From assembly GCA_016783345.1 (NCBI GenBank), contig JADHWT010000001.1, positions 1 to 39,680 of the forward strand: a stretch of 39,680 bases of DNA, given 5' to 3'. This stretch comes from Candidatus Omnitrophota bacterium (GTDB taxonomy: Bacteria > NPL-UPA2 > BS750m-G34). Numbering within the stretch: position 1 is the first letter of the stretch; each line of letters opens with the position of its first letter. The notes under the pieces are model-generated. The model saw nothing but the letters and a program-made list of their open reading frames with translations. It did not search any database and was not told the origin of the DNA. The position numbers and the translations under genes are program-made. Positions 1-39,680 of the stretch are shown one piece after another.

Positions 1-1
1 C

Positions 2-508
2 GGGGAAGACCCGGGAAGGAAAGACCTTCAAGGGACGCCCAGGCGCGTAGCAGAAATGTATGAAGAGATATTCTCTGGTATTCGTCGTGACCCTGCGAAG
101 GAACTGGAGGTTATCTTAGACCAGAAGCACGATGAGATTATTCTTTTAAAAAATATTCCATTGTACAGTATCTGCGAGCATCATCTTCTCCCTTTTATCG
201 GCAAGGCACATGTGGCGTATATACCGCGCGGAGGGAGGGTTACCGGCTTAAGCAAATTGGCGCGGGTAGTAGATTTATTTTCCAAGAGACCTCAGGTGCA
301 GGAGAGGCTTACTACAGAGATTGCTAATGTGCTTATGAAGAAATTGAGGCCTAAAGGAGTAATGGTAGTGATTGAAGCAGAGCACCTTTGCTTATCAATG
401 CGCGGGATAAAGAAGTCAGGGGCAGTTACTGTTACCTCTGCAGTGAGGGGAATTTTTAAGGAAAACGAGAAGACCAGGGCAGAGACATTGGCGCTTATTA
501 AAGGATGA
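2..508 (+). CDS. folE: GTP cyclohydrolase I (FolE), 5' end cut by window edge
   Basis: The frame is open from base 2 ([26 protein letters not shown]...), so the ORF-track Met at 56 is internal. FolE blocks [21 protein letters not shown] and [14 protein letters not shown] are present. Confidence 0.9.
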
Positions 509-586
509 CAATAAAAAATTGTCATTGCGAGCACGCAGCTCAGCAATCTCAGAGATTGCCGCGTCGCTTACGCTCCTCGCAATGAC
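506..586. repeat. Compound palindromic intergenic element (terminator-like or REP-like)
   Basis: A TGACAAT-AAAAA-ATTGTCA hairpin (506-524) overlaps the folE stop. It is followed by a long imperfect inverted repeat: GTCATTGCGAG (521-531), inner GCAATCT-CAG-AGATTGC (543-559), and CTCGCAATGAC (576-586). Confidence 0.55.
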
Positions 587-600
587 ATAGGCAAGAAAGT

Positions 601-2748
601 ATGAAAAAATTTCTCATAATCGTCGAATCACCGGCTAAGACCAAGACTATTACCAAATTTTTAGGTAAAGGGTATGTTGCCAAATCTTCCTATGGCCATG
701 TGAGAGACCTCCCTAAGAAGGAGATGGGTATAGATTTTGAGAAGAATTTCAAGCCCACATACAAGATTATACCGAATAAGAGCAAGGTAATTAGAGAGTT
801 AAAGAAGGAAGCAAAAGATGCAGATACTATATTCCTGGCAACAGATCCTGATAGAGAGGGAGAGGCCATATCCTGGCATTTAGCTGAGATGTTGAAGATG
901 CCTTCAAAGATAAAGAGGGCTATATTTTATGAAATAACAAAGGAAAAGGTCCTTGATGCGATTGCTCATCCTCAGGCAATTGATACAAACAAGGTTCTGG
1001 CCCAGCAGGCAAGGAGGATCCTGGACAGGATGGTGGGATATAAGATAAGCCCGATCCTCTGGAAAAAGATCGGGAGAGGCCTTAGCGCCGGCAGGGTCCA
1101 GTCTGTGGCCATGAGGTTAATATTAGAGAGAGAAAAAAAGATAAAAGGTTTTATCTCGGACGAATCCTGGACAATACAGGCACTTTTAAAGACTCAAAAG
1201 GACGCGGAGTTTGAAGCAAGGCTGTTTAAGATTAATGAGAAAAAGGCTGAAATAAAAAAAGAGGCAGATGCCGCGAAGATAGTCAGTGAATTAAAGGGAT
1301 GCGATTTTATTGTCGGGGATATAGAAAAGAAGGAGCAAAAAAGAAATGCGCCTGCCCCTTTTACAACTTCTCTGCTTCAACAGGAGTCTGCCAGGAAATT
1401 AGGGTTTACTGCCTATCGAACAATGCGCGTGGCCCAGCAGCTCTACGAAGGGATGGAACTAGGTGACGAAGGCTCTATAGGACTTATTACATACATGCGC
1501 ACAGATTCATTCCGTATAAATTCGGATTTTCAAAATGAGGCAAGGACATATATAAAAGACAAATTCGGAGCGAATTTTATTCCGGAAAAACCCAATTATT
1601 TTCCCCCAAGGAAAGGCGCCCAGGAGGCGCATGAGGCTATTCGGCCTACTTCCCTGAAGAGACCGCCTGAGGTAATCAAGGAACATCTAAACCCGGAGCA
1701 GTGGAAGCTCTACGACCTCATCTGGCGCAGGTTTTTAGCCAGTCAGATGACCCCGGCTATTTTTGACGAGACTCTTGTGTTTATTAGCGCAGGCTCATGC
1801 ACGTTCAGGGCGAGGGGACAGGTTGCAAGATTTTCAGGATTTATGGCTGTCTATGAGGAAGGGAGGGAGGACGAAGAAAAAGAAGGTAAAAAAGAGGGAC
1901 TGCCGTTACTTAATACAGGAGAAAAGTTATTACTTCTAAAACTTACCCCTGAGCAGCATTTTACTAAACCCCCTGCGCCTTATTCAGAGGCAATGCTGGT
2001 CAAGGCCCTGGAAGAGGAGGGGATCGGCAGACCTTCTACCTATGCGACTATTATACATACTATTGAGGAAAGGGAATATGTAAAGAGAGTAAAGCGTAAA
2101 CTTTATCCTACCGAACTCGGGCTTACGGTCACAGAGCTTTTGATAGACAATTTCCCTAAAGTTATGGACATTAAATTTACAGCTAACCTTGAAAACCAGC
2201 TTGATACTATTGAAGAAGGGAAAGAAGACTGGGTAGAGATGCTGCGCGATTTCTACACTCCTTTTATAGAGGCAGTGAAAAAGGCAGAAAAAGAGATGAA
2301 GGATTTAAAAAAGGAGAGGGTAGAGACTGATGTTAAGTGTCTTCGCTGCGGTGAGCCGATGGTCATGCGCTGGGGTAGACACGGGAAGTTCCTTGCATGC
2401 TCAGTCTATCCGAAGTGCCGCTATACTCAGGCCCTCGAAGAAGGTGAGGTAGAGCAAAGCGAACTAAAGTGCAAGGAATGCGGAGGCACTCTTTTAGTTA
2501 AGAACGGGAGATTCGGAAGGTTTCTTGCATGTATACGGTATCCTGAATGCAAATTCACCCAGCCAATGGAGATAGGAGTAAAATGCCCTAAAGAAAATTG
2601 TGAGGGGGAGGTTATTGAAAGGCGGACAAAGAGAGGCAGGGCTTTCTTTGGCTGTAATAAGTTCCCCAAGTGTGACTTTTTTAGCTGGCAAAAGCCCGGT
2701 GCCGAGCTGCCAGAAAAAAATGTAGAAAAAAATGTAGAAAAAGGTTGA
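601..2748 (+). CDS. topA: DNA topoisomerase I (type IA) with three C-terminal zinc ribbons
   Basis: 715 aa. Toprim start MKKFLIIVESPAKTKTI and catalytic Tyr region GLITYMRTDS. Three C4 ribbons: CLRCGE..CSVYPKC, CKECGG..CIRYPEC and CPKENC..CNKFPKC. The EKNV-EKNV-EKG tail comes from a 12-nt tandem repeat at 2713-2744. Confidence 0.95.
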   Translation: MKKFLIIVESPAKTKTITKFLGKGYVAKSSYGHVRDLPKKEMGIDFEKNFKPTYKIIPNKSKVIRELKKEAKDADTIFLATDPDREGEAISWHLAEMLKMPSKIKRAIFYEITKEKVLDAIAHPQAIDTNKVLAQQARRILDRMVGYKISPILWKKIGRGLSAGRVQSVAMRLILEREKKIKGFISDESWTIQALLKTQKDAEFEARLFKINEKKAEIKKEADAAKIVSELKGCDFIVGDIEKKEQKRNAPAPFTTSLLQQESARKLGFTAYRTMRVAQQLYEGMELGDEGSIGLITYMRTDSFRINSDFQNEARTYIKDKFGANFIPEKPNYFPPRKGAQEAHEAIRPTSLKRPPEVIKEHLNPEQWKLYDLIWRRFLASQMTPAIFDETLVFISAGSCTFRARGQVARFSGFMAVYEEGREDEEKEGKKEGLPLLNTGEKLLLLKLTPEQHFTKPPAPYSEAMLVKALEEEGIGRPSTYATIIHTIEEREYVKRVKRKLYPTELGLTVTELLIDNFPKVMDIKFTANLENQLDTIEEGKEDWVEMLRDFYTPFIEAVKKAEKEMKDLKKERVETDVKCLRCGEPMVMRWGRHGKFLACSVYPKCRYTQALEEGEVEQSELKCKECGGTLLVKNGRFGRFLACIRYPECKFTQPMEIGVKCPKENCEGEVIERRTKRGRAFFGCNKFPKCDFFSWQKPGAELPEKNVEKNVEKG

Positions 2749-2772
2749 ATAGATAGAATGATGTGGTACAAT
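2745..2772 (+). promoter_or_regulatory. Sigma70-type promoter with extended -10
   Basis: TTGAAT (2745-2750), 16-nt spacer, then TGgTACAAT (2764-2772). It lies about 30 nt upstream of ATG 2802 and overlaps the topA stop. Confidence 0.5.
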
Positions 2773-2801
2773 AAGTGTTAGCAAGAAAGGAGGAAAGGAG
2801 A

Positions 2802-3260
2802 ATGCGAGTAGGAATAATTGGTATAGTTGTAGTAGGGTTGGTTTTTTTAGGAAGTAGTTTTTGTCTGGCTAACGGGGGAGCCCCTGTTACAAAAGAGGTG
2901 ACCAAAGAAACGGTAGGCGAAGCCACCTCTGCGAAGCAAGGGGTAGGGACAACAGGTGCTACGGGAGGCGCTATTAAAAGTCCTGGTACGGCTACATTCC
3001 TGTCAGTCCTTTGCCCGGGACTCGGACAGATCTATAATGATGATAGTCTAATCAAGGTCCTTATTATGGGTGGTATAGAAGGTCTTTGCTGGGGTCTGGT
3101 TGGCGGAACAGATATGGAGGCATTAGGTATTTTTGGGCTGGCAATGGGAAGGGTTGTGAGCTCTGTAGACGCCTATTATACAGCTGTTGAAAAGAACAGA
3201 GGCCTCTCTCTTCAGATAGATAACGAAAAGGTGGTCGTAGCTATAAAGGGGGAATTTTAA
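2802..3260 (+). CDS. Small secreted/membrane protein with PGLGQIYN motif (paralogue of 21832-22215)
   Basis: 152 aa. Start moved from ORF-track 2775 to ATG 2802, with AAGGAGG at 2787-2793. It has an N-terminal hydrophobic signal/TM, a Gly/Thr-rich linker, LCPGLGQIYNDD, a second hydrophobic segment, VDAYY, and a C-terminal ...GEF. Resemblance to DUF5683-type proteins is from memory only. Confidence 0.7.
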   Translation: MRVGIIGIVVVGLVFLGSSFCLANGGAPVTKEVTKETVGEATSAKQGVGTTGATGGAIKSPGTATFLSVLCPGLGQIYNDDSLIKVLIMGGIEGLCWGLVGGTDMEALGIFGLAMGRVVSSVDAYYTAVEKNRGLSLQIDNEKVVVAIKGEF

Positions 3261-3266
3261 AGACTG

Positions 3267-3473
3267 ATGATTACGCAGATCGGTTTGGTAGCCGGAGATA
3301 TCTGGCACTATCTGGAAAACCATGAAGATGTAACTTTCAAAGAACTCGACAAGCATATCCAGAAATCAACAAATCTTATTTTAATGGGTCTTGGATGGCT
3401 TTCGCGGGAAGGGCATGTCATTGTGGAAGAAAAAGACGGGGATTATGAAGTAAGGCTTAGGAGTGAAGATTAA
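3267..3473 (+). CDS. Small winged-helix protein (DUF2582-like)
   Basis: 68 aa. The pattern IGLVAGDIWHYLENH...LILMGLGWLSREGHV matches small wHTH proteins; the family name is from memory. Confidence 0.6.
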   Translation: MITQIGLVAGDIWHYLENHEDVTFKELDKHIQKSTNLILMGLGWLSREGHVIVEEKDGDYEVRLRSED

Positions 3474-3485
3474 TAAGGAGGGGAT

Positions 3486-3626
3486 ATGGAAGCTTATTGT
3501 GTAAAATGTAAGGCAAAAAAAGAGATGTCTGAAGCAAAAGAAGTAACGATGAAAAACGGACGTAAGGCCATGAAAGGTAAATGCCCTGATTGCGGGACCG
3601 GAATGTACCGCATCCTCGGTAAATAA
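3486..3626 (+). CDS. 46-aa zinc-ribbon protein (DUF5679-like), absent from ORF track
   Basis: AGGAGG at 3476-3481 precedes ATG 3486. MEAYCVKCKAKKEMSEAKEVTMKNGRKAMKGKCPDCGTGMYRILGK has two CxxC pairs. Stop TAA at 3624-3626. Confidence 0.65.
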   Translation: MEAYCVKCKAKKEMSEAKEVTMKNGRKAMKGKCPDCGTGMYRILGK

Positions 3627-3676
3627 GACCGGTTATAAGTTATAAGTCGTAAGTTATAAGGAGAAAGGATATCTTT

Positions 3677-4258
3677 ATGGCTTACGACTTATTTTATTTT
3701 ATGATTTCTACAGTTGATTTTCGTAAAGGGTTGAGGATAAAGCTGGAAGGCGAAATTTACAGCATAATAAATTTCCAGCATGCCCGCACAGCCCAGCGCC
3801 GCGCATTTGTGCGGACCCGTTTAAAGAATCTAAAGACAGGCGCTGTTCTTGAGAAGACCTTTGCCGCAGGTGAAACATTTAAAGAGCCGGATTTTGAGGA
3901 AAAGAAAATGCAGTACCTGTATCAAAATGACGGCGAATATTATTTTATGGATACCGGGAGTTTTGAGCAGATTGGTATTCCGGAGAAAAGATTGGGCGGC
4001 GCGCATTGGTTTTTACACGAGGGCGGGGAGTACAAAATTTTATTTATTGAATCCGCACCTTTCAATGTGGAGCTGCCGGCAGCTGTAGTTTTAAAGGTTA
4101 CCTCTGTAGGACCCGGCCATAGAGGTGACAGCGTTACAAATCTTCTGAAAGAGGCAGTTTTAGAGACAGGTCTTGTCGTGAAAGTTCCTCTTTTTATCAA
4201 GGAAGGGGATAGAGTCAAAGTCGATACCCGCACCAATGAATATCTGGAGCGGGGTTAA
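3677..4258 (+). CDS. efp: Elongation factor P
   Basis: Gap-free similarity to bacterial EF-P (ISTVDFRKGL..., AFVRTRLKNLKTGA, MQYLY, VELP..., GDS, ETGL.VKVPLFI). ATG 3701 (MISTVDFRKGL) is an equally plausible start. The RBS AAGGAG sits at 3658-3663. Confidence 0.9.
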   Translation: MAYDLFYFMISTVDFRKGLRIKLEGEIYSIINFQHARTAQRRAFVRTRLKNLKTGAVLEKTFAAGETFKEPDFEEKKMQYLYQNDGEYYFMDTGSFEQIGIPEKRLGGAHWFLHEGGEYKILFIESAPFNVELPAAVVLKVTSVGPGHRGDSVTNLLKEAVLETGLVVKVPLFIKEGDRVKVDTRTNEYLERG

Positions 4259-4890
4259 GTCGTTTTTACGGTCTTTTTAATTAAGACAAAGCCTTTATTA
4301 TTTCCCGGGATAGCTCCCTTAATCAGTATAAGGTTGTCTTCCGGTCTTATATCCGCAATTTCCAGGTTTTGTACAGTTACCTGCTCGTTTCCCATTCTAC
4401 CGGCCATGCGTGTTCCTTTGCGGACATGCTGAGGATAACGGGAGCCGATTGAACCGCCATGCCGCCGGAAATAGTGTCTGCCATGAGATGCAGGCGCGCC
4501 ATGGAAGCCATGCCGTTTCATTACCCCGGCAAAACCTTTACCTTTAGAGGTGCCTGTTACATCTACACATTCTCCTTTTTTAAAGATAGAGGTATTTAAT
4601 TCCTGCCCTATATTTATTCCTTCTATCTCCTGAGGACCCAGCCTGAATTCGTGTAAGATTTTTTTAGGGATTAGATTTACTTTTTTGAAATGCCCGAGTT
4701 GGGGCTTTTTGACCTTTTTTTCTTTGATGTCTCCGAAACCAAGCTGAATTGCATTATACCCATCGGTTTTTTCAGTCTTTGTCTGGACTACAGAGCAGGG
4801 CCCTGCCTGAACGACCGTTACCGGGACAAAATTCCCATCCTCTTTAAAGATATGGGTTATACCTATTTTTTTACCTATTAAACCTAACAT
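4255..4890 (-). CDS. rplC: 50S ribosomal protein L3
   Basis: 211 aa. MLGLIGKKIGITHIF..., TSKGKGFAGVMKRHGF and MAGRMGNEQVTVQNLEI..LILIKGAIPG are canonical uL3 blocks. Confidence 0.92.
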   Translation of the reverse strand: MLGLIGKKIGITHIFKEDGNFVPVTVVQAGPCSVVQTKTEKTDGYNAIQLGFGDIKEKKVKKPQLGHFKKVNLIPKKILHEFRLGPQEIEGINIGQELNTSIFKKGECVDVTGTSKGKGFAGVMKRHGFHGAPASHGRHYFRRHGGSIGSRYPQHVRKGTRMAGRMGNEQVTVQNLEIADIRPEDNLILIKGAIPGNNKGFVLIKKTVKTT

Positions 4891-4899
4891 AGCTTATTT

Positions 4900-4927
4900 A
4901 TTGTACCACAATTTTATTTTTGCGCAA
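4900..4927 (-). promoter_or_regulatory. Sigma70-type promoter with extended -10, abutting the rplC start
   Basis: The minus strand reads TTGCGC (4927-4922), 16-nt spacer, TGgTACAAT (4908-4900). Only 9 nt (AAATAAGCT, no SD) separate the -10 from ATG (4890-4888). Confidence 0.5.
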
Positions 4928-5027
4928 TACTTTTTATGCTTTTTGTGCCAGAAGTTTTTTTAGTTGTTTTTTTCTTCTTTTTAAGCGCTTACTGGCCCTT
5001 GTCCTTTTGATACGCCTGTTATATTGC

Positions 5028-5285
5028 TTACTCATTGTTTCTCCCTGTTTCCGATAAGTGTTTTTCGATAAACTCGATAGCCGTACCCACTGTCCTTACA
5101 CTGAGCGCTGCATCTTCATCCATAGTGATGCCAAATTCTTCTTCAAAAGCAGCCACGAGCTCAATGCTCTGGATTGATTCTGCGCCGAGGTCTTTGACAA
5201 ACTCGGACCCTTCATTGATTTTTTCCGGCTGGACCTTAAGCTGCCGGCTGACTACCTTTTTTACTCTCTCCGCTACCTCACTCAT
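5028..5285 (-). CDS. Acyl carrier protein (stand-alone, not in a fab cluster)
   Basis: 85 aa. The four-helix ACP pattern is present, with phosphopantetheine-site motif DLGAESIQSIELVAAFEEEFGI (canonical DLGxDS has become ES). Confidence 0.8.
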   Translation of the reverse strand: MSEVAERVKKVVSRQLKVQPEKINEGSEFVKDLGAESIQSIELVAAFEEEFGITMDEDAALSVRTVGTAIEFIEKHLSETGRNNE

Positions 5286-5296
5286 TTTTTCCTCCT

Positions 5297-6574
5297 TTAT
5301 CCCATTTTATCTCTCGCAATTAATTCCTCTCTCTTGTCTTTGGTGATTTCATGGACATAGTTCAGGACATCAAGCTCTTCCTGACCAAGTTCTTTCCCGC
5401 GGCGGCTCATAGCCACCGCTGCTGTCTTCAGTAACATCTTATAGCCATAACCTTTTGTAAATTTTTTATTCAGATACCATGTGAATGAAGGAACAAATTT
5501 AGGCAGGACCCCGCCTGAGCCGACCAGATTTGTCATTACACCGATAACTGTCCCGGTATTTAAAAATGTCCCTATACTTGTCTTGGTATGGTCCCCGATA
5601 AAAGAGCCAACTTTGGTCTGGCCAGAATCCATTATTCCCTTTTTTATATAGACAGAGATAGAACTATAATCATTTTTTAAATCACTATTGGTAGTGAGCG
5701 CCCCTAGATTCACCCATTCACCGACGTAACTATGGCCGAGAAAGCCATCGTGGAATTTATTTGTATAGCCATGGATGATGACTTCTTCTACCTCTCCGCC
5801 GATACGACATACAGGACCTATACTCGATCCCTCTCTTACCTTAGCCCCATGTATCTGCGTTTCTTTACCAATGTAACTCGGACCTTCTATTTTTGTAAAT
5901 GGATAGATAACAGCGCCTTCATCTATAATAACCGGGCCGTGGGTAGTATCGATTACTACCATGGGGAACACTGTCGCTCCTTTGCCGATAGAGACTTTTT
6001 CTTTTTCGCCGTAAATAGAAGCCTGGGGAGAGAATTCACCTTCTATCTTTGCGGGTACTGCGTTAAAATCGTCTTTTATAGCATCGGCATTATAATTAAC
6101 CAGATCCCATGGATAAGTAATTAATTTTACCTTTACCTCTTTAACCGGGATATTCTCCTTTAATTTCTCCAGGCTTCCCGAGATATTTCCGGATGAGATA
6201 GCGGCCATTTTGTTTTTCTTTACGAGTGCATAGACTATCTTGCCATCCATTTCTCCTATTTCTTCATTGCCTGGGATAGAAAATTTTGTATTCGTACGCG
6301 CCCCGTTAGCGGGGAATAACCAGCGGCTGTTAATAAAAAGGGTGTCGTCATTTTTCAGCGCTTCCGCATCGTTTACGCTAAGGGGAGATACTTCTTTTCT
6401 CCAGAGTTTTATTAGATAATCCCTCACCCAGAAAGAGATTTTAATGTCAGGGAATGCCCTGGTTATTTTTTCGAAAATCAATGTCTTCCCGCACCTGAGT
6501 CCGCATATCGGGCGTAGATATGTCAGGGGATATAAATTTTCAAATCCGTTGTCTTCAAAAATACATATTTTCAT
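5297..6574 (-). CDS. Putative sugar nucleotidyltransferase with left-handed beta-helix domain (alternative GlmU-like family)
   Basis: 425 aa. The N-terminus MKICIFEDNGFENLYPLTYLRPICGLRCGKTL resembles the 'putative sugar nucleotidyl transferase' family (TIGR03991-like, from memory). The C-terminal half has hexapeptide-repeat character (IGK.A.V...V.ID, IG..T.I.GA.V, IGP.CRIGGEV). Confidence 0.7.
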   Translation of the reverse strand: MKICIFEDNGFENLYPLTYLRPICGLRCGKTLIFEKITRAFPDIKISFWVRDYLIKLWRKEVSPLSVNDAEALKNDDTLFINSRWLFPANGARTNTKFSIPGNEEIGEMDGKIVYALVKKNKMAAISSGNISGSLEKLKENIPVKEVKVKLITYPWDLVNYNADAIKDDFNAVPAKIEGEFSPQASIYGEKEKVSIGKGATVFPMVVIDTTHGPVIIDEGAVIYPFTKIEGPSYIGKETQIHGAKVREGSSIGPVCRIGGEVEEVIIHGYTNKFHDGFLGHSYVGEWVNLGALTTNSDLKNDYSSISVYIKKGIMDSGQTKVGSFIGDHTKTSIGTFLNTGTVIGVMTNLVGSGGVLPKFVPSFTWYLNKKFTKGYGYKMLLKTAAVAMSRRGKELGQEELDVLNYVHEITKDKREELIARDKMG

Positions 6575-7695
6575 AATGGCTCCATTAGTAGATACGCATC
6601 GTGGGCAATCCTTGCCTCTTCATCTGTGGGGATGACCCAGACCTTTATCCGTGAATCAGGACTGCTTATAAGGGCTTCGCATTGATGTGTCTTATCGTTT
6701 ATTTGTTTATCCAGTTTTATTCCCAATTCTTCTAGTCCTTCTAATATTTCTCGGCGTAGTCTATCTGCATTCTCGCCAATCCCGCCGGTGAAGACAATTG
6801 TATCAACATGACCGAGGGCAGCCATATACGCCCCTATATATTTTTTTATGCGGTAACAGAATATATCCAGGGCGAGTTCAGCCCTTTTATTTCCTTTATT
6901 AGCTGCTTTACGTACCTCGCGTACATCATTGCTTATTCCTGAAAAACCTAGTAGCCCGCTTTTTTTATTGAGGAGATTATTTATCTCTTTGATTTTCATG
7001 CCTCTTCTTTCAGCTAAGTAAAATATAATAGCCGGGTCAATATCTCCGGAACGCGTCCCCATGACTACCCCTTCCAATGGGGTCAGCCCCATGCTGGTAT
7101 CTATGCTTTTTCCTTTTTTAACGGCAGTGATACTGCAGCCATTTCCCAGGTGGCAGGTTATAATATTTAAATCGTATTTTCCTTTATTTTCCAGTTCTGC
7201 TGCGCGTCGTGCAACATACCGGTGTGAAGTTCCGTGAAAACCATAACGTCTGATGCGGTATTTTTCGTATAATTCATAAGGTATGGCGTATAGATAAGCA
7301 TATGAAGGGATAGTCTGATGAAAGGCTGTATCAAAGGATGCGACTTGCGGGACATTGGGGAGCGCTTGACTCGCTGCCTTTATACCAGTTAGATTGTGTG
7401 GATTATGGAGTGGGGCAAGGTCAGCGTAGTCCTCGATAATCTTTAAGACCTTTTCATCAATAATAGATGATTCCTTGAAATACTCTCCGCCATGCACTAC
7501 CCTGTGACCTACTGCCTTTATGTCATGCATATCTTTAAGTATCCGGCGCATCCCTTCATGATGGTCATGGATTGCATCTGCAGTTTTTTCGCCGATTTTT
7601 TCAAGCATTCCTTTTGCAAGGACTTTTTCTTCCGGCATCTCAAAGAGCTGGTATTTTATAGATGAACTACCGCAGTTGACTACTAAAATTTTCAT
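6571..7695 (-). CDS. ackA: Acetate kinase
   Basis: 374 aa. MKILVVNCGSSSIKYQLF, GHRVVHGG, FDTAFHQT.P, RRYGFHGTSH, CHLGNG.S and GGIGEN motifs are present. Its stop overlaps the downstream start (ATGA at 6571-6574). Confidence 0.92.
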   Translation of the reverse strand: MKILVVNCGSSSIKYQLFEMPEEKVLAKGMLEKIGEKTADAIHDHHEGMRRILKDMHDIKAVGHRVVHGGEYFKESSIIDEKVLKIIEDYADLAPLHNPHNLTGIKAASQALPNVPQVASFDTAFHQTIPSYAYLYAIPYELYEKYRIRRYGFHGTSHRYVARRAAELENKGKYDLNIITCHLGNGCSITAVKKGKSIDTSMGLTPLEGVVMGTRSGDIDPAIIFYLAERRGMKIKEINNLLNKKSGLLGFSGISNDVREVRKAANKGNKRAELALDIFCYRIKKYIGAYMAALGHVDTIVFTGGIGENADRLRREILEGLEELGIKLDKQINDKTHQCEALISSPDSRIKVWVIPTDEEARIAHDAYLLMEPL

Positions 7696-7702
7696 ATATT
7701 TT

Positions 7703-8665
7703 TCAATGTCTCCTTTGCGCCTGTACTGCCACGATAGCAGTAATCCCTACCACGTCATCAGCTGTTGCCCCCCGGGAAAGGTCACATACAGGTTTTTTAA
7801 ATCCCTGGAGGATCGGGCCATAGGCAGTCGCCCCTGCAAGATACTGTGTCAGTTTATAAGCAATATTGCCGCTGTCCAGGTCAGGGAATATAAGGACATT
7901 TGCATGACCTGCTACTTCACTTAATTTTACCTTCTTCTGTGCTACACGGGGAATAAGGGCTGCGTCCAGCTGCAGCTCTCCGTCTATAATTAATTCCGGC
8001 GCAATGCCATGAGCTATCTCCACAGCCTTGATAACCTTATCAGCGTCTGTATGTGAGGCGCTGCCTTTGGTGGAGAATGAAAGAAATGCTATACGCGGTT
8101 CAATGCCGAGGATATCCCCGGCATTTTTTCCGGTAGTAACAGCTATCTCTGCCAGCTCTTGAGCAGATGGATTAATATTAACAGCGCAGTCAGCAAAGAC
8201 CAGGATTTTATTTTTTTCTTCTAAGAATTGCGGCAGGACCATAATAAAAAAACTGGAAGGGATATGCACGTCTTTGAGGTATCCGATAGCAAGGCCTGCA
8301 GATTGAAGCACAGACGCAGTTGCATGCGCTATCCCCGCAACTATTCCGTCAGCCTCTCCATGAGCTACCATCATACATCCGAAGAATAGATTCTTGCGGA
8401 CAAGTTTTCTTGCTATCCCCTCAGTAATATTTTCTTTTTTAGCCGCGTATAGAGAGGCAAATTTATCCAGGAGCGGGGATGTGTCCGGATTTATTATCTC
8501 AAGTCCTGTGAGGGATAAATTTTTACCTAAAACAACAGGGGTGGCTATGCCCTTATCCAGGATAGTCCTGGCTGCTTGAAGGATCCTTTCATCATTTCCT
8601 TCGGGAAGGACTATTCTCTTTTTTTCTTTTCGGGCTTTTTCAAGAAAGGTATCAATTAAGCTCAT
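7703..8665 (-). CDS. pta: Phosphate acetyltransferase
   Basis: 320 aa. Matches the PTA_PTB family along its length (KRIVLPEG.DERIL.AA, ADG.V.G, NINP.A.ELAEIA, PRIA.LSFSTKGS, DGELQ.DAA, ANVLIFPDL.SGNI.YK). Confidence 0.9.
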   Translation of the reverse strand: MSLIDTFLEKARKEKKRIVLPEGNDERILQAARTILDKGIATPVVLGKNLSLTGLEIINPDTSPLLDKFASLYAAKKENITEGIARKLVRKNLFFGCMMVAHGEADGIVAGIAHATASVLQSAGLAIGYLKDVHIPSSFFIMVLPQFLEEKNKILVFADCAVNINPSAQELAEIAVTTGKNAGDILGIEPRIAFLSFSTKGSASHTDADKVIKAVEIAHGIAPELIIDGELQLDAALIPRVAQKKVKLSEVAGHANVLIFPDLDSGNIAYKLTQYLAGATAYGPILQGFKKPVCDLSRGATADDVVGITAIVAVQAQRRH

Positions 8666-8673
8666 GATTTTTT

Positions 8674-8702
8674 AATCTACCATAAGAGATAGTAGTTAGC
8701 AA
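8674..8702 (-). promoter_or_regulatory. Sigma70-type promoter with extended -10, abutting the pta start
   Basis: The minus strand reads TTGCTA (8702-8697), 17-nt spacer, TGgTAGATT (8682-8674). An 8-nt stretch (AAAAAATC, no SD) then leads to ATG (8665-8663). Confidence 0.45.
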
Positions 8703-8751
8703 GCGAAATTTTATTTATAGCGAAAATTTATAGATTTGACCCAAAAAATTA

Positions 8752-8780
8752 TTGCCAAACATATTTCTATAGGGTACAAT
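8752..8780 (+). promoter_or_regulatory. Sigma70-type promoter for the nagB leader
   Basis: TTGCCA (8752-8757), 17-nt spacer, TACAAT (8775-8780). The predicted TSS is about 10 nt upstream of the conserved leader element. Confidence 0.5.
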
Positions 8781-8796
8781 ATGATAGTTATATGGT

Positions 8797-8918
8797 GTAT
8801 ATCCCTTGTCGCAGAAGATGTTGGGTAAAATTTCTTCGACTTTTTACCCAACGCGACTTCGGGATTAATTCCGACATACAAGTTATGTCACATAACTTGT
8901 GTCGTCATTAAAAGGAGG
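8797..8918 (+). promoter_or_regulatory. Conserved two-hairpin 5'-leader element, copy 1 (upstream of nagB)
   Basis: P1 is TCCC-TT-GTCGC (8802-8812) paired with GCGAC-TTC-GGGA (8853-8864), extended by an inserted hairpin GTTGGGTAAAA/TTTTACCCAAC (8820-8852). P2 is CGAC-AT-ACAAGTTATG-TCA-CATAACTTGT-GTCG (8872-8904). TCATTAAAAGGAGG follows. It is near-identical to 21733-21824, with compensated changes in P2. Confidence 0.65.
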
Positions 8919-8923
8919 ATGAA

Positions 8924-9703
8924 ATGCAGGTTCTAATTCGAGCAAATTATGAAGAGATGAGTAAAGAGGCAGCGAGATATGTCTCTTCGGAGATGAGGAA
9001 GAAGGTAAAATTCGTACTGGGGCTTGCCACAGGCAGCACCCCGTTAGGGCTTTATAAAGAACTCATCCGCATGCATAAGGAAGAGGGATTGGATTTCGAG
9101 AACGTCACTACCTTCAATCTCGATGAATACTACGGACTTTCCCCTACCCATGAGCAGAGTTATAGTTATTTTATGTGGGAAAATTTGTTTAAACATGTCA
9201 ATATTAAGAAAGAGAATGTCCATATCCCTGATGGCATGGCAAAGGACGTAGAAAAATTTTGCGAGGAATACGAACATATGATCAAAGAGGCCGGGGGGAT
9301 AGACCTGCAGGTCCTGGGTATTGGCAGTGACGGCCATATTGCTTTCAATGAGCCGCTTTCTTCTCTTGGTTCCAGGACGAGACTTAAGACATTGACTCAG
9401 CAGACAATAGAAGATAATGCAAGGTTTTTTGAAAACAAGGACGAAGTGCCCAGGTATGCTATTACCATGGGGGTTGGGACAGTTTTTGAGGCGCATAAGT
9501 GTATACTTCTGGCAAGCAGCCATAGCAAGGCAGACGTTATCGCTAAGGCTATAGAGGGTCCTGTAGCAGCCTATATTACTGCCTCTGCTATGCAGCTCCA
9601 TCGTGATACTATAGTCGTTCTCGACGAAGGGGCTGCGGCTGAATTAAAGCGTAAGGATTATTACAGATATGTTGATAAAATGGTTAAGGAATTTAATAAA
9701 TGA
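8924..9703 (+). CDS. nagB: Glucosamine-6-phosphate deaminase
   Basis: 259 aa. LGLATGSTP..LY, F.LDEY.GL and LGIG.DGHIAFNEP motifs are present. Confidence 0.92.
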   Translation: MQVLIRANYEEMSKEAARYVSSEMRKKVKFVLGLATGSTPLGLYKELIRMHKEEGLDFENVTTFNLDEYYGLSPTHEQSYSYFMWENLFKHVNIKKENVHIPDGMAKDVEKFCEEYEHMIKEAGGIDLQVLGIGSDGHIAFNEPLSSLGSRTRLKTLTQQTIEDNARFFENKDEVPRYAITMGVGTVFEAHKCILLASSHSKADVIAKAIEGPVAAYITASAMQLHRDTIVVLDEGAAAELKRKDYYRYVDKMVKEFNK

Positions 9704-10098
9704 GTAACAAAATTTTATTAGTGGATGACGAGGAGATTATAAGGGATTTATTTAAGGAATACCTGACTGAAGAGGGTTTCGAGGTTAAGGCTGCTTCTTC
9801 AGGCAAAGAGGCCATAGAAATAGTTAAGGGAGAGACATTCGATCTTTTTCTGGTTGACCTGATCATGCCGGAGATGGACGGGGTGCAGCTGCTCCAGGAA
9901 TTCCGGAGATTTATGATAGATGTGCCGGTTATCCTGTTAACTGCATACGGTGTGGACATGGATAAGTCCAGAAAGGAGAGCCTTAATATCAGGGGGCTTA
10001 TCCCCAAAGGTATACCGATGGCAGAGGTAAGCGAGAAGATAAAAAATTTATTAAAGGGAGAAGAAAATGGAGAAAAAGGTAAAGATACTCGTAGTTGA
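9700..10098 (+). CDS. Single-domain response regulator (receiver only)
   Basis: 132 aa. KILLVDDEE, phospho-acceptor context FLVDLIMPEMDG, LTAYG and a conserved Lys in LIPKG. There is no output domain. The start overlaps the nagB stop (ATGA). Confidence 0.88.
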   Translation: MSNKILLVDDEEIIRDLFKEYLTEEGFEVKAASSGKEAIEIVKGETFDLFLVDLIMPEMDGVQLLQEFRRFMIDVPVILLTAYGVDMDKSRKESLNIRGLIPKGIPMAEVSEKIKNLLKGEENGEKGKDTRS

Positions 10099-10444
10099 TG
10101 ATGAAGAGAATGTCCTTGATTTCCTGAAGGAGGTAGTGGAGAGCCAGGGGTATAGTTTTTTATCGGCCCGCAGCGGTAGAGAGGCTATGGATAAGATAAA
10201 AGAGGCGCGGCCTAATCTGGTCCTTTTAGATGTCGTAATGCCTGGAATAGACGGGTTAGAGGTGCTTCGCCTGATACGCGAGGAAGATAAAGGACTACCG
10301 GTTGTGATGCTGACCGCGTATGGGACCAGCGAGAGAATAAAAGAGGCGATGGGGTTAAATATATCCGGTTTTATTCCAAAAGGCGCATCAGTAAAAGAGG
10401 CTGTTTCAAAGATAAAAACTGTTTTAAATGTAAGCTTGAAGTGA
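10067..10444 (+). CDS. Single-domain response regulator (receiver only)
   Basis: 125 aa. KILVVDDEE, VLLDVVMPGIDG, LTAYG and FIPKG. It overlaps the previous gene by 32 nt. Confidence 0.88.
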   Translation: MEKKVKILVVDDEENVLDFLKEVVESQGYSFLSARSGREAMDKIKEARPNLVLLDVVMPGIDGLEVLRLIREEDKGLPVVMLTAYGTSERIKEAMGLNISGFIPKGASVKEAVSKIKTVLNVSLK

Positions 10445-10456
10445 CGCTTTAGCGAC

Positions 10457-11152
10457 GTGGTAATCAAACAATATTCTAAAGAAGAGCTCGTTACCTTAAC
10501 AAGGCAGATAGTTTCAGGGAAATTAGCCGGTACTATTACGCATAAGGCAAAGAATATCCTTATGCCTATCACAGGGTATGTTGAGCTTATAGAGGGCGGT
10601 GTTTCATCGGAAAAGCAAAAAAAGTATTTTGAAAAGATAGAGAGCTCCGGTAAACGTTTACAATTACTCTTAAAAAGTTTTTTACGTTTTAGCAGGGCAT
10701 CTAACGCCGGAGGCAGGGGATGGCAAGGCCTAGAAGAGATAGACCTTTCAGGATTAATCGAAGAGATAGTATCCCTGTTTGAAGATCATATAACTATATC
10801 TAAGGTAACCCTTGAAAAAGAGATAGCTCCGGGAGCAGGAAAGGTCTGCGGAGTTTATGGTGATATTTCTCTTATCATTGCATCGGTTCTCTTAAATGCC
10901 ATAGAGGCCTCGCCTCAAGGCGGTAGTATCAGGATTGTAGGCGAAGGCTTAAGTATTTCCATAGATGACGATGGGCCGGGGGTAAGTGAAGAGACAAAGA
11001 ATAAGATTTTTGAGCCGTTTTTCACCACCAAACAAGGGAGCCTTGGTATTGGCTTGACTACAGGTCTATTTTTAGCCAGAGGTATGGGGGGAGATCTTGT
11101 GCTCGAAGGTAAGAATAAATTTATTGTTTCGCTATGCCAAAAAAAATATTAG
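10457..11152 (+). CDS. Soluble histidine kinase core (HisKA + HATPase, no sensor or TM domain)
   Basis: 231 aa with a GTG start. H-box ITHKAKNILMPITGYVELI, N box LLNAIEAS, and G boxes DDGPGV and GSLGIGL. Confidence 0.8.
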   Translation: MVIKQYSKEELVTLTRQIVSGKLAGTITHKAKNILMPITGYVELIEGGVSSEKQKKYFEKIESSGKRLQLLLKSFLRFSRASNAGGRGWQGLEEIDLSGLIEEIVSLFEDHITISKVTLEKEIAPGAGKVCGVYGDISLIIASVLLNAIEASPQGGSIRIVGEGLSISIDDDGPGVSEETKNKIFEPFFTTKQGSLGIGLTTGLFLARGMGGDLVLEGKNKFIVSLCQKKY

Positions 11153-11883
11153 TAGTAGATGATGAGGCCGAGGTCAGAGAGTATCTAAAGAGCGTACTCG
11201 AACAAAGAGGGTATGCTGTAATAGAGGCATCAGGAGGAGAAAAGGCCCTCACAATACTTAACGAAGAAAATTTTGACCTCGTGCTTTTGGACCTTGTCAT
11301 GCCCGGTATGGATGGATTTCAAGTGCTTAAGGCTATCCGCGCATCTAAAAAATTTTTACCTGTGATTGTAGTCACGGCATACGGCACTGATAAGAGACTC
11401 AAGGAGGCTATCAGTCTCGGGGCAGTAAGTTTTGTCGGGAAGGGTGAGGGTATAACCGAATTTATTAAGAAGATTGAAAGTTGTCTTAAGCTTTCTCCTG
11501 CGAGTATTGAAGAAGAGAAAATTGATATACTGGTGGTCGAGGATGAACCTGCGGTATCCGAGTATTTTGCAGAGATATTACAGGGAGACGGCTATACTGT
11601 TAAGGTCGCGAGCTCAGGAGAAGAGGGGATTAGCCTTGTCATAAAAAATAATCCCAGGCTCATTCTTCTGGATATAATGCTGCCGGGTATTGATGGGATA
11701 GAGACATTAAGACAGGTTAGAAAGGTTGATCAGAAGGTGACAGTTCTTATTGTAAGCGCCCACTTAGATACTATAAACGAGGTAGATAGATATAGCCTGG
11801 ACATATACGCCGAACTGGAAAAACCAGTTGGCGGCGATGAATTAAAGCGTTATGTCAGTGAGATATTGGGTCCTAAGAAATGA
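11134..11883 (+). CDS. Tandem-receiver response regulator (REC-REC, no output domain)
   Basis: 249 aa. REC1 has KILVVDDEAE, LLDLVMPGMDG, VTAYG and FVGKG. REC2 has ILVVEDEP, LLDIMLPGIDG, VSAH and a canonical EKP. Confidence 0.88.
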   Translation: MPKKILVVDDEAEVREYLKSVLEQRGYAVIEASGGEKALTILNEENFDLVLLDLVMPGMDGFQVLKAIRASKKFLPVIVVTAYGTDKRLKEAISLGAVSFVGKGEGITEFIKKIESCLKLSPASIEEEKIDILVVEDEPAVSEYFAEILQGDGYTVKVASSGEEGISLVIKNNPRLILLDIMLPGIDGIETLRQVRKVDQKVTVLIVSAHLDTINEVDRYSLDIYAELEKPVGGDELKRYVSEILGPKK

Positions 11884-12836
11884 ATAATAAACGCAAGAAA
11901 CTCTTTAAGAAGTCCGATTATTTTAAATATATTATTCTACTCTTTGTCTTCGGTTTAATATCTATCCGCCTTTTTAATATATTTGTATATCCATCCTTTG
12001 AGATCCTCTCGGCACTGATTATTTTAGGTGTGTGCCTGGTGGGATTAATACTTGTCTGGATAGATGAGGTCCTCGGGCGGCAGAATCTTGAAGAGGTGAA
12101 TCTTGAACTTAAGACAAAACAGGCTGAACTCATACAGTCCGAGAAAATGGCAGCCATGGGGAGACTTGCAGGCGGAGTAGCGCACGAACTTAATAATCCG
12201 CTCACAGGTATAGTCGGAAGCGTTGAACTTCTATTACTACGATTAAAAAAGAGTGGGGCTGACTGCAGCAAATGTTTTTCCATCCTGGAAACAATTAAGA
12301 AAGAGGGCACCCGGTGCCAGGATTTAGCGAAGAATCTGCTCCGCTTTTCACGCAAGAAAAAAGCGAAGATGATACCGGTGGATGTTAATCAGGCTATCGA
12401 GAATACATTTAAGATAGTGGCATTTCAGATGTCTAAACCTGGCGCGCCTGTAAAGGTTATTAAAAATTTTGCCGCAACTTTACCTTTAGTTTTAGCGGAT
12501 TCCGATCAATTAGAACAGGTTATTATGAACCTGGTTATAAACGGACGTGACGCGATGCCTGAAGGCGGCACACTCACCATTACTACCCGGGCTCATGATG
12601 GGCGTGTCTGTCTCGACTTTAGTGATACCGGCACTGGTATCCCTGAGGATCTAAAGCCTAAGATATTTGAACCCCTATTTACTACTAAGGGGGAAGGGAA
12701 AGGCACCGGTCTCGGCCTTTCCATAACCCGCGATATCATCATTGCTCATAAGGGAGAGATTTTTTTAAAAAGCAAACCAGGAGAAGGGACTACATTTACA
12801 ATAGTCCTGCCCTGCGCCCCACGTGGTGCGGGGTGA
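11880..12836 (+). CDS. Membrane histidine kinase (2 TM + HisKA + HATPase)
   Basis: 318 aa. Two N-terminal hydrophobic helices, H-box GVAHELNNPLTGI, N box VIMNLVINGRDAM, G1 DTGTGI and G2 GTGLGLS. Confidence 0.88.
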   Translation: MNNKRKKLFKKSDYFKYIILLFVFGLISIRLFNIFVYPSFEILSALIILGVCLVGLILVWIDEVLGRQNLEEVNLELKTKQAELIQSEKMAAMGRLAGGVAHELNNPLTGIVGSVELLLLRLKKSGADCSKCFSILETIKKEGTRCQDLAKNLLRFSRKKKAKMIPVDVNQAIENTFKIVAFQMSKPGAPVKVIKNFAATLPLVLADSDQLEQVIMNLVINGRDAMPEGGTLTITTRAHDGRVCLDFSDTGTGIPEDLKPKIFEPLFTTKGEGKGTGLGLSITRDIIIAHKGEIFLKSKPGEGTTFTIVLPCAPRGAG

Positions 12837-13921
12837 AGATCATTAATCGGTACATGCTGAGAGAGTTTTTAGTCTCTTTTGGCCTTGCTATTGCTATTTT
12901 TTCTTTTGTCCTGCTTATGGGAAATATCTTTAAAATTACAGACCTCATTATCAACAAGAACGTAGAGATAGGGCTTGTAGCAAAATTTTTGGCCAATACA
13001 TTTTCGTACCTCCTTTCCTATATTATTCCTATGAGTATGCTCACAGCTTCTCTTATGCTCTTTGGCCGGCTTTCTTCTGACCATGAAGTGGTAGCTATGA
13101 AGGCGAGCGGGATGAGTTTCGGAGAGATCCTGAGGCCCTTTATAGTGCTGGGGTGTTTTGTATGTCTTGGGCTTTTTTTACTAAATCACACAGTTATTCC
13201 TCATGCAAGCTATAGAAATCTGCTTTTTAAAAAAGAGATAACTATGAAAAAACCACAGGCCTTGTTAGAGGAGAGGGTTTTTAACGAGAGTTTTGACAAG
13301 TATACCGTCTATGTCAATAAGATTAAAGGTTCTAAGATCGAAGGTGTCCGCATATGGGAATTAAGACCTCAGGGAACTCCCCGTGTTATCACTGCGCGGG
13401 AAGGTGAGTTTATGACGAGTGAAGATAAAAAGACCCTTATCCTGAGACTCGGCAGAGGGAGTATCCAGGAGGTCTATGAAAAGGATACGGTTAAATATCA
13501 CAAGATGGATTTTACGAATCATTTTATTCAGCTTTCCTGCAGTGATCTATCAGAAGGGGGGGCGGAAAAGCGGGCCAAGGATATGACATTTATGGAACTC
13601 AAAAAAAAAATGGATAAATTAAAAGAAAAGGGAGTGGATATAAGCCCGTTACTTACGGAATACTATGAAAGACAGGCGCTTTCTTTCGCATCGCTTCCTT
13701 TTATATTGGTGGGGATATCTCTGGTTATCAAGACAAAGCGGGGGGCAAGGTCTTTTGGCTTCGGGATAAGCCTTGTTGTCTTTATTATTTATTACCTTTT
13801 GCTTATGCTGGGAGAGACATTGGGCCGCAAGGGCTTCAATCCGGGCTTAAGTGTGTGGGCCCCTAATATTATTTTGTGCGCGGTCGGACTATTTCTTATT
13901 GTGAGAGAGGACAGGAGATAA
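12833..13921 (+). CDS. LptF/LptG-family LPS export permease
   Basis: 362 aa with a GTG start overlapping the upstream stop. The start ..IINRYMLREF is typical of YjgP/YjgQ. The layout is 3 TM, a periplasmic domain of about 150 aa, then 3 TM. Confidence 0.85.
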   Translation: MKIINRYMLREFLVSFGLAIAIFSFVLLMGNIFKITDLIINKNVEIGLVAKFLANTFSYLLSYIIPMSMLTASLMLFGRLSSDHEVVAMKASGMSFGEILRPFIVLGCFVCLGLFLLNHTVIPHASYRNLLFKKEITMKKPQALLEERVFNESFDKYTVYVNKIKGSKIEGVRIWELRPQGTPRVITAREGEFMTSEDKKTLILRLGRGSIQEVYEKDTVKYHKMDFTNHFIQLSCSDLSEGGAEKRAKDMTFMELKKKMDKLKEKGVDISPLLTEYYERQALSFASLPFILVGISLVIKTKRGARSFGFGISLVVFIIYYLLLMLGETLGRKGFNPGLSVWAPNIILCAVGLFLIVREDRR

Positions 13922-13927
13922 TAAATT

Positions 13928-14209
13928 ATGCCTACGTATGAATATGAGTGCAAAAAATGCAAGCATACCTTTGAGGTGTTTCAGTCTATTATTGCCCCTG
14001 CTCTAACGGATTGTCCTAAATGCAGCGGTAAAATAAAGAGGTTAATCGGGGGAGGCGCTGCCATAATTTTTAAAGGCTCCGGGTTTTATAAGACGGATTA
14101 TCGCAGTGAGAGTTACAAGAAAAGCGCAGAGGCTGAAAAACCTAAGCCTAAGGAAGATACTAAGCCTAAGGAAGATACTAAGCCTAAAGGGGAGAAAACT
14201 AATAAGTAA
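13928..14209 (+). CDS. FmdB-family zinc-ribbon protein with repetitive K/P/E-rich tail
   Basis: MPTYEYECKKCKHTFEVFQSI....CPKCSG is the CxxC_CxxC_SSSS signature. The tail is KPKPKEDTKPKEDTKPKGEK. Confidence 0.85.
   Translation: MPTYEYECKKCKHTFEVFQSIIAPALTDCPKCSGKIKRLIGGGAAIIFKGSGFYKTDYRSESYKKSAEAEKPKPKEDTKPKEDTKPKGEKTNK
14144..14190 (+). repeat. 18-nt tandem repeat (about 2.6 copies) inside the FmdB-family CDS
   Basis: AAGCCTAAGGAAGATACT at 14144-14161 and 14162-14179, with a partial copy at 14180-14190. It is in frame and encodes KPKEDT repeats. Confidence 0.9.
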
Positions 14210-14210
14210 A

Positions 14211-14573
14211 ATGACCAAACAGGAGCAGCTGATTATAATCCTTTTAATCATAGCTGCACTTATAGGGACAGGGCTTTTATATCACCGTAAGTTTTATAAA
14301 ACACAGGTTACCCCGGAGGTAGTTAAGGCGAGAGAAGTGACGGTGTCTAAAGAAATCTCTAACGAGGCAAGGGTCTCTAAAAAAATCAATATTAACGCAG
14401 CCGGCAGCAAAGAATTGCAGAAGCTGCCATGTATCGGTCCTAAAATAGCCGCTTATATCGTAGCCTATAGGAATAACCACGGTCCATTCATGAAAATTAG
14501 CGAGATAAAAAATGTGGATAAGGTCGGTGAAGCGACTTTTAAAAAGATAGAGGATTTGATTGCAGTTGAGTAA
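14211..14573 (+). CDS. comEA: ComEA-family helix-hairpin-helix DNA-binding protein
   Basis: Start moved to ATG 14211 (MTKQEQLIIILLIIAALIG, TM anchor). The ORF-track extension from 14106 only reads through the upstream repeat in another frame. HhH region NINAAGSKELQKLPCIGPKIAAYIVAYRNNHGPF. Confidence 0.8.
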   Translation: MTKQEQLIIILLIIAALIGTGLLYHRKFYKTQVTPEVVKAREVTVSKEISNEARVSKKININAAGSKELQKLPCIGPKIAAYIVAYRNNHGPFMKISEIKNVDKVGEATFKKIEDLIAVE

Positions 14574-14590
14574 GTTGAAAGGAATAAAAA

Positions 14591-16693
14591 ATGCATATTA
14601 ATTTACTCTGGATGGCGCCGGCAGGGTCGATTGCAGCCTTACTTTTTAGTCTCTACCTTGCCATAAATATTCTCCGCATGGATGAAGGTAATGAGACAAT
14701 GAGGAAGATTGCAGATGCTGTAAAATCAGGGGCCCAGATCTTTCTCAAAAGGCAATACACAACTATCGGTATTTTTTTTGCCGTAGCGTTTATTATACTT
14801 TTTATTCTCATGAAAAAGGGTTATCTGCCGGGGCCTGTCCCATATGCATTTCTTACCGGAGGATTTTTTTCCGGACTTTCCGGTTATCTGGGGATGAATA
14901 TAGCGACACGTTCAAGCTCCAGAACAGCCTGTGCCAGTATGAAGAGCCTGAACAGCGGACTCAGGGTAGCGTTTTCCAGCGGAGCTATTATGGGCCTTAT
15001 GGTAGTTGGGATGGGTCTTCTCTACATCAGTATAGGATATTATTTCCTTAACTGGCTCTATCGGGCAATGCCTCTTACAGAGCGGATAGGTATGATTACG
15101 AGTGTAATGCTTTGTTTTGGTATGGGTGCCAGTTCCGTTGCCTTGTTCGCAAGAGTGGGGGGAGGAATCTTTACCAAGGCCGCGGATGTAGGCGCGGACC
15201 TTGTCGGAAAAGTTGAGGCAGGGATACCTGAAGATGACCCCCGCAATCCAGCTGTTATTGCTGATAACGTCGGTGACAATGTTGGTGATGTAGCCGGCAT
15301 GGGTGCTGATCTTTATGAATCCTATGTAGGTGCAATTGTTGCTACTATGGCCTTAGGTGCAGCTGCCTTTGGTAAATTGGGTATGAGTCTTCAGAGTATA
15401 ACAATTCCTATGGTAATAGCAGCAGTTGGAATAGTTTCTTCAATACTGGGAACATTTTTTGTCCGTTCCGGAGAAGAGGCTGATCAGGGTGTATTACTCA
15501 AGGCCCTGCGCAAGGGTGTATTCTTCAGCGCAGGCCTAATTGCAGTTGCTTCATTTTTTGTCGTCCGTTTTATTTTAGGAATGGAATATATTGGCATATT
15601 TGGTGCAGTTATAACTGGCCTTATAGCCGGGATTATCATCGGACTTTCTACTGAGTTTTTTACTTCTGCCCGTTATTCACCTACACGGTTCATTGCTGAT
15701 CAATCTTTAACAGGGCCGGCAACAGTGATTATTGGAGGATTAGCTGTTGGAATGTTATCAACAGTAATACCAGTTTTGATTGTGGGTATAGCAATACTTC
15801 TAAGTTATTTTTTACCGGGAGGCGCTAAAGACCCTAATATGGGGCTTTATGGTATTGGCATAGCTGCCGTAGGGATGTTAAGCACACTGGGTATTACTCT
15901 TGCTACTGATGCCTACGGGCCTGTGGCTGACAATGCAGGAGGGAATGCCGAGATGAGTAAGTTAGGCCCTGAAGTGCGCCAGCGTACTGACGCACTGGAT
16001 GCACTTGGAAATACAACTGCCGCGACAGGTAAAGGTTTTGCTATTGGTTCTGCAGCTCTTACTGCCTTAGCACTTATCGCGGCCTATCACAATGAAATTA
16101 TCCGATTAGGCGGGAGACTGAATCTTACACTCCTTAATCCCCGGGTTGTGGTGGGTCTCTTTATCGGCGGGATGCTCCCTTTTTTCTTTTGCTCTATGAC
16201 TATGAGTGCTGTAGGAAGGGCTGCAGGGAAGATTGTAGTAGAGGTACGGAGGCAGTTTAAAGAGATAAAGGGTCTTATGGAGGGTACGGCCTTGCCTGAC
16301 TATGCCTCTTGTGTAGACATAAGCACCAAGGCAGCCCAGAAGGAAATGATTGCTCCTGCTCTTTTGGCTGTTATAGCCCCTATTGCTGTAGGGCTTTTAG
16401 TGGGAATAGAGGCTAATGTGGGGCTTTTGGTGGGAACTACTGTCACAGGTTTTGTCATGGCTATGTTTTTGGCTAATACAGGCGGCGCATGGGACAATGC
16501 AAAAAAATTTATTGAAGAAGGTGCGCATGGGGGGAAAGGTTCTCTGCCGCATAAGGCAGTGGTTGTGGGAGATACTGTTGGGGATCCGTGCAAGGATACA
16601 GCCGGCCCTTCGATTAATATTCTTATAAAGCTTATGAGTATGGTTTCCATTGTATTTGCTTCGTTTATTATTGCAAATTCGCTGGTGAAGTGA
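14591..16693 (+). CDS. hppA: Membrane-integral pyrophosphatase (H+/Na+-PPase), K+-dependent subtype
   Basis: 700 aa and polytopic. Motifs [45 protein letters not shown] and [23 protein letters not shown] are present. Confidence 0.93.
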
Positions 16694-17736
16694 ATAATAG
16701 CGCTGACAATTCGCTCATACGATTTATGCCAGCGCTATTGTTATTATTTTTCACCAGTTGCTCGTCATCCCCGCCGCTTTATAAAGAAACGCAGGTTCTT
16801 ATGGGGACGACTGTTGAGGTGACGATTGAGATAGGGCGCCCAAAGGGCATGCGCCTAAAAGGCGCTAGGGAAAGGGCCTCAGAAATTTCGAAAAGACTTT
16901 TTCATAGGCTTAAGGAACTTGAGACAAAATTTAGCCTGTATAACCCTGAGAGTGAAATTAACATGGTGAATAAAGTGGCGAGGGTAAAGTTAAGCCCTGA
17001 ATTTTTTGAGCTCTTAGAGAAAAGTTTAATCTATTCAGAGCTTACATCCGGTGCTTTTGATATCACTATTGCGCCTCTTGTAAAACTGTGGGGATTTAAA
17101 GAGCATAAGCCTAGGCTTCCCAAGGAAGAGGATATTAGAGATGCGCTTAAGAGAAGCGGCTATACCTCTATTATACTTTCAGCGAATGCGCATGAGGTAA
17201 GTTTTTCTAAGCCCGGCGTAGAGATAGACATGGGCGCTATAGCAAAAGGTTATATTGTTGATGAGGGAATAAAATTTTTAAAAAAAGAAGGGATTGATTC
17301 AGCCTTAATCAACGCAGGCGGAGACCTCTACTGCATAGGAACTCCATCCGGTAAAGAAGGTTGGAAAGTTGCGATACGGCATCCCCGTAAACGAGGTAAG
17401 AACATCGCGCAACTTACTATTAGTGATAAGGCTGTAGCCACTTCCGGAGATTATGAAAATTTCTTTCTCTATAAAGAGAGATTTTTAAGTCATGTGATTG
17501 ATCCAAGAACCGGATGGCCGTCTGAGACAGGTGTAGTAAGCGCTACAGTCATTTCACCTAAGAATTGCGAGGCGGATGCCCTGGCAACTGCGCTTATGGT
17601 CATGGATAAAAAGAAGGGGCTTGATTTAATCAATCACCTCGATGGAGTAGAGGCTATAATTGTCTCCCTTGAAGATGGTAAACTTAATACTGCTGTCTCT
17701 TCCGGGCTTGAAGGAAAGCTCAAATTTGAACTTTGA
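16690..17736 (+). CDS. apbE: FAD:protein FMN transferase (ApbE family) lipoprotein
   Basis: 348 aa. Lipobox-like [11 protein letters not shown]. ApbE blocks [30 protein letters not shown] and ATSGDYE are present. The GTG start overlaps the hppA stop. Confidence 0.85.
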
Positions 17737-17737
17737 T

Positions 17738-19192
17738 ATGGTAAGAAACGTAATTCCAGTCTGGCGCTCTTTCCCTCTTAATGGATTTGCGCCTGTTGAC
17801 ATATATGAGAAGGTGCGGGGAGATCACAGCTTTTTACTTGAAAGTGTTCACGAATCCAAGGCGTTGCGCAATAACGGCGCGGGGCTCATTAACCGTTATT
17901 CTTTTATCGGTTTCGATCCATATCTTATTTTTAAAAGTAAAGGGCAGGAGATACGAATGGAAGAAGACGGGCATGTTGTTTCTGAGAGCGGAGAGCCGAT
18001 TAAGAGATTAAGGGAATTAATGAACCGGTTTAAATTAGCTGGGGCTAAGGAACTGCCGCCTTTTTCAGGCGGCGCAGTCGGGTATTTGAGTTATGATGCC
18101 AGACATTTTTTTGAGAGGCTTCCCAGAATGGCTCCGGACGACTTAAGAATTCCTGATGTATATTTTGTCTTTACTGATAAGGTCATTGCCTTTGACCACT
18201 ATGATAAAAAGTTTTTTATTATTTGTCAGACAAGATTAGGAGGATATAATTCTCGCGAAGCAGAGAAGGAATTGCAACGCTTAGAGAAAAAGATTTTTTC
18301 AAAACGCGAAGCATCCAAGAAAAATGGTTCTTTGTTTTTAGGGTCAAAGATAGAATCAAATTTCACCAGAGATGAATTTAAGTCCATGGTCAAGAAAGCC
18401 AAGGAACATATAAAGTGCGGAGATATCTATCAGGCAAATCTGTCTCAGAGGTTATCCACTTCCATAGAAGGTGACCCATTGGATTTGTATAAGATATTAC
18501 GACAGATAAATCCGTCTCCATTCGCCTCATATTTAGATTTTGATGAAGTAAAGATTGTAAGTTCCTCTCCTGAAAGACTCCTCCTTGTGAAGGGGAGGGA
18601 AGTAGAGACACGTCCCATTGCCGGGACAAGGCCGCGCGGTAGAAGCAGGGCTGAAGATAAAAGACTTTCCCGCAGATTAATCCTGAGCCCTAAGGAGAGG
18701 GCTGAGCATATAATGCTTGTTGATTTAGAGAGAAATGATTTAGGCAGGGTCTGCAGGTATGGGACAGTAGAGGTAAATGAATTGATGACACTTGAGAATT
18801 ATTCTCATGTTATCCATATTGTATCCAATGTTAGGGGGAGACTTAAGCCCGGCATGGACAGATTCAGCGCATTGGCTGCATGTTTTCCGGGCGGGACTAT
18901 CACCGGGACACCCAAGATAAGGTCAATGGAGATAATCGATGAATTAGAGAAGGTTGCGAGGTCCATCTACACCGGCTCTATTGGTTATTTCAATTATGGC
19001 GGCGAGATGGATTTAAATATTGTCATACGCACATTTGTCATAGCAGACGGCCATGCCTATATACAGGTTGGAGCGGGGATTGTAGCTGATTCAGACCCTG
19101 AAAGAGAATACTATGAGACCCTTCATAAGGCAGATGCGCTTATAAGCGCGGTAAGGAAAGTAAAATTGAAAAATGAAGCTCTCTCTGTCTAA
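17738..19192 (+). CDS. pabB: Aminodeoxychorismate (or anthranilate) synthase component I
   Basis: Start moved to ATG 17738, one nt after the apbE stop. Chorismate-binding blocks SSSPERLL, RPIAGTRPRG, EHIMLVDLERNDLGRV, FPGGTITGTPKIRSMEIIDELE and IYTGSIGY are present. The PabB call rests on the overlapping class IV aminotransferase gene. Confidence 0.75.
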   Translation: MVRNVIPVWRSFPLNGFAPVDIYEKVRGDHSFLLESVHESKALRNNGAGLINRYSFIGFDPYLIFKSKGQEIRMEEDGHVVSESGEPIKRLRELMNRFKLAGAKELPPFSGGAVGYLSYDARHFFERLPRMAPDDLRIPDVYFVFTDKVIAFDHYDKKFFIICQTRLGGYNSREAEKELQRLEKKIFSKREASKKNGSLFLGSKIESNFTRDEFKSMVKKAKEHIKCGDIYQANLSQRLSTSIEGDPLDLYKILRQINPSPFASYLDFDEVKIVSSSPERLLLVKGREVETRPIAGTRPRGRSRAEDKRLSRRLILSPKERAEHIMLVDLERNDLGRVCRYGTVEVNELMTLENYSHVIHIVSNVRGRLKPGMDRFSALAACFPGGTITGTPKIRSMEIIDELEKVARSIYTGSIGYFNYGGEMDLNIVIRTFVIADGHAYIQVGAGIVADSDPEREYYETLHKADALISAVRKVKLKNEALSV

Positions 19193-19997
19193 AATTTCTG
19201 TCTTTGAGAGGGGATACCTCTACGGCGACGGTATTTTTGATACAATGCGCAGTTACAACGGCAGGATTTTTAGATTTGAAGACCATATGGAAAGATTGAA
19301 AAAGAATGCGCGCGCTTTGAGGATCCCTGCATCAGGGTCTCGTGAACTTAAGGGCCTTATTTTAAAGGCGCTCAAAAAGAATAGATTAAAAGATGCTTAT
19401 ATCAGGGTTAGTCTTTCCCGCGGGAAAGCCGGGCTCGGTCCCGCACCGGTTAAAGGAGTAGAGCCGTCTCTTACTATAATTGTGCGTCCTTCAAAGGTTT
19501 ATCCGCGGCATTTTTACAGGAAAGGTGTAGAGATATTGATATCTTCCACGCGCAGGATGCCTCCTTGCGCCCTGGACGGAAAGATAAAATCCATGAATTA
19601 TCTGAATAGCATCCTGGCCAGGGAAGAGGCCACGAGAAGCAAGGCTTTTGAGACAATACTACTTTCGGAAGAAGGGTACGTAACTGAAGGGACATGCAGT
19701 AATATCTTTATCGTAAGAGACGGGAAAGTTATTACTTCTCCGTCATTCCTAGGGACGTTAGAGGGCATTACCAGGAAGGTAGTTCTGGAGATAGCAGAGA
19801 GATTGGGTATAAAGATAGAGTTGACTCCATTCACTAACTATGATATTTATACTGCAGAGGAATGTTTTCTTACAAGTACCGGTATAGAAGTTATGCCAAT
19901 AAGAATAGTTGACAGAAGGATTATAGGTAAGGGCGCACCCGGCAAGATAACACAGCTTATCAGAGAAGAGTTTTTAAACGAAAGGAGCAGGAGATGA
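19173..19997 (+). CDS. pabC: Class IV aminotransferase, probably aminodeoxychorismate lyase
   Basis: 274 aa. YGDGIFDTMRSYNG, Lys context DGKIKSMNYLNSILA, EG..SNIF.V and TGI.PI are present. It overlaps pabB by 20 nt. Confidence 0.7.
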   Translation: MKLSLSKISVFERGYLYGDGIFDTMRSYNGRIFRFEDHMERLKKNARALRIPASGSRELKGLILKALKKNRLKDAYIRVSLSRGKAGLGPAPVKGVEPSLTIIVRPSKVYPRHFYRKGVEILISSTRRMPPCALDGKIKSMNYLNSILAREEATRSKAFETILLSEEGYVTEGTCSNIFIVRDGKVITSPSFLGTLEGITRKVVLEIAERLGIKIELTPFTNYDIYTAEECFLTSTGIEVMPIRIVDRRIIGKGAPGKITQLIREEFLNERSRR

Positions 19998-21322
19998 AGG
20001 TAAGGGATGCTAAAGACGTAAGAAAAATTGTAAAAGAACTGGACGTGAAATTTATCCGCATCTGGTTTACAGACGTATTGGGATTCCTTAAAGGTCTTAC
20101 AATTACTGTAAGCGAGTTAGAAAGAGCCATGGAAGATGGAATGGGGTTTGACGGCTCTTCTATTGAGGGATTTGCCCGCATTGAAGAGAGTGATATGATT
20201 GCCAGACTTGACCCCAAAACTTTTCAGATTATGCCGTGGAAAGAAAACGGTCTTACAGTAGCGCGGCTTTTTGCCGATATCTTCAAGCCGGATGGTAAGC
20301 CATTTGCGGCTGACCCGCGCTATATACTTAAAAAGAACCTTGAACGTGCGAGTAAAATGGGCTACACCTACTATATTGGTCCGGAACTTGAGTATTTTTA
20401 TTTTACTGATAAACAATCCACAAAATTTCTGGATAGTGGAGGTTATTTTGATGTCACCACATTTGACGTAGCAAGATCATTGCGCAAGCAGACTGTTACT
20501 TGCCTGGAGTCTCTGGGAATTCAGGTGGAATACAGTCACCATGAAGTTGCGTCTTCTCAGCATGAAATTGATCTTAGATATAAGGATGCCATGACCATGG
20601 CTGACCAGGTTATGACTTATAGGTTTACAGTAAAAGAAGTAGCCCGATTAAATAATTGTTACGCTACCTTTATGCCAAAACCGGTCTTTGGAATAAATGG
20701 CAGCGGTATGCATACACATCAGTCTCTATTTAAAGGAAACAGGAATGCATTTTTTGACGCCAAAGATAAATATCATCTTTCCAGCGTGGGTAAAGGTTTT
20801 ATTGCAGGGATACTTGCTCACGCCCGTGAGATTACTTCTGTAACCAATCAGTGGGTTAATTCTTATAAGAGATTGGTTCCGGGATATGAAGCCCCTGTCT
20901 ATATCACCTGGGCCCAGAGGAATCGTTCTTCACTCGTAAGAGTGCCCATGTATAAGCCAGGAAAAGAACACGCTACACGCGTAGAATTCCGCAGTCCGGA
21001 TCCTGCCTGCAATCCATATCTTGCATTTTCTGCAATGCTTGCAGCCGGCCTTGAAGGCATAGAGAAAAAATATAAACTACCGGATCCTGTTCCGCACAAT
21101 ATTTTCGAGATGAGTGAAAAGGATAGGCAAAAACTTAATATAGAGAGTCTTCCAGAAGATCTTTGGGAAGCTATCCATCTTACGGAAAAAAGCAAGTTGC
21201 TTCAAAAGGCCTTAGGTGAGGAGCTCTTTGCATATTTCATCCGCAATAAAAAGATGGAGTGGGACGAATACAAAGGACAGATAAGCCAATACGAATTAGA
21301 TAAATATTTACCCATTCTTTAA
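19994..21322 (+). CDS. glnA: Glutamine synthetase type I
   Basis: 442 aa. FDGSSIEGF, GPELEYF, GSGMHTHQSL, SYKRLVPGYEAP, NRS.LVR.P and R.PD...NPYLA are present. The start overlaps the pabC stop (ATGA). Confidence 0.93.
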   Translation: MKVRDAKDVRKIVKELDVKFIRIWFTDVLGFLKGLTITVSELERAMEDGMGFDGSSIEGFARIEESDMIARLDPKTFQIMPWKENGLTVARLFADIFKPDGKPFAADPRYILKKNLERASKMGYTYYIGPELEYFYFTDKQSTKFLDSGGYFDVTTFDVARSLRKQTVTCLESLGIQVEYSHHEVASSQHEIDLRYKDAMTMADQVMTYRFTVKEVARLNNCYATFMPKPVFGINGSGMHTHQSLFKGNRNAFFDAKDKYHLSSVGKGFIAGILAHAREITSVTNQWVNSYKRLVPGYEAPVYITWAQRNRSSLVRVPMYKPGKEHATRVEFRSPDPACNPYLAFSAMLAAGLEGIEKKYKLPDPVPHNIFEMSEKDRQKLNIESLPEDLWEAIHLTEKSKLLQKALGEELFAYFIRNKKMEWDEYKGQISQYELDKYLPIL

Positions 21323-21391
21323 TGAGCACGTGGCTTATGTCTGGCATAAGTCACAGGTGCGAATTATGAAACGATTTTCTTATTGACAAAA

Positions 21392-21709
21392 ATGTTTCGT
21401 ATGTTATTCTGCAATAGGGGAATAATATTTTTTTTAAGCCTTGTGATTCTGGCTGGCTGCGCTACCCCGCGCCGTACTGGTATTGGGCCGCTTGTACCTG
21501 TAGAAAAGAAAAAGGCAACTATTACTACTGATGATTCCCCGCGATATCTCAGGTATATTGTCCAGAGAGGAGACAGCCTCTGGAAGATTTCACAGATGGC
21601 ATATAATGATTCAGGAAAGTGGAAAAAGATATTTGAGGCCAACAGGGATAAAATTAAAGACGTCAAAAGCCTTAAGCCGGGAGAGATTATAATTATTCCA
21701 ATAGAGTGA
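21392..21709 (+). CDS. LysM-domain lipoprotein
   Basis: Lipobox LVILAGCA. LysM region YIVQRGDSLWKISQMAYNDSGKWKKIFEANRDKIKDVKSLKPGEIIIIP. ATG 21392 is preferred over ORF-track TTG 21383, which sits in a TTGACA box. Confidence 0.8.
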   Translation: MFRMLFCNRGIIFFLSLVILAGCATPRRTGIGPLVPVEKKKATITTDDSPRYLRYIVQRGDSLWKISQMAYNDSGKWKKIFEANRDKIKDVKSLKPGEIIIIPIE

Positions 21710-21732
21710 TTGGAAGTGTCGAAGGTGAAAGA

Positions 21733-21824
21733 GTATGTCCCTTGTCGCAGAAGATGTTGCGACTTCGGGATTAATTCGAGCATACACTTTATGAAACATA
21801 AAGTGTGCTCTCATTAAAAGGAGG
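21733..21824 (+). promoter_or_regulatory. Conserved two-hairpin 5'-leader element, copy 2 (upstream of the PGVGQYYN membrane protein)
   Basis: P1 is TCCC-TT-GTCGC (21738-21748), loop AGAAGATGTT, then GCGAC-TTC-GGGA (21759-21770). P2 is GAGC-AT-ACACTTTATG-AAA-CATAAAGTGT-GCTC (21778-21810). TCATTAAAAGGAGG follows. Confidence 0.65.
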
Positions 21825-21831
21825 TGGAAAA

Positions 21832-22215
21832 GTGAGAAAGTTAGTAGTTATTTTAGCGGTTGTTCTTCTTTTAGGTTTTGCCCAGGATGTCCTGGCTGAC
21901 GGTGCGGGATGGGTTCCTCCAGCTGGAGAGAAGGATCCGAATACTGCACTGGTCCTTTCAGCTCTCCTCCCCGGAGTGGGTCAATACTATAATGACCAGC
22001 TGTATTATAAAGGTATAGCTTTTGGGCTGGCGGAAGCATTAGGATGGGTAATTGTAGGCGCAACTTCTGACGAGTGGTTTGGTTTTACTATAATTTGCGT
22101 TAACCATATAGCAAGCGCAGTTGACGCATATGTCCAGGCTGGCAGGGTCAATCAGGGAGTAAGTCTCAATATAACACCTGAGGGTCCGGTCTTAGCCTAT
22201 AGCCATAGTTTCTAA
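21832..22215 (+). CDS. Small secreted/membrane protein with PGVGQYYN motif (paralogue of 2802-3260)
   Basis: 127 aa. GTG 21832 follows AAAAGGAGGTGG. It has a signal-like N-terminus, LLPGVGQYYNDQ, a hydrophobic segment, VDAYV, and a C-terminal ...HSF. Confidence 0.7.
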   Translation: MRKLVVILAVVLLLGFAQDVLADGAGWVPPAGEKDPNTALVLSALLPGVGQYYNDQLYYKGIAFGLAEALGWVIVGATSDEWFGFTIICVNHIASAVDAYVQAGRVNQGVSLNITPEGPVLAYSHSF

Positions 22216-22230
22216 CGACGTTTGGAATAT

Positions 22231-22275
22231 AAGGGAGCTGCTTTTCATTAACATTAGATGAGCAGCTCCCTTTTT
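22231..22275 (+). terminator. Intrinsic terminator overlapping the comF start codon
   Basis: Perfect 12-bp stem AAGGGAGCTGCT (22231-22242) / AGCAGCTCCCTT (22261-22272), an 18-nt loop, and a T5 tract at 22271-22275. It begins 16 nt after the upstream stop. Confidence 0.7.
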
Positions 22276-22980
22276 AACTTTTTTGAAACCCTTCTCGATT
22301 TATTCTATCCTCGTTTTTGTTTCTCGTGTCAGGATAAAATAAAAGATAGGGGAGCGGTTTATCTCTGTGCGAAGTGCATCTCCAGTGTTGACACTATCGG
22401 AGAGCATGTCTGCCCGGTTTGCGGGAGACATGGTTCCATAGATATATGCCCATCCTGCTGGGAAGAGAGGCCGCCATATAAGATGGCAAGGGCTGCTGGT
22501 TTTTATGAAGGGATTCTAAAGGAAGGTATACACAGACTAAAATATAACGGTCATGTTCATTTTGTCCCCACTCTTGCAAGGTTTTTGATTCATGCATTTA
22601 AAAAAGAAAAAGAGTGGCGCGGGGAAATAGACCTTGTTATACCCGTGCCTATGGATAGAAGAAGGGAGCGGGAAAGGGGATTTAATCAATCACGTCTATT
22701 GGCAAAATATTTTTCTAAAAATTTGTCCTTTCCATGCAAAGGTGATATTTTACGAAAAGTTAAAAAGACCCTTCCGCAGGTAAACTTAACCAGAGAAAAA
22801 AGATTGGTTAATTTAGCAGGCGCCTTTTATTTAAATCCCGGAGAATCTCTTTCCGGGAAAGGAATTTTATTAATTGACGATGTTTATACTACAGGCGCGA
22901 CTGTCACAGAATGTAGTAATACATTACTTAGGGGCGGAGCCAGGGATGTAAATGTTCTCACTCTGGCCAGGGGGGCTTAA
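22258..22980 (+). CDS. comF: ComF-family protein (phosphoribosyltransferase domain)
   Basis: 240 aa. N-terminal Cys-rich LFYPRFCFSC...CAKC...CPVCG...CPSC, the ERGFNQS motif, and PRTase loop LLIDDVYTTGATV. Confidence 0.85.
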   Translation: MSSSLFNFFETLLDLFYPRFCFSCQDKIKDRGAVYLCAKCISSVDTIGEHVCPVCGRHGSIDICPSCWEERPPYKMARAAGFYEGILKEGIHRLKYNGHVHFVPTLARFLIHAFKKEKEWRGEIDLVIPVPMDRRRERERGFNQSRLLAKYFSKNLSFPCKGDILRKVKKTLPQVNLTREKRLVNLAGAFYLNPGESLSGKGILLIDDVYTTGATVTECSNTLLRGGARDVNVLTLARGA

Positions 22981-23047
22981 ACAGAAAGAAAGCAAAAAAA
23001 TGGGTAATTCAGGTTATACATTTTCTGTGTAGAAAGGAATAGCAGTT

Positions 23048-24331
23048 ATGAAAAAAAGGATAATGATTTTTTTAATATTATGGCCTCTACTTTGTGTTGG
23101 GGTCATAGCTCAAGAATCTAAAGCTATTGAGGAACCGAAAGTTAAAGAGGATGAGATAAGCTATCTTGATATCCAGAAGGATACTCCTCATATTTCGGTT
23201 CTCGAAGCTAAAAAATATAAAACAGACGATGGGAAAAGAATGGTGGAGGTAACGATAGAGAATACTTCCAGCCTGGAGATACCCAATATAATCGTTTCTT
23301 TAAAAATGGGGACATTAATCGTGGGAGTGCCTTATGAGATATTTATTCCAGCCTTAGGATGCAAAGAGAAAAAAACGTTTTCATATCAATTGCTTAAGGA
23401 AGGCGATGAAGTGACAATAGAAATGCAGTTTTTAAATAAATCATATGCCTCGACTGTCTATTTAACAAGGGTTGGACAGGAACTGCCTAGCATAAATTCC
23501 GCCCAGTTTGCTCAGGAAGGGACGCTGGGCAGTAAGGTCAGTTTTAATATAAATATGGAGAGGTTAGCCGGCGAAGAAAAAAACTTTCGCCTGGTAGTGC
23601 TGAATCTGCCTCGCCAGCTGGATTTTAGCTTTATTGACTCAGCTACTAAGGCGCAGGTAAATCAAGTGAAATTTAGCGAGCAAATTACTACGCAGTCCTT
23701 AAATCTTGAAATTGCCATACCTGAAAAATTAGACCAGGAATTTGTAGATAGGGTTATAGAGTTCTATGTCTTTATCACAGAAGCTTCTGCCTTTCCGACC
23801 ATAAATGCCCTTCACGAAAAGTATGGTTCTAATCCTATAGAGCTTGAAGATATTAAGAAAATCAACGGGAATAAAGTCCGCCTGGAATTAATTCCCAAGG
23901 GGAAAGGTGAATTAGAAGTAGTTATTTCTAACCGTTATCAGGAGATAAAAGTTGGGGAAAAGACTACTATCAGAATAGCTATATATAATAGCGGGACTTT
24001 GAGTCTAATTAATGTTAAGACCGAAGTGGATTTACCTTATGAATGGCAGGCAGAAGTAAAACCAAATCTTATAAAAGAAATATCGCCGGGTGAGAAAGAA
24101 CCGATTAATATTACTGTTATTCCTCCCAAAGATATAGGCATTGGAGAATACGATATCAATGTTAAAGGCGTAGGCGAGGTAGGAAATGAGAAGATAGAGT
24201 CCAAAGAAAAAGACATTATTATCCGGGTAGGGACAAAGGCCAATATTTTAGGTAATATCATTCTTATAGGCATACTGATTATACTGGTAGTTGGCATAGC
24301 TATCGCCAGTATAAAGATAAGCCGAAGATGA
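23048..24331 (+). CDS. Signal-peptide protein with repeated beta-sandwich (NEW3/CARDB-like) modules and a C-terminal TM anchor
   Basis: 427 aa. Signal MKKRIMIFLILWPLLCVGVIAQE. The module IRIAIYNSGTLSLINVKTEVDLPYEWQAEV.P..I.EISPGEKEPINITVIPPKDIGIGEYDINV resembles COG1470/NPCBM-associated NEW3 domains (from memory). The C-terminal helix is ILGNIILIGILIILVVGIAIASI followed by KISRR. Confidence 0.6.
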   Translation: MKKRIMIFLILWPLLCVGVIAQESKAIEEPKVKEDEISYLDIQKDTPHISVLEAKKYKTDDGKRMVEVTIENTSSLEIPNIIVSLKMGTLIVGVPYEIFIPALGCKEKKTFSYQLLKEGDEVTIEMQFLNKSYASTVYLTRVGQELPSINSAQFAQEGTLGSKVSFNINMERLAGEEKNFRLVVLNLPRQLDFSFIDSATKAQVNQVKFSEQITTQSLNLEIAIPEKLDQEFVDRVIEFYVFITEASAFPTINALHEKYGSNPIELEDIKKINGNKVRLELIPKGKGELEVVISNRYQEIKVGEKTTIRIAIYNSGTLSLINVKTEVDLPYEWQAEVKPNLIKEISPGEKEPINITVIPPKDIGIGEYDINVKGVGEVGNEKIESKEKDIIIRVGTKANILGNIILIGILIILVVGIAIASIKISRR

Positions 24332-25698
24332 AACTTAAATTATATATAAAATTGGGGTTGGGAATAGCCTTTTTATTTTGCCCTAATAAAGGGATAGCGC
24401 AAGAGGTGGCTAATCAGTCCATTATTTATAATCTTACCGATAGTATAAAGTTAGCCATGAAGACCAACCCAACGGTTCAGCAGGCTTTACAGGAGATAGA
24501 GCGTACCAGGGGGGCACTCTTGAGTTATGCCTCCCAAAATAATCTGCCTCAGCTTGAATATACGCGGACAGAATCTTTTTCCAGGGCTATACCGTCAAAA
24601 AAGACAATTAAAAATACAGCCGGGGTAGAGCAGGTACTCTATAGATTCGGACAAGAAAACGTGACGGAAAAGGAGGATTTTCGAACAGCCAGAACCGCTT
24701 ATGTCAAAGCTATGAACGACACCATCTATAACGTCAGGACAAATTATTTAAATGCCCTTCTTTTACAAAAGCAGCTTAGACAAAAGAGAAGCCTGTTAAA
24801 AGAATATGAGAATAGACTGAAGATAAAGAAGGCAGAATATGAGCTGGGGGAAATTACACTGGCTGATGTTATAGATGCTGAACTACAGATAATTACCCAG
24901 GAAATTAGCATTGATAACGTGGAAAACGACCTTGACCAGTATAAAATGGATTTTCTTACCTTAATTGGTAAAGATTTACAGGATTTTATGTTAGAGGAAG
25001 AATCATGGGAGGCGGAGTTTAATGTGGAAGAAGCTATAAGATATGCGCTAGACACAAGAATAGAGATAAGAGATTTATCTAAAGAAATAAGGATACAGGA
25101 AGGTATTGTTAGAGAGGCCTTATGGAAGGTTTCTCCTGATATTACTCTTACCGGGACTGAAGGAAGATTCCTGGAACAATACGATTTAAGCTTAACCAAG
25201 ACCAGTGATAAGATCTCGGCAGGTCTTGATGTTACCAGGGACCCGGCTCTAACTTCCATGACTGGTAAGTATAGAGATGAGTGGGGGTTTAGCCTGAGTG
25301 TTTCCCTTCCTCTTTTTGAGGGATTAAATATGGCCGGGGCGAGGAGAGAAGAGATAGCTACTCTGGAAAAATCTAAATTTGAGATGGAAGCCAAGAAGGA
25401 CGAGATAAGGAAAGAGATAATAAGGGCTTATACTATTTTTTCCAAAAAGAAAGATAAATTAATCCGCCAGAACAAACAGATGGAGTTAAAGAAAAGGAAA
25501 TGGCAGATTATACAAAAATTAATTGATCTTGGAAGAAGTTCATATTATGAGTTAAATACAGCCAGAGATGATTTTAATTCAGCTGAAGAGAGCTACTATA
25601 ACACGGAGCGAGAATATATATTAGCTCAGGAAGGTATTAGAAAGGTGATGGGAGAATATTATAAATATATGGGGGATTACCTCAAATATTGGGAGTAG
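24328..25698 (+). CDS. TolC-like outer membrane efflux protein
   Basis: 456 aa. Signal-like N-terminus, OEP-family start LTDSIKLAMKTNPTVQQALQEIERTRGAL, and a second repeat with ...EEAIRYALDTRIEIRDL... The heptad-rich helices are typical of TolC. The start overlaps the upstream stop (ATGA). Confidence 0.8.
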   Translation: MKLKLYIKLGLGIAFLFCPNKGIAQEVANQSIIYNLTDSIKLAMKTNPTVQQALQEIERTRGALLSYASQNNLPQLEYTRTESFSRAIPSKKTIKNTAGVEQVLYRFGQENVTEKEDFRTARTAYVKAMNDTIYNVRTNYLNALLLQKQLRQKRSLLKEYENRLKIKKAEYELGEITLADVIDAELQIITQEISIDNVENDLDQYKMDFLTLIGKDLQDFMLEEESWEAEFNVEEAIRYALDTRIEIRDLSKEIRIQEGIVREALWKVSPDITLTGTEGRFLEQYDLSLTKTSDKISAGLDVTRDPALTSMTGKYRDEWGFSLSVSLPLFEGLNMAGARREEIATLEKSKFEMEAKKDEIRKEIIRAYTIFSKKKDKLIRQNKQMELKKRKWQIIQKLIDLGRSSYYELNTARDDFNSAEESYYNTEREYILAQEGIRKVMGEYYKYMGDYLKYWE

Positions 25699-25702
25699 AA
25701 AA

Positions 25703-26410
25703 ATGCTTGAAACAATAAAGCTAAAAAAGATATATGAGAATAGAGTATTGGCTGTTAATGAAGTGGACCTGAAGATTGAGGCAGGAGAGATATTTGTTCT
25801 TTTAGGTGCTAATGGCGCAGGCAAGACTACTATAATTATGCTTATCCTTGGCTTTACTGACCCAACCAGTGGGACTGCGTTAATAAACGGAATTGACGTG
25901 GTTAAAAATCCTTTAAAAGCCAAAAAGCACGTTGCCTATGTCTCGGAAAATGTCATACTTTATGGAAACTTTACTGCCCGACAGAATCTGGACTTTTTTA
26001 CCAAATTAGCAGGTAAAACAGGATTGACTGATAACGATTATGACAAGGTTCTGAAAAGAGTAGGGCTGCCTCAAGAAAGTTTCAATCGGAGGGTAGGGAG
26101 TTTTTCTAAGGGTATGCGGCAAAGACTTGGGATAGCTATTGCTATTTTAAAAGATACAGAGGTGATTCTCCTTGATGAGCCTACTTCAGGTTTGGACCCT
26201 AAAGGTGGGAAGGAATTTTTGGATATCTTGAGAGGCTTAAGGGATGAGAATAAGGCTATATTTATGTCTTCCCATGATATCTTCCGGACAAAAATTATTG
26301 CTGACCGGGTAGGGATTATGCATAGTGGGAATCTGGTTAAGGTTATTGAAAGGGAAGAGATGGACAGGGTAGATTTAGAGGAACTTTATTTAAAGTATAT
26401 TGAAGTCTAA
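25703..26410 (+). CDS. ABC transporter ATP-binding protein
   Basis: 235 aa. Walker A GANGAGKTT, signature FSKGMRQRL, Walker B VILLDEPTSGLD, and H-loop SSHD. Confidence 0.93.
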   Translation: MLETIKLKKIYENRVLAVNEVDLKIEAGEIFVLLGANGAGKTTIIMLILGFTDPTSGTALINGIDVVKNPLKAKKHVAYVSENVILYGNFTARQNLDFFTKLAGKTGLTDNDYDKVLKRVGLPQESFNRRVGSFSKGMRQRLGIAIAILKDTEVILLDEPTSGLDPKGGKEFLDILRGLRDENKAIFMSSHDIFRTKIIADRVGIMHSGNLVKVIEREEMDRVDLEELYLKYIEV

Positions 26411-26416
26411 GTATCG

Positions 26417-27805
26417 GTGAATATGTTAGGCACAATTATAAAAAAGGAAATTATCGGCCATATCTTAAGTTACCGATTTATGGTAACTTTTATTCTCTTT
26501 TTCAGTCTGATATTAATAAGCATTTTTATTTTAACCAATGATTACCAAACCAGATTAGATAGTTACAAAGCCAGTGTAAGCAGCCATAAAGAAGAGATAA
26601 ATAAGATAAAAGCCATAAAAGATCCCAATCAAGCTTGTGCAGAATTATTATATAATCAAGGTCTATATGCGGATCGAGCGCCAAAGTCACTTTCAATTTT
26701 AGCTAAAGGGCTTGAGGATAATATACCGGAAGAGGTTCATACAGCCTGGTGGCAACCCAGTACAAGAAAGTTGAATAAGGAACTTTATAGAAATCCCATT
26801 TTTGCTCTCTTTACCACCCCTGATTTTTTATATATTGTTAATATCATCTTGAGCCTGCTTTCACTATTATTTGTCTTTGATACCATCTGCGGAGAAAAAG
26901 AGAATGGCACTTTAAAGCTTATGCTTTCTAATTCTTTACCCAGAGATATAATTCTATTAGGAAAGTGGATAGGAGGTTATATTACCCTTATTGCCCCATT
27001 TTTAGTGGCAGTAATCTCAGGTATAATCTATCTCTATTTTAGAAAAGTAATCTTATTTGACATAGAAATTCTCTCAAGGATAGGTCTTATAATATTAACT
27101 TCCCTGATATATATATCCATATTTTTCACTTTAGGTATTTTTATCTCTACTATTACCAGAAAATCTTCTACAGCACTTCTTTTAGGGCTATTTATCTGGG
27201 TGATATGGATTCTGGTTATTCCAAATTTAGCTCCGGTAATTTCAAGAATTAGTATGCCTATTCCCACTATCCAGAAGATAAATGCTGAAAAGCAAGCCAT
27301 AAATAAGGAAATAGAGATTAAAAAGAGACGAATTTCGCGAACTATGATTGGCTACGGCAAAGAGGCTGAAGAATTAAAAGAAGAATTGGATGAGGAAAGA
27401 AAGAAACGAATAGGAAAATTAGATAAATTTTATGAAGATAAATTAGAAGGACAGGTAAATATTTGCAAGATTCTGTCTCGAATTTCACCTTCTGCCAGTT
27501 TTATATATACTAGCACGGCGTTAGCCCAGACAGGCACAGGTCAATATAAAATTTTTAAACAGGCTTATAAAAGATTTCAGGACGAATTTAGAGCATATGG
27601 AGATCCGTTAGGGAAAAAGAGAAGGAAAAAGGAACTAAAAGAGAATTGGTTCCACGAGGAAGAACTTCCCACTCTCCAGATAACCAAGGTAAGTATAGCT
27701 CAAGATTTTCCGTTGATACTTTTTGACCTTTTATTATTAGTGGTTTATAATGCCCTCTTTTTCATGGGCGGGTATCTATTTTTCTTGCGTTACGATGTGC
27801 GATAG
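26417..27805 (+). CDS. ABC-2-type permease, paralogue 1 (large loop inserts)
   Basis: 462 aa. TM1, a loop of about 85 aa, TM2, the GEKENGTLKLMLS..LPR..ILLGKWIGGY coupling block, TM3-5, a K/E-rich insert of about 150 aa, a final TM, and terminal FLRYDVR. The start could also be ATG 26423. Confidence 0.8.
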   Translation: MNMLGTIIKKEIIGHILSYRFMVTFILFFSLILISIFILTNDYQTRLDSYKASVSSHKEEINKIKAIKDPNQACAELLYNQGLYADRAPKSLSILAKGLEDNIPEEVHTAWWQPSTRKLNKELYRNPIFALFTTPDFLYIVNIILSLLSLLFVFDTICGEKENGTLKLMLSNSLPRDIILLGKWIGGYITLIAPFLVAVISGIIYLYFRKVILFDIEILSRIGLIILTSLIYISIFFTLGIFISTITRKSSTALLLGLFIWVIWILVIPNLAPVISRISMPIPTIQKINAEKQAINKEIEIKKRRISRTMIGYGKEAEELKEELDEERKKRIGKLDKFYEDKLEGQVNICKILSRISPSASFIYTSTALAQTGTGQYKIFKQAYKRFQDEFRAYGDPLGKKRRKKELKENWFHEEELPTLQITKVSIAQDFPLILFDLLLLVVYNALFFMGGYLFFLRYDVR

Positions 27806-27818
27806 GAGTTAGTAAAAG

Positions 27819-29204
27819 ATGCTCTGGCTGATTATAAAGAAAGAAGTACTGGATCACCTTCTGAGCCTGAAATTCAGCATTACCTGCATCCTGTGTTTTG
27901 TAGTTATTCTCTCCAGCGTTATTGTACTCTCCAGAGATTATAAAGAAAATCTCATGGACTATCACACAAATATAGTTATGCATAGAAACGAGGTTTTAAG
28001 TTCTGGACAGGGGGGGCAAGCATGGAAAATTTTTGAGGGGATAAAAGTGGATAAGCCCTTAAATGCGATGGAGATATTTTTCAGGAATCCCAATCGAAAA
28101 GGTAATATTACAGCCAGGGTGAGAGCTGGAGATGAACCTCGGTTTGAAAGTGAATATGAGGAGAATCCAATTATTCATCTATTTTCTATTATTGATCTAA
28201 GGTATTTTATCGGGATTATTATGGGGCTTTTAGCTATTATCTTCAGTTATGATGCTGTGTCAGGGGAAAAAGAAGCCGGGACATTGAGATTGGTTGTATC
28301 CTATAGTGTTCCGAGAGACAAGGTGCTTTTAGGGAAATGGATCGGGGGATATTTGAGTTTAATCTTTCCGTATCTATTAGCTATAATTTCAGGCCTGATA
28401 ATAGCTATAGTTTCTCCGCAGGTAAAACTGTCAGGAGCCAATTGGCTGGAATTGGGAATGATTATTCTTCTTTCTTTTCTTTATATTTCAGCTATGTATA
28501 CTATGGGCCTGTTTATCTCTGCAAATACTAAAATGGCCTCTACTTCTATTACTATTTTGCTTTTAATCTGGGTAATTGTAGTTTTGGTTATACCTAATAT
28601 CAGCCCCTATCTTGCTTCCCAGATTTTTTCGACTCCCTCAATTCAGGAGATTGAAAAAGAGAAAATGCAAATGGCAAAAGCAGAAGGTGAAAAGTTTCAT
28701 AAAGAGTGGAAAAAATATAATGAGGAATGTGAAAAGAAAAAAATTCCGCAGGCGGAAAGGTGGGAGGGATTTCAAGATAGGCATAACAAATGGCTTTCTA
28801 ACATCAATTCTGAAAGGGAAAAAATAAATACCCACTATAAGAGACTGTTAAATAAACAAGTGAAGATAGCAAAAAATATCTCGCGTATCTCACCTCTGTC
28901 TTCTTTAAATTACAGCATTGTTGACCTGGCTGGAGTGGGTTCTATAGAGACAGATAGATTCTGGAAAGAGCTGGTAAGATATAGAGATAAGGTTAGTAAT
29001 TATATATTAGGGAATCGACCTGAATGGATGAAGAAAAATTGGAAGAATATTGACTTCAGTGATTATCCAAAGTTTCATTATGAAGAGAGTAAATTTTCGG
29101 ACAGGATAAGAGACTGTTTCCCGGATATATTAGTTTTGATTATGTGGAATGTTATATTCTTTATGGGAGCATACTTGTCATTTTTACGATACGATGTGAG
29201 GTAA
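27819..29204 (+). CDS. ABC-2-type permease, paralogue 2 (large loop inserts)
   Basis: 461 aa. It has the same architecture as 26417-27805: GEKEAGTLRLVVSYSVPRDKVLLGKWIGGY, a K/E-rich insert, and the same terminal FLRYDVR. Confidence 0.8.
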   Translation: MLWLIIKKEVLDHLLSLKFSITCILCFVVILSSVIVLSRDYKENLMDYHTNIVMHRNEVLSSGQGGQAWKIFEGIKVDKPLNAMEIFFRNPNRKGNITARVRAGDEPRFESEYEENPIIHLFSIIDLRYFIGIIMGLLAIIFSYDAVSGEKEAGTLRLVVSYSVPRDKVLLGKWIGGYLSLIFPYLLAIISGLIIAIVSPQVKLSGANWLELGMIILLSFLYISAMYTMGLFISANTKMASTSITILLLIWVIVVLVIPNISPYLASQIFSTPSIQEIEKEKMQMAKAEGEKFHKEWKKYNEECEKKKIPQAERWEGFQDRHNKWLSNINSEREKINTHYKRLLNKQVKIAKNISRISPLSSLNYSIVDLAGVGSIETDRFWKELVRYRDKVSNYILGNRPEWMKKNWKNIDFSDYPKFHYEESKFSDRIRDCFPDILVLIMWNVIFFMGAYLSFLRYDVR

Positions 29205-29208
29205 CAGT

Positions 29209-30546
29209 ATGAATAGAAGAATTATTACATCGATTTTTGTAATTTTGTTTTCTTTTTACCTGTGCGGCTGCGGGAATAAAATTGAGAGAAATATCAATAA
29301 ACTGGCAGGGGATCAAGAACAAAGAGAAACTGCTATGCTGGAACTCACTTTAGCTAAGGAGGATGCTATTGAGCCATTGATTAATACTCTCTCCGATACC
29401 AGTAAGCCAGTAGAGGTACGGGTTGATATAGTGACAATTCTATTTCGTATATTGCTTCGCGAATCGGATGAGCGTATCCTGCCAGCACTTCTGGCTAATT
29501 TAAATGACCAGGAACCAAAGGTGAGAGAGGTCATTGTGATTGGCCTGGGCGATTTAAGAAAAAAGGAAGTAATAAAAGATGTTTTGAAGATACTTGGCGA
29601 TGAAAATGAAAAAGTTAGATATCAGGCCATTTGTACTCTGGAAGAGCTGCAGGAAAAGATGAGTCAGGAAGAAAAGGATGAGTTTATTAGCCAGAGTAAA
29701 ATTATTTTAGAGAGCCAGGATAAGTTAGCCCGAGAAAAAGCAGAAGAGATATTGGCTAAAGAGGCTGAGCTTTTAATAGCGGAGGCCGATAAATGTGTTC
29801 TCCAGGCAGATATTAAGAAGGCTGAGGAAGTGTTAATGAAGGCAAAAAAATTAGTACCCGATGGCCTTAATGTCAACTACAAATTAGGGAGATTATATTT
29901 TGACCAGGGAGAGAAAGAAAAAGGGTTAGAAATTTTGACTAAGTATGGATATATAATTTATGTGCCTAAATTTGAAAATTCGCCGGTAATAGACGGAGGA
30001 ATTAAGGATACGGCATGGGGAAAAGCAGCTAAAATTGAAAAATTTTATAAATGCCTCCGGAATGTCTATTCGGCTAAGGAAACAGAAGGCAAATCAGAGC
30101 TTTATGTAGGCTATACAGACGAAGCTTTCTATATTGGCACTAAGGGGTATGAAGATTCTACTGTTAATTTAATTCAGCATTATAAAATCAGGGATAGCCA
30201 TATTTATAAAGATGACTGCTGGGAGATATTTTTGGATACTAAACGCGATTGTAAGACTTATTACCAGATTGTTGTCAATTGCATAGGTGCAGTTTATGAT
30301 TCCTATGAGAAGAAAAAAGAATGGAATGGAGAATATAAGGTTGGCGCTAAGATAAAAGATAAATTTTGGTCTATGGAAATAGAGATTCCTTTTAAACAAT
30401 TACACGATACTAAAGTAGAAAAAGGGACAATTTGGAGTTTCAATCTGAATCGTTTCCGGGCTACTTCTGGGGAATCTTGTCAGTGGAGACCAACCTATGG
30501 GAATCATCATAGGCCGGATTTATTCGGATTTTTGATTTTTGACTAG
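29209..30546 (+). CDS. Lipoprotein with HEAT-like repeats, a helical linker, and a C-terminal CBM9/DOMON-like beta-sandwich
   Basis: 445 aa. Lipobox FYLCGCG. HEAT-like units (AIEPLINTLSD..VRVDIV; LLANLNDQEPKVREVIVIGLGDL; VLKILGDENEKVRYQAICTL). The C-terminus DGGIKDTAWGKA...WSMEIEIPFKQL...GTIWSFNLNRFR resembles carbohydrate-binding family 9-like domains (from memory). Confidence 0.6.
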   Translation: MNRRIITSIFVILFSFYLCGCGNKIERNINKLAGDQEQRETAMLELTLAKEDAIEPLINTLSDTSKPVEVRVDIVTILFRILLRESDERILPALLANLNDQEPKVREVIVIGLGDLRKKEVIKDVLKILGDENEKVRYQAICTLEELQEKMSQEEKDEFISQSKIILESQDKLAREKAEEILAKEAELLIAEADKCVLQADIKKAEEVLMKAKKLVPDGLNVNYKLGRLYFDQGEKEKGLEILTKYGYIIYVPKFENSPVIDGGIKDTAWGKAAKIEKFYKCLRNVYSAKETEGKSELYVGYTDEAFYIGTKGYEDSTVNLIQHYKIRDSHIYKDDCWEIFLDTKRDCKTYYQIVVNCIGAVYDSYEKKKEWNGEYKVGAKIKDKFWSMEIEIPFKQLHDTKVEKGTIWSFNLNRFRATSGESCQWRPTYGNHHRPDLFGFLIFD

Positions 30547-30636
30547 ATCAAAATAAAAAGATGTCAGACGCCAATGCGGGCAGCCAGCTTGAGGTCGAAC
30601 CAGAGCCAGAAACCAGAAACAAACGAATTTTTGTGA

Positions 30637-30664
30637 TTGACTTGTTAATGAAATTAGATATAAT
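30637..30664 (+). promoter_or_regulatory. Near-consensus sigma70 promoter for gap
   Basis: TTGACT (30637-30642), 16-nt spacer, TATAAT (30659-30664). The predicted TSS is around 30671, at the start of the GTTGTAAGTTATAAG leader. Confidence 0.6.
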
Positions 30665-30684
30665 AAAAAAGTTGTAAGTTATAA

Positions 30685-31722
<1,038 letters not shown>

Positions 31723-31766
31723 TTACGAAAAGAATTACTATTGGAAAACCGTCTCAGCTTACAGGT

Positions 31767-32999
31767 GTGGTCAAGGCTCCTCCATCTAAGTCATATACTC
31801 AGAGAGCTATTATGATTGGCAGTATAAATGGAAGTTGTAAAATTGTAAATCCATTATATGCAGATGATACCCTTGCAACAATTAACGCATGGAAGGAATT
31901 AGGCGCTGTTATTAAAAAAGAATCTAACCATCTACGAATAAGAGGATTTTATGGGTCACCTTGCCCAAGGGGTCATTCTATAAATGTTAGAGAATCGGGG
32001 ACACTCCTCAGATTTATCTTACCTATAATTGCTTTAGCTAAAGGTAGTTTTAAGGTTTTAGGCGAAAGAACGTTATTAGGCCGTTCCAATAGAACAATTG
32101 TAGAGGCGTTAAAATCCTGGAATATTAGTATCGCGGGAACAGGCAAAGACCATAAACTTCCGATTAAATTAGAAGGAAAAGGAGAAATTCGAGGTGGTAA
32201 AACTTATGTAAGCGGGGAGCAGAGTTCTCAAACAATATCTTCACTTTTAATAGTAGCACCCTTTGCAAAAGAGGATACAACAATAATCGTAAAAGATAAA
32301 TTGGTTTCCAGACCCTATGTGGATGTTACTATTGATGTTCTTCAACAGGTAGGAATACAGGTAAAAAAAGAGAGTTATAAAAAATTTTATATAAGACGTG
32401 GCCAAAGATTTAAGACGCAAAAAAAATTTATAGTTCATGGGGATTATTCGTCGGCAGCTTTTTTAATAGCTGCGGCAAGTTTACTTCCATCAGATGTTAC
32501 TATTACAGATCTTGTAGATGATAAACAAGGTGATAAAAAAATTATAGATATTTTGAAAAAGATGGGAGCGAAAATAAATCGTGTTGATAATGCTGTGAAT
32601 GTTAAAGGTCCATTTGAACTTAAAGGTATCAATATAGATTGTGGCGATACGCCGGATTTAGTTCCTATTCTTGCAGTTCTTGGTTGTTTTGCTAAAGGGA
32701 AGACAAGAATTTACAATATATCTCATTTAGCACACAAGGAGAGTAATAGGATTACTACACCTGCTGGTGAATTGATGAAATTAGGAGCAGATATATCTAC
32801 AACAAAAAATAGTATAATAGTAAAACAATCTTGTTTAAAGCCGGGGCATGTTTCAGCGCGGGGTGACCATAGGATTGCAATGGCACTAGTAATAGCTGGA
32901 TTGAGGATAGGTGATGTAAGAATAGAGGGGATTGAGTGTATTTCAAAGTCTTACCCCGACTTCTTTAAAGATATAAAATCTCTTGGGGTTAAATTTTGA
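31767..32999 (+). CDS. aroA: 3-phosphoshikimate 1-carboxyvinyltransferase (EPSP synthase); true start probably upstream of GTG 31767
   Basis: Has APPSKSYTQRA, the LGRSNR-type loop, GDYSSAAF, DLVP, KESNR and GDHRIAMA blocks. The in-frame upstream sequence (RITIGKPSQLTG, 31731-31766) looks like the conserved first strand but has no ATG, GTG or TTG. Confidence 0.88.
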   Translation: MVKAPPSKSYTQRAIMIGSINGSCKIVNPLYADDTLATINAWKELGAVIKKESNHLRIRGFYGSPCPRGHSINVRESGTLLRFILPIIALAKGSFKVLGERTLLGRSNRTIVEALKSWNISIAGTGKDHKLPIKLEGKGEIRGGKTYVSGEQSSQTISSLLIVAPFAKEDTTIIVKDKLVSRPYVDVTIDVLQQVGIQVKKESYKKFYIRRGQRFKTQKKFIVHGDYSSAAFLIAAASLLPSDVTITDLVDDKQGDKKIIDILKKMGAKINRVDNAVNVKGPFELKGINIDCGDTPDLVPILAVLGCFAKGKTRIYNISHLAHKESNRITTPAGELMKLGADISTTKNSIIVKQSCLKPGHVSARGDHRIAMALVIAGLRIGDVRIEGIECISKSYPDFFKDIKSLGVKF

Positions 33000-33084
33000 A
33001 CAAGATTAAAAAAATTTATCACTAATAGAAAAGTAAAAATAGTATTAGAGCCCTTTTTTGAAAAAAGTATGCAAAGATATTATA

Positions 33085-33439
33085 ATGAAGAAAGTTAACT
33101 TTAGAATTTAAATTTAAATAAGCAATAAGGAAACCTCAAAAGGCTATTTCTTTAGAACTGAGTGATGAGGTCTATGTACGACTTCAGCCTAAAATAAAAG
33201 GAATTCTTGGTTTTACAATTTTACACTTCAGTAGAAATGATTTATTTAAAAAGGCATCTTCTAAAGATACTGGTTTAGAGTTTAAAGAGATAGGAAAGAA
33301 AGGAAATCGTTTCTCCTGTCCTAATTGTGGAGAAGTTATTACTTTTAATAATAAAAAGGAAGCGGAAATTCTTGATGATACCATTAATTTTCATGGAGCG
33401 TTGCTAAACGTGGATGTTCATAATTCTTATAAGTGTTAA
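33085..33439 (+). pseudogene. Decayed ORF (possible small Zn-ribbon/RHH-like protein) in an AT-rich spacer
   Basis: ATG 33085 (MKKVNFRI) hits stops at 33109-33120. A 106-codon open frame with no start codon follows in another frame (33122-33439): ...ISLELSDEVYVRLQP...FSCPNCGEVITF... Confidence 0.4.
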
Positions 33440-33446
33440 AAATTTC

Positions 33447-33475
33447 TTGCCTTCCTTCTTATACTATGCTATAGT
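33447..33475 (+). promoter_or_regulatory. Strong sigma70 promoter with extended -10 upstream of exbBD
   Basis: TTGCCT (33447-33452), 17-nt spacer, TGcTATAGT (33467-33475). Confidence 0.55.
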
Positions 33476-33603
33476 GCCATTAAAATGAAGGTAAAAAAAA
33501 TAAACTTTTCATATCAGGATAAGACCAAAATTGGTAAATTGGCCATATTTGGTTGGCAAAATTTATAATGGTTTGATAATAGAGAGTAACTCCTCGATAG
33601 GTT

Positions 33604-33647
33604 TGGTATGATAATGAGTGGGCGTATTCCTGCAGGGTTATTGACCT
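33604..33647 (+). repeat. 44-bp direct repeat, right copy (orphan gap 3' fragment)
   Basis: Identical to 31648-31691. It encodes [15 protein letters not shown] but lies in non-coding DNA 40 nt upstream of exbB. Confidence 0.95.
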
Positions 33648-33686
33648 TATTGTAAAAGTTATAAGTTGTAAATTATAGGTAATATT

Positions 33687-34319
33687 ATGAATTTTATACT
33701 AAAAGCTGGACCGGTTATTATTCCGATACTCCTCGGGTCTATCATAGGCCTGGCTATAATACTCGAGCGTATCTGGTTTTTCAGTAGGACAACAAAGACA
33801 AATCCGCGTAGTTTTTCCGAAAGGATATTTTATTCTGTCAGGCGCGGTGACCTTCAGGGCGCCATCAGTTCCTGTAATGAATACATCAAATATCCTTTAG
33901 CTATTATCTTTAAGACAGGATTGGAGAGATGGGCGCTTAGTTCTCAGGAGATAGAAAAGGCTATGGAGAGGGAGGGGAATAACCAGGCCCTGGAGCTTGA
34001 AAAATTTATGGGTGCGCTCGCTACCATCGCTGCTATTGAGCCGCTTCTCGGGTTTTTAGGCACTATCACAGGCCTCATCAAGGCCTTTATGAGCTGGGAA
34101 CAGGCCGGCGCCAATATTACAGTCAGCGCCCTGGCCAGTGGTATATACGAAGCCATGATTACTACGGCAACCGGATTGGCTGTGGCTATACCTCTTTTTA
34201 TTGTATATAATTATTTCGTTGCCAGGATAAGTGTCCTGACCCAGGGATGGACCGATTACTCTCTGAGACTTAGTGAGGTGATTGCCGGGGTAAAAAAGGA
34301 AAATAGCAGTCAAAAATGA
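33687..34319 (+). CDS. MotA/TolQ/ExbB-family proton channel
   Basis: 210 aa. Three TM helices, and the N-terminus MNFILKAGPVIIPILLGSIIGLAIILERIWFF is typical. The conserved region is ...LGTITGLIKAF. Confidence 0.88.
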   Translation: MNFILKAGPVIIPILLGSIIGLAIILERIWFFSRTTKTNPRSFSERIFYSVRRGDLQGAISSCNEYIKYPLAIIFKTGLERWALSSQEIEKAMEREGNNQALELEKFMGALATIAAIEPLLGFLGTITGLIKAFMSWEQAGANITVSALASGIYEAMITTATGLAVAIPLFIVYNYFVARISVLTQGWTDYSLRLSEVIAGVKKENSSQK

Positions 34320-34735
34320 AAATAGGCGGACGTAGAAAGTATTTTTCCAGTCTCGAATCAATTGCCTTCACTGATATTGTCTTAAATATGTTTATATTCT
34401 TTTTCATCTCCTTTAGTCTTTTATATACCTTTGACCCGCAAAGACTCCAGCGTATAGAGGTAAATCTGCCCAAGGCTGATAGCGGGGGGCCATTGGAAGA
34501 GAAGGAGCGTGTTTACATAACCTTATCTGAAAAAGGGGAGATTTATGTAGAAAAAGACCTGGTTAAGATAGGTGATCTTAAGTCCAGACTTTCTGCCAGG
34601 TTTAAAGAAGATAAAGATTTGAATGTTATTATAAGGGTAGATAAGAAGACTGTCTTTGATCGTGTGACCGAGGTCCTTGATACAGTTAATCTGGTAGGGA
34701 TAAAAAGGATAAGCGTTGCAGTTACCAAGAAATAG
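34316..34735 (+). CDS. ExbD/TolR-family biopolymer transport protein
   Basis: 139 aa. A single N-terminal TM (FTDIVLNMFIFFFISF), then the ExbD periplasmic domain (V.LP.A......I.....G.......V.IRVDKK..F..V..VLD). It overlaps exbB (ATGA). Confidence 0.85.
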   Translation: MKIGGRRKYFSSLESIAFTDIVLNMFIFFFISFSLLYTFDPQRLQRIEVNLPKADSGGPLEEKERVYITLSEKGEIYVEKDLVKIGDLKSRLSARFKEDKDLNVIIRVDKKTVFDRVTEVLDTVNLVGIKRISVAVTKK

Positions 34736-34744
34736 TTTTTTTGC

Positions 34745-34830
34745 GGGCAGGTACCCAAGCGGTCAAAGGGAACAGACTGTAAATCTGTCGGTGTATACCT
34801 TCGGAGGTTCGAATCCTTCCCTGCCCACCA
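34745..34830 (+). tRNA. tRNA-Tyr (GTA)
   Basis: 86 nt. Acceptor GGGCAGG/CCTGCCC, anticodon loop CTGTAAA, long variable arm, T-loop GGAGG-TTCGAAT-CCTTC, and an encoded CCA. Confidence 0.9.
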
Positions 34831-34853
34831 GCTTTTGAGGTTTGTTTTTCTTC

Positions 34854-34883
34854 TTGACAAAAGTATCTCTTTTAAGATAAAAT
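34854..34883 (+). promoter_or_regulatory. Sigma70-type promoter for the OMP gene
   Basis: TTGACA (34854-34859), 18-nt spacer, TAAAAT (34878-34883). Confidence 0.45.
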
Positions 34884-34934
34884 TCTGTTTGTGGGATTAA
34901 AGCAGGTAAAAAGAAAGGAATAGGGGGTAATATT

Positions 34935-35744
34935 ATGTTTAAACGAATAAGTGGTTTTGTGTTTGTTGTTGCCCTTGGGGTGGGTTTGAGCCTTAGTGTT
35001 CAAGCTGGGACAGTTGGTAATCCTGTGGGAATAGATTTTCCTAAGGGTCCGGGAGCAATTACTAAAGATCAATTTATAGAAAAGGGCCTGAATCCTATTT
35101 ATTTTTCAGGACAGACAGAGTTTCTCTTCAAAAAGCAATTTGATAGCGCCAACACATCTAACCTTGAGATAGAAGGATTCTGGTATCTGGGTAAAATCTC
35201 TCTAGTTTTTACGGAAAAATTTCGGCCTTTTATTCTCTTAGGTGTCTCAAGCCTTGACATTTCCGGAGATTATGGAACTACCGAGGTAAATTTAAAGGCA
35301 GATACCAGCATTGCATATGGCGGAGGTTTTTCCTGGCTCCTCCTTGATGGGATATCAAAATATGACATAGCATTAGCCCTGAGCGGTCTATATCGTGAGT
35401 CAGAATTTGACGGGGACATGTTAGAGCCTACGACCACTATAACTGATCTAAGTACTAAAATAGAGGAATTGGAGTTTGCGCTGACTGCTTATAAGGATTT
35501 TACAGTATGGAACGTGCCGATACGGCCCTATGTCAGTATTGTCTATGCTGAGAGTGATGTCAATTTTAGTTTTATAAACAATGATAATGGTGCCACCATT
35601 GATTTCGGTGAGGTTGATAACAATCGTAACGTGGGCATTGCCCTGGGATGCGAGAAGGAGCCCCTAAAGGGGTTGGGGGTAAATGTGGAGCTTAGGCTTA
35701 TCACCGAAGAGGCGCTTACTGTAGGAGCTACTTTAAAATTTTAA
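34935..35744 (+). CDS. Outer-membrane beta-barrel protein (porin/OMP-like)
   Basis: 269 aa. Signal peptide ending SVQA, alternating amphipathic strands, and a C-terminal ...ATLKF aromatic terminus typical of BAM substrates. Confidence 0.55.
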   Translation: MFKRISGFVFVVALGVGLSLSVQAGTVGNPVGIDFPKGPGAITKDQFIEKGLNPIYFSGQTEFLFKKQFDSANTSNLEIEGFWYLGKISLVFTEKFRPFILLGVSSLDISGDYGTTEVNLKADTSIAYGGGFSWLLLDGISKYDIALALSGLYRESEFDGDMLEPTTTITDLSTKIEELEFALTAYKDFTVWNVPIRPYVSIVYAESDVNFSFINNDNGATIDFGEVDNNRNVGIALGCEKEPLKGLGVNVELRLITEEALTVGATLKF

Positions 35745-35838
35745 AACTTCCGATAAATTACGACTCGCCTGTCATTTCTAGACAATTAGCTTCCTTTGTG
35801 TTGTAATAATTTAGCCTTGTTTCCAAATTTTATTGAAT

Positions 35839-35912
<74 letters not shown>

Positions 35913-35919
35913 AAAGTGT

Positions 35920-35996
35920 GGGTGCTTAGCTCAGATGGATAGAGTGTCGCCTTGACATGGCGGAGGTCGCTGGTTCAATCCCAGCAGCACCCACCA
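35920..35996 (+). tRNA. tRNA-Val (GAC)
   Basis: 77 nt. Acceptor GGGTGCT/AGCACCC, anticodon loop TTGACAT, T-arm GCTGG-TTCAATC-CCAGC, and an encoded CCA. Confidence 0.9.
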
Positions 35997-36006
35997 GTTA
36001 TTATTA

Positions 36007-37722
36007 ATGAATATGAATATTGAAATTTACCGTCACAGTGCCAGCCATATCTTAGCGCAGGCAGTTAAAGAACTCTATCCTGATGTTAGGTTAGGTATTG
36101 GTCCGGCAATTGATAATGGTTTTTATTATGATTTTGAGCGCAGAACTCCTTTTCAGCAGGAAGATCTCGCAAAGATAGAGGCGAAGATGTCTGAAATCAT
36201 AAAAAGGGATATACCCTTTATCAGAAAAGAGGTCGATAAAGAAGAGGCGAAGAAGATGTTCGCTGATTTAGGTGAAAAGTATAAACTGGAACTCATTGAT
36301 GAAATTCCGGAAGAGAAGGTTACTGTCTATGCCCAGGATAAATTTATAGACCTCTGCCGCGGACCGCACGCAAAGAGTACAGGTGAGATTAAGGCATTTA
36401 AACTGTTATCTGTAGCAGGGGCCTACTGGCGGGGAGATGCTACAAAACCTATGCTCCAGCGTATTTACGGTACAGCCTTTAATACAGAGAAAGAGTTAAG
36501 GAAACATCTCCACAACATAGAAGAGGCAAAGAAAAGAGATCATCGTTCTTTAGGTCAGAAACTGGGGCTGTTTTTAATGAGGGAAGAGGCCGGAGCAGGG
36601 TTTGTTATCTATCAACCTAACGGGGGGATGATCAGGCATCTATTGGAAGAATATGAAAGAAAAGAGCATTTGCGCCGTGGATATAAGTTTGTCTATGGCC
36701 CTACTATACTAAAGAAAGAATTATGGGAGCGTTCGGGGCATTATGAGCACTATCGTGAACTTATGTATTTTACCAGGGTAGGTGAAGAGGAATACGCAAT
36801 AAAGCCTATGAATTGCATAAGCCATATGCTTATTTTTAAATCCCGTATTCGGAGCTACCGCGATTTACCGATACGGCTTTTTGAATTAGGCACAGTCCAT
36901 CGTCATGAAAAATCCGGCGTCCTGCATGGCCTGCTTCGTGTAAGGGCATTTACCCAGGATGACGCGCATATCTTCTGCCGTGAGGACCAGATGGTAGATG
37001 AGATAAAGGGTGTCCTTGACCTGGTTAAGGATGTAATGGCGGTTTTTAATTTTACATTCACCTTAGAGATAAGTACCAGGCCCGGTAAATCTATCGGGCG
37101 CGATGAAGACTGGGACAAGGCCACGTCTGCACTTAAAGAGGCGTTGGAAGATAAGAAACTGCCGTACAAAATTAACGAAGGGGAAGGCGCATTTTATGGC
37201 CCTAAGATTGATGTCATCCTTGAAGATGCAATTAAGAGAAAATGGCAGTGCGCTACTATTCAGTGTGATTTTACTATGCCTGAACGTTTTGATCTGCATT
37301 TTACTAATAATCGGGGGGAAAAGGAGCGGCCTATTATGCTGCATCGTGTTATATTTGGGGCCCTTGAGAGGTTTATCGGTATACTTATTGAGCATTATGC
37401 AGGCGCATTTCCTCTATGGCTCGCGCCTGTTCAGGTAAAGATTTTGACTATAAGCGAGAAATATAATACTTACGCTAATGAGATAGCCAAGAGTTTATCT
37501 AAAGAAGAAGTCCGTTATGAAGTTGACCTGGGGGATGAAAAGATTGGCTATAAGATTAGACAGGGGAGACTTCAGAAGATACCGTACTTAGTCATTGTAG
37601 GTGAAAGAGAGGTAAAGGATAATTCTCTTTCTTTGCGGAGTCGTGAGAGAGGAGATGAGGGAAAGATTTTTTTATCTGATTTCCTCAAACGGTTAAAAGA
37701 AGAGGTCGATTTAAAGAAATAG
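36007..37722 (+). CDS. thrS: Threonyl-tRNA synthetase lacking the N-terminal TGS domain
   Basis: 571 aa. It starts directly in the editing (second additional) domain (YRHSASHILAQAV). Class II motifs HRHEKSGVLHGLLRVRAFTQDDAHIF and GALERFIGILIEH are present, with an anticodon-binding C-terminus. Confidence 0.93.
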   Translation: MNMNIEIYRHSASHILAQAVKELYPDVRLGIGPAIDNGFYYDFERRTPFQQEDLAKIEAKMSEIIKRDIPFIRKEVDKEEAKKMFADLGEKYKLELIDEIPEEKVTVYAQDKFIDLCRGPHAKSTGEIKAFKLLSVAGAYWRGDATKPMLQRIYGTAFNTEKELRKHLHNIEEAKKRDHRSLGQKLGLFLMREEAGAGFVIYQPNGGMIRHLLEEYERKEHLRRGYKFVYGPTILKKELWERSGHYEHYRELMYFTRVGEEEYAIKPMNCISHMLIFKSRIRSYRDLPIRLFELGTVHRHEKSGVLHGLLRVRAFTQDDAHIFCREDQMVDEIKGVLDLVKDVMAVFNFTFTLEISTRPGKSIGRDEDWDKATSALKEALEDKKLPYKINEGEGAFYGPKIDVILEDAIKRKWQCATIQCDFTMPERFDLHFTNNRGEKERPIMLHRVIFGALERFIGILIEHYAGAFPLWLAPVQVKILTISEKYNTYANEIAKSLSKEEVRYEVDLGDEKIGYKIRQGRLQKIPYLVIVGEREVKDNSLSLRSRERGDEGKIFLSDFLKRLKEEVDLKK

Positions 37723-37762
37723 GAGGTGGCAAATCGGTTCTAATTATAGAGGAAACAGTGGG

Positions 37763-38269
37763 ATGGGAGATAATTATAGAATAAACAGAGGGATAAGGGC
37801 AAAAAGTGTCAGGTTAGTCGGCGCAGCCGGTGAGCAGGTTGGCATTGTCAGTATTGAGGATGCAATGCGTCGTGCTCAAGAGGCAGGACTTGATATTGTA
37901 GAGGTGGCAAGCAGTACGGATCCGCCGGTATGCCGGATAATGGACTACGGGAAATTTCGTTATGAGAAATTAAAACAGCAAAGGCAAGCGCGAAAGAAAC
38001 AAAAATCTTTTACAATTAAACAGATCAGGGTTCGGCCTAAGATAGGAGAGCATGACTATCAGGTTAAGTTGAAACATGCTATAGCGTTTCTAAAAGAGGG
38101 TAATAAGATAAAGTTTTCTTTGATGTTCAGGGGTAGAGAGATGGCTCATCAGGAACTGGGCAGAAATGTGCTTCAGAAATTTATAAATGATCTGGCTGGG
38201 ATATCTGTTATAGAACAACGCCCAACTCTACAGACTCGGTTTATGAATATGGTTCTGGGACCTAAATAA
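37763..38269 (+). CDS. infC: Translation initiation factor IF-3 (alternative in-frame ATC start at 37733)
   Basis: INRGIRAKSVRLVG..GEQVGIVS, PPVCRIMDYGKF.YE and IRV.P.I.EHDY..K are present. ATG 37763 has GAGGA 9 nt upstream. In-frame ATC 37733 sits 6 nt after a perfect AGGAGG (37721-37726). Confidence 0.9.
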   Translation: MGDNYRINRGIRAKSVRLVGAAGEQVGIVSIEDAMRRAQEAGLDIVEVASSTDPPVCRIMDYGKFRYEKLKQQRQARKKQKSFTIKQIRVRPKIGEHDYQVKLKHAIAFLKEGNKIKFSLMFRGREMAHQELGRNVLQKFINDLAGISVIEQRPTLQTRFMNMVLGPK

Positions 38270-38292
38270 AAAAAAGGAACAAGGAGGAATTT

Positions 38293-38481
38293 ATGCCAAA
38301 AATAAGAACACGACATAGTGTAAGACGCCGAATAAAGAAAACCTCTACCGGGAAATTGATGAGGAGGATGTCCTGTGTCGGACATCTCAAGACCAAAAAA
38401 CCCCGGAAGCGTAAGAGGAGACTTAAGAAGAATGTCCGGATAACGCCGGGGCTGGAGAAACAATTGAAAAGATTATTATAA
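38293..38481 (+). CDS. rpmI: 50S ribosomal protein L35
   Basis: 62 aa. MPKIRTRHSVRRRIKKTSTGKL.RR....HL.TKK..KRKR.L is typical of bL35. The RBS is AAGGAGG. Confidence 0.9.
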   Translation: MPKIRTRHSVRRRIKKTSTGKLMRRMSCVGHLKTKKPRKRKRRLKKNVRITPGLEKQLKRLL

Positions 38482-38493
38482 GGGGGTATCGTT

Positions 38494-38862
38494 ATGGTAA
38501 GAGCAAGAAGTAGGGTCACTAAACGGGCGAGACATAAGAAGGTCTTAAAGGCAGCGAAAGGATACAGGGGGGGGCGCAGTAAGCTCTATAAAACTGCCCG
38601 TGACGCTGTCAGGCGCGCCGAACGTTATGCAACTGATCACAGGAGACTGAGAAAAAGAGAATTCAGGACCTTGTGGATTACGCGCTTAAATGCGGCATGC
38701 AGGGAAAATAACCTGCCATACAATCGTTTTATCCATGGCCTTCATCTCTGTAAGATTAACATTAACAGAAAGGTGCTTTCAGAGATGGCTGTCTCTGACC
38801 GGGCGTCTTTTAATCAGTTAGTCGGCATGGCCAGTGATGTCTTGAAAAAGAAAAAGGCATAA
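38494..38862 (+). CDS. rplT: 50S ribosomal protein L20
   Basis: 122 aa. RARHKKVLK.AKGYRG.RSKLY..A..AV.RA..YA..HRR.RKR.FR.LWI.R.NAA is canonical bL20. Confidence 0.93.
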   Translation: MVRARSRVTKRARHKKVLKAAKGYRGGRSKLYKTARDAVRRAERYATDHRRLRKREFRTLWITRLNAACRENNLPYNRFIHGLHLCKININRKVLSEMAVSDRASFNQLVGMASDVLKKKKA

Positions 38863-38877
38863 GGTATAATAAATGTT

Positions 38878-39680
38878 ATGTTAGTTGTTCAGAAATACGG
38901 CGGGACTTCAGTGGCGACGACTGAGAAAATTGTCTCAGTAGCTAAGCGGATCCTCGCTACCAGAAATAAGGGGCATAAGGTAGTAGTAGTGGTCTCTGCG
39001 CTTGGACATACAACAGATGATCTTCTTGCGCTTGCCAATAAGGTGAACTCACAGCCATCTGATAGAGAAATATCTATGCTTCTTTCAACAGGGGAACAAG
39101 TATCAGTTGCTTTGCTTGCTATGGCTCTTCACGAACTCGGTTGTCCTGCTATTTCCTTTACCGGCATGCAGGTTGGGATTGTTACTAATGCCGCATATAC
39201 CAACGCAAAAATTCTTCGTATAAATACCAGAAGAATACGAAAGGAGCTTTCTAAAGGGAAGGTTGTGATCGTAGCAGGTTTCCAGGGGGTAAATTTAAGA
39301 AACGATATTACTACCCTTGGCCGCGGAGGTTCAAATCTAACAGCGGTAGCTTTGGCTGCCGTGTTAAAGGCGCAGGCCTGTGAGATGAACACTGATGTAG
39401 ACGGGGTCTATACTGCCGACCCAAGGATTGTGCCGGGGGCACGGAAACTCTCCAGGATTTCTTATGAAGAGATGTTAGAACTGTCTAGTCTTGGCGTGCA
39501 GGTTTTGCAGCCGCGCTCTGTGCAGTTTGCTCAAAAATACAATGTCCCTATACATGTCCGCTCAAGTTTTTCGCAAAAAAACGGAACCCTTATAACCAAG
39601 GAGGTTAAGACTATGGAAAAAGAGGTCATAAGCGGTGTTACAGCCACCAAAAATGAGGCCAAGATATGTATCCGGGGTGT
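38878..39680 (+). CDS. lysC: Aspartate kinase, 3' end cut by window edge (not in ORF track)
   Basis: ATG 38878 opens a frame that runs to the window end. MLVVQKYGGTSVATTEKI, VVVVSALGHTTDDLL, GFQG.....ITTLGRGGS and MNTDVDGVYTADPRIVP are present. Confidence 0.88.
   Translation, partial: MLVVQKYGGTSVATTEKIVSVAKRILATRNKGHKVVVVVSALGHTTDDLLALANKVNSQPSDREISMLLSTGEQVSVALLAMALHELGCPAISFTGMQVGIVTNAAYTNAKILRINTRRIRKELSKGKVVIVAGFQGVNLRNDITTLGRGGSNLTAVALAAVLKAQACEMNTDVDGVYTADPRIVPGARKLSRISYEEMLELSSLGVQVLQPRSVQFAQKYNVPIHVRSSFSQKNGTLITKEVKTMEKEVISGVTATKNEAKICIRG

Follow-up and report, generated by a model that had tools for sequence, protein, structure and literature searches.

Among the described systems, the closest to the element studied here are dispersed structured repeats and reused upstream regions of bacteria. 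The REP/BIME/REPIN families of Pseudomonas and Enterobacteria, which are mobilized by RAYT enzymes, are built of short extragenic palindromic units occurring as singlets, tandem mosaics and inverted doublets around a hairpin-forming spacer. Repeats of the REP type share transcripts with the genes beside them and can influence how stable the mRNA is (PMC3184786). The Correia elements of Neisseria (CREE/NEMIS), MITEs of ~100–150 bp, lie beside many unrelated genes, are polymorphic between strains and are co-transcribed, and their hairpins can be bound or cut by RNase III, with the expression of the adjacent gene altered (PMC2649163). The MIRU repeats of mycobacteria are oriented, 40–100 bp long and located in the intergenic regions of operons, with ends overlapping those of the flanking genes (PMC3184786), and the putative mobile promoters are highly similar upstream regions found before non-homologous genes, both within and between genomes (PMC3575422).

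We analysed a stretch of 39,680 nt (hereafter the window), an entire contig from a MAG of Candidatus Omnitrophica. The genomes of Omnitrophota, a phylum of uncultivated bacteria, are compact. A sequence-only reading of the window had proposed a novel cis-regulatory RNA upstream of nagB. Our analyses suggest, with a probability of roughly 0.65, that this leader is a member of a REP/REPIN/MITE-like family of structured intergenic repeats, widespread in Omnitrophota, that acts as a co-transcribed portable leader. The family is previously undescribed: no interspersed repeat family of Omnitrophota was found in the literature searched, a search with the literal element sequence returned irrelevant matches only, and one for Omnitrophica RNA motifs gave nothing relevant.

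As with REP/BIME/REPIN, the element is a short extragenic palindromic unit that occurs as singlets, tandem mosaics and inverted doublets around a hairpin-forming spacer. However, it has no sequence similarity to REP, is longer (48–75 compared with ~35 nt) and AT-richer, and lies mostly 5′ of genes at the SD (Shine–Dalgarno sequence) or start codon, whereas REP sits after genes; one of its subfamilies carries an SD, and a RAYT link is known for REP only. Defined terminal inverted repeats, a TA duplication and the ability to create promoters characterize Correia elements, whereas the present element has no internal promoter and no consistent duplication, and its outward feature is an SD. Some copies fill the entire space between stop codon and start codon in a MIRU-like manner; the small ORFs of MIRU are thought to couple translation, whereas a mini-ORF in the P1 hairpin of the element is not conserved. 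In contrast with the mobile promoters, what is reused here is a structured leader with its SD, lying 3′ of a promoter that is not itself reused. Stable hairpins upstream of an unpaired SD are also found in ompA-type 5′ stabilizer hairpins and synthetic RBS (ribosome-binding site) insulators, but the analogy is functional only, as these are single-gene features and the present element is a dispersed repeat.

Copies of the element in the window

Alignment along the entire element showed that copy 1 (8797–8918) and copy 2 (21733–21824) have ~86 nt in common, in keeping with the ~90 nt noticed earlier. Two blocks are conserved, a 22-mer and a 19-mer, and each has exactly two matches in the window, compared with shuffle expectations of 0.00 and 0.04 respectively. 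Both copies terminate in the same RBS, TCATTAAAAGGAGG, and their P1 hairpins (TCCC-TT-GTCGC / GCGAC-TTC-GGGA) are 100% identical despite unrelated flanks, both as had been described. The insertion noted in the P1 loop of copy 1 does form an 11-bp helix, although it is 30 nt long (8823–8852) and not 32 nt. The account given of P2 was also correct: the ten positions at which the two sequences differ make up five compensated base pairs, and the AT bulge is retained (Table 1). Both folds were much more stable than those of shuffled sequences, at −45.6 kcal/mol (z=−4.9) for copy 1 and −32.2 kcal/mol (z=−4.0) for copy 2.

A third copy, consisting of P2 only, is antisense to glnA and starts directly 3′ of the glnA stop codon. 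It scored 53.7 bits with covariance model R2 (the P2 model) and 40.4 bits with model R1, with which copy 2 scored 93.2 bits. With the filters off, the covariance models detected just copies 1–3 in the window, and no inverted doublet was found inside it.

Table 1. Positions of the three element copies and of the nagB promoter in the window
Feature	Position	Strand	Sequence and remarks
nagB σ70-like promoter	8752–8780	+	TTGCCA-17-TACAAT; promoter scan, 10/12 matches
Copy 1, hairpin P1	8802–8864	+	P1a TCCC 8802–8805/GGGA 8861–8864
Copy 1, P1b	8808–8812/8853–8857	+	GTCGC/GCGAC; internal loops TT, TTC
Copy 1, optional stem extension P1c	8820–8852	+	GTTGGGTAAAA / TTTTACCCAAC, loop TTTCTTCGACT; 30-nt indel 8823–8852
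Copy 1, linker	8865–8871	+	TTAATTC; pairs with tail
Copy 1, hairpin P2, type 1	8872–8904	+	CGAC-AT-ACAAGTTATG-tca-CATAACTTGT-GTCG
Copy 1, tail and consensus SD	8905–8918	+	TCATTAAAAGGAGG; nagB ATG at 8924
Copy 2, hairpin P1 without P1c	21738–21770	+	TCCC TT GTCGC AGAAGATGTT GCGAC TTC GGGA
Copy 2, linker, P2 type 2, tail and SD	21771–21824	+	DUF5683 gene, GTG start at 21832
Copy 2, P2 type 2	21778–21810	+	GAGC-AT-ACACTTTATG-aaa-CATAAAGTGT-GCTC
Copy 3, P2 only	21318–21367	−	ATAATTC GCAC CT GTGACTTATG ccaga CATAAGCCAC GTGC TCATTAAA

The gene downstream of copy 1 encodes glucosamine-6-phosphate deaminase (nagB), and that downstream of copy 2 a DUF5683 membrane protein; copy 2 is flanked by a LysM gene and the DUF5683 gene and has no promoter of its own. 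Two DUF5683 paralogues are present in the window (2775–3260 and 21832–22215), and the element precedes the second one only. The promoter reported upstream of copy 1 was recovered by the promoter scan and is kept in the relatives L001 and L002 and also in L004, where the element is missing; it is thus conserved independently of the element. Since nagB and mreB each have a promoter immediately 5′ of the element, it falls inside the 5′ UTR of both genes, for nagB as the sequence-only reading had it.

An Rfam scan of the window brought three tRNAs to the gathering threshold and none of the element copies, and permissive Rfam scans of copies 1 and 2 gave best E-values of 0.34–5, to unrelated miRNA and sRNA models. 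A known RNA family was ruled out on these grounds, and the earlier statement that no known riboswitch class matches is consistent with the best E-value of 0.34. No match to copy 1 was obtained by blastn in collections of plasmid and phage sequences.

Several simpler roles were considered and rejected. An internal promoter or leaderless start was discarded, as the promoter scan detected no σ70-like site inside copy 1 or 2 and, by eye, no suitably spaced −10 box upstream of ATGs without an SD in relatives. No terminator-like site was found at copies 1 and 2, and an intrinsic terminator role for the antisense copy 3 after glnA was dismissed because its stem has no adjoining U-tract. A leader peptide (ATG TTG ... 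CGA CTT CGG GAT TAA in P1) was rejected because an SD is lacking and other lineages do not have the ORF. This mini-ORF is located at 8817–8867 and 21753–21773, and the 30-nt P1c indel keeps its frame.

As for the SD, AAGGAGG precedes 3 of the 38 genes in the window, and TTAAAAGGAG occurs in the window at two element copies only. In other genomes, the same 13–14-mer SD sequence follows the element at csp, clpC, L008, L012 and mreB, and it is sometimes extended to AAAGGAGGTGAT, which we take to be the full complement of the 16S rRNA 3′ end; the perfect anti-SD complement AAAGGAGGTGA(T) is carried in L006 and L012. From this recurrence, the SD seems to belong to the repeat unit in the subfamily of the window.

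Elsewhere in the window (3642–3692), the SD and ATG (3677) of the next gene lie between the arms of a 21-nt inverted repeat, ATAAGTCGTAAGTTATAAGGA / TCTTTATGGCTTACGACTTAT, which is possibly a translational hairpin. The gene starting at 3677 has an EF-P-like N-terminus by eye, and TTATAAG direct repeats precede the inverted repeat.

Covariation and turnover among relatives

Relatives of the nagB locus were retrieved as orthologous loci via the NagB protein. A genome scan with the 19-mer found the element in two further Omnitrophota MAGs, 5′ of genes for a cold-shock protein, a ClpC-like protein and a small secreted protein, with three exact matches in MAG CSMAG_2088. A metagenome scan with the pattern TTCGGGATTAATTCNNNCATAC, in which both stems were left free, gave 15 true loci (~11 distinct) and five chance loci. 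Every named homologue of the flanking proteins was from Omnitrophica/Omnitrophota.

We aligned 18 full elements on the structure proposed in the sequence-only reading, and 95.6% of the cells paired, compared with 29–44% in the slid-partner control, with ten pairs changing on both sides. For 20 P2 modules (alignment A3, which includes copies detected solely by the covariance model), 96.6% of the cells paired and 13 pairs changed on both sides, linker/tail helix included, as did 11 of the 14 P2 pairs; slid-partner controls across the element and P2 alignments gave 27–44%. These results indicate that the hairpins are real and under selection, and the covariation first seen in two copies is therefore genuine with 20-odd relatives (96–97% of cells pairing, 10–13 double-sided pair changes). 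Recurrence, folding and covariation together show that the element is real, conserved and structured, as had been claimed. Compensatory changes are, however, common in REPIN hairpins (PMC3116915), and covariation alone is thus no sign of a regulatory RNA. The mismatches in the stems also had no RNA-strand signature: G·U pairs were not in excess of A·C pairs but about equally frequent, at 4–5 each, which are small numbers.

P1b appears in relatives as GUCGC/GCGAC, GCUU/AAGC, GCCU/AGGC, GCGU/ACGC and GUUU/AAAC, and the linker UUAAU, which pairs with the tail AUUAA, covaries with it (UAAGUUC/UCACUUA and UAAAUUC/UCAUUUA). The P2 core ..UUA../..UAA.. is invariant. P1c is present in copy 1, L002, L006 and L008, with a compensated change (GAGTAAAA/TTTTACTC) in L006, and absent from copy 2, L001, L009, L030 and L151. 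P2 type 1 is also found 5′ of fabZ in L030. The P2 model gave no match in 671 kb of control DNA (unrelated DNA from a 14-mer scan of viral contigs, in which the 14-mer matches were due to chance) and ~30 in ~320 kb of Omnitrophota loci. The sense strand scored ~64 bits and the antisense strand 20 bits, so that the orientation calls are reliable.

Comparison of orthologous loci revealed presence/absence polymorphism between close relatives at five loci. The nagB leader of one relative (88% NagB identity) contains the element but lacks the 30-nt stem; that of another (86%) includes the stem and shows a U·G pair in P1a. L004 (83% NagB identity), by contrast, has none: its leader is an unrelated 51 nt, with promoter and pta-nagB synteny unchanged. 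The site of copy 2 is filled in relatives at 96% and 86% GlnA identity, with a third P2 type in the latter; L151 and L154 carry the orthologous copy, which L152 (87% GlnA identity) lacks. Copy 3 is found only in the window, being absent from L151, L152 and L154, with a clean 54-nt indel compared with L154. Between L015 and L028, which are near-identical contigs, clean indels of 102 nt (one element) and ~190 nt (an inverted doublet) were observed. The orthologous pilB site of L161 (86% PilB identity) is occupied by a doublet whose P1 is entirely different.

Copies in any one genome are near-identical, and two P2 subtypes are each shared by several loci and by several genomes. Together with the identity of P1 between copies 1 and 2, this recurrence can be read, as far as the sequences go, as concerted or recent spread, which would favour the repeat reading.

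Placement at start sites and the question of function

The element lies 5′ of at least 19 functionally unrelated genes. They include nagB, csp, clpC, pth, fabZ, purE, mreB, pilB and the V-ATPase c subunit gene, and the encoded families are Glucosamine_iso, DUF5683, CSD, Clp_N/AAA, Pept_tRNA_hydro, FMN_bind, T2SSG (T2SS pseudopilin), ATP-synt_C, tRNA_bind, AIRC (PurE), FabA (FabZ), T2SSE (PilB-like), Gln-synt (GlnA-2), MreB and GGDEF. At 19 independent loci the P2 end faces and abuts the start site, and there are eight other placements, five of which are the outer arms of doublets. The spacing to the start site is near-fixed, with an SD at 7–10 nt or, where there is no SD, an ATG at exactly 7 nt. 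The latter arrangement was found in another Omnitrophota lineage, in which many genes are SD-less; there, the ATG lies exactly 7 nt past the P2 foot at pth, an FMN_bind gene, pilB and L024. Other contexts comprise copies antisense after stop codons, beside a tRNA gene and upstream of a promoter. In L029 (756–949) the element tail abuts a tRNA-Gly gene on the opposite strand, which indicates that not every copy is beside a protein start.

A zinc-ribbon-like small protein (MEAYCVKCKAKKEM...) is encoded at 3487–3626 of the window behind an ordinary TAAGGAGG leader, and its homologue in L012/L019 has the element upstream.

A nagB-linked, riboswitch-like sensor is not supported by these data. A riboswitch-like or thermosensing cis-regulatory RNA that responds to GlcN6P, another metabolite or temperature, and controls nagB and other genes, would account for the two-domain structure with its conserved internal loops and covariation, the 5′ UTR position at nagB and the lack of a known-family match. 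The 5′ UCCCUU could, moreover, in principle pair either with GGGA or with the SD, the latter as in the MFE fold of copy 1. However, the element is not nagB-specific: the amino-sugar genes are represented by nagB alone, the others belonging to cold shock, proteolysis, translation, lipid, purine, cell shape and pili, and the orthologous nagB leader of L004 does without it. P1, the putative aptamer half, is swapped for unrelated hairpins in relatives, partial and inverted units occur, and copies turn over at orthologous sites.

Nor does the sensor have a platform to act through, since no terminator was found at copies 1 and 2 and no consistent SD sequestration by the element in the seven leaders folded. 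The mean unpaired probability of the SD was 0.6–0.7 in five of the seven leaders, 0.2 in L019 and 0.04 in copy 2; no conserved element pairing was responsible for the two low values, the SD of copy 2 pairing with the coding sequence. The anti-SD switch (5′ UCCCUU against the SD) was rejected, as it appeared solely in the MFE fold of copy 1 and is impossible in SD-less lineages. We therefore consider a sensor of any of these kinds highly improbable. Dispersed hairpin repeats give the same signal, and thus covariation and a 5′ UTR position are insufficient for calling a riboswitch.

A function selected at the RNA level would likewise be compatible with the near-fixed spacing and the deeply conserved unpaired nucleotides. 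On this alternative, the element is a post-transcriptional module that has been selected and spread for shared control of translation or stability, as an operator for a global RNA-binding protein or RNase or as a ribosome-recruiting or standby structure, with its repeat behaviour secondary. The orientation bias, the exact 7-nt distance at four independent SD-less genes, the perfect anti-SD complement in two of the leaders and the invariant nucleotides in the P2 stem and linker are consistent with this, as is the pilB locus, where three relatives have retained the start-proximal arm but differ in the other arms. On the other hand, the genes form no coherent set, orthologous sites have lost the element with no visible replacement, and copies lie antisense after stops, beside a tRNA gene and upstream of a promoter. 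In addition, G·U is not in excess of A·C, and the accessibility of the SD is not systematically altered by the element. Thus selection as the primary cause of the spread appears unlikely to us, yet it has a real chance of being right.

A bolder proposal, which we hold to be decidedly unlikely, is that the element is a phylum-wide mobile translation-initiation cassette recognized by ribosomes or by a dedicated RNA-binding protein. Genes would obtain from it either a perfect SD or, in lineages poor in SDs, a hairpin docked exactly 7 nt in front of the AUG in place of the SD helix on the 30S platform. If this were true, relocation of a single RNA module would be the means by which Omnitrophota re-wire how arbitrary genes are translated.

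In the reading that we prefer, a mobile repeat family, the element would be co-transcribed at nagB and the DUF5683 gene, giving a leader in which a strong SD lies exposed behind two stable hairpins. Such a leader would be at most constitutive, acting as a 5′ hairpin stabilizer, an RBS insulator or a processing site, with no ligand switch. What is unusual in this repeat is that it ends in a consensus RBS or abuts the start codon at a fixed distance, and it may for this reason set the translation or stability of many housekeeping genes.

Repeat architectures and possible mobilization

The basic module of the repeat family is P2, a palindromic unit of 48–75 nt joined to a variable spacer hairpin, P1. 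It is made up of a linker UUAAUUC, a 4-bp GC-rich stem, a bulge of at least 2 nt, a 10-bp stem that holds the conserved core A-C-A-N-N-U-U-A-Y-G, and a tail UCAUUA. The module is found in the form of singlets (P1+P2, the form of copies 1 and 2), P2-only units, head-to-tail arrays and inverted doublets around one P1, and gain, loss and exchange of copies are rapid among close relatives. Conservation of the hairpins would probably reflect a mobilizing or binding protein that recognizes hairpins, as REP hairpins are recognized by RAYT transposases.

Inverted doublets around a central palindrome were found in L015 (4184–4368), L158 (13461–13690) and L161 (764–925 and 11713–11894), and their P2 arms are inverted but differ in sequence. 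Head-to-tail arrays are present in L007 and L013, and P2-only units in the window, L161 and L028. The intergenic units numbered three in the 39.7-kb window, at least five in L015 (6.2 kb) and five in L161 (17.8 kb), a density of ~1 per 3–13 kb where the element is present, calculated on contigs. The sequence-only reading had itself named a REP or MITE element, with many copies in random orientation and context, as the outcome that would speak against a regulatory RNA, and this is largely what emerged: the contexts are varied and the copies form repeat units, although their orientation is non-random (19 compared with 8). The two covariance models, R1 and R2, allow the family to be annotated, and their use would prevent miscalls as ORFs or novel riboswitches in MAGs.

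The indel junctions disagree with one another. TCA flanks one indel, the others are without duplication, and no consistent target-site duplication was found in the filled/empty alignments. A TAA|TGA-P2 junction, as read on the complementary strand, was seen repeatedly, both at stop codons and 5′ of start sites. This junction would be expected if the element were a non-autonomous derivative of an IS200/IS605-type single-strand transposon (PATE-like), with P1 and P2 as subterminal hairpins on one strand, insertion beside a TAA/TTAA-type target and the linker as a guide pairing with the flank. Both hairpins do lie on one strand, the linker and tail covary, the empty site in the L015e/L028 comparison already has TCACTTA, complementary to the linker, and Y1 transposase genes exist in the phylum. 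However, P1 and P2 are dissimilar, whereas the end hairpins of the IS608 type resemble each other; the guide would be placed on the unusual side of the hairpin, TCA is lacking from the left junction of one indel, and no partner transposase was found. Furthermore, the choice of target would not by itself account for an SD that apparently moves together with the element. Taken together, these points make a single-strand transposon derivative very doubtful.

An integron attC site was rejected as well: the flanking genes are syntenic core genes, and the ends of the element are unlike the conserved attC ends R″ and R′. No transposase or RAYT gene was found in the window, and none among the loci examined could be linked to the repeat family. 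In the Omnitrophota relative L159 (4380–5000), a gene for a 158-residue Y1_Tnp protein (PF01797) has inverted-repeat flanks of ~40 nt, AGGGACGGTTCTCAA...TAAAGTGTCCC. The arrangement is RAYT/IS200-like but belongs to another repeat family, R1 and R2 having no match there, and an 8-mer, ACACTTTA, common to these flanks and the element is probably due to chance.

A long A-rich palindrome, unrelated to the element, lies in L161 (6090–6200) between FtsW/RodA-family and radical-SAM genes. In L007 (7146–7369, minus strand), two tandem units and a bacterial SD lie between the genes for the V-ATPase I and c subunits; this contig, which the 19-mer genome scan also picked up, was deposited as part of a Methanosarcinales archaeon MAG and is probably mis-binned. 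In L013 (8370–8615), three P2-type and two P1 hairpins are arranged head-to-tail and fill the space before pth. This array includes a P2x subtype (GCAC TT ATCCGCC/GGCGGAT GTGC) that was missed by model R2, and the same subtype begins the orthologue of copy 2 in L154.

Follow-up and report, generated by a model that had tools for sequence, protein, structure and literature searches.

A structured repeat flush with Shine-Dalgarno sequences across Candidatus Omnitrophota, and its copy upstream of a DUF5683-family gene

The window analyzed here is a 39,680 nt stretch of a Candidatus Omnitrophota genome in which a short structured segment lies between a gene for a LysM-domain protein and a gene for a DUF5683-family membrane protein. 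The initial annotation treated this segment as the second copy of a novel cis-regulatory RNA whose first copy precedes nagB, and suggested that the nagB, LysM and envelope gene neighbors are compatible with a cell-wall or amino-sugar-related signal. The question raised by the locus is thus whether the segment is a leader that senses such a signal, or whether it is a member of some other kind of structured family.

Copy 2 occupies positions 21737-21816 and folds as two hairpins, P1 and P2, with a gap of 0 nt to the following Shine-Dalgarno (SD) sequence (Table 1). The P1 hairpin, G21737-U21771, has an outer stem GUCCC/GGGAU (21737-41/21767-71), a UU/UUC internal loop, an inner stem GUCGC/GCGAC (21744-48/21759-63) and a 10 nt loop, AGAAGAUGUU, at 21749-58. 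The P2 hairpin, U21772-A21816, runs from UAAU/AUUA through a UC/UC internal loop, GAGC/GCUC, an AU bulge and 9-10 bp to an AAA loop. The 16S rRNA of this genome ends in ...GGAUCACCUCCUUUCUAA, and its tail ...CACCUCCUUUCUAA is complementary to the SD run that directly follows the element and feeds the GTG start codon, as had been described. Folding of the two window copies is more stable than that of shuffled sequences (z of -4.3 and -5.5, with 0 of 200 shuffles as good), and a covariance model built from the copies of this genome scores copy 2 at 108 bits (E 5e-25). The SD sequence is unpaired in the minimum-free-energy fold, and the predicted unpaired probability from SD to start codon is 0.59 (n=8) as compared to 0.46 in 104 other genes with strong SD sequences (p 0.03).

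Table 1. Positions of copy 2, its neighbors and related elements in the window
Feature	Position	Strand	Basis or remark
P1 hairpin, short form	21737..21771	+	sequence, fold, covariation
P2 hairpin, phylum-wide conserved core	21772..21816	+	covariation within genome and in other genomes
Extended Shine-Dalgarno AAAGGAGGUG	21817..21826	+	complementary to 16S 3' tail CACCUCCUUU
DUF5683-family membrane protein, signal peptide, GTG start	21832..22215	+	Pfam PF18935, E 4e-8
LysM-domain protein, 105 aa, stop TGA 21707-21709	21392..21709	+	Pfam LysM, E 6e-8
glnA	19994-21322		upstream of LysM gene
Variable C-poor, purine-rich, SD-like tract UUGGAAGUGUCGAAGGUGAAAGAGUAU	21710..21736	+	5' of copy 2
Antisense P2-only relic UAAUUCGCAC...GUGCUCAUUA	21320..21366	-	covariance model, 32.7 bits
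Copy 1, long form with P1b, upstream of nagB	8793..8919	+	alignment, covariance model

Copy 1 and copy 2 align throughout, the former having a 30 nt extra hairpin in its P1 loop and the two differing by five doubly compensated base pairs in P2. Thus copy 2 is the shorter version with a simple P1 loop, and its P2 substitutions are compensated, both as initially annotated. Copy 1 is preceded by a promoter-like TTGCCA-17-TACAAT at 8752-8780. Neither a sigma-70-like promoter nor a terminator was found between the LysM stop codon and P1, which agrees with the earlier view that copy 2 has no promoter of its own and sits in a polycistronic setting; copy 2 lies inside a probable glnA-LysM-DUF5683 transcription unit. 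A paralogue of the DUF5683 gene, at 2775-3260, encodes a 41% identical DUF5683 protein and, as previously noted, lacks the element, with no covariance model match there. Two other assemblies encode an identical DUF5683 protein in the same synteny, have the LysM gene called at the same position and carry copy 2, which is thus present in at least three assemblies.

The sequence immediately 5' of the element behaves differently from the element itself. Tracts like UUGGAAGUGUCGAAGGUGAAAGAGUAU, of differing lengths, are found 5' of all copies, and between congeners this tract is ~8% different versus 0.3% in the element. When the tract of copy 2 is compared with its counterpart in another strain (L261:2887-2905), there is an 8 nt indel along with several substitutions even though the flanking genes are identical. 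In the same strain comparison, the first base of P1 and one loop base are switched to the variant found in other copies, a pattern that is conversion-like. A separate observation concerns the antisense P2-only relic located between glnA and the LysM gene, of which the terminal TTAATGA provides the TAA stop codon of glnA and which adjoins a purine run, AAGAAUGGG, on its own strand.

We explored how widely the element is distributed in the window's own assembly (798 kb, 59% complete) by pattern and fuzzy searches followed by the covariance model. This revealed 14 canonical copies in 0.8 Mb (13 exact matches and further fuzzy ones), to which the model added a 15th, diverged copy on contig C43 as well as the antisense relic. 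All full copies are in sense orientation and, with the exception of one at the tmRNA locus, each is flush with the SD sequence of a different gene. These genes are ribH (inside the rib operon), an SDR gene, an anti-sigma antagonist (STAS), a DegT aminotransferase, fhs, folD, a gene coding for a 117-aa protein, a small membrane protein gene downstream of groEL, the cold-shock gene csp, ferredoxin, clpC, nagB and DUF5683. The exceptional copy stops 4 nt short of the mature tmRNA 5' end, and none of the other tmRNA loci examined has an element, so that this arrangement is found only in the window's genome. Copy 2 is an ordinary family member. The proposed link between nagB, the LysM gene and the envelope gene through a common signal does not survive this result, since the same element precedes many unrelated genes and tmRNA.

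Comparison of the copies shows a modular structure. The P1 sequence is invariant in all 14 canonical copies, nine of which have P1b, a 30 nt hairpin in the P1 loop that occurs independently of P2 type. P2 exists as five sequence types with compensatory changes, and modules are shuffled among copies. Specifically, the closing pair of P2 covaries perfectly as Y:R (8 UA and 6 CG). Within the genome 98.7% of alignment cells are paired and 11 pairs exhibit double changes, eight of which are in P2, a pattern matched by 0 of 500 shuffles. Unlike what would be expected of a MITE, the copies of this genome have no terminal inverted repeats, and target duplication is not consistent; tandem arrays and inverted doublets were not found in this genome either. 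At the target sites the picture is mixed, with AAAGGAG duplicated at the DegT junction and no duplication at the tmRNA junction.

Several other functions that such a segment might encode were considered and set aside. A leader peptide was rejected: some copies have an ATG-GAG...GAT-TAA frame, but the upstream ATG is absent in most and the AUG of P2 is often ACG. We did observe mini-ORFs in P2 types A, B and C that are in frame with the UAA/UGA of CAUURA (window 21792-21818 and others), with products MKHKVCSH, MSHNLCRH and MYTLFHKLWSH before the stop codon. These are probably due to chance since roughly half of the copies across the phylum have ACG in place of the AUG. An internal sigma-70 promoter was also rejected as a general feature, as inspection gave no convincing hexamers and P2b varies with compensation. 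TATAAT does occur directly 5' of P1 in some copies (C8:26489, C53, C46), not in copy 2, and the head-to-head pairs seen in other genomes leave some room for a promoter. Likewise a CsrA-type GGA-loop site was rejected; the P1 loop AGAAGAUGUU has AGA rather than GGA, and the loop is not conserved outside of the genus.

Turnover of the element is evident from a comparison with G001, an assembly of another species of the same genus in which seven loci are comparable, with flanks that are 82-96% identical. The copy 2 locus is absent from the G001 assembly and is therefore not one of these seven. G001 has four copies, all at loci that are also filled in the window's genome (csp, the 117-aa gene, nagB and clpC), and lacks the element at the other three (tmRNA, DegT and STAS) even though the genes themselves are present. 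These three empty sites retain the purine run or SD, as AAAGGGGGCG at tmRNA (GAAAG|GGGGCG), AGAGGAGAAAAT at DegT and AAAGGAGGTTTTATG at STAS, and the difference between filled and empty sites stops exactly at ...CAUUR. This indicates that the SD pre-exists, and that the element inserts at the 5' edge of an SD-like run instead of supplying a ribosome-binding site. At the 5' side the junction is irregular, and there it is the C-poor, SD-like tract that is found.

Where both congeners have the element, it is nearly unchanged. Three orthologous pairs exhibit only 0-1 substitutions in ~290 nt of element, as compared to 15 changes in ~193 nt of their adjacent intergenic flank, such that the element evolves ~25 times slower than its own flanks. 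Each of these pairs nonetheless differs by the same 30 nt P1b, and at the csp locus the two genomes have different P1 and P2 modules, again including the P1b difference. The few point changes together with the module swaps fit frequent ectopic conversion, strong constraint, or both. An assembly artefact is an unlikely cause of the P1b indels since a read is longer than the repeat core (no more than 80 nt) and synteny holds on either side. As for the G001 bin itself, it contains two different tmRNA genes (C114 and C52), of which only that on C52 is orthologous to the smpB-ssrA locus of the window's genome, and the bin may therefore be mixed.

The initial annotation had named a recent segmental duplication with no conservation in other genomes as an outcome that would speak against it, and the element is indeed kept elsewhere. 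The covariance model has matches in 8 of 13 genomes of the window's phylum, with 3-25 copies each and in three of six families, and no matches in the remaining five; one genome outside of the phylum has weaker, P2-centered matches. The record L185 (the same as contig C61 of G004) is titled Nitrospirota bacterium, yet its genome groups with the window's phylum and has 25 copies, and this label is probably wrong. When public records were scanned with an exact P2-foot pattern, AATTCGCAC...GTGCTCATTRA, the P2 core was found in at least 120 contigs from more than 100 metagenome-assembled genomes (MAGs), mostly titled Candidatus Omnitrophota. Among 131 sequences from other genomes, in an alignment that is fitted to the model, 96% of cells are paired (98-99% in P2) and 35 of 36 pairs exhibit double changes. 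Those parts of P2 left free by the search pattern hardly vary (ACUUAYG/CRUAAGU), both the UC/UC loop and the bulge are retained, and the conserved bases are mainly in the P2 helices. P1, on the other hand, remains a long near-perfect hairpin with a sequence that is unrelated between lineages, both loop and stem being replaced, while the P1b loop AAAUUCUCUNCGAUAAUUU is seen again in different families. Nearly all stem pairs are Watson-Crick, and on the sense strand G-U/U-G pairs outnumber A-C/C-A pairs by 85 to 35 (2.4% versus 1%), an excess that gives modest support to selection on RNA. A search of Rfam 15, including ribozymes, TD-1/TD-2 and leaders, returned tRNAs alone at the gathering score, and relaxing the threshold to E 10 added nothing but chance miRNA and snoRNA matches; a full-text literature search found no description of the element. 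The view that this is a novel structured element thus holds, with covariation present and no matching Rfam family.

Position relative to genes is also maintained across the phylum. An ORF of at least 50 aa starts within 30 nt of the P2 foot in 157 of 201 copies (78%) as compared to 24% at random positions, and the spacing to the start codon is bimodal, either 9-17 nt with an SD or 0-3 nt without one. Some 30 family members (loci L161, L227, L124, L219, L220 and others) have a start codon 1-3 nt after the P2 foot and no SD, and unambiguous starts of this class are those of glmS, rplN, rplT, tpiA and prfA. Downstream genes also include PPDK, ACAD and response regulators, with hundreds of unrelated genes overall. 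Several genes carry a copy in two to four genomes, among them ribH in four genomes of three families; besides conservation, this could reflect repeated insertion at the same strong SD. Arrangements that are absent from the window's genome do occur elsewhere, with head-to-head pairs in G006, G011 and G019 and tandem units in G012 (C16) and G008 (C87).

No mobilizing enzyme was found for the element among the Y1-transposase-like and small GIY-YIG genes that were examined. Of 14 genomes, 10 have Y1_Tnp (PF01797) genes, four of these 10 being among the five without the element, and three incomplete genomes with the element have no such gene; there is no model match within 1.5 kb of six Y1 genes. 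A REP-associated tyrosine transposase (RAYT) link finds no support in the window's genome, where Y1 genes are bracketed by other repeats, the gene at C34:1062-1853 being flanked by GGGTCGGACCACG inverted repeats and a fragment on C39 by AAAAGGGCGCTGTCCCCTTTT. Nesting of small GIY-YIG genes in a P1-like palindrome is likewise unsupported, with only one model match in 14 loci. The GIY-YIG gene at C5:4794-5071 of the window's genome is without P1-like arms, and one on contig C9 of G004 is merely upstream of an ordinary copy. Nor does the element resemble an integron attC site. Its feet are YAAU/AUUR with no AAC/GTT and, by inspection, no RYYYAAC/GTTRRRY cores, and its copies are dispersed before housekeeping genes. 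Two other repeats were observed during this analysis. A second family, AAAAAGGGCGCTGTCCCCTTTTT, has 11 copies in the window's genome (C39:4001-4380 and 10 other sites), two of which lie on either side of an IS200-like Y1 transposase fragment that is truncated; the arrangement resembles a classical REP/RAYT pair and has no relation to the leader element. A small hairpin, GCCGCAGGCTTTAGCCTGCGG, is found just after stop codons at different loci (C8 at ~29860 in the window's genome; C37 of G001), and may be another short repeat or a terminator-like motif.

The reading that we favor, with somewhat more than even confidence, is that the element is a modular, orientation-specific repeat that is spread by recombination and co-transcribed with the genes it precedes, acting as a generic stable hairpin barrier that leaves the SD exposed and not as a ligand switch. 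A family member consists of a fast-evolving near-perfect P1, an optional conserved sub-hairpin P1b and a conserved irregular P2 whose 3' foot, always in sense, is followed after 0-3 nt by a purine run, be it a AAAGGAGG-type SD, a start codon or the tmRNA 5' end. Both spread and uniformity probably come from DNA-level copying and ectopic conversion; copies are gained or lost between congeners and modules are swapped at the same locus, with the 5' edge of a pre-existing SD-like purine run as the probable target, such that the SD would be landing site and not cargo. At the window locus, we infer that transcription of the glnA-LysM-DUF5683 unit runs through copy 2, making it an intercistronic leader. 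Its two stacked hairpins are predicted to self-fold, leaving the 10 nt SD single-stranded, and as a stable barrier they could protect or delimit the RNA of the downstream cistron, either as a 5' stabilizer or as a processing boundary. In this reading copy 2 senses no metabolite. Several observations do not sit easily with this explanation. The sequence and irregularities of P2 are conserved across the whole phylum, which is unusual for a selfish repeat, and no mobilizing enzyme, terminal inverted repeat or consistent target duplication was found. The element evolves slowly relative to its flanks, and the same genes carry copies in distant genomes. In addition, a passive hairpin should block starts located 1-3 nt from P2 without an SD, as in the ~30 genes mentioned above.

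Some of these same observations would be accounted for if the element were a host-encoded, phylum-wide post-transcriptional signal, whose reader, be it a dedicated RNA-binding protein, an endoribonuclease or the ribosome, recognizes the invariant P2 foot (UAAU-UC-GNNC / GNNC-UC-AUUR). Operon RNA would then be cut at the foot to give short-leader or leaderless mRNAs, or the 30S subunit would be recruited or positioned there, with copies kept because they are needed and their uniformity reflecting co-evolution with the factor. Such a signal would fit the phylum-wide conservation of P2 sequence and mismatches, the strict sense orientation, flush position and bimodal spacing, the SD-less class of housekeeping genes, the repeated occurrence ahead of ribH (three families) and of further genes (two or three genomes each), the scarcity of point changes when congeners are compared and the surplus of G-U pairs on the sense strand. 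We consider it unlikely, though not negligible, given that one copy precedes tmRNA, where translation is irrelevant and where the other loci examined have none, that a close congener lacks the element at three of seven loci yet keeps the genes, that the antisense relic, tandem arrays and inverted doublets resemble the dynamics of repeat elements, and that five genomes of the phylum have no matches and no candidate factor emerged. The specific form in which P2 is a phylum-specific general expression signal read by a dedicated Omnitrophota factor at the UAAU-UC-GNNC foot seems a little less probable again. Were it true, the element would be an analogue of mitochondrial tRNA punctuation or would position the ribosome directly, translation of SD-less housekeeping genes with an AUG 1-3 nt from the hairpin would be explained, and mobility would be a way of installing the signal. 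A further position, that the element acts purely at the DNA level, with hairpins serving as single-stranded or cruciform DNA for a recombinase or transposase (REP/RAYT-like, IS200/IS605-like or attC-like) and with an RNA fold that is a by-product having no effect on expression, we judge to be quite improbable. It would have CCTCCTTT as the strand-transfer target, and it draws on the almost purely Watson-Crick stems, the long perfect P1 palindrome of unrelated sequence in each lineage, inverted doublets that resemble REPINs, the Y1_Tnp genes in most of the genomes, and a fixed orientation and junction at a short purine/pyrimidine motif that fit target-specific single-strand transposition. Against this, none of the Y1_Tnp genes examined has the element at its flanks, their distribution among genomes does not clearly follow that of the element, the attC-type cores are missing by inspection, the flush-to-start bias and G-U excess suggest selection at the RNA level, and predicted SD exposure is higher than in other genes.

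Two further readings have very little to recommend them. A small self-cleaving ribozyme that trims leaders would suit the location at RNA boundaries and the high copy number in each genome, and cleavage giving leaderless mRNA would match the SD-less class. It is nonetheless a very improbable explanation considering that no ribozyme family matches even at the most permissive threshold, that the conserved nucleotides are almost all in helices, that P1 is freely replaceable and that short forms have no conserved unpaired core. Lowest of all we place a riboswitch-like RNA sensing a metabolite or signal of amino-sugar or cell-wall metabolism, as the initial annotation had entertained. That reading drew on the structure and covariation of a leader that precedes nagB and has a LysM gene nearby, but the downstream genes are functionally unrelated, do not form a coherent set and include tmRNA; P1 sequence is not conserved phylum-wide and there is no conserved unpaired binding core. 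Moreover, no expression platform is apparent, with no terminator, an SD predicted to be accessible and no comparably stable alternative fold that would sequester it, and the element comes and goes between congeners. The gene associations, the tmRNA copy, the lack of an expression platform and the presence/absence polymorphism together exclude an amino-sugar or cell-wall reading of this leader.

The closest described analogues of the hairpin-barrier repeat that we favor are Neisseria REP2 and the Borrelia IR repeats, followed by REP/BIME/REPIN and BOX elements. Neisseria REP2 (CREN) and Borrelia IR-A/IR-B are dispersed repeats of ~120-150 bp with two stem-loops and no terminal inverted repeats, located immediately upstream of unrelated ORFs in sense orientation so as to form the 5' UTR (PMC3184786). 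REP2 is said to carry its own promoter, ribosome-binding site and ATG. The Omnitrophota element is like these in its sense position upstream of ORFs, its two internal stem-loops and its lack of terminal inverted repeats. However, it ends just 5' of a pre-existing SD, it is phylum-wide and not genus-restricted, it is modular with an optional P1b and exchangeable P2 types, and it has no sequence similarity to either. With REP/BIME/REPIN sequences it shares the character of many-copy extragenic palindromes that form mosaic tandem arrays and inverted doublets, and it can also be likened to them as sequences that are co-transcribed and can affect mRNA stability. REPs differ by being mostly at the 3' ends of genes, in either orientation and genus- or species-specific, while the Omnitrophota element has a fixed orientation flush to the SD; REPs also flank their RAYT gene, whereas the RAYT-like genes here are flanked by other repeats. 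BOX elements (boxA-boxB-boxC in Streptococcus pneumoniae) and ERIC/IRU sequences are modular, strongly folding and transcribed, with a variable number of modules and a location that is often near the 5' ends of genes. Unlike the Omnitrophota element, they have no fixed register to the SD, have a narrower host range and are unrelated in sequence. Stabilizing hairpins and RNase III sites are known from the 5' UTR of E. coli ompA, the leaders of B. subtilis aprE and ermC, and the R sites of phage T7. By analogy with these, the element probably works like a stabilizer, as a stable stem-loop upstream of an exposed SD that would delimit and protect the downstream cistron. The difference is that such hairpins are single-locus or phage-specific, while the Omnitrophota element is a self-propagating family for which processing is only postulated.

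For the copy 2 locus, these results remove a false lead, as there is no amino-sugar or cell-wall riboswitch at this position. In its place stands a structured repeat that had not been described before, occurs phylum-wide and keeps an unusually exact register to the ribosome-binding site. The SD itself appears to be the landing site, and in some lineages the element abuts start codons without an SD. If the element is only selfish, then it would be a clean example of target-specific spread into the translation-initiation regions of very small genomes, and it would also keep giving rise to spurious riboswitch predictions and to broken contigs in Omnitrophota MAGs. A functional element would instead amount to a novel way of processing operon RNA or recruiting ribosomes within an uncultured phylum.

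Follow-up and report, generated by a model that had tools for sequence, protein, structure and literature searches.

A conserved six-gene operon

On balance, we favour the view that a six-gene operon of a Candidatus Omnitrophota bacterium codes for a tripartite ABC-2 exporter linked to TolC, of a type that is conserved but has not been described, in which the family of the gene 1 product takes the part of the adaptor. The operon lies in a stretch of 39,680 nucleotides (GCA_016783345.1 JADHWT010000001.1:1-39680; hereafter, the window), and all its genes are on the + strand. Gene 1 (23048-24331; 427 aa) codes for an orthologue, devoid of an alpha-hairpin, of an adaptor-like protein of the NEW3 family, and its stop codon is overlapped by the start (ATGA) of gene 2 (24328-25698; 456 aa), which codes for a TolC-like outer-membrane factor. 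Gene 3 (25703-26410; 235 aa) specifies an ABC ATPase of the DrrA/GldA/NodI-like ABC-2 subgroup, gene 4 (26417-27805; 462 aa) permease A, an ABC-2 protein resembling NosY whose periplasmic loops are enlarged, gene 5 (27819-29204; 461 aa) a paralogous permease (B) of the same architecture, and gene 6 (29209-30546; 445 aa) a HEAT/TPR-like/CBM9-like lipoprotein that appears as a conserved accessory. A first-pass annotation of this DNA had placed six genes at 23048-30546, on one strand and with junctions of -4, +4, +6, +13 and +4 nt; the open reading frames agree with it throughout, and the domain content that it had assigned to each of the six is borne out by Pfam and by sequence features. The +6 junction between genes 3 and 4 assumes a GTG start at 26417; since the public gene 4 protein has 460 rather than 462 residues, the start is probably the ATG at 26423 (junction, +12). 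Strong homologues exist for all six products, and the frames are therefore not chance ones.

When the six proteins were used as phmmer queries against the open reading frames of 79 genome loci, the module was found in what are, going by the titles of the records, Omnitrophota, Planctomycetota, Latescibacterota, Gemmatimonadota, Acidobacteriota and other groups. Its core, formed by gene 1, the ATPase and two DUF3526 permeases, was seen in dozens of loci, including those of Aminicenantes, with or without TolC and gene 6. The full set of six, present in the window, is also complete in two Planctomycetota loci (L022 and L040) and one Latescibacterota locus (L001), and a further locus, L080, has the set in the gene order of the window. 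The operon is a real one and makes up a conserved envelope-spanning ABC-2 and TolC module, of which no published description was found in the literature.

The operon had also been described as AT-rich, which is correct in direction but overstated in size: the GC content of its genes is 33.9-38.8%, against 40-47% for most other genes in the window, with aroA (35.6%) and an exbD-like gene (38.1%) as low-GC exceptions outside the operon. Much of the gap lies in the first two codon positions; GC3 ranges from 0.31 to 0.40 for the operon and from 0.36 to 0.50 for most other genes, and that of aroA (31767-32999), at 0.226, is below the operon genes. For the suggestion that the operon is an acquired cassette, the drop of 4-6 points and a break in synteny that a close relative shows just 5' of gene 1 speak in favour, but the drop comes mostly from amino-acid composition, and acquisition is weakly indicated.

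The permeases are related to NosY

The gene 3 product matches ABC_tran, and those of genes 4 and 5, which are 34% identical and have a C-terminal FLRYDVR in common, match ABC2_membrane_2 (PF12679; 106 and 111 bits) and DUF3526. An AlphaFold2 (AF2) model of the gene 4 protein (pLDDT 86, pTM 0.83) has six long hydrophobic helices; its best Foldseek match is NosY (E=3.7e-5), followed by ABCG25, ABCA and ABCH, and a search of PDB sequences also returned NosY (E=3e-10), the sole solved relative of the permeases in either search. With a separate DrrA-like ATPase and six-TM permeases of the NosY/ABCG fold, genes 3-5 belong with the ABC-2 exporters. MacB-type (type VII) and type I secretion ABC transporters were considered and set aside, as neither an FtsX/MacB permease nor ABC_membrane was matched in genes 3-5. 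Between TM5 and TM6, in the DUF3526 region, the gene 4 protein has a helical insertion (27269-27694, + strand; residues 285-426), modelled with high confidence as helices 285-309, 315-354 and 374-403, and its TM1 helix runs on to residue 65. By analogy with the topology of the NosY/ABC-2 fold, the insertion would be periplasmic.

The gene 6 protein combines an LCGC lipobox and a TPR-like segment with HEAT repeats (HEAT_2; 29452-29754, + strand) and a CBM9-like domain (CBM9_1; 29989-30531, + strand), both detected by Pfam; this architecture recurs beside the transporter in loci of Latescibacterota, Phycisphaerae and Kiritimatiellae.

Could the operon be a characterised ABC-2 system (GldAFG, a NatAB/bacitracin-type system, DrrAB or lantibiotic immunity), next to which TolC lies by chance? 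The ATPase has sub-threshold matches to DrrA, lantibiotic-protection, GldA and NodI models, and the gene 4 protein to GldF, but the scores are far under the cutoffs (GldA, 147.4 vs 402.6; GldF, 24.2 vs 288.5; DrrA, 182 vs 312), a GldG-type auxiliary protein is absent, and the gene 1 and gene 6 partners and the DUF3526 insertion are foreign to such systems. This explanation is largely refuted by the scores and we give it hardly any weight; membership in the GldAFG, Nos or NatAB systems, raised in the first-pass annotation as what would undo its reading, was tested and did not hold. The kinship with NosY raises another explanation, that of a NosDFYL-like mechanotransducer, in which ATP hydrolysis by the gene 3-5 complex would work on the gene 1 and gene 6 proteins with no passage through the permeases. 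Such work could be, for example, to assemble or remodel a glycoconjugate of the cell surface. Besides NosY being the only solved relative, the combination of a permease, a periplasmic beta-rich partner and a lipoprotein mirrors NosY/NosD/NosL, and gene 6 has its CBM9-like domain. However, the NosD and NosL families have no match in genes 1 or 6 or in their neighbours, glycan-synthesis genes are not conserved nearby, and the conserved, translationally coupled TolC, together with an adaptor-type hairpin in the gene 1 family (see below), point to an outer-membrane conduit; we regard this explanation as decidedly unlikely.

The gene 1 family and its alpha-hairpin

The gene 2 product has the two OEP repeats (PF02321; E=4.6e-36, 124.8 bits vs a cutoff of 22) and the signal peptide of an outer-membrane factor; with TIGR01844 it scores 95 bits, under the subfamily cutoff of 225. 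Genes 1 and TolC are same-strand neighbours in all 19 loci that have both, with a 4-nt overlap in 13 of the 19. In nine loci, TolC is opposite in strand to the ABC genes, which argues that the pair of gene 1 and TolC holds together apart from them.

The gene 1 product matches NPCBM_assoc/NEW3 (E=2.8e-13) and CARDB. A domain map was transferred from the AF2 model of a homologue (P0122; 59% identical), and all features that follow are on the + strand. A signal peptide (23048-23110; residues 1-21, ending ...VIA/QE by sequence reading), which lines up with a hydrophobic helix at the N-terminus of the homologues, is followed by what is left of the base of hairpin helix 2 (23111-23185; residues 22-46; alignments A2 and A3), a first beta-sandwich domain (23192-23461; residues 49-138), a second one with a short helical element (23489-23857; residues 148-270), a membrane-proximal NEW3/CARDB beta-sandwich supported by Pfam and the model (23870-24232; residues 275-395), and a C-terminal TM anchor (24245-24325; residues 400-426) with a conserved ...SRR at its end. 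With a conserved stop-transfer TM helix and then RR at its C-terminus, the protein is unlikely to be the exported substrate itself, which had been among the first-pass suggestions. With the homologue model, Foldseek returned tandem Ig-like/MG-like domains, with no adaptors among the 50 matches listed; the body is most like the Ig-like domains of adhesins, integrins or macroglobulins.

Nearly all homologues of the gene 1 protein are about 510 residues long and have an alpha-hairpin of about 80 residues at the N-terminus, seen in the P0122 model (pLDDT 89) as helices 39-77 and 83-118 (pLDDT ~96). Searched against PDB sequences, the family profile matched only adaptors at E<=0.001, namely the MacA/MexA chimera 4dk1 (1.8e-4), MexA (3.7e-4), 4l8j and MexJ, with E values of 1e-4 to 1e-3 that composition could inflate on a coiled-coil hairpin; the next matches were AcrA, MacA, ZneB and a MexC-like protein, and every adaptor match was restricted to the hairpin. 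MexA aligns with the family over 79 residues without gaps. The tip by which adaptors bind TolC carries the RLS motif, RxxxLxxxxxxS (PMC3391258); at these positions the family has Leu in 44 of 46 sequences and Ser/Thr in 30 of 46, and the Arg is not conserved. A hairpin HMM matched all full-length homologues and otherwise just two genuine HlyD proteins, in their hairpin regions. Beyond the hairpin, the family has three Ig-like sandwiches and the C-terminal anchor, which is not the canonical adaptor fold: the lipoyl and beta-barrel models HlyD_D23, HlyD_3 and Biotin_lipoyl_2 had no match in the gene 1 protein and ten homologues, even at E<=1, and Pfam hairpin and HlyD models gave nothing significant in the family. 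In loci of Aminicenantes, the hairpin is kept without an adjacent TolC.

The first-pass annotation had taken the operon to be without a HlyD-type adaptor, and no HlyD/MFP Pfam match was found in window open reading frames of at least 110 aa. Likewise, 71 of the 79 related loci have no HlyD-family adaptor within 10 kb; jackhmmer found eight HlyD open reading frames across the 79 loci, none adjoining a gene of the system, and those checked belong to neighbouring AcrB-type pumps. To this extent the adaptor-less reading stands, but gene 1 orthologues of nearly every other lineage carry an MFP-like hairpin and, where TolC is present, always adjoin it, so that the family appears to be an adaptor equivalent; for the same reasons, a role for gene 1 as a mere glycan-binding protein bracketing the transporter is disfavoured. 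By its looks, the family is a non-canonical adaptor. The discovery of an adaptor-like fold among the six proteins, which had been named as grounds for abandoning the adaptor-less reading, is partly realised: the hairpin is there in the orthologues, but is absent from the copy in the window, whose body is not that of an adaptor.

Loss of the hairpin in the lineage of the window

About 74 hairpin residues of the homologues, and with them the RLS tip, are absent from the gene 1 protein of the window (alignments A2 and A3), and its first beta-sandwich domain also lacks a 19-aa helical insert of P0122. A six-frame search of the whole window found no coding sequence resembling the hairpin. The domain has been cut out cleanly, and the supporting helical insert is gone with it. 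An independent assembly that is 91-93% identical (L081) has the same hairpin-less gene 1 protein, of 426 aa, adjoining TolC, and comparison with it gave dN/dS values of 0.14 for gene 1 and 0.17 for TolC. Within the hairpin-less lineage, purifying selection acts on both genes. The hairpin is also missing from a second lineage, independent of this one (L044/P0298; 37% identical), in which no TolC lies nearby. Judged from the sequences, the hairpin-less state appears to be real and functional; an adaptor without a hairpin, BesA, is a precedent for such a pump (PMC4446572).

The loss might have cut the ABC part from TolC, leaving a decoupled or decaying, inner-membrane-only exporter while TolC serves other pumps. 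Consistent with this, L044/P0298 lacks a TolC neighbour, and no component is less conserved than TolC (39% identity to L080, vs 60-82% for the other five proteins). Yet the 4-nt overlap of gene 1 and TolC is retained, both are constrained in this lineage, the deletion is clean and took the supporting insert with it, and TolC is the fastest-evolving component in all lineages; we accord decay a low probability. In an alignment at just 14-19% identity (A5), TolC of the window retains the equivalent of D153, one of the periplasmic gate residues of the E. coli type, and those of Y362 and R367 are missing from all TolC proteins of the system, including that of the window.

Somewhat less improbable, but still unlikely, is a pump that has no adaptor here, in which periplasmic helices of the two permeases would reach and open TolC, with the gene 1 and gene 6 proteins as surface- or glycan-binding accessories; this comes near the reading of the first-pass annotation. 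The missing hairpin would fit, as would the ~145 confidently modelled helical residues between TM5 and TM6 of each permease and the long TM1 helix; for the hairpin-less BesABC pump, direct contact between transporter and outer-membrane factor has been offered as an explanation (PMC4446572). Against it, the permeases of the hairpin-bearing L080 are of the same length (460 and 462 aa), with no compensating change, and gene 1 is an invariant core partner, adjacent to TolC in 19 of 19 loci. A helix of 40 residues spans ~60 Å. The longest permease helix, of that length, is probably too short to reach TolC alone.

That the gene 1 family is a new, structurally distinct class of adaptors for NosY-like ABC-2 pumps, with the window holding a still-working hairpin-less version, is a proposal to which we give slightly less than even chances; at the window locus, the adaptor role would be an extrapolation from the hairpin-bearing orthologues. 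The class as proposed has three Ig-like domains, a C-terminal anchor and a MexA-like hairpin tip, and spans several mostly uncultured phyla. If the proposal is correct, an ABC pump, too, can engage TolC in a way other than the tip-to-tip docking of a hairpin.

Proposed assembly and comparison with known systems

In the assembly that we propose, a gene 3 ATPase dimer would drive a heterodimer of the NosY-like six-TM permeases, whose enlarged loops (~85 aa between TM1 and TM2 and ~145 mostly helical residues between TM5 and TM6) would form a periplasmic domain. The gene 1 protein, with its C-terminal helix as the inner-membrane anchor, would pile its three beta-sandwich domains toward the outer membrane. 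In most relatives, its distal N-terminal hairpin, of MexA length, would dock tip-to-tip with the TolC-like protein, which would put the family in an adaptor's role without an adaptor fold. In the lineage of the window, the hairpin and its supporting 19-aa insert are excised from an otherwise intact and constrained gene 1 and TolC pair, so that the link to TolC would run through the first beta-sandwich domain of gene 1 and/or the periplasmic helices of the permeases. The gene 6 lipoprotein may act as a scaffold or in the handling of the substrate. The computations, which are the whole of the evidence, show the gene content and its conservation, the folds, the likeness of the hairpin to that of adaptors, its loss here and the purifying selection; physical contact between the gene 1 protein and TolC, oligomerisation of the former and the direction of transport are inferred. 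As a best guess, the substrate would be an amphipathic small molecule, peptide or lipid that the pump draws from the membrane or the periplasm.

BesABC of Borrelia is a natural tripartite pump that likewise keeps its outer-membrane factor with an adaptor devoid of an alpha-hairpin (PMC4446572), but BesA is a canonical HlyD-family adaptor and the pump is of the RND type. Gate loss has been reported for BesC; here the Y362 and R367 equivalents are missing from all TolC proteins of the system alike. GldAFG has in common with the window an ABC-2 ATPase, a PF12679-type permease and a large anchored periplasmic auxiliary protein; the window differs in scores far under the equivalog cutoffs, in having no GldG domain, and in its two long permease paralogues, TolC and gene 1 and gene 6 partners. 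NosDFY(L) (PDB 7o0y, 7znq) is the nearest solved relative of the permeases (TM-score normalised to target, 0.74-0.78) and also joins an ABC-2 permease to a periplasmic beta-rich partner and a lipoprotein. In the window, however, the permeases would form a heterodimer of paralogues with ~190 extra periplasmic residues each, Ig-like domains stacked in the partner stand in place of the NosD beta-helix, and the genes are linked to TolC, with neither NosL nor nos genes nearby.

With MacAB-TolC and other ABC tripartite pumps that use HlyD-family adaptors, among them YbhGFSR of E. coli, a little-studied pump of the ABC-2 type, the window shares an ATP-driven inner-membrane ABC unit with a periplasmic domain, co-encoded with a TolC-family channel and, in the wider gene 1 family, an alpha-hairpin of MexA/AcrA length that has L and S/T at the RLS positions. 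The permeases of the window are NosY-like ABC-2 proteins, unlike MacB/FtsX or type I secretion ABC transporters, and the gene 1 bridge does without the lipoyl, beta-barrel and membrane-proximal domains; in its family the chain is linear, from the N-terminal hairpin through three Ig-like sandwiches to the C-terminal TM anchor.

Operon structure and genomic context

The six plus-strand ORFs at 23048-30546, with junctions of -4, +4, +6, +13 and +4 nt, were found exactly where the first-pass annotation had placed them, and its domain descriptions of all six products were upheld by Pfam and NCBIfam. The first gene (g1) codes for a protein with a signal peptide, NPCBM_assoc/NEW3 and CARDB matches at residues 289-388 (Pfam) and a C-terminal TM helix; g2 codes for an OEP/TolC-like protein with two repeats and g3 for a DrrA/GldA-like ABC ATPase (Pfam and NCBIfam for both); g4 and g5 (permeases A and B) code for ABC2_membrane_2 permeases with a DUF3526 match and a mutual identity of 34%; and the g6 product combines a lipobox with HEAT repeats and a CBM9-like domain. 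In a search of g6 against PDB sequences, matches were limited to designed HEAT and TPR repeat proteins, and none of the curated NCBIfam models covers g1. The public g4 protein is 460 residues long, as compared to 462 from the GTG start at 26417; translation therefore probably begins at the ATG at 26423, 6 nt past the GTG, which makes the g3-g4 spacer 12 nt instead of 6. The earlier claim that the module encodes no HlyD-type adaptor was also borne out, and no ORF of at least 110 aa anywhere in the window gave a HlyD-family match. Membership in the Gld, Drr or Nat systems was rejected, the scores being far under the curated cut-offs.

The operon is flanked by housekeeping genes (hppA, apbE, glnA, gap, aroA, exbBD, tRNAs and an lptF/G-like gene), and the neighbouring genes give no hint of the substrate. 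Two-component genes at 9700-13921 overlap one another (a receiver, a histidine kinase, a double receiver and another histidine kinase) and are directly followed by an LptF/LptG-family permease gene, pointing to an LPS-containing outer membrane. The window makes up the whole of a 39,680-bp contig from a "Candidatus Omnitrophica" MAG; within these 40 kb lies a pair of DUF5683 paralogues (2775-3260 and 21805-22215). Rfam detected three tRNAs and no other match, including in the AT-rich stretch of 687 nt that separates aroA from exbB (33000-33686), in which two short minus-strand ORFs (66 and 39 aa) are the only ones; a 269-aa ORF with no Pfam match (34935-35744) sits between tRNA-Tyr and tRNA-Gly/Val. 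A scan for promoters and terminators gave counts no higher than in shuffled sequence.

The operon had been judged more AT-rich than its neighbours and, for this reason, possibly an acquired cassette. The direction of the difference holds, with a GC content of 33.9-38.8% in the operon genes vs 40-47% in most other genes of the window, but its size is smaller than first estimated; the deficit sits largely in codon positions 1 and 2. The lowest GC3 of the window (0.226), below that of every operon gene, belongs to aroA, the EPSP synthase gene (31767-32999), so that low GC is not peculiar to the six-gene module. In an independent assembly from a close relative (L081), whose operon proteins are 91-93% identical to those of the window, homology (85% identical) starts 34 nt 5' of g1 (from 23014) and the sequence before it is unrelated; on positions 1-1046, L081 has an ORF for a small membrane protein together with ~600 non-coding nucleotides, unlike the upstream sequence of the window. 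Thus, the operon is found in different contexts in related genomes. While this differing context and the modestly lower GC speak for a cassette, mobility genes were not found and the GC3 of the operon overlaps the host-gene range; acquisition is at best weakly suggested.

Conservation of the module and absence of canonical adaptors

Gene-neighbourhood mining had been proposed as a check on the conservation of the gene set. More than 560 matches were obtained for the permease family, and a scan of species-representative genomes yielded 79 loci, assigned by record title to Latescibacterota, Gemmatimonadota, Planctomycetota, Sumerlaeia, Kiritimatiellae, Verrucomicrobiota and Aminicenantes, against whose ORFs the six window proteins were searched. 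A core formed by g1, the ATPase and the two permeases is kept throughout these loci, with TolC and g6 as frequent accessories. Two loci from Phycisphaerae (L022 and L040) have the six genes in a single operon, in the order TolC-g1-ATPase-permA-permB-g6; a locus from Latescibacterota (L001) has every one of the six gene types, and the gene order of another locus (L080) is exactly that of the window. The g6 relatives retain a HEAT, TPR and CBM9-like architecture across phyla; at 8529-17282 of L009 (Latescibacterota), one system is followed by several g6-like HEAT-repeat proteins, paralogues arranged in tandem. As is common for efflux pumps, many genomes have two or three paralogues of the system, and in four loci, of Aminicenantes and similar ones (L071, L077, L079 and L061), six to nine tandem permease paralogues surround one ATPase and g1. 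In a library clustered at 50% identity, the g1 family comprises 280 cluster representatives at E≤1e-30, and 1,926 at E≤0.001, including weak domain-only matches. Full-text literature searches on DUF3526 and on NEW3 together with ABC-2 proteins returned nothing relevant.

In all 19 loci having both genes, g1 and TolC are neighbours on one strand, with a 4-nt overlap in 13 of them. In nine loci the TolC gene is on the strand opposite to the ABC genes, showing that the g1-TolC pair holds together apart from the latter. An iterative search of the 79 loci detected eight HlyD-family ORFs, none of which adjoins a system gene, and the idea of canonical adaptors hidden in the related loci was rejected. 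Those checked, L060 apart, are located directly upstream of AcrB-family transporters and hence belong to neighbouring RND pumps. A 426-aa HlyD-family gene is found 2-3 kb downstream of the system and on the same strand in three loci (L060, 15707-16987; L068, 14934-16214; L074, 8026-9306); in L060, the one of the three in which the neighbours were examined, it has no adjacent transporter gene. By this survey, it is the family as a whole that lacks a canonical adaptor, and the g1 proteins are the obvious candidates to fill that role.

An adaptor-like hairpin in the g1 family

Nearly all g1 homologues are 500-520 aa long, and their alignment reveals ~80-90 residues, directly after the signal peptide, that are absent from the 427-aa g1 of the window. 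The AlphaFold2 model (mean pLDDT 89) of P0122, the g1 homologue of the syntenic locus L080 (59% identical to the window g1), consists, from the N- to the C-terminus, of a hydrophobic helix, an alpha-hairpin (residues 39-77 and 83-118; pLDDT ~96), three beta-sandwiches, the last of which is NEW3, and a TM helix. Among the matches listed by Foldseek for the body of a homologue model there were Ig-like tandem domains alone (integrin, alpha-2-macroglobulin, ASH-type), and so the body is not an adaptor fold; these domains also dominate the whole-protein search, which was uninformative for the hairpin. When a family profile was run against all PDB sequences, in turn, the matches at E≤0.001 were periplasmic adaptors only, namely the MacA/MexA chimera 4dk1 (1.8e-4), MexA (3.7e-4), 4l8j and MexJ, the next below this cut-off being AcrA, MacA, ZneB and a MexC-like protein. 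Every adaptor match was restricted to the hairpin. The alignment to MexA spans 79 residues without gaps, and in it a family Leu (44/46) and a Ser/Thr seven residues on (30/46) fall on the L and S of RxxxLxxxxxxS, the adaptor motif that binds the tip of TolC (PMC3391258); the Arg of the motif shows no conservation in the family. A hairpin HMM run against the 4,556 ORFs of the 79 loci matched all full-length g1 homologues and just two other ORFs, both Pfam-confirmed HlyD-family adaptors, within their hairpin regions. The similarity was visible solely through the family profile against PDB sequences: for ten hairpin-bearing homologues, Pfam at E≤1 returned weak OEP matches only, with no adaptor or hairpin model reaching significance. 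The hairpin of the g1 family, then, looks like that of membrane-fusion proteins. Three stacked beta domains and a hairpin of ~55 Å would span a distance like that of the four domains of a classical adaptor, and the two tandem g1 paralogues usual in Latescibacterota and Gemmatimonadota would fit a TolC trimer, around which adaptors take two non-equivalent positions.

Loss of the hairpin in the window

In the g1 of the window, the signal peptide (residues 1-21) is followed by 25 residues left over from the base of hairpin helix 2, by domain 1 (residues 49-138), without a 19-residue helical insert of P0122, domain 2 (148-270), the NEW3 domain (275-395) and the TM helix (400-426). The 67-nt intergenic gap upstream leaves no space for a missing exon-like piece, and a six-frame HMM search detected no hairpin-like sequence in the window. 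L081 has the same hairpin-less form (426 aa), beside TolC, and dN/dS between the two is 0.14 for g1, 0.17 for TolC, 0.05 for the ATPase and 0.13 for permease A; these low values indicate that selection maintains the hairpin-less g1 and its TolC. A second, unrelated hairpin-less lineage (P0298, the g1 homologue of L044; 37% identical) has no TolC nearby. The system TolCs were also compared with E. coli TolC for a gate change like that of BesC; in this highly divergent alignment (14-19% identity), putative equivalents of the gate residues Y362 and R367 appear to be lacking from all of them, and not from that of the window alone, and the D153 equivalent appears to be kept. Between the window and L080, without and with the hairpin, respectively, the non-TolC parts are 60-82% identical. 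Replacement of TolC when the hairpin was lost was considered and rejected, TolC being the fastest-evolving component in every lineage.

The permeases

The g4 model (pLDDT 86, pTM 0.83) shows a six-TM ABC-2 core in which TM1 reaches residue 65 and long helices (285-309, 315-354 and 374-403), the DUF3526 region, lie between TM5 and TM6. The best Foldseek match of g4 is NosY (of NosDFY), followed by ABCG, ABCA and ABCH transporters; by sequence, NosY is its sole solved relative (E=3e-10). The ABC-2/NosY fold has its TM1-TM2 and TM5-TM6 loops on the periplasmic side, and in NosY they hold NosD. As compared to NosY, these loops are enlarged in the window permeases (~230 residues per subunit), and could form a sizeable periplasmic domain able to engage g1, the substrate or both. 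Less likely rivals to bridging by g1 are that the permeases contact TolC directly, that the module is a Nos-like mechanotransducer, or that the system is decoupled. Both permeases end in FLRYDVR (27785-27805 and 29184-29204), of which F456, R458, Y459 and D460 are invariant in 26 family members; since it follows TM6, the motif is presumably cytoplasmic.

Comparison with known systems

The module is best read as a tripartite ABC-2 exporter in which a g1-family protein would form the bridge to TolC, the hairpin having been dispensed with in this genome. A HlyD-family adaptor is generally considered necessary for tripartite pumps. If a second adaptor architecture shares only the TolC-docking hairpin, then the hairpin would be a transferable element and the body replaceable, and natural pairs with and without it, such as L080 and the window, offer a ready test of how the outer-membrane channel is engaged and opened. 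Under this proposal, the DUF3526 permeases would gain a putative role, as would a few hundred clusters of hypothetical "NEW3 domain-containing" proteins in Latescibacterota, Gemmatimonadota, Planctomycetota, Acidobacteriota and Omnitrophota, and the NosY fold, known from copper delivery, would also serve in export across the envelope; the practical impact is limited pending a substrate and a tractable host. For the absence of the hairpin there is a precedent among canonical adaptors, in that BesA, which has none, functions with BesC (PMC4446572). TolC-dependent tripartite ABC pumps are a known kind, and what our in silico analysis would add to them is a structurally different adaptor and, at this locus, the loss of its hairpin.
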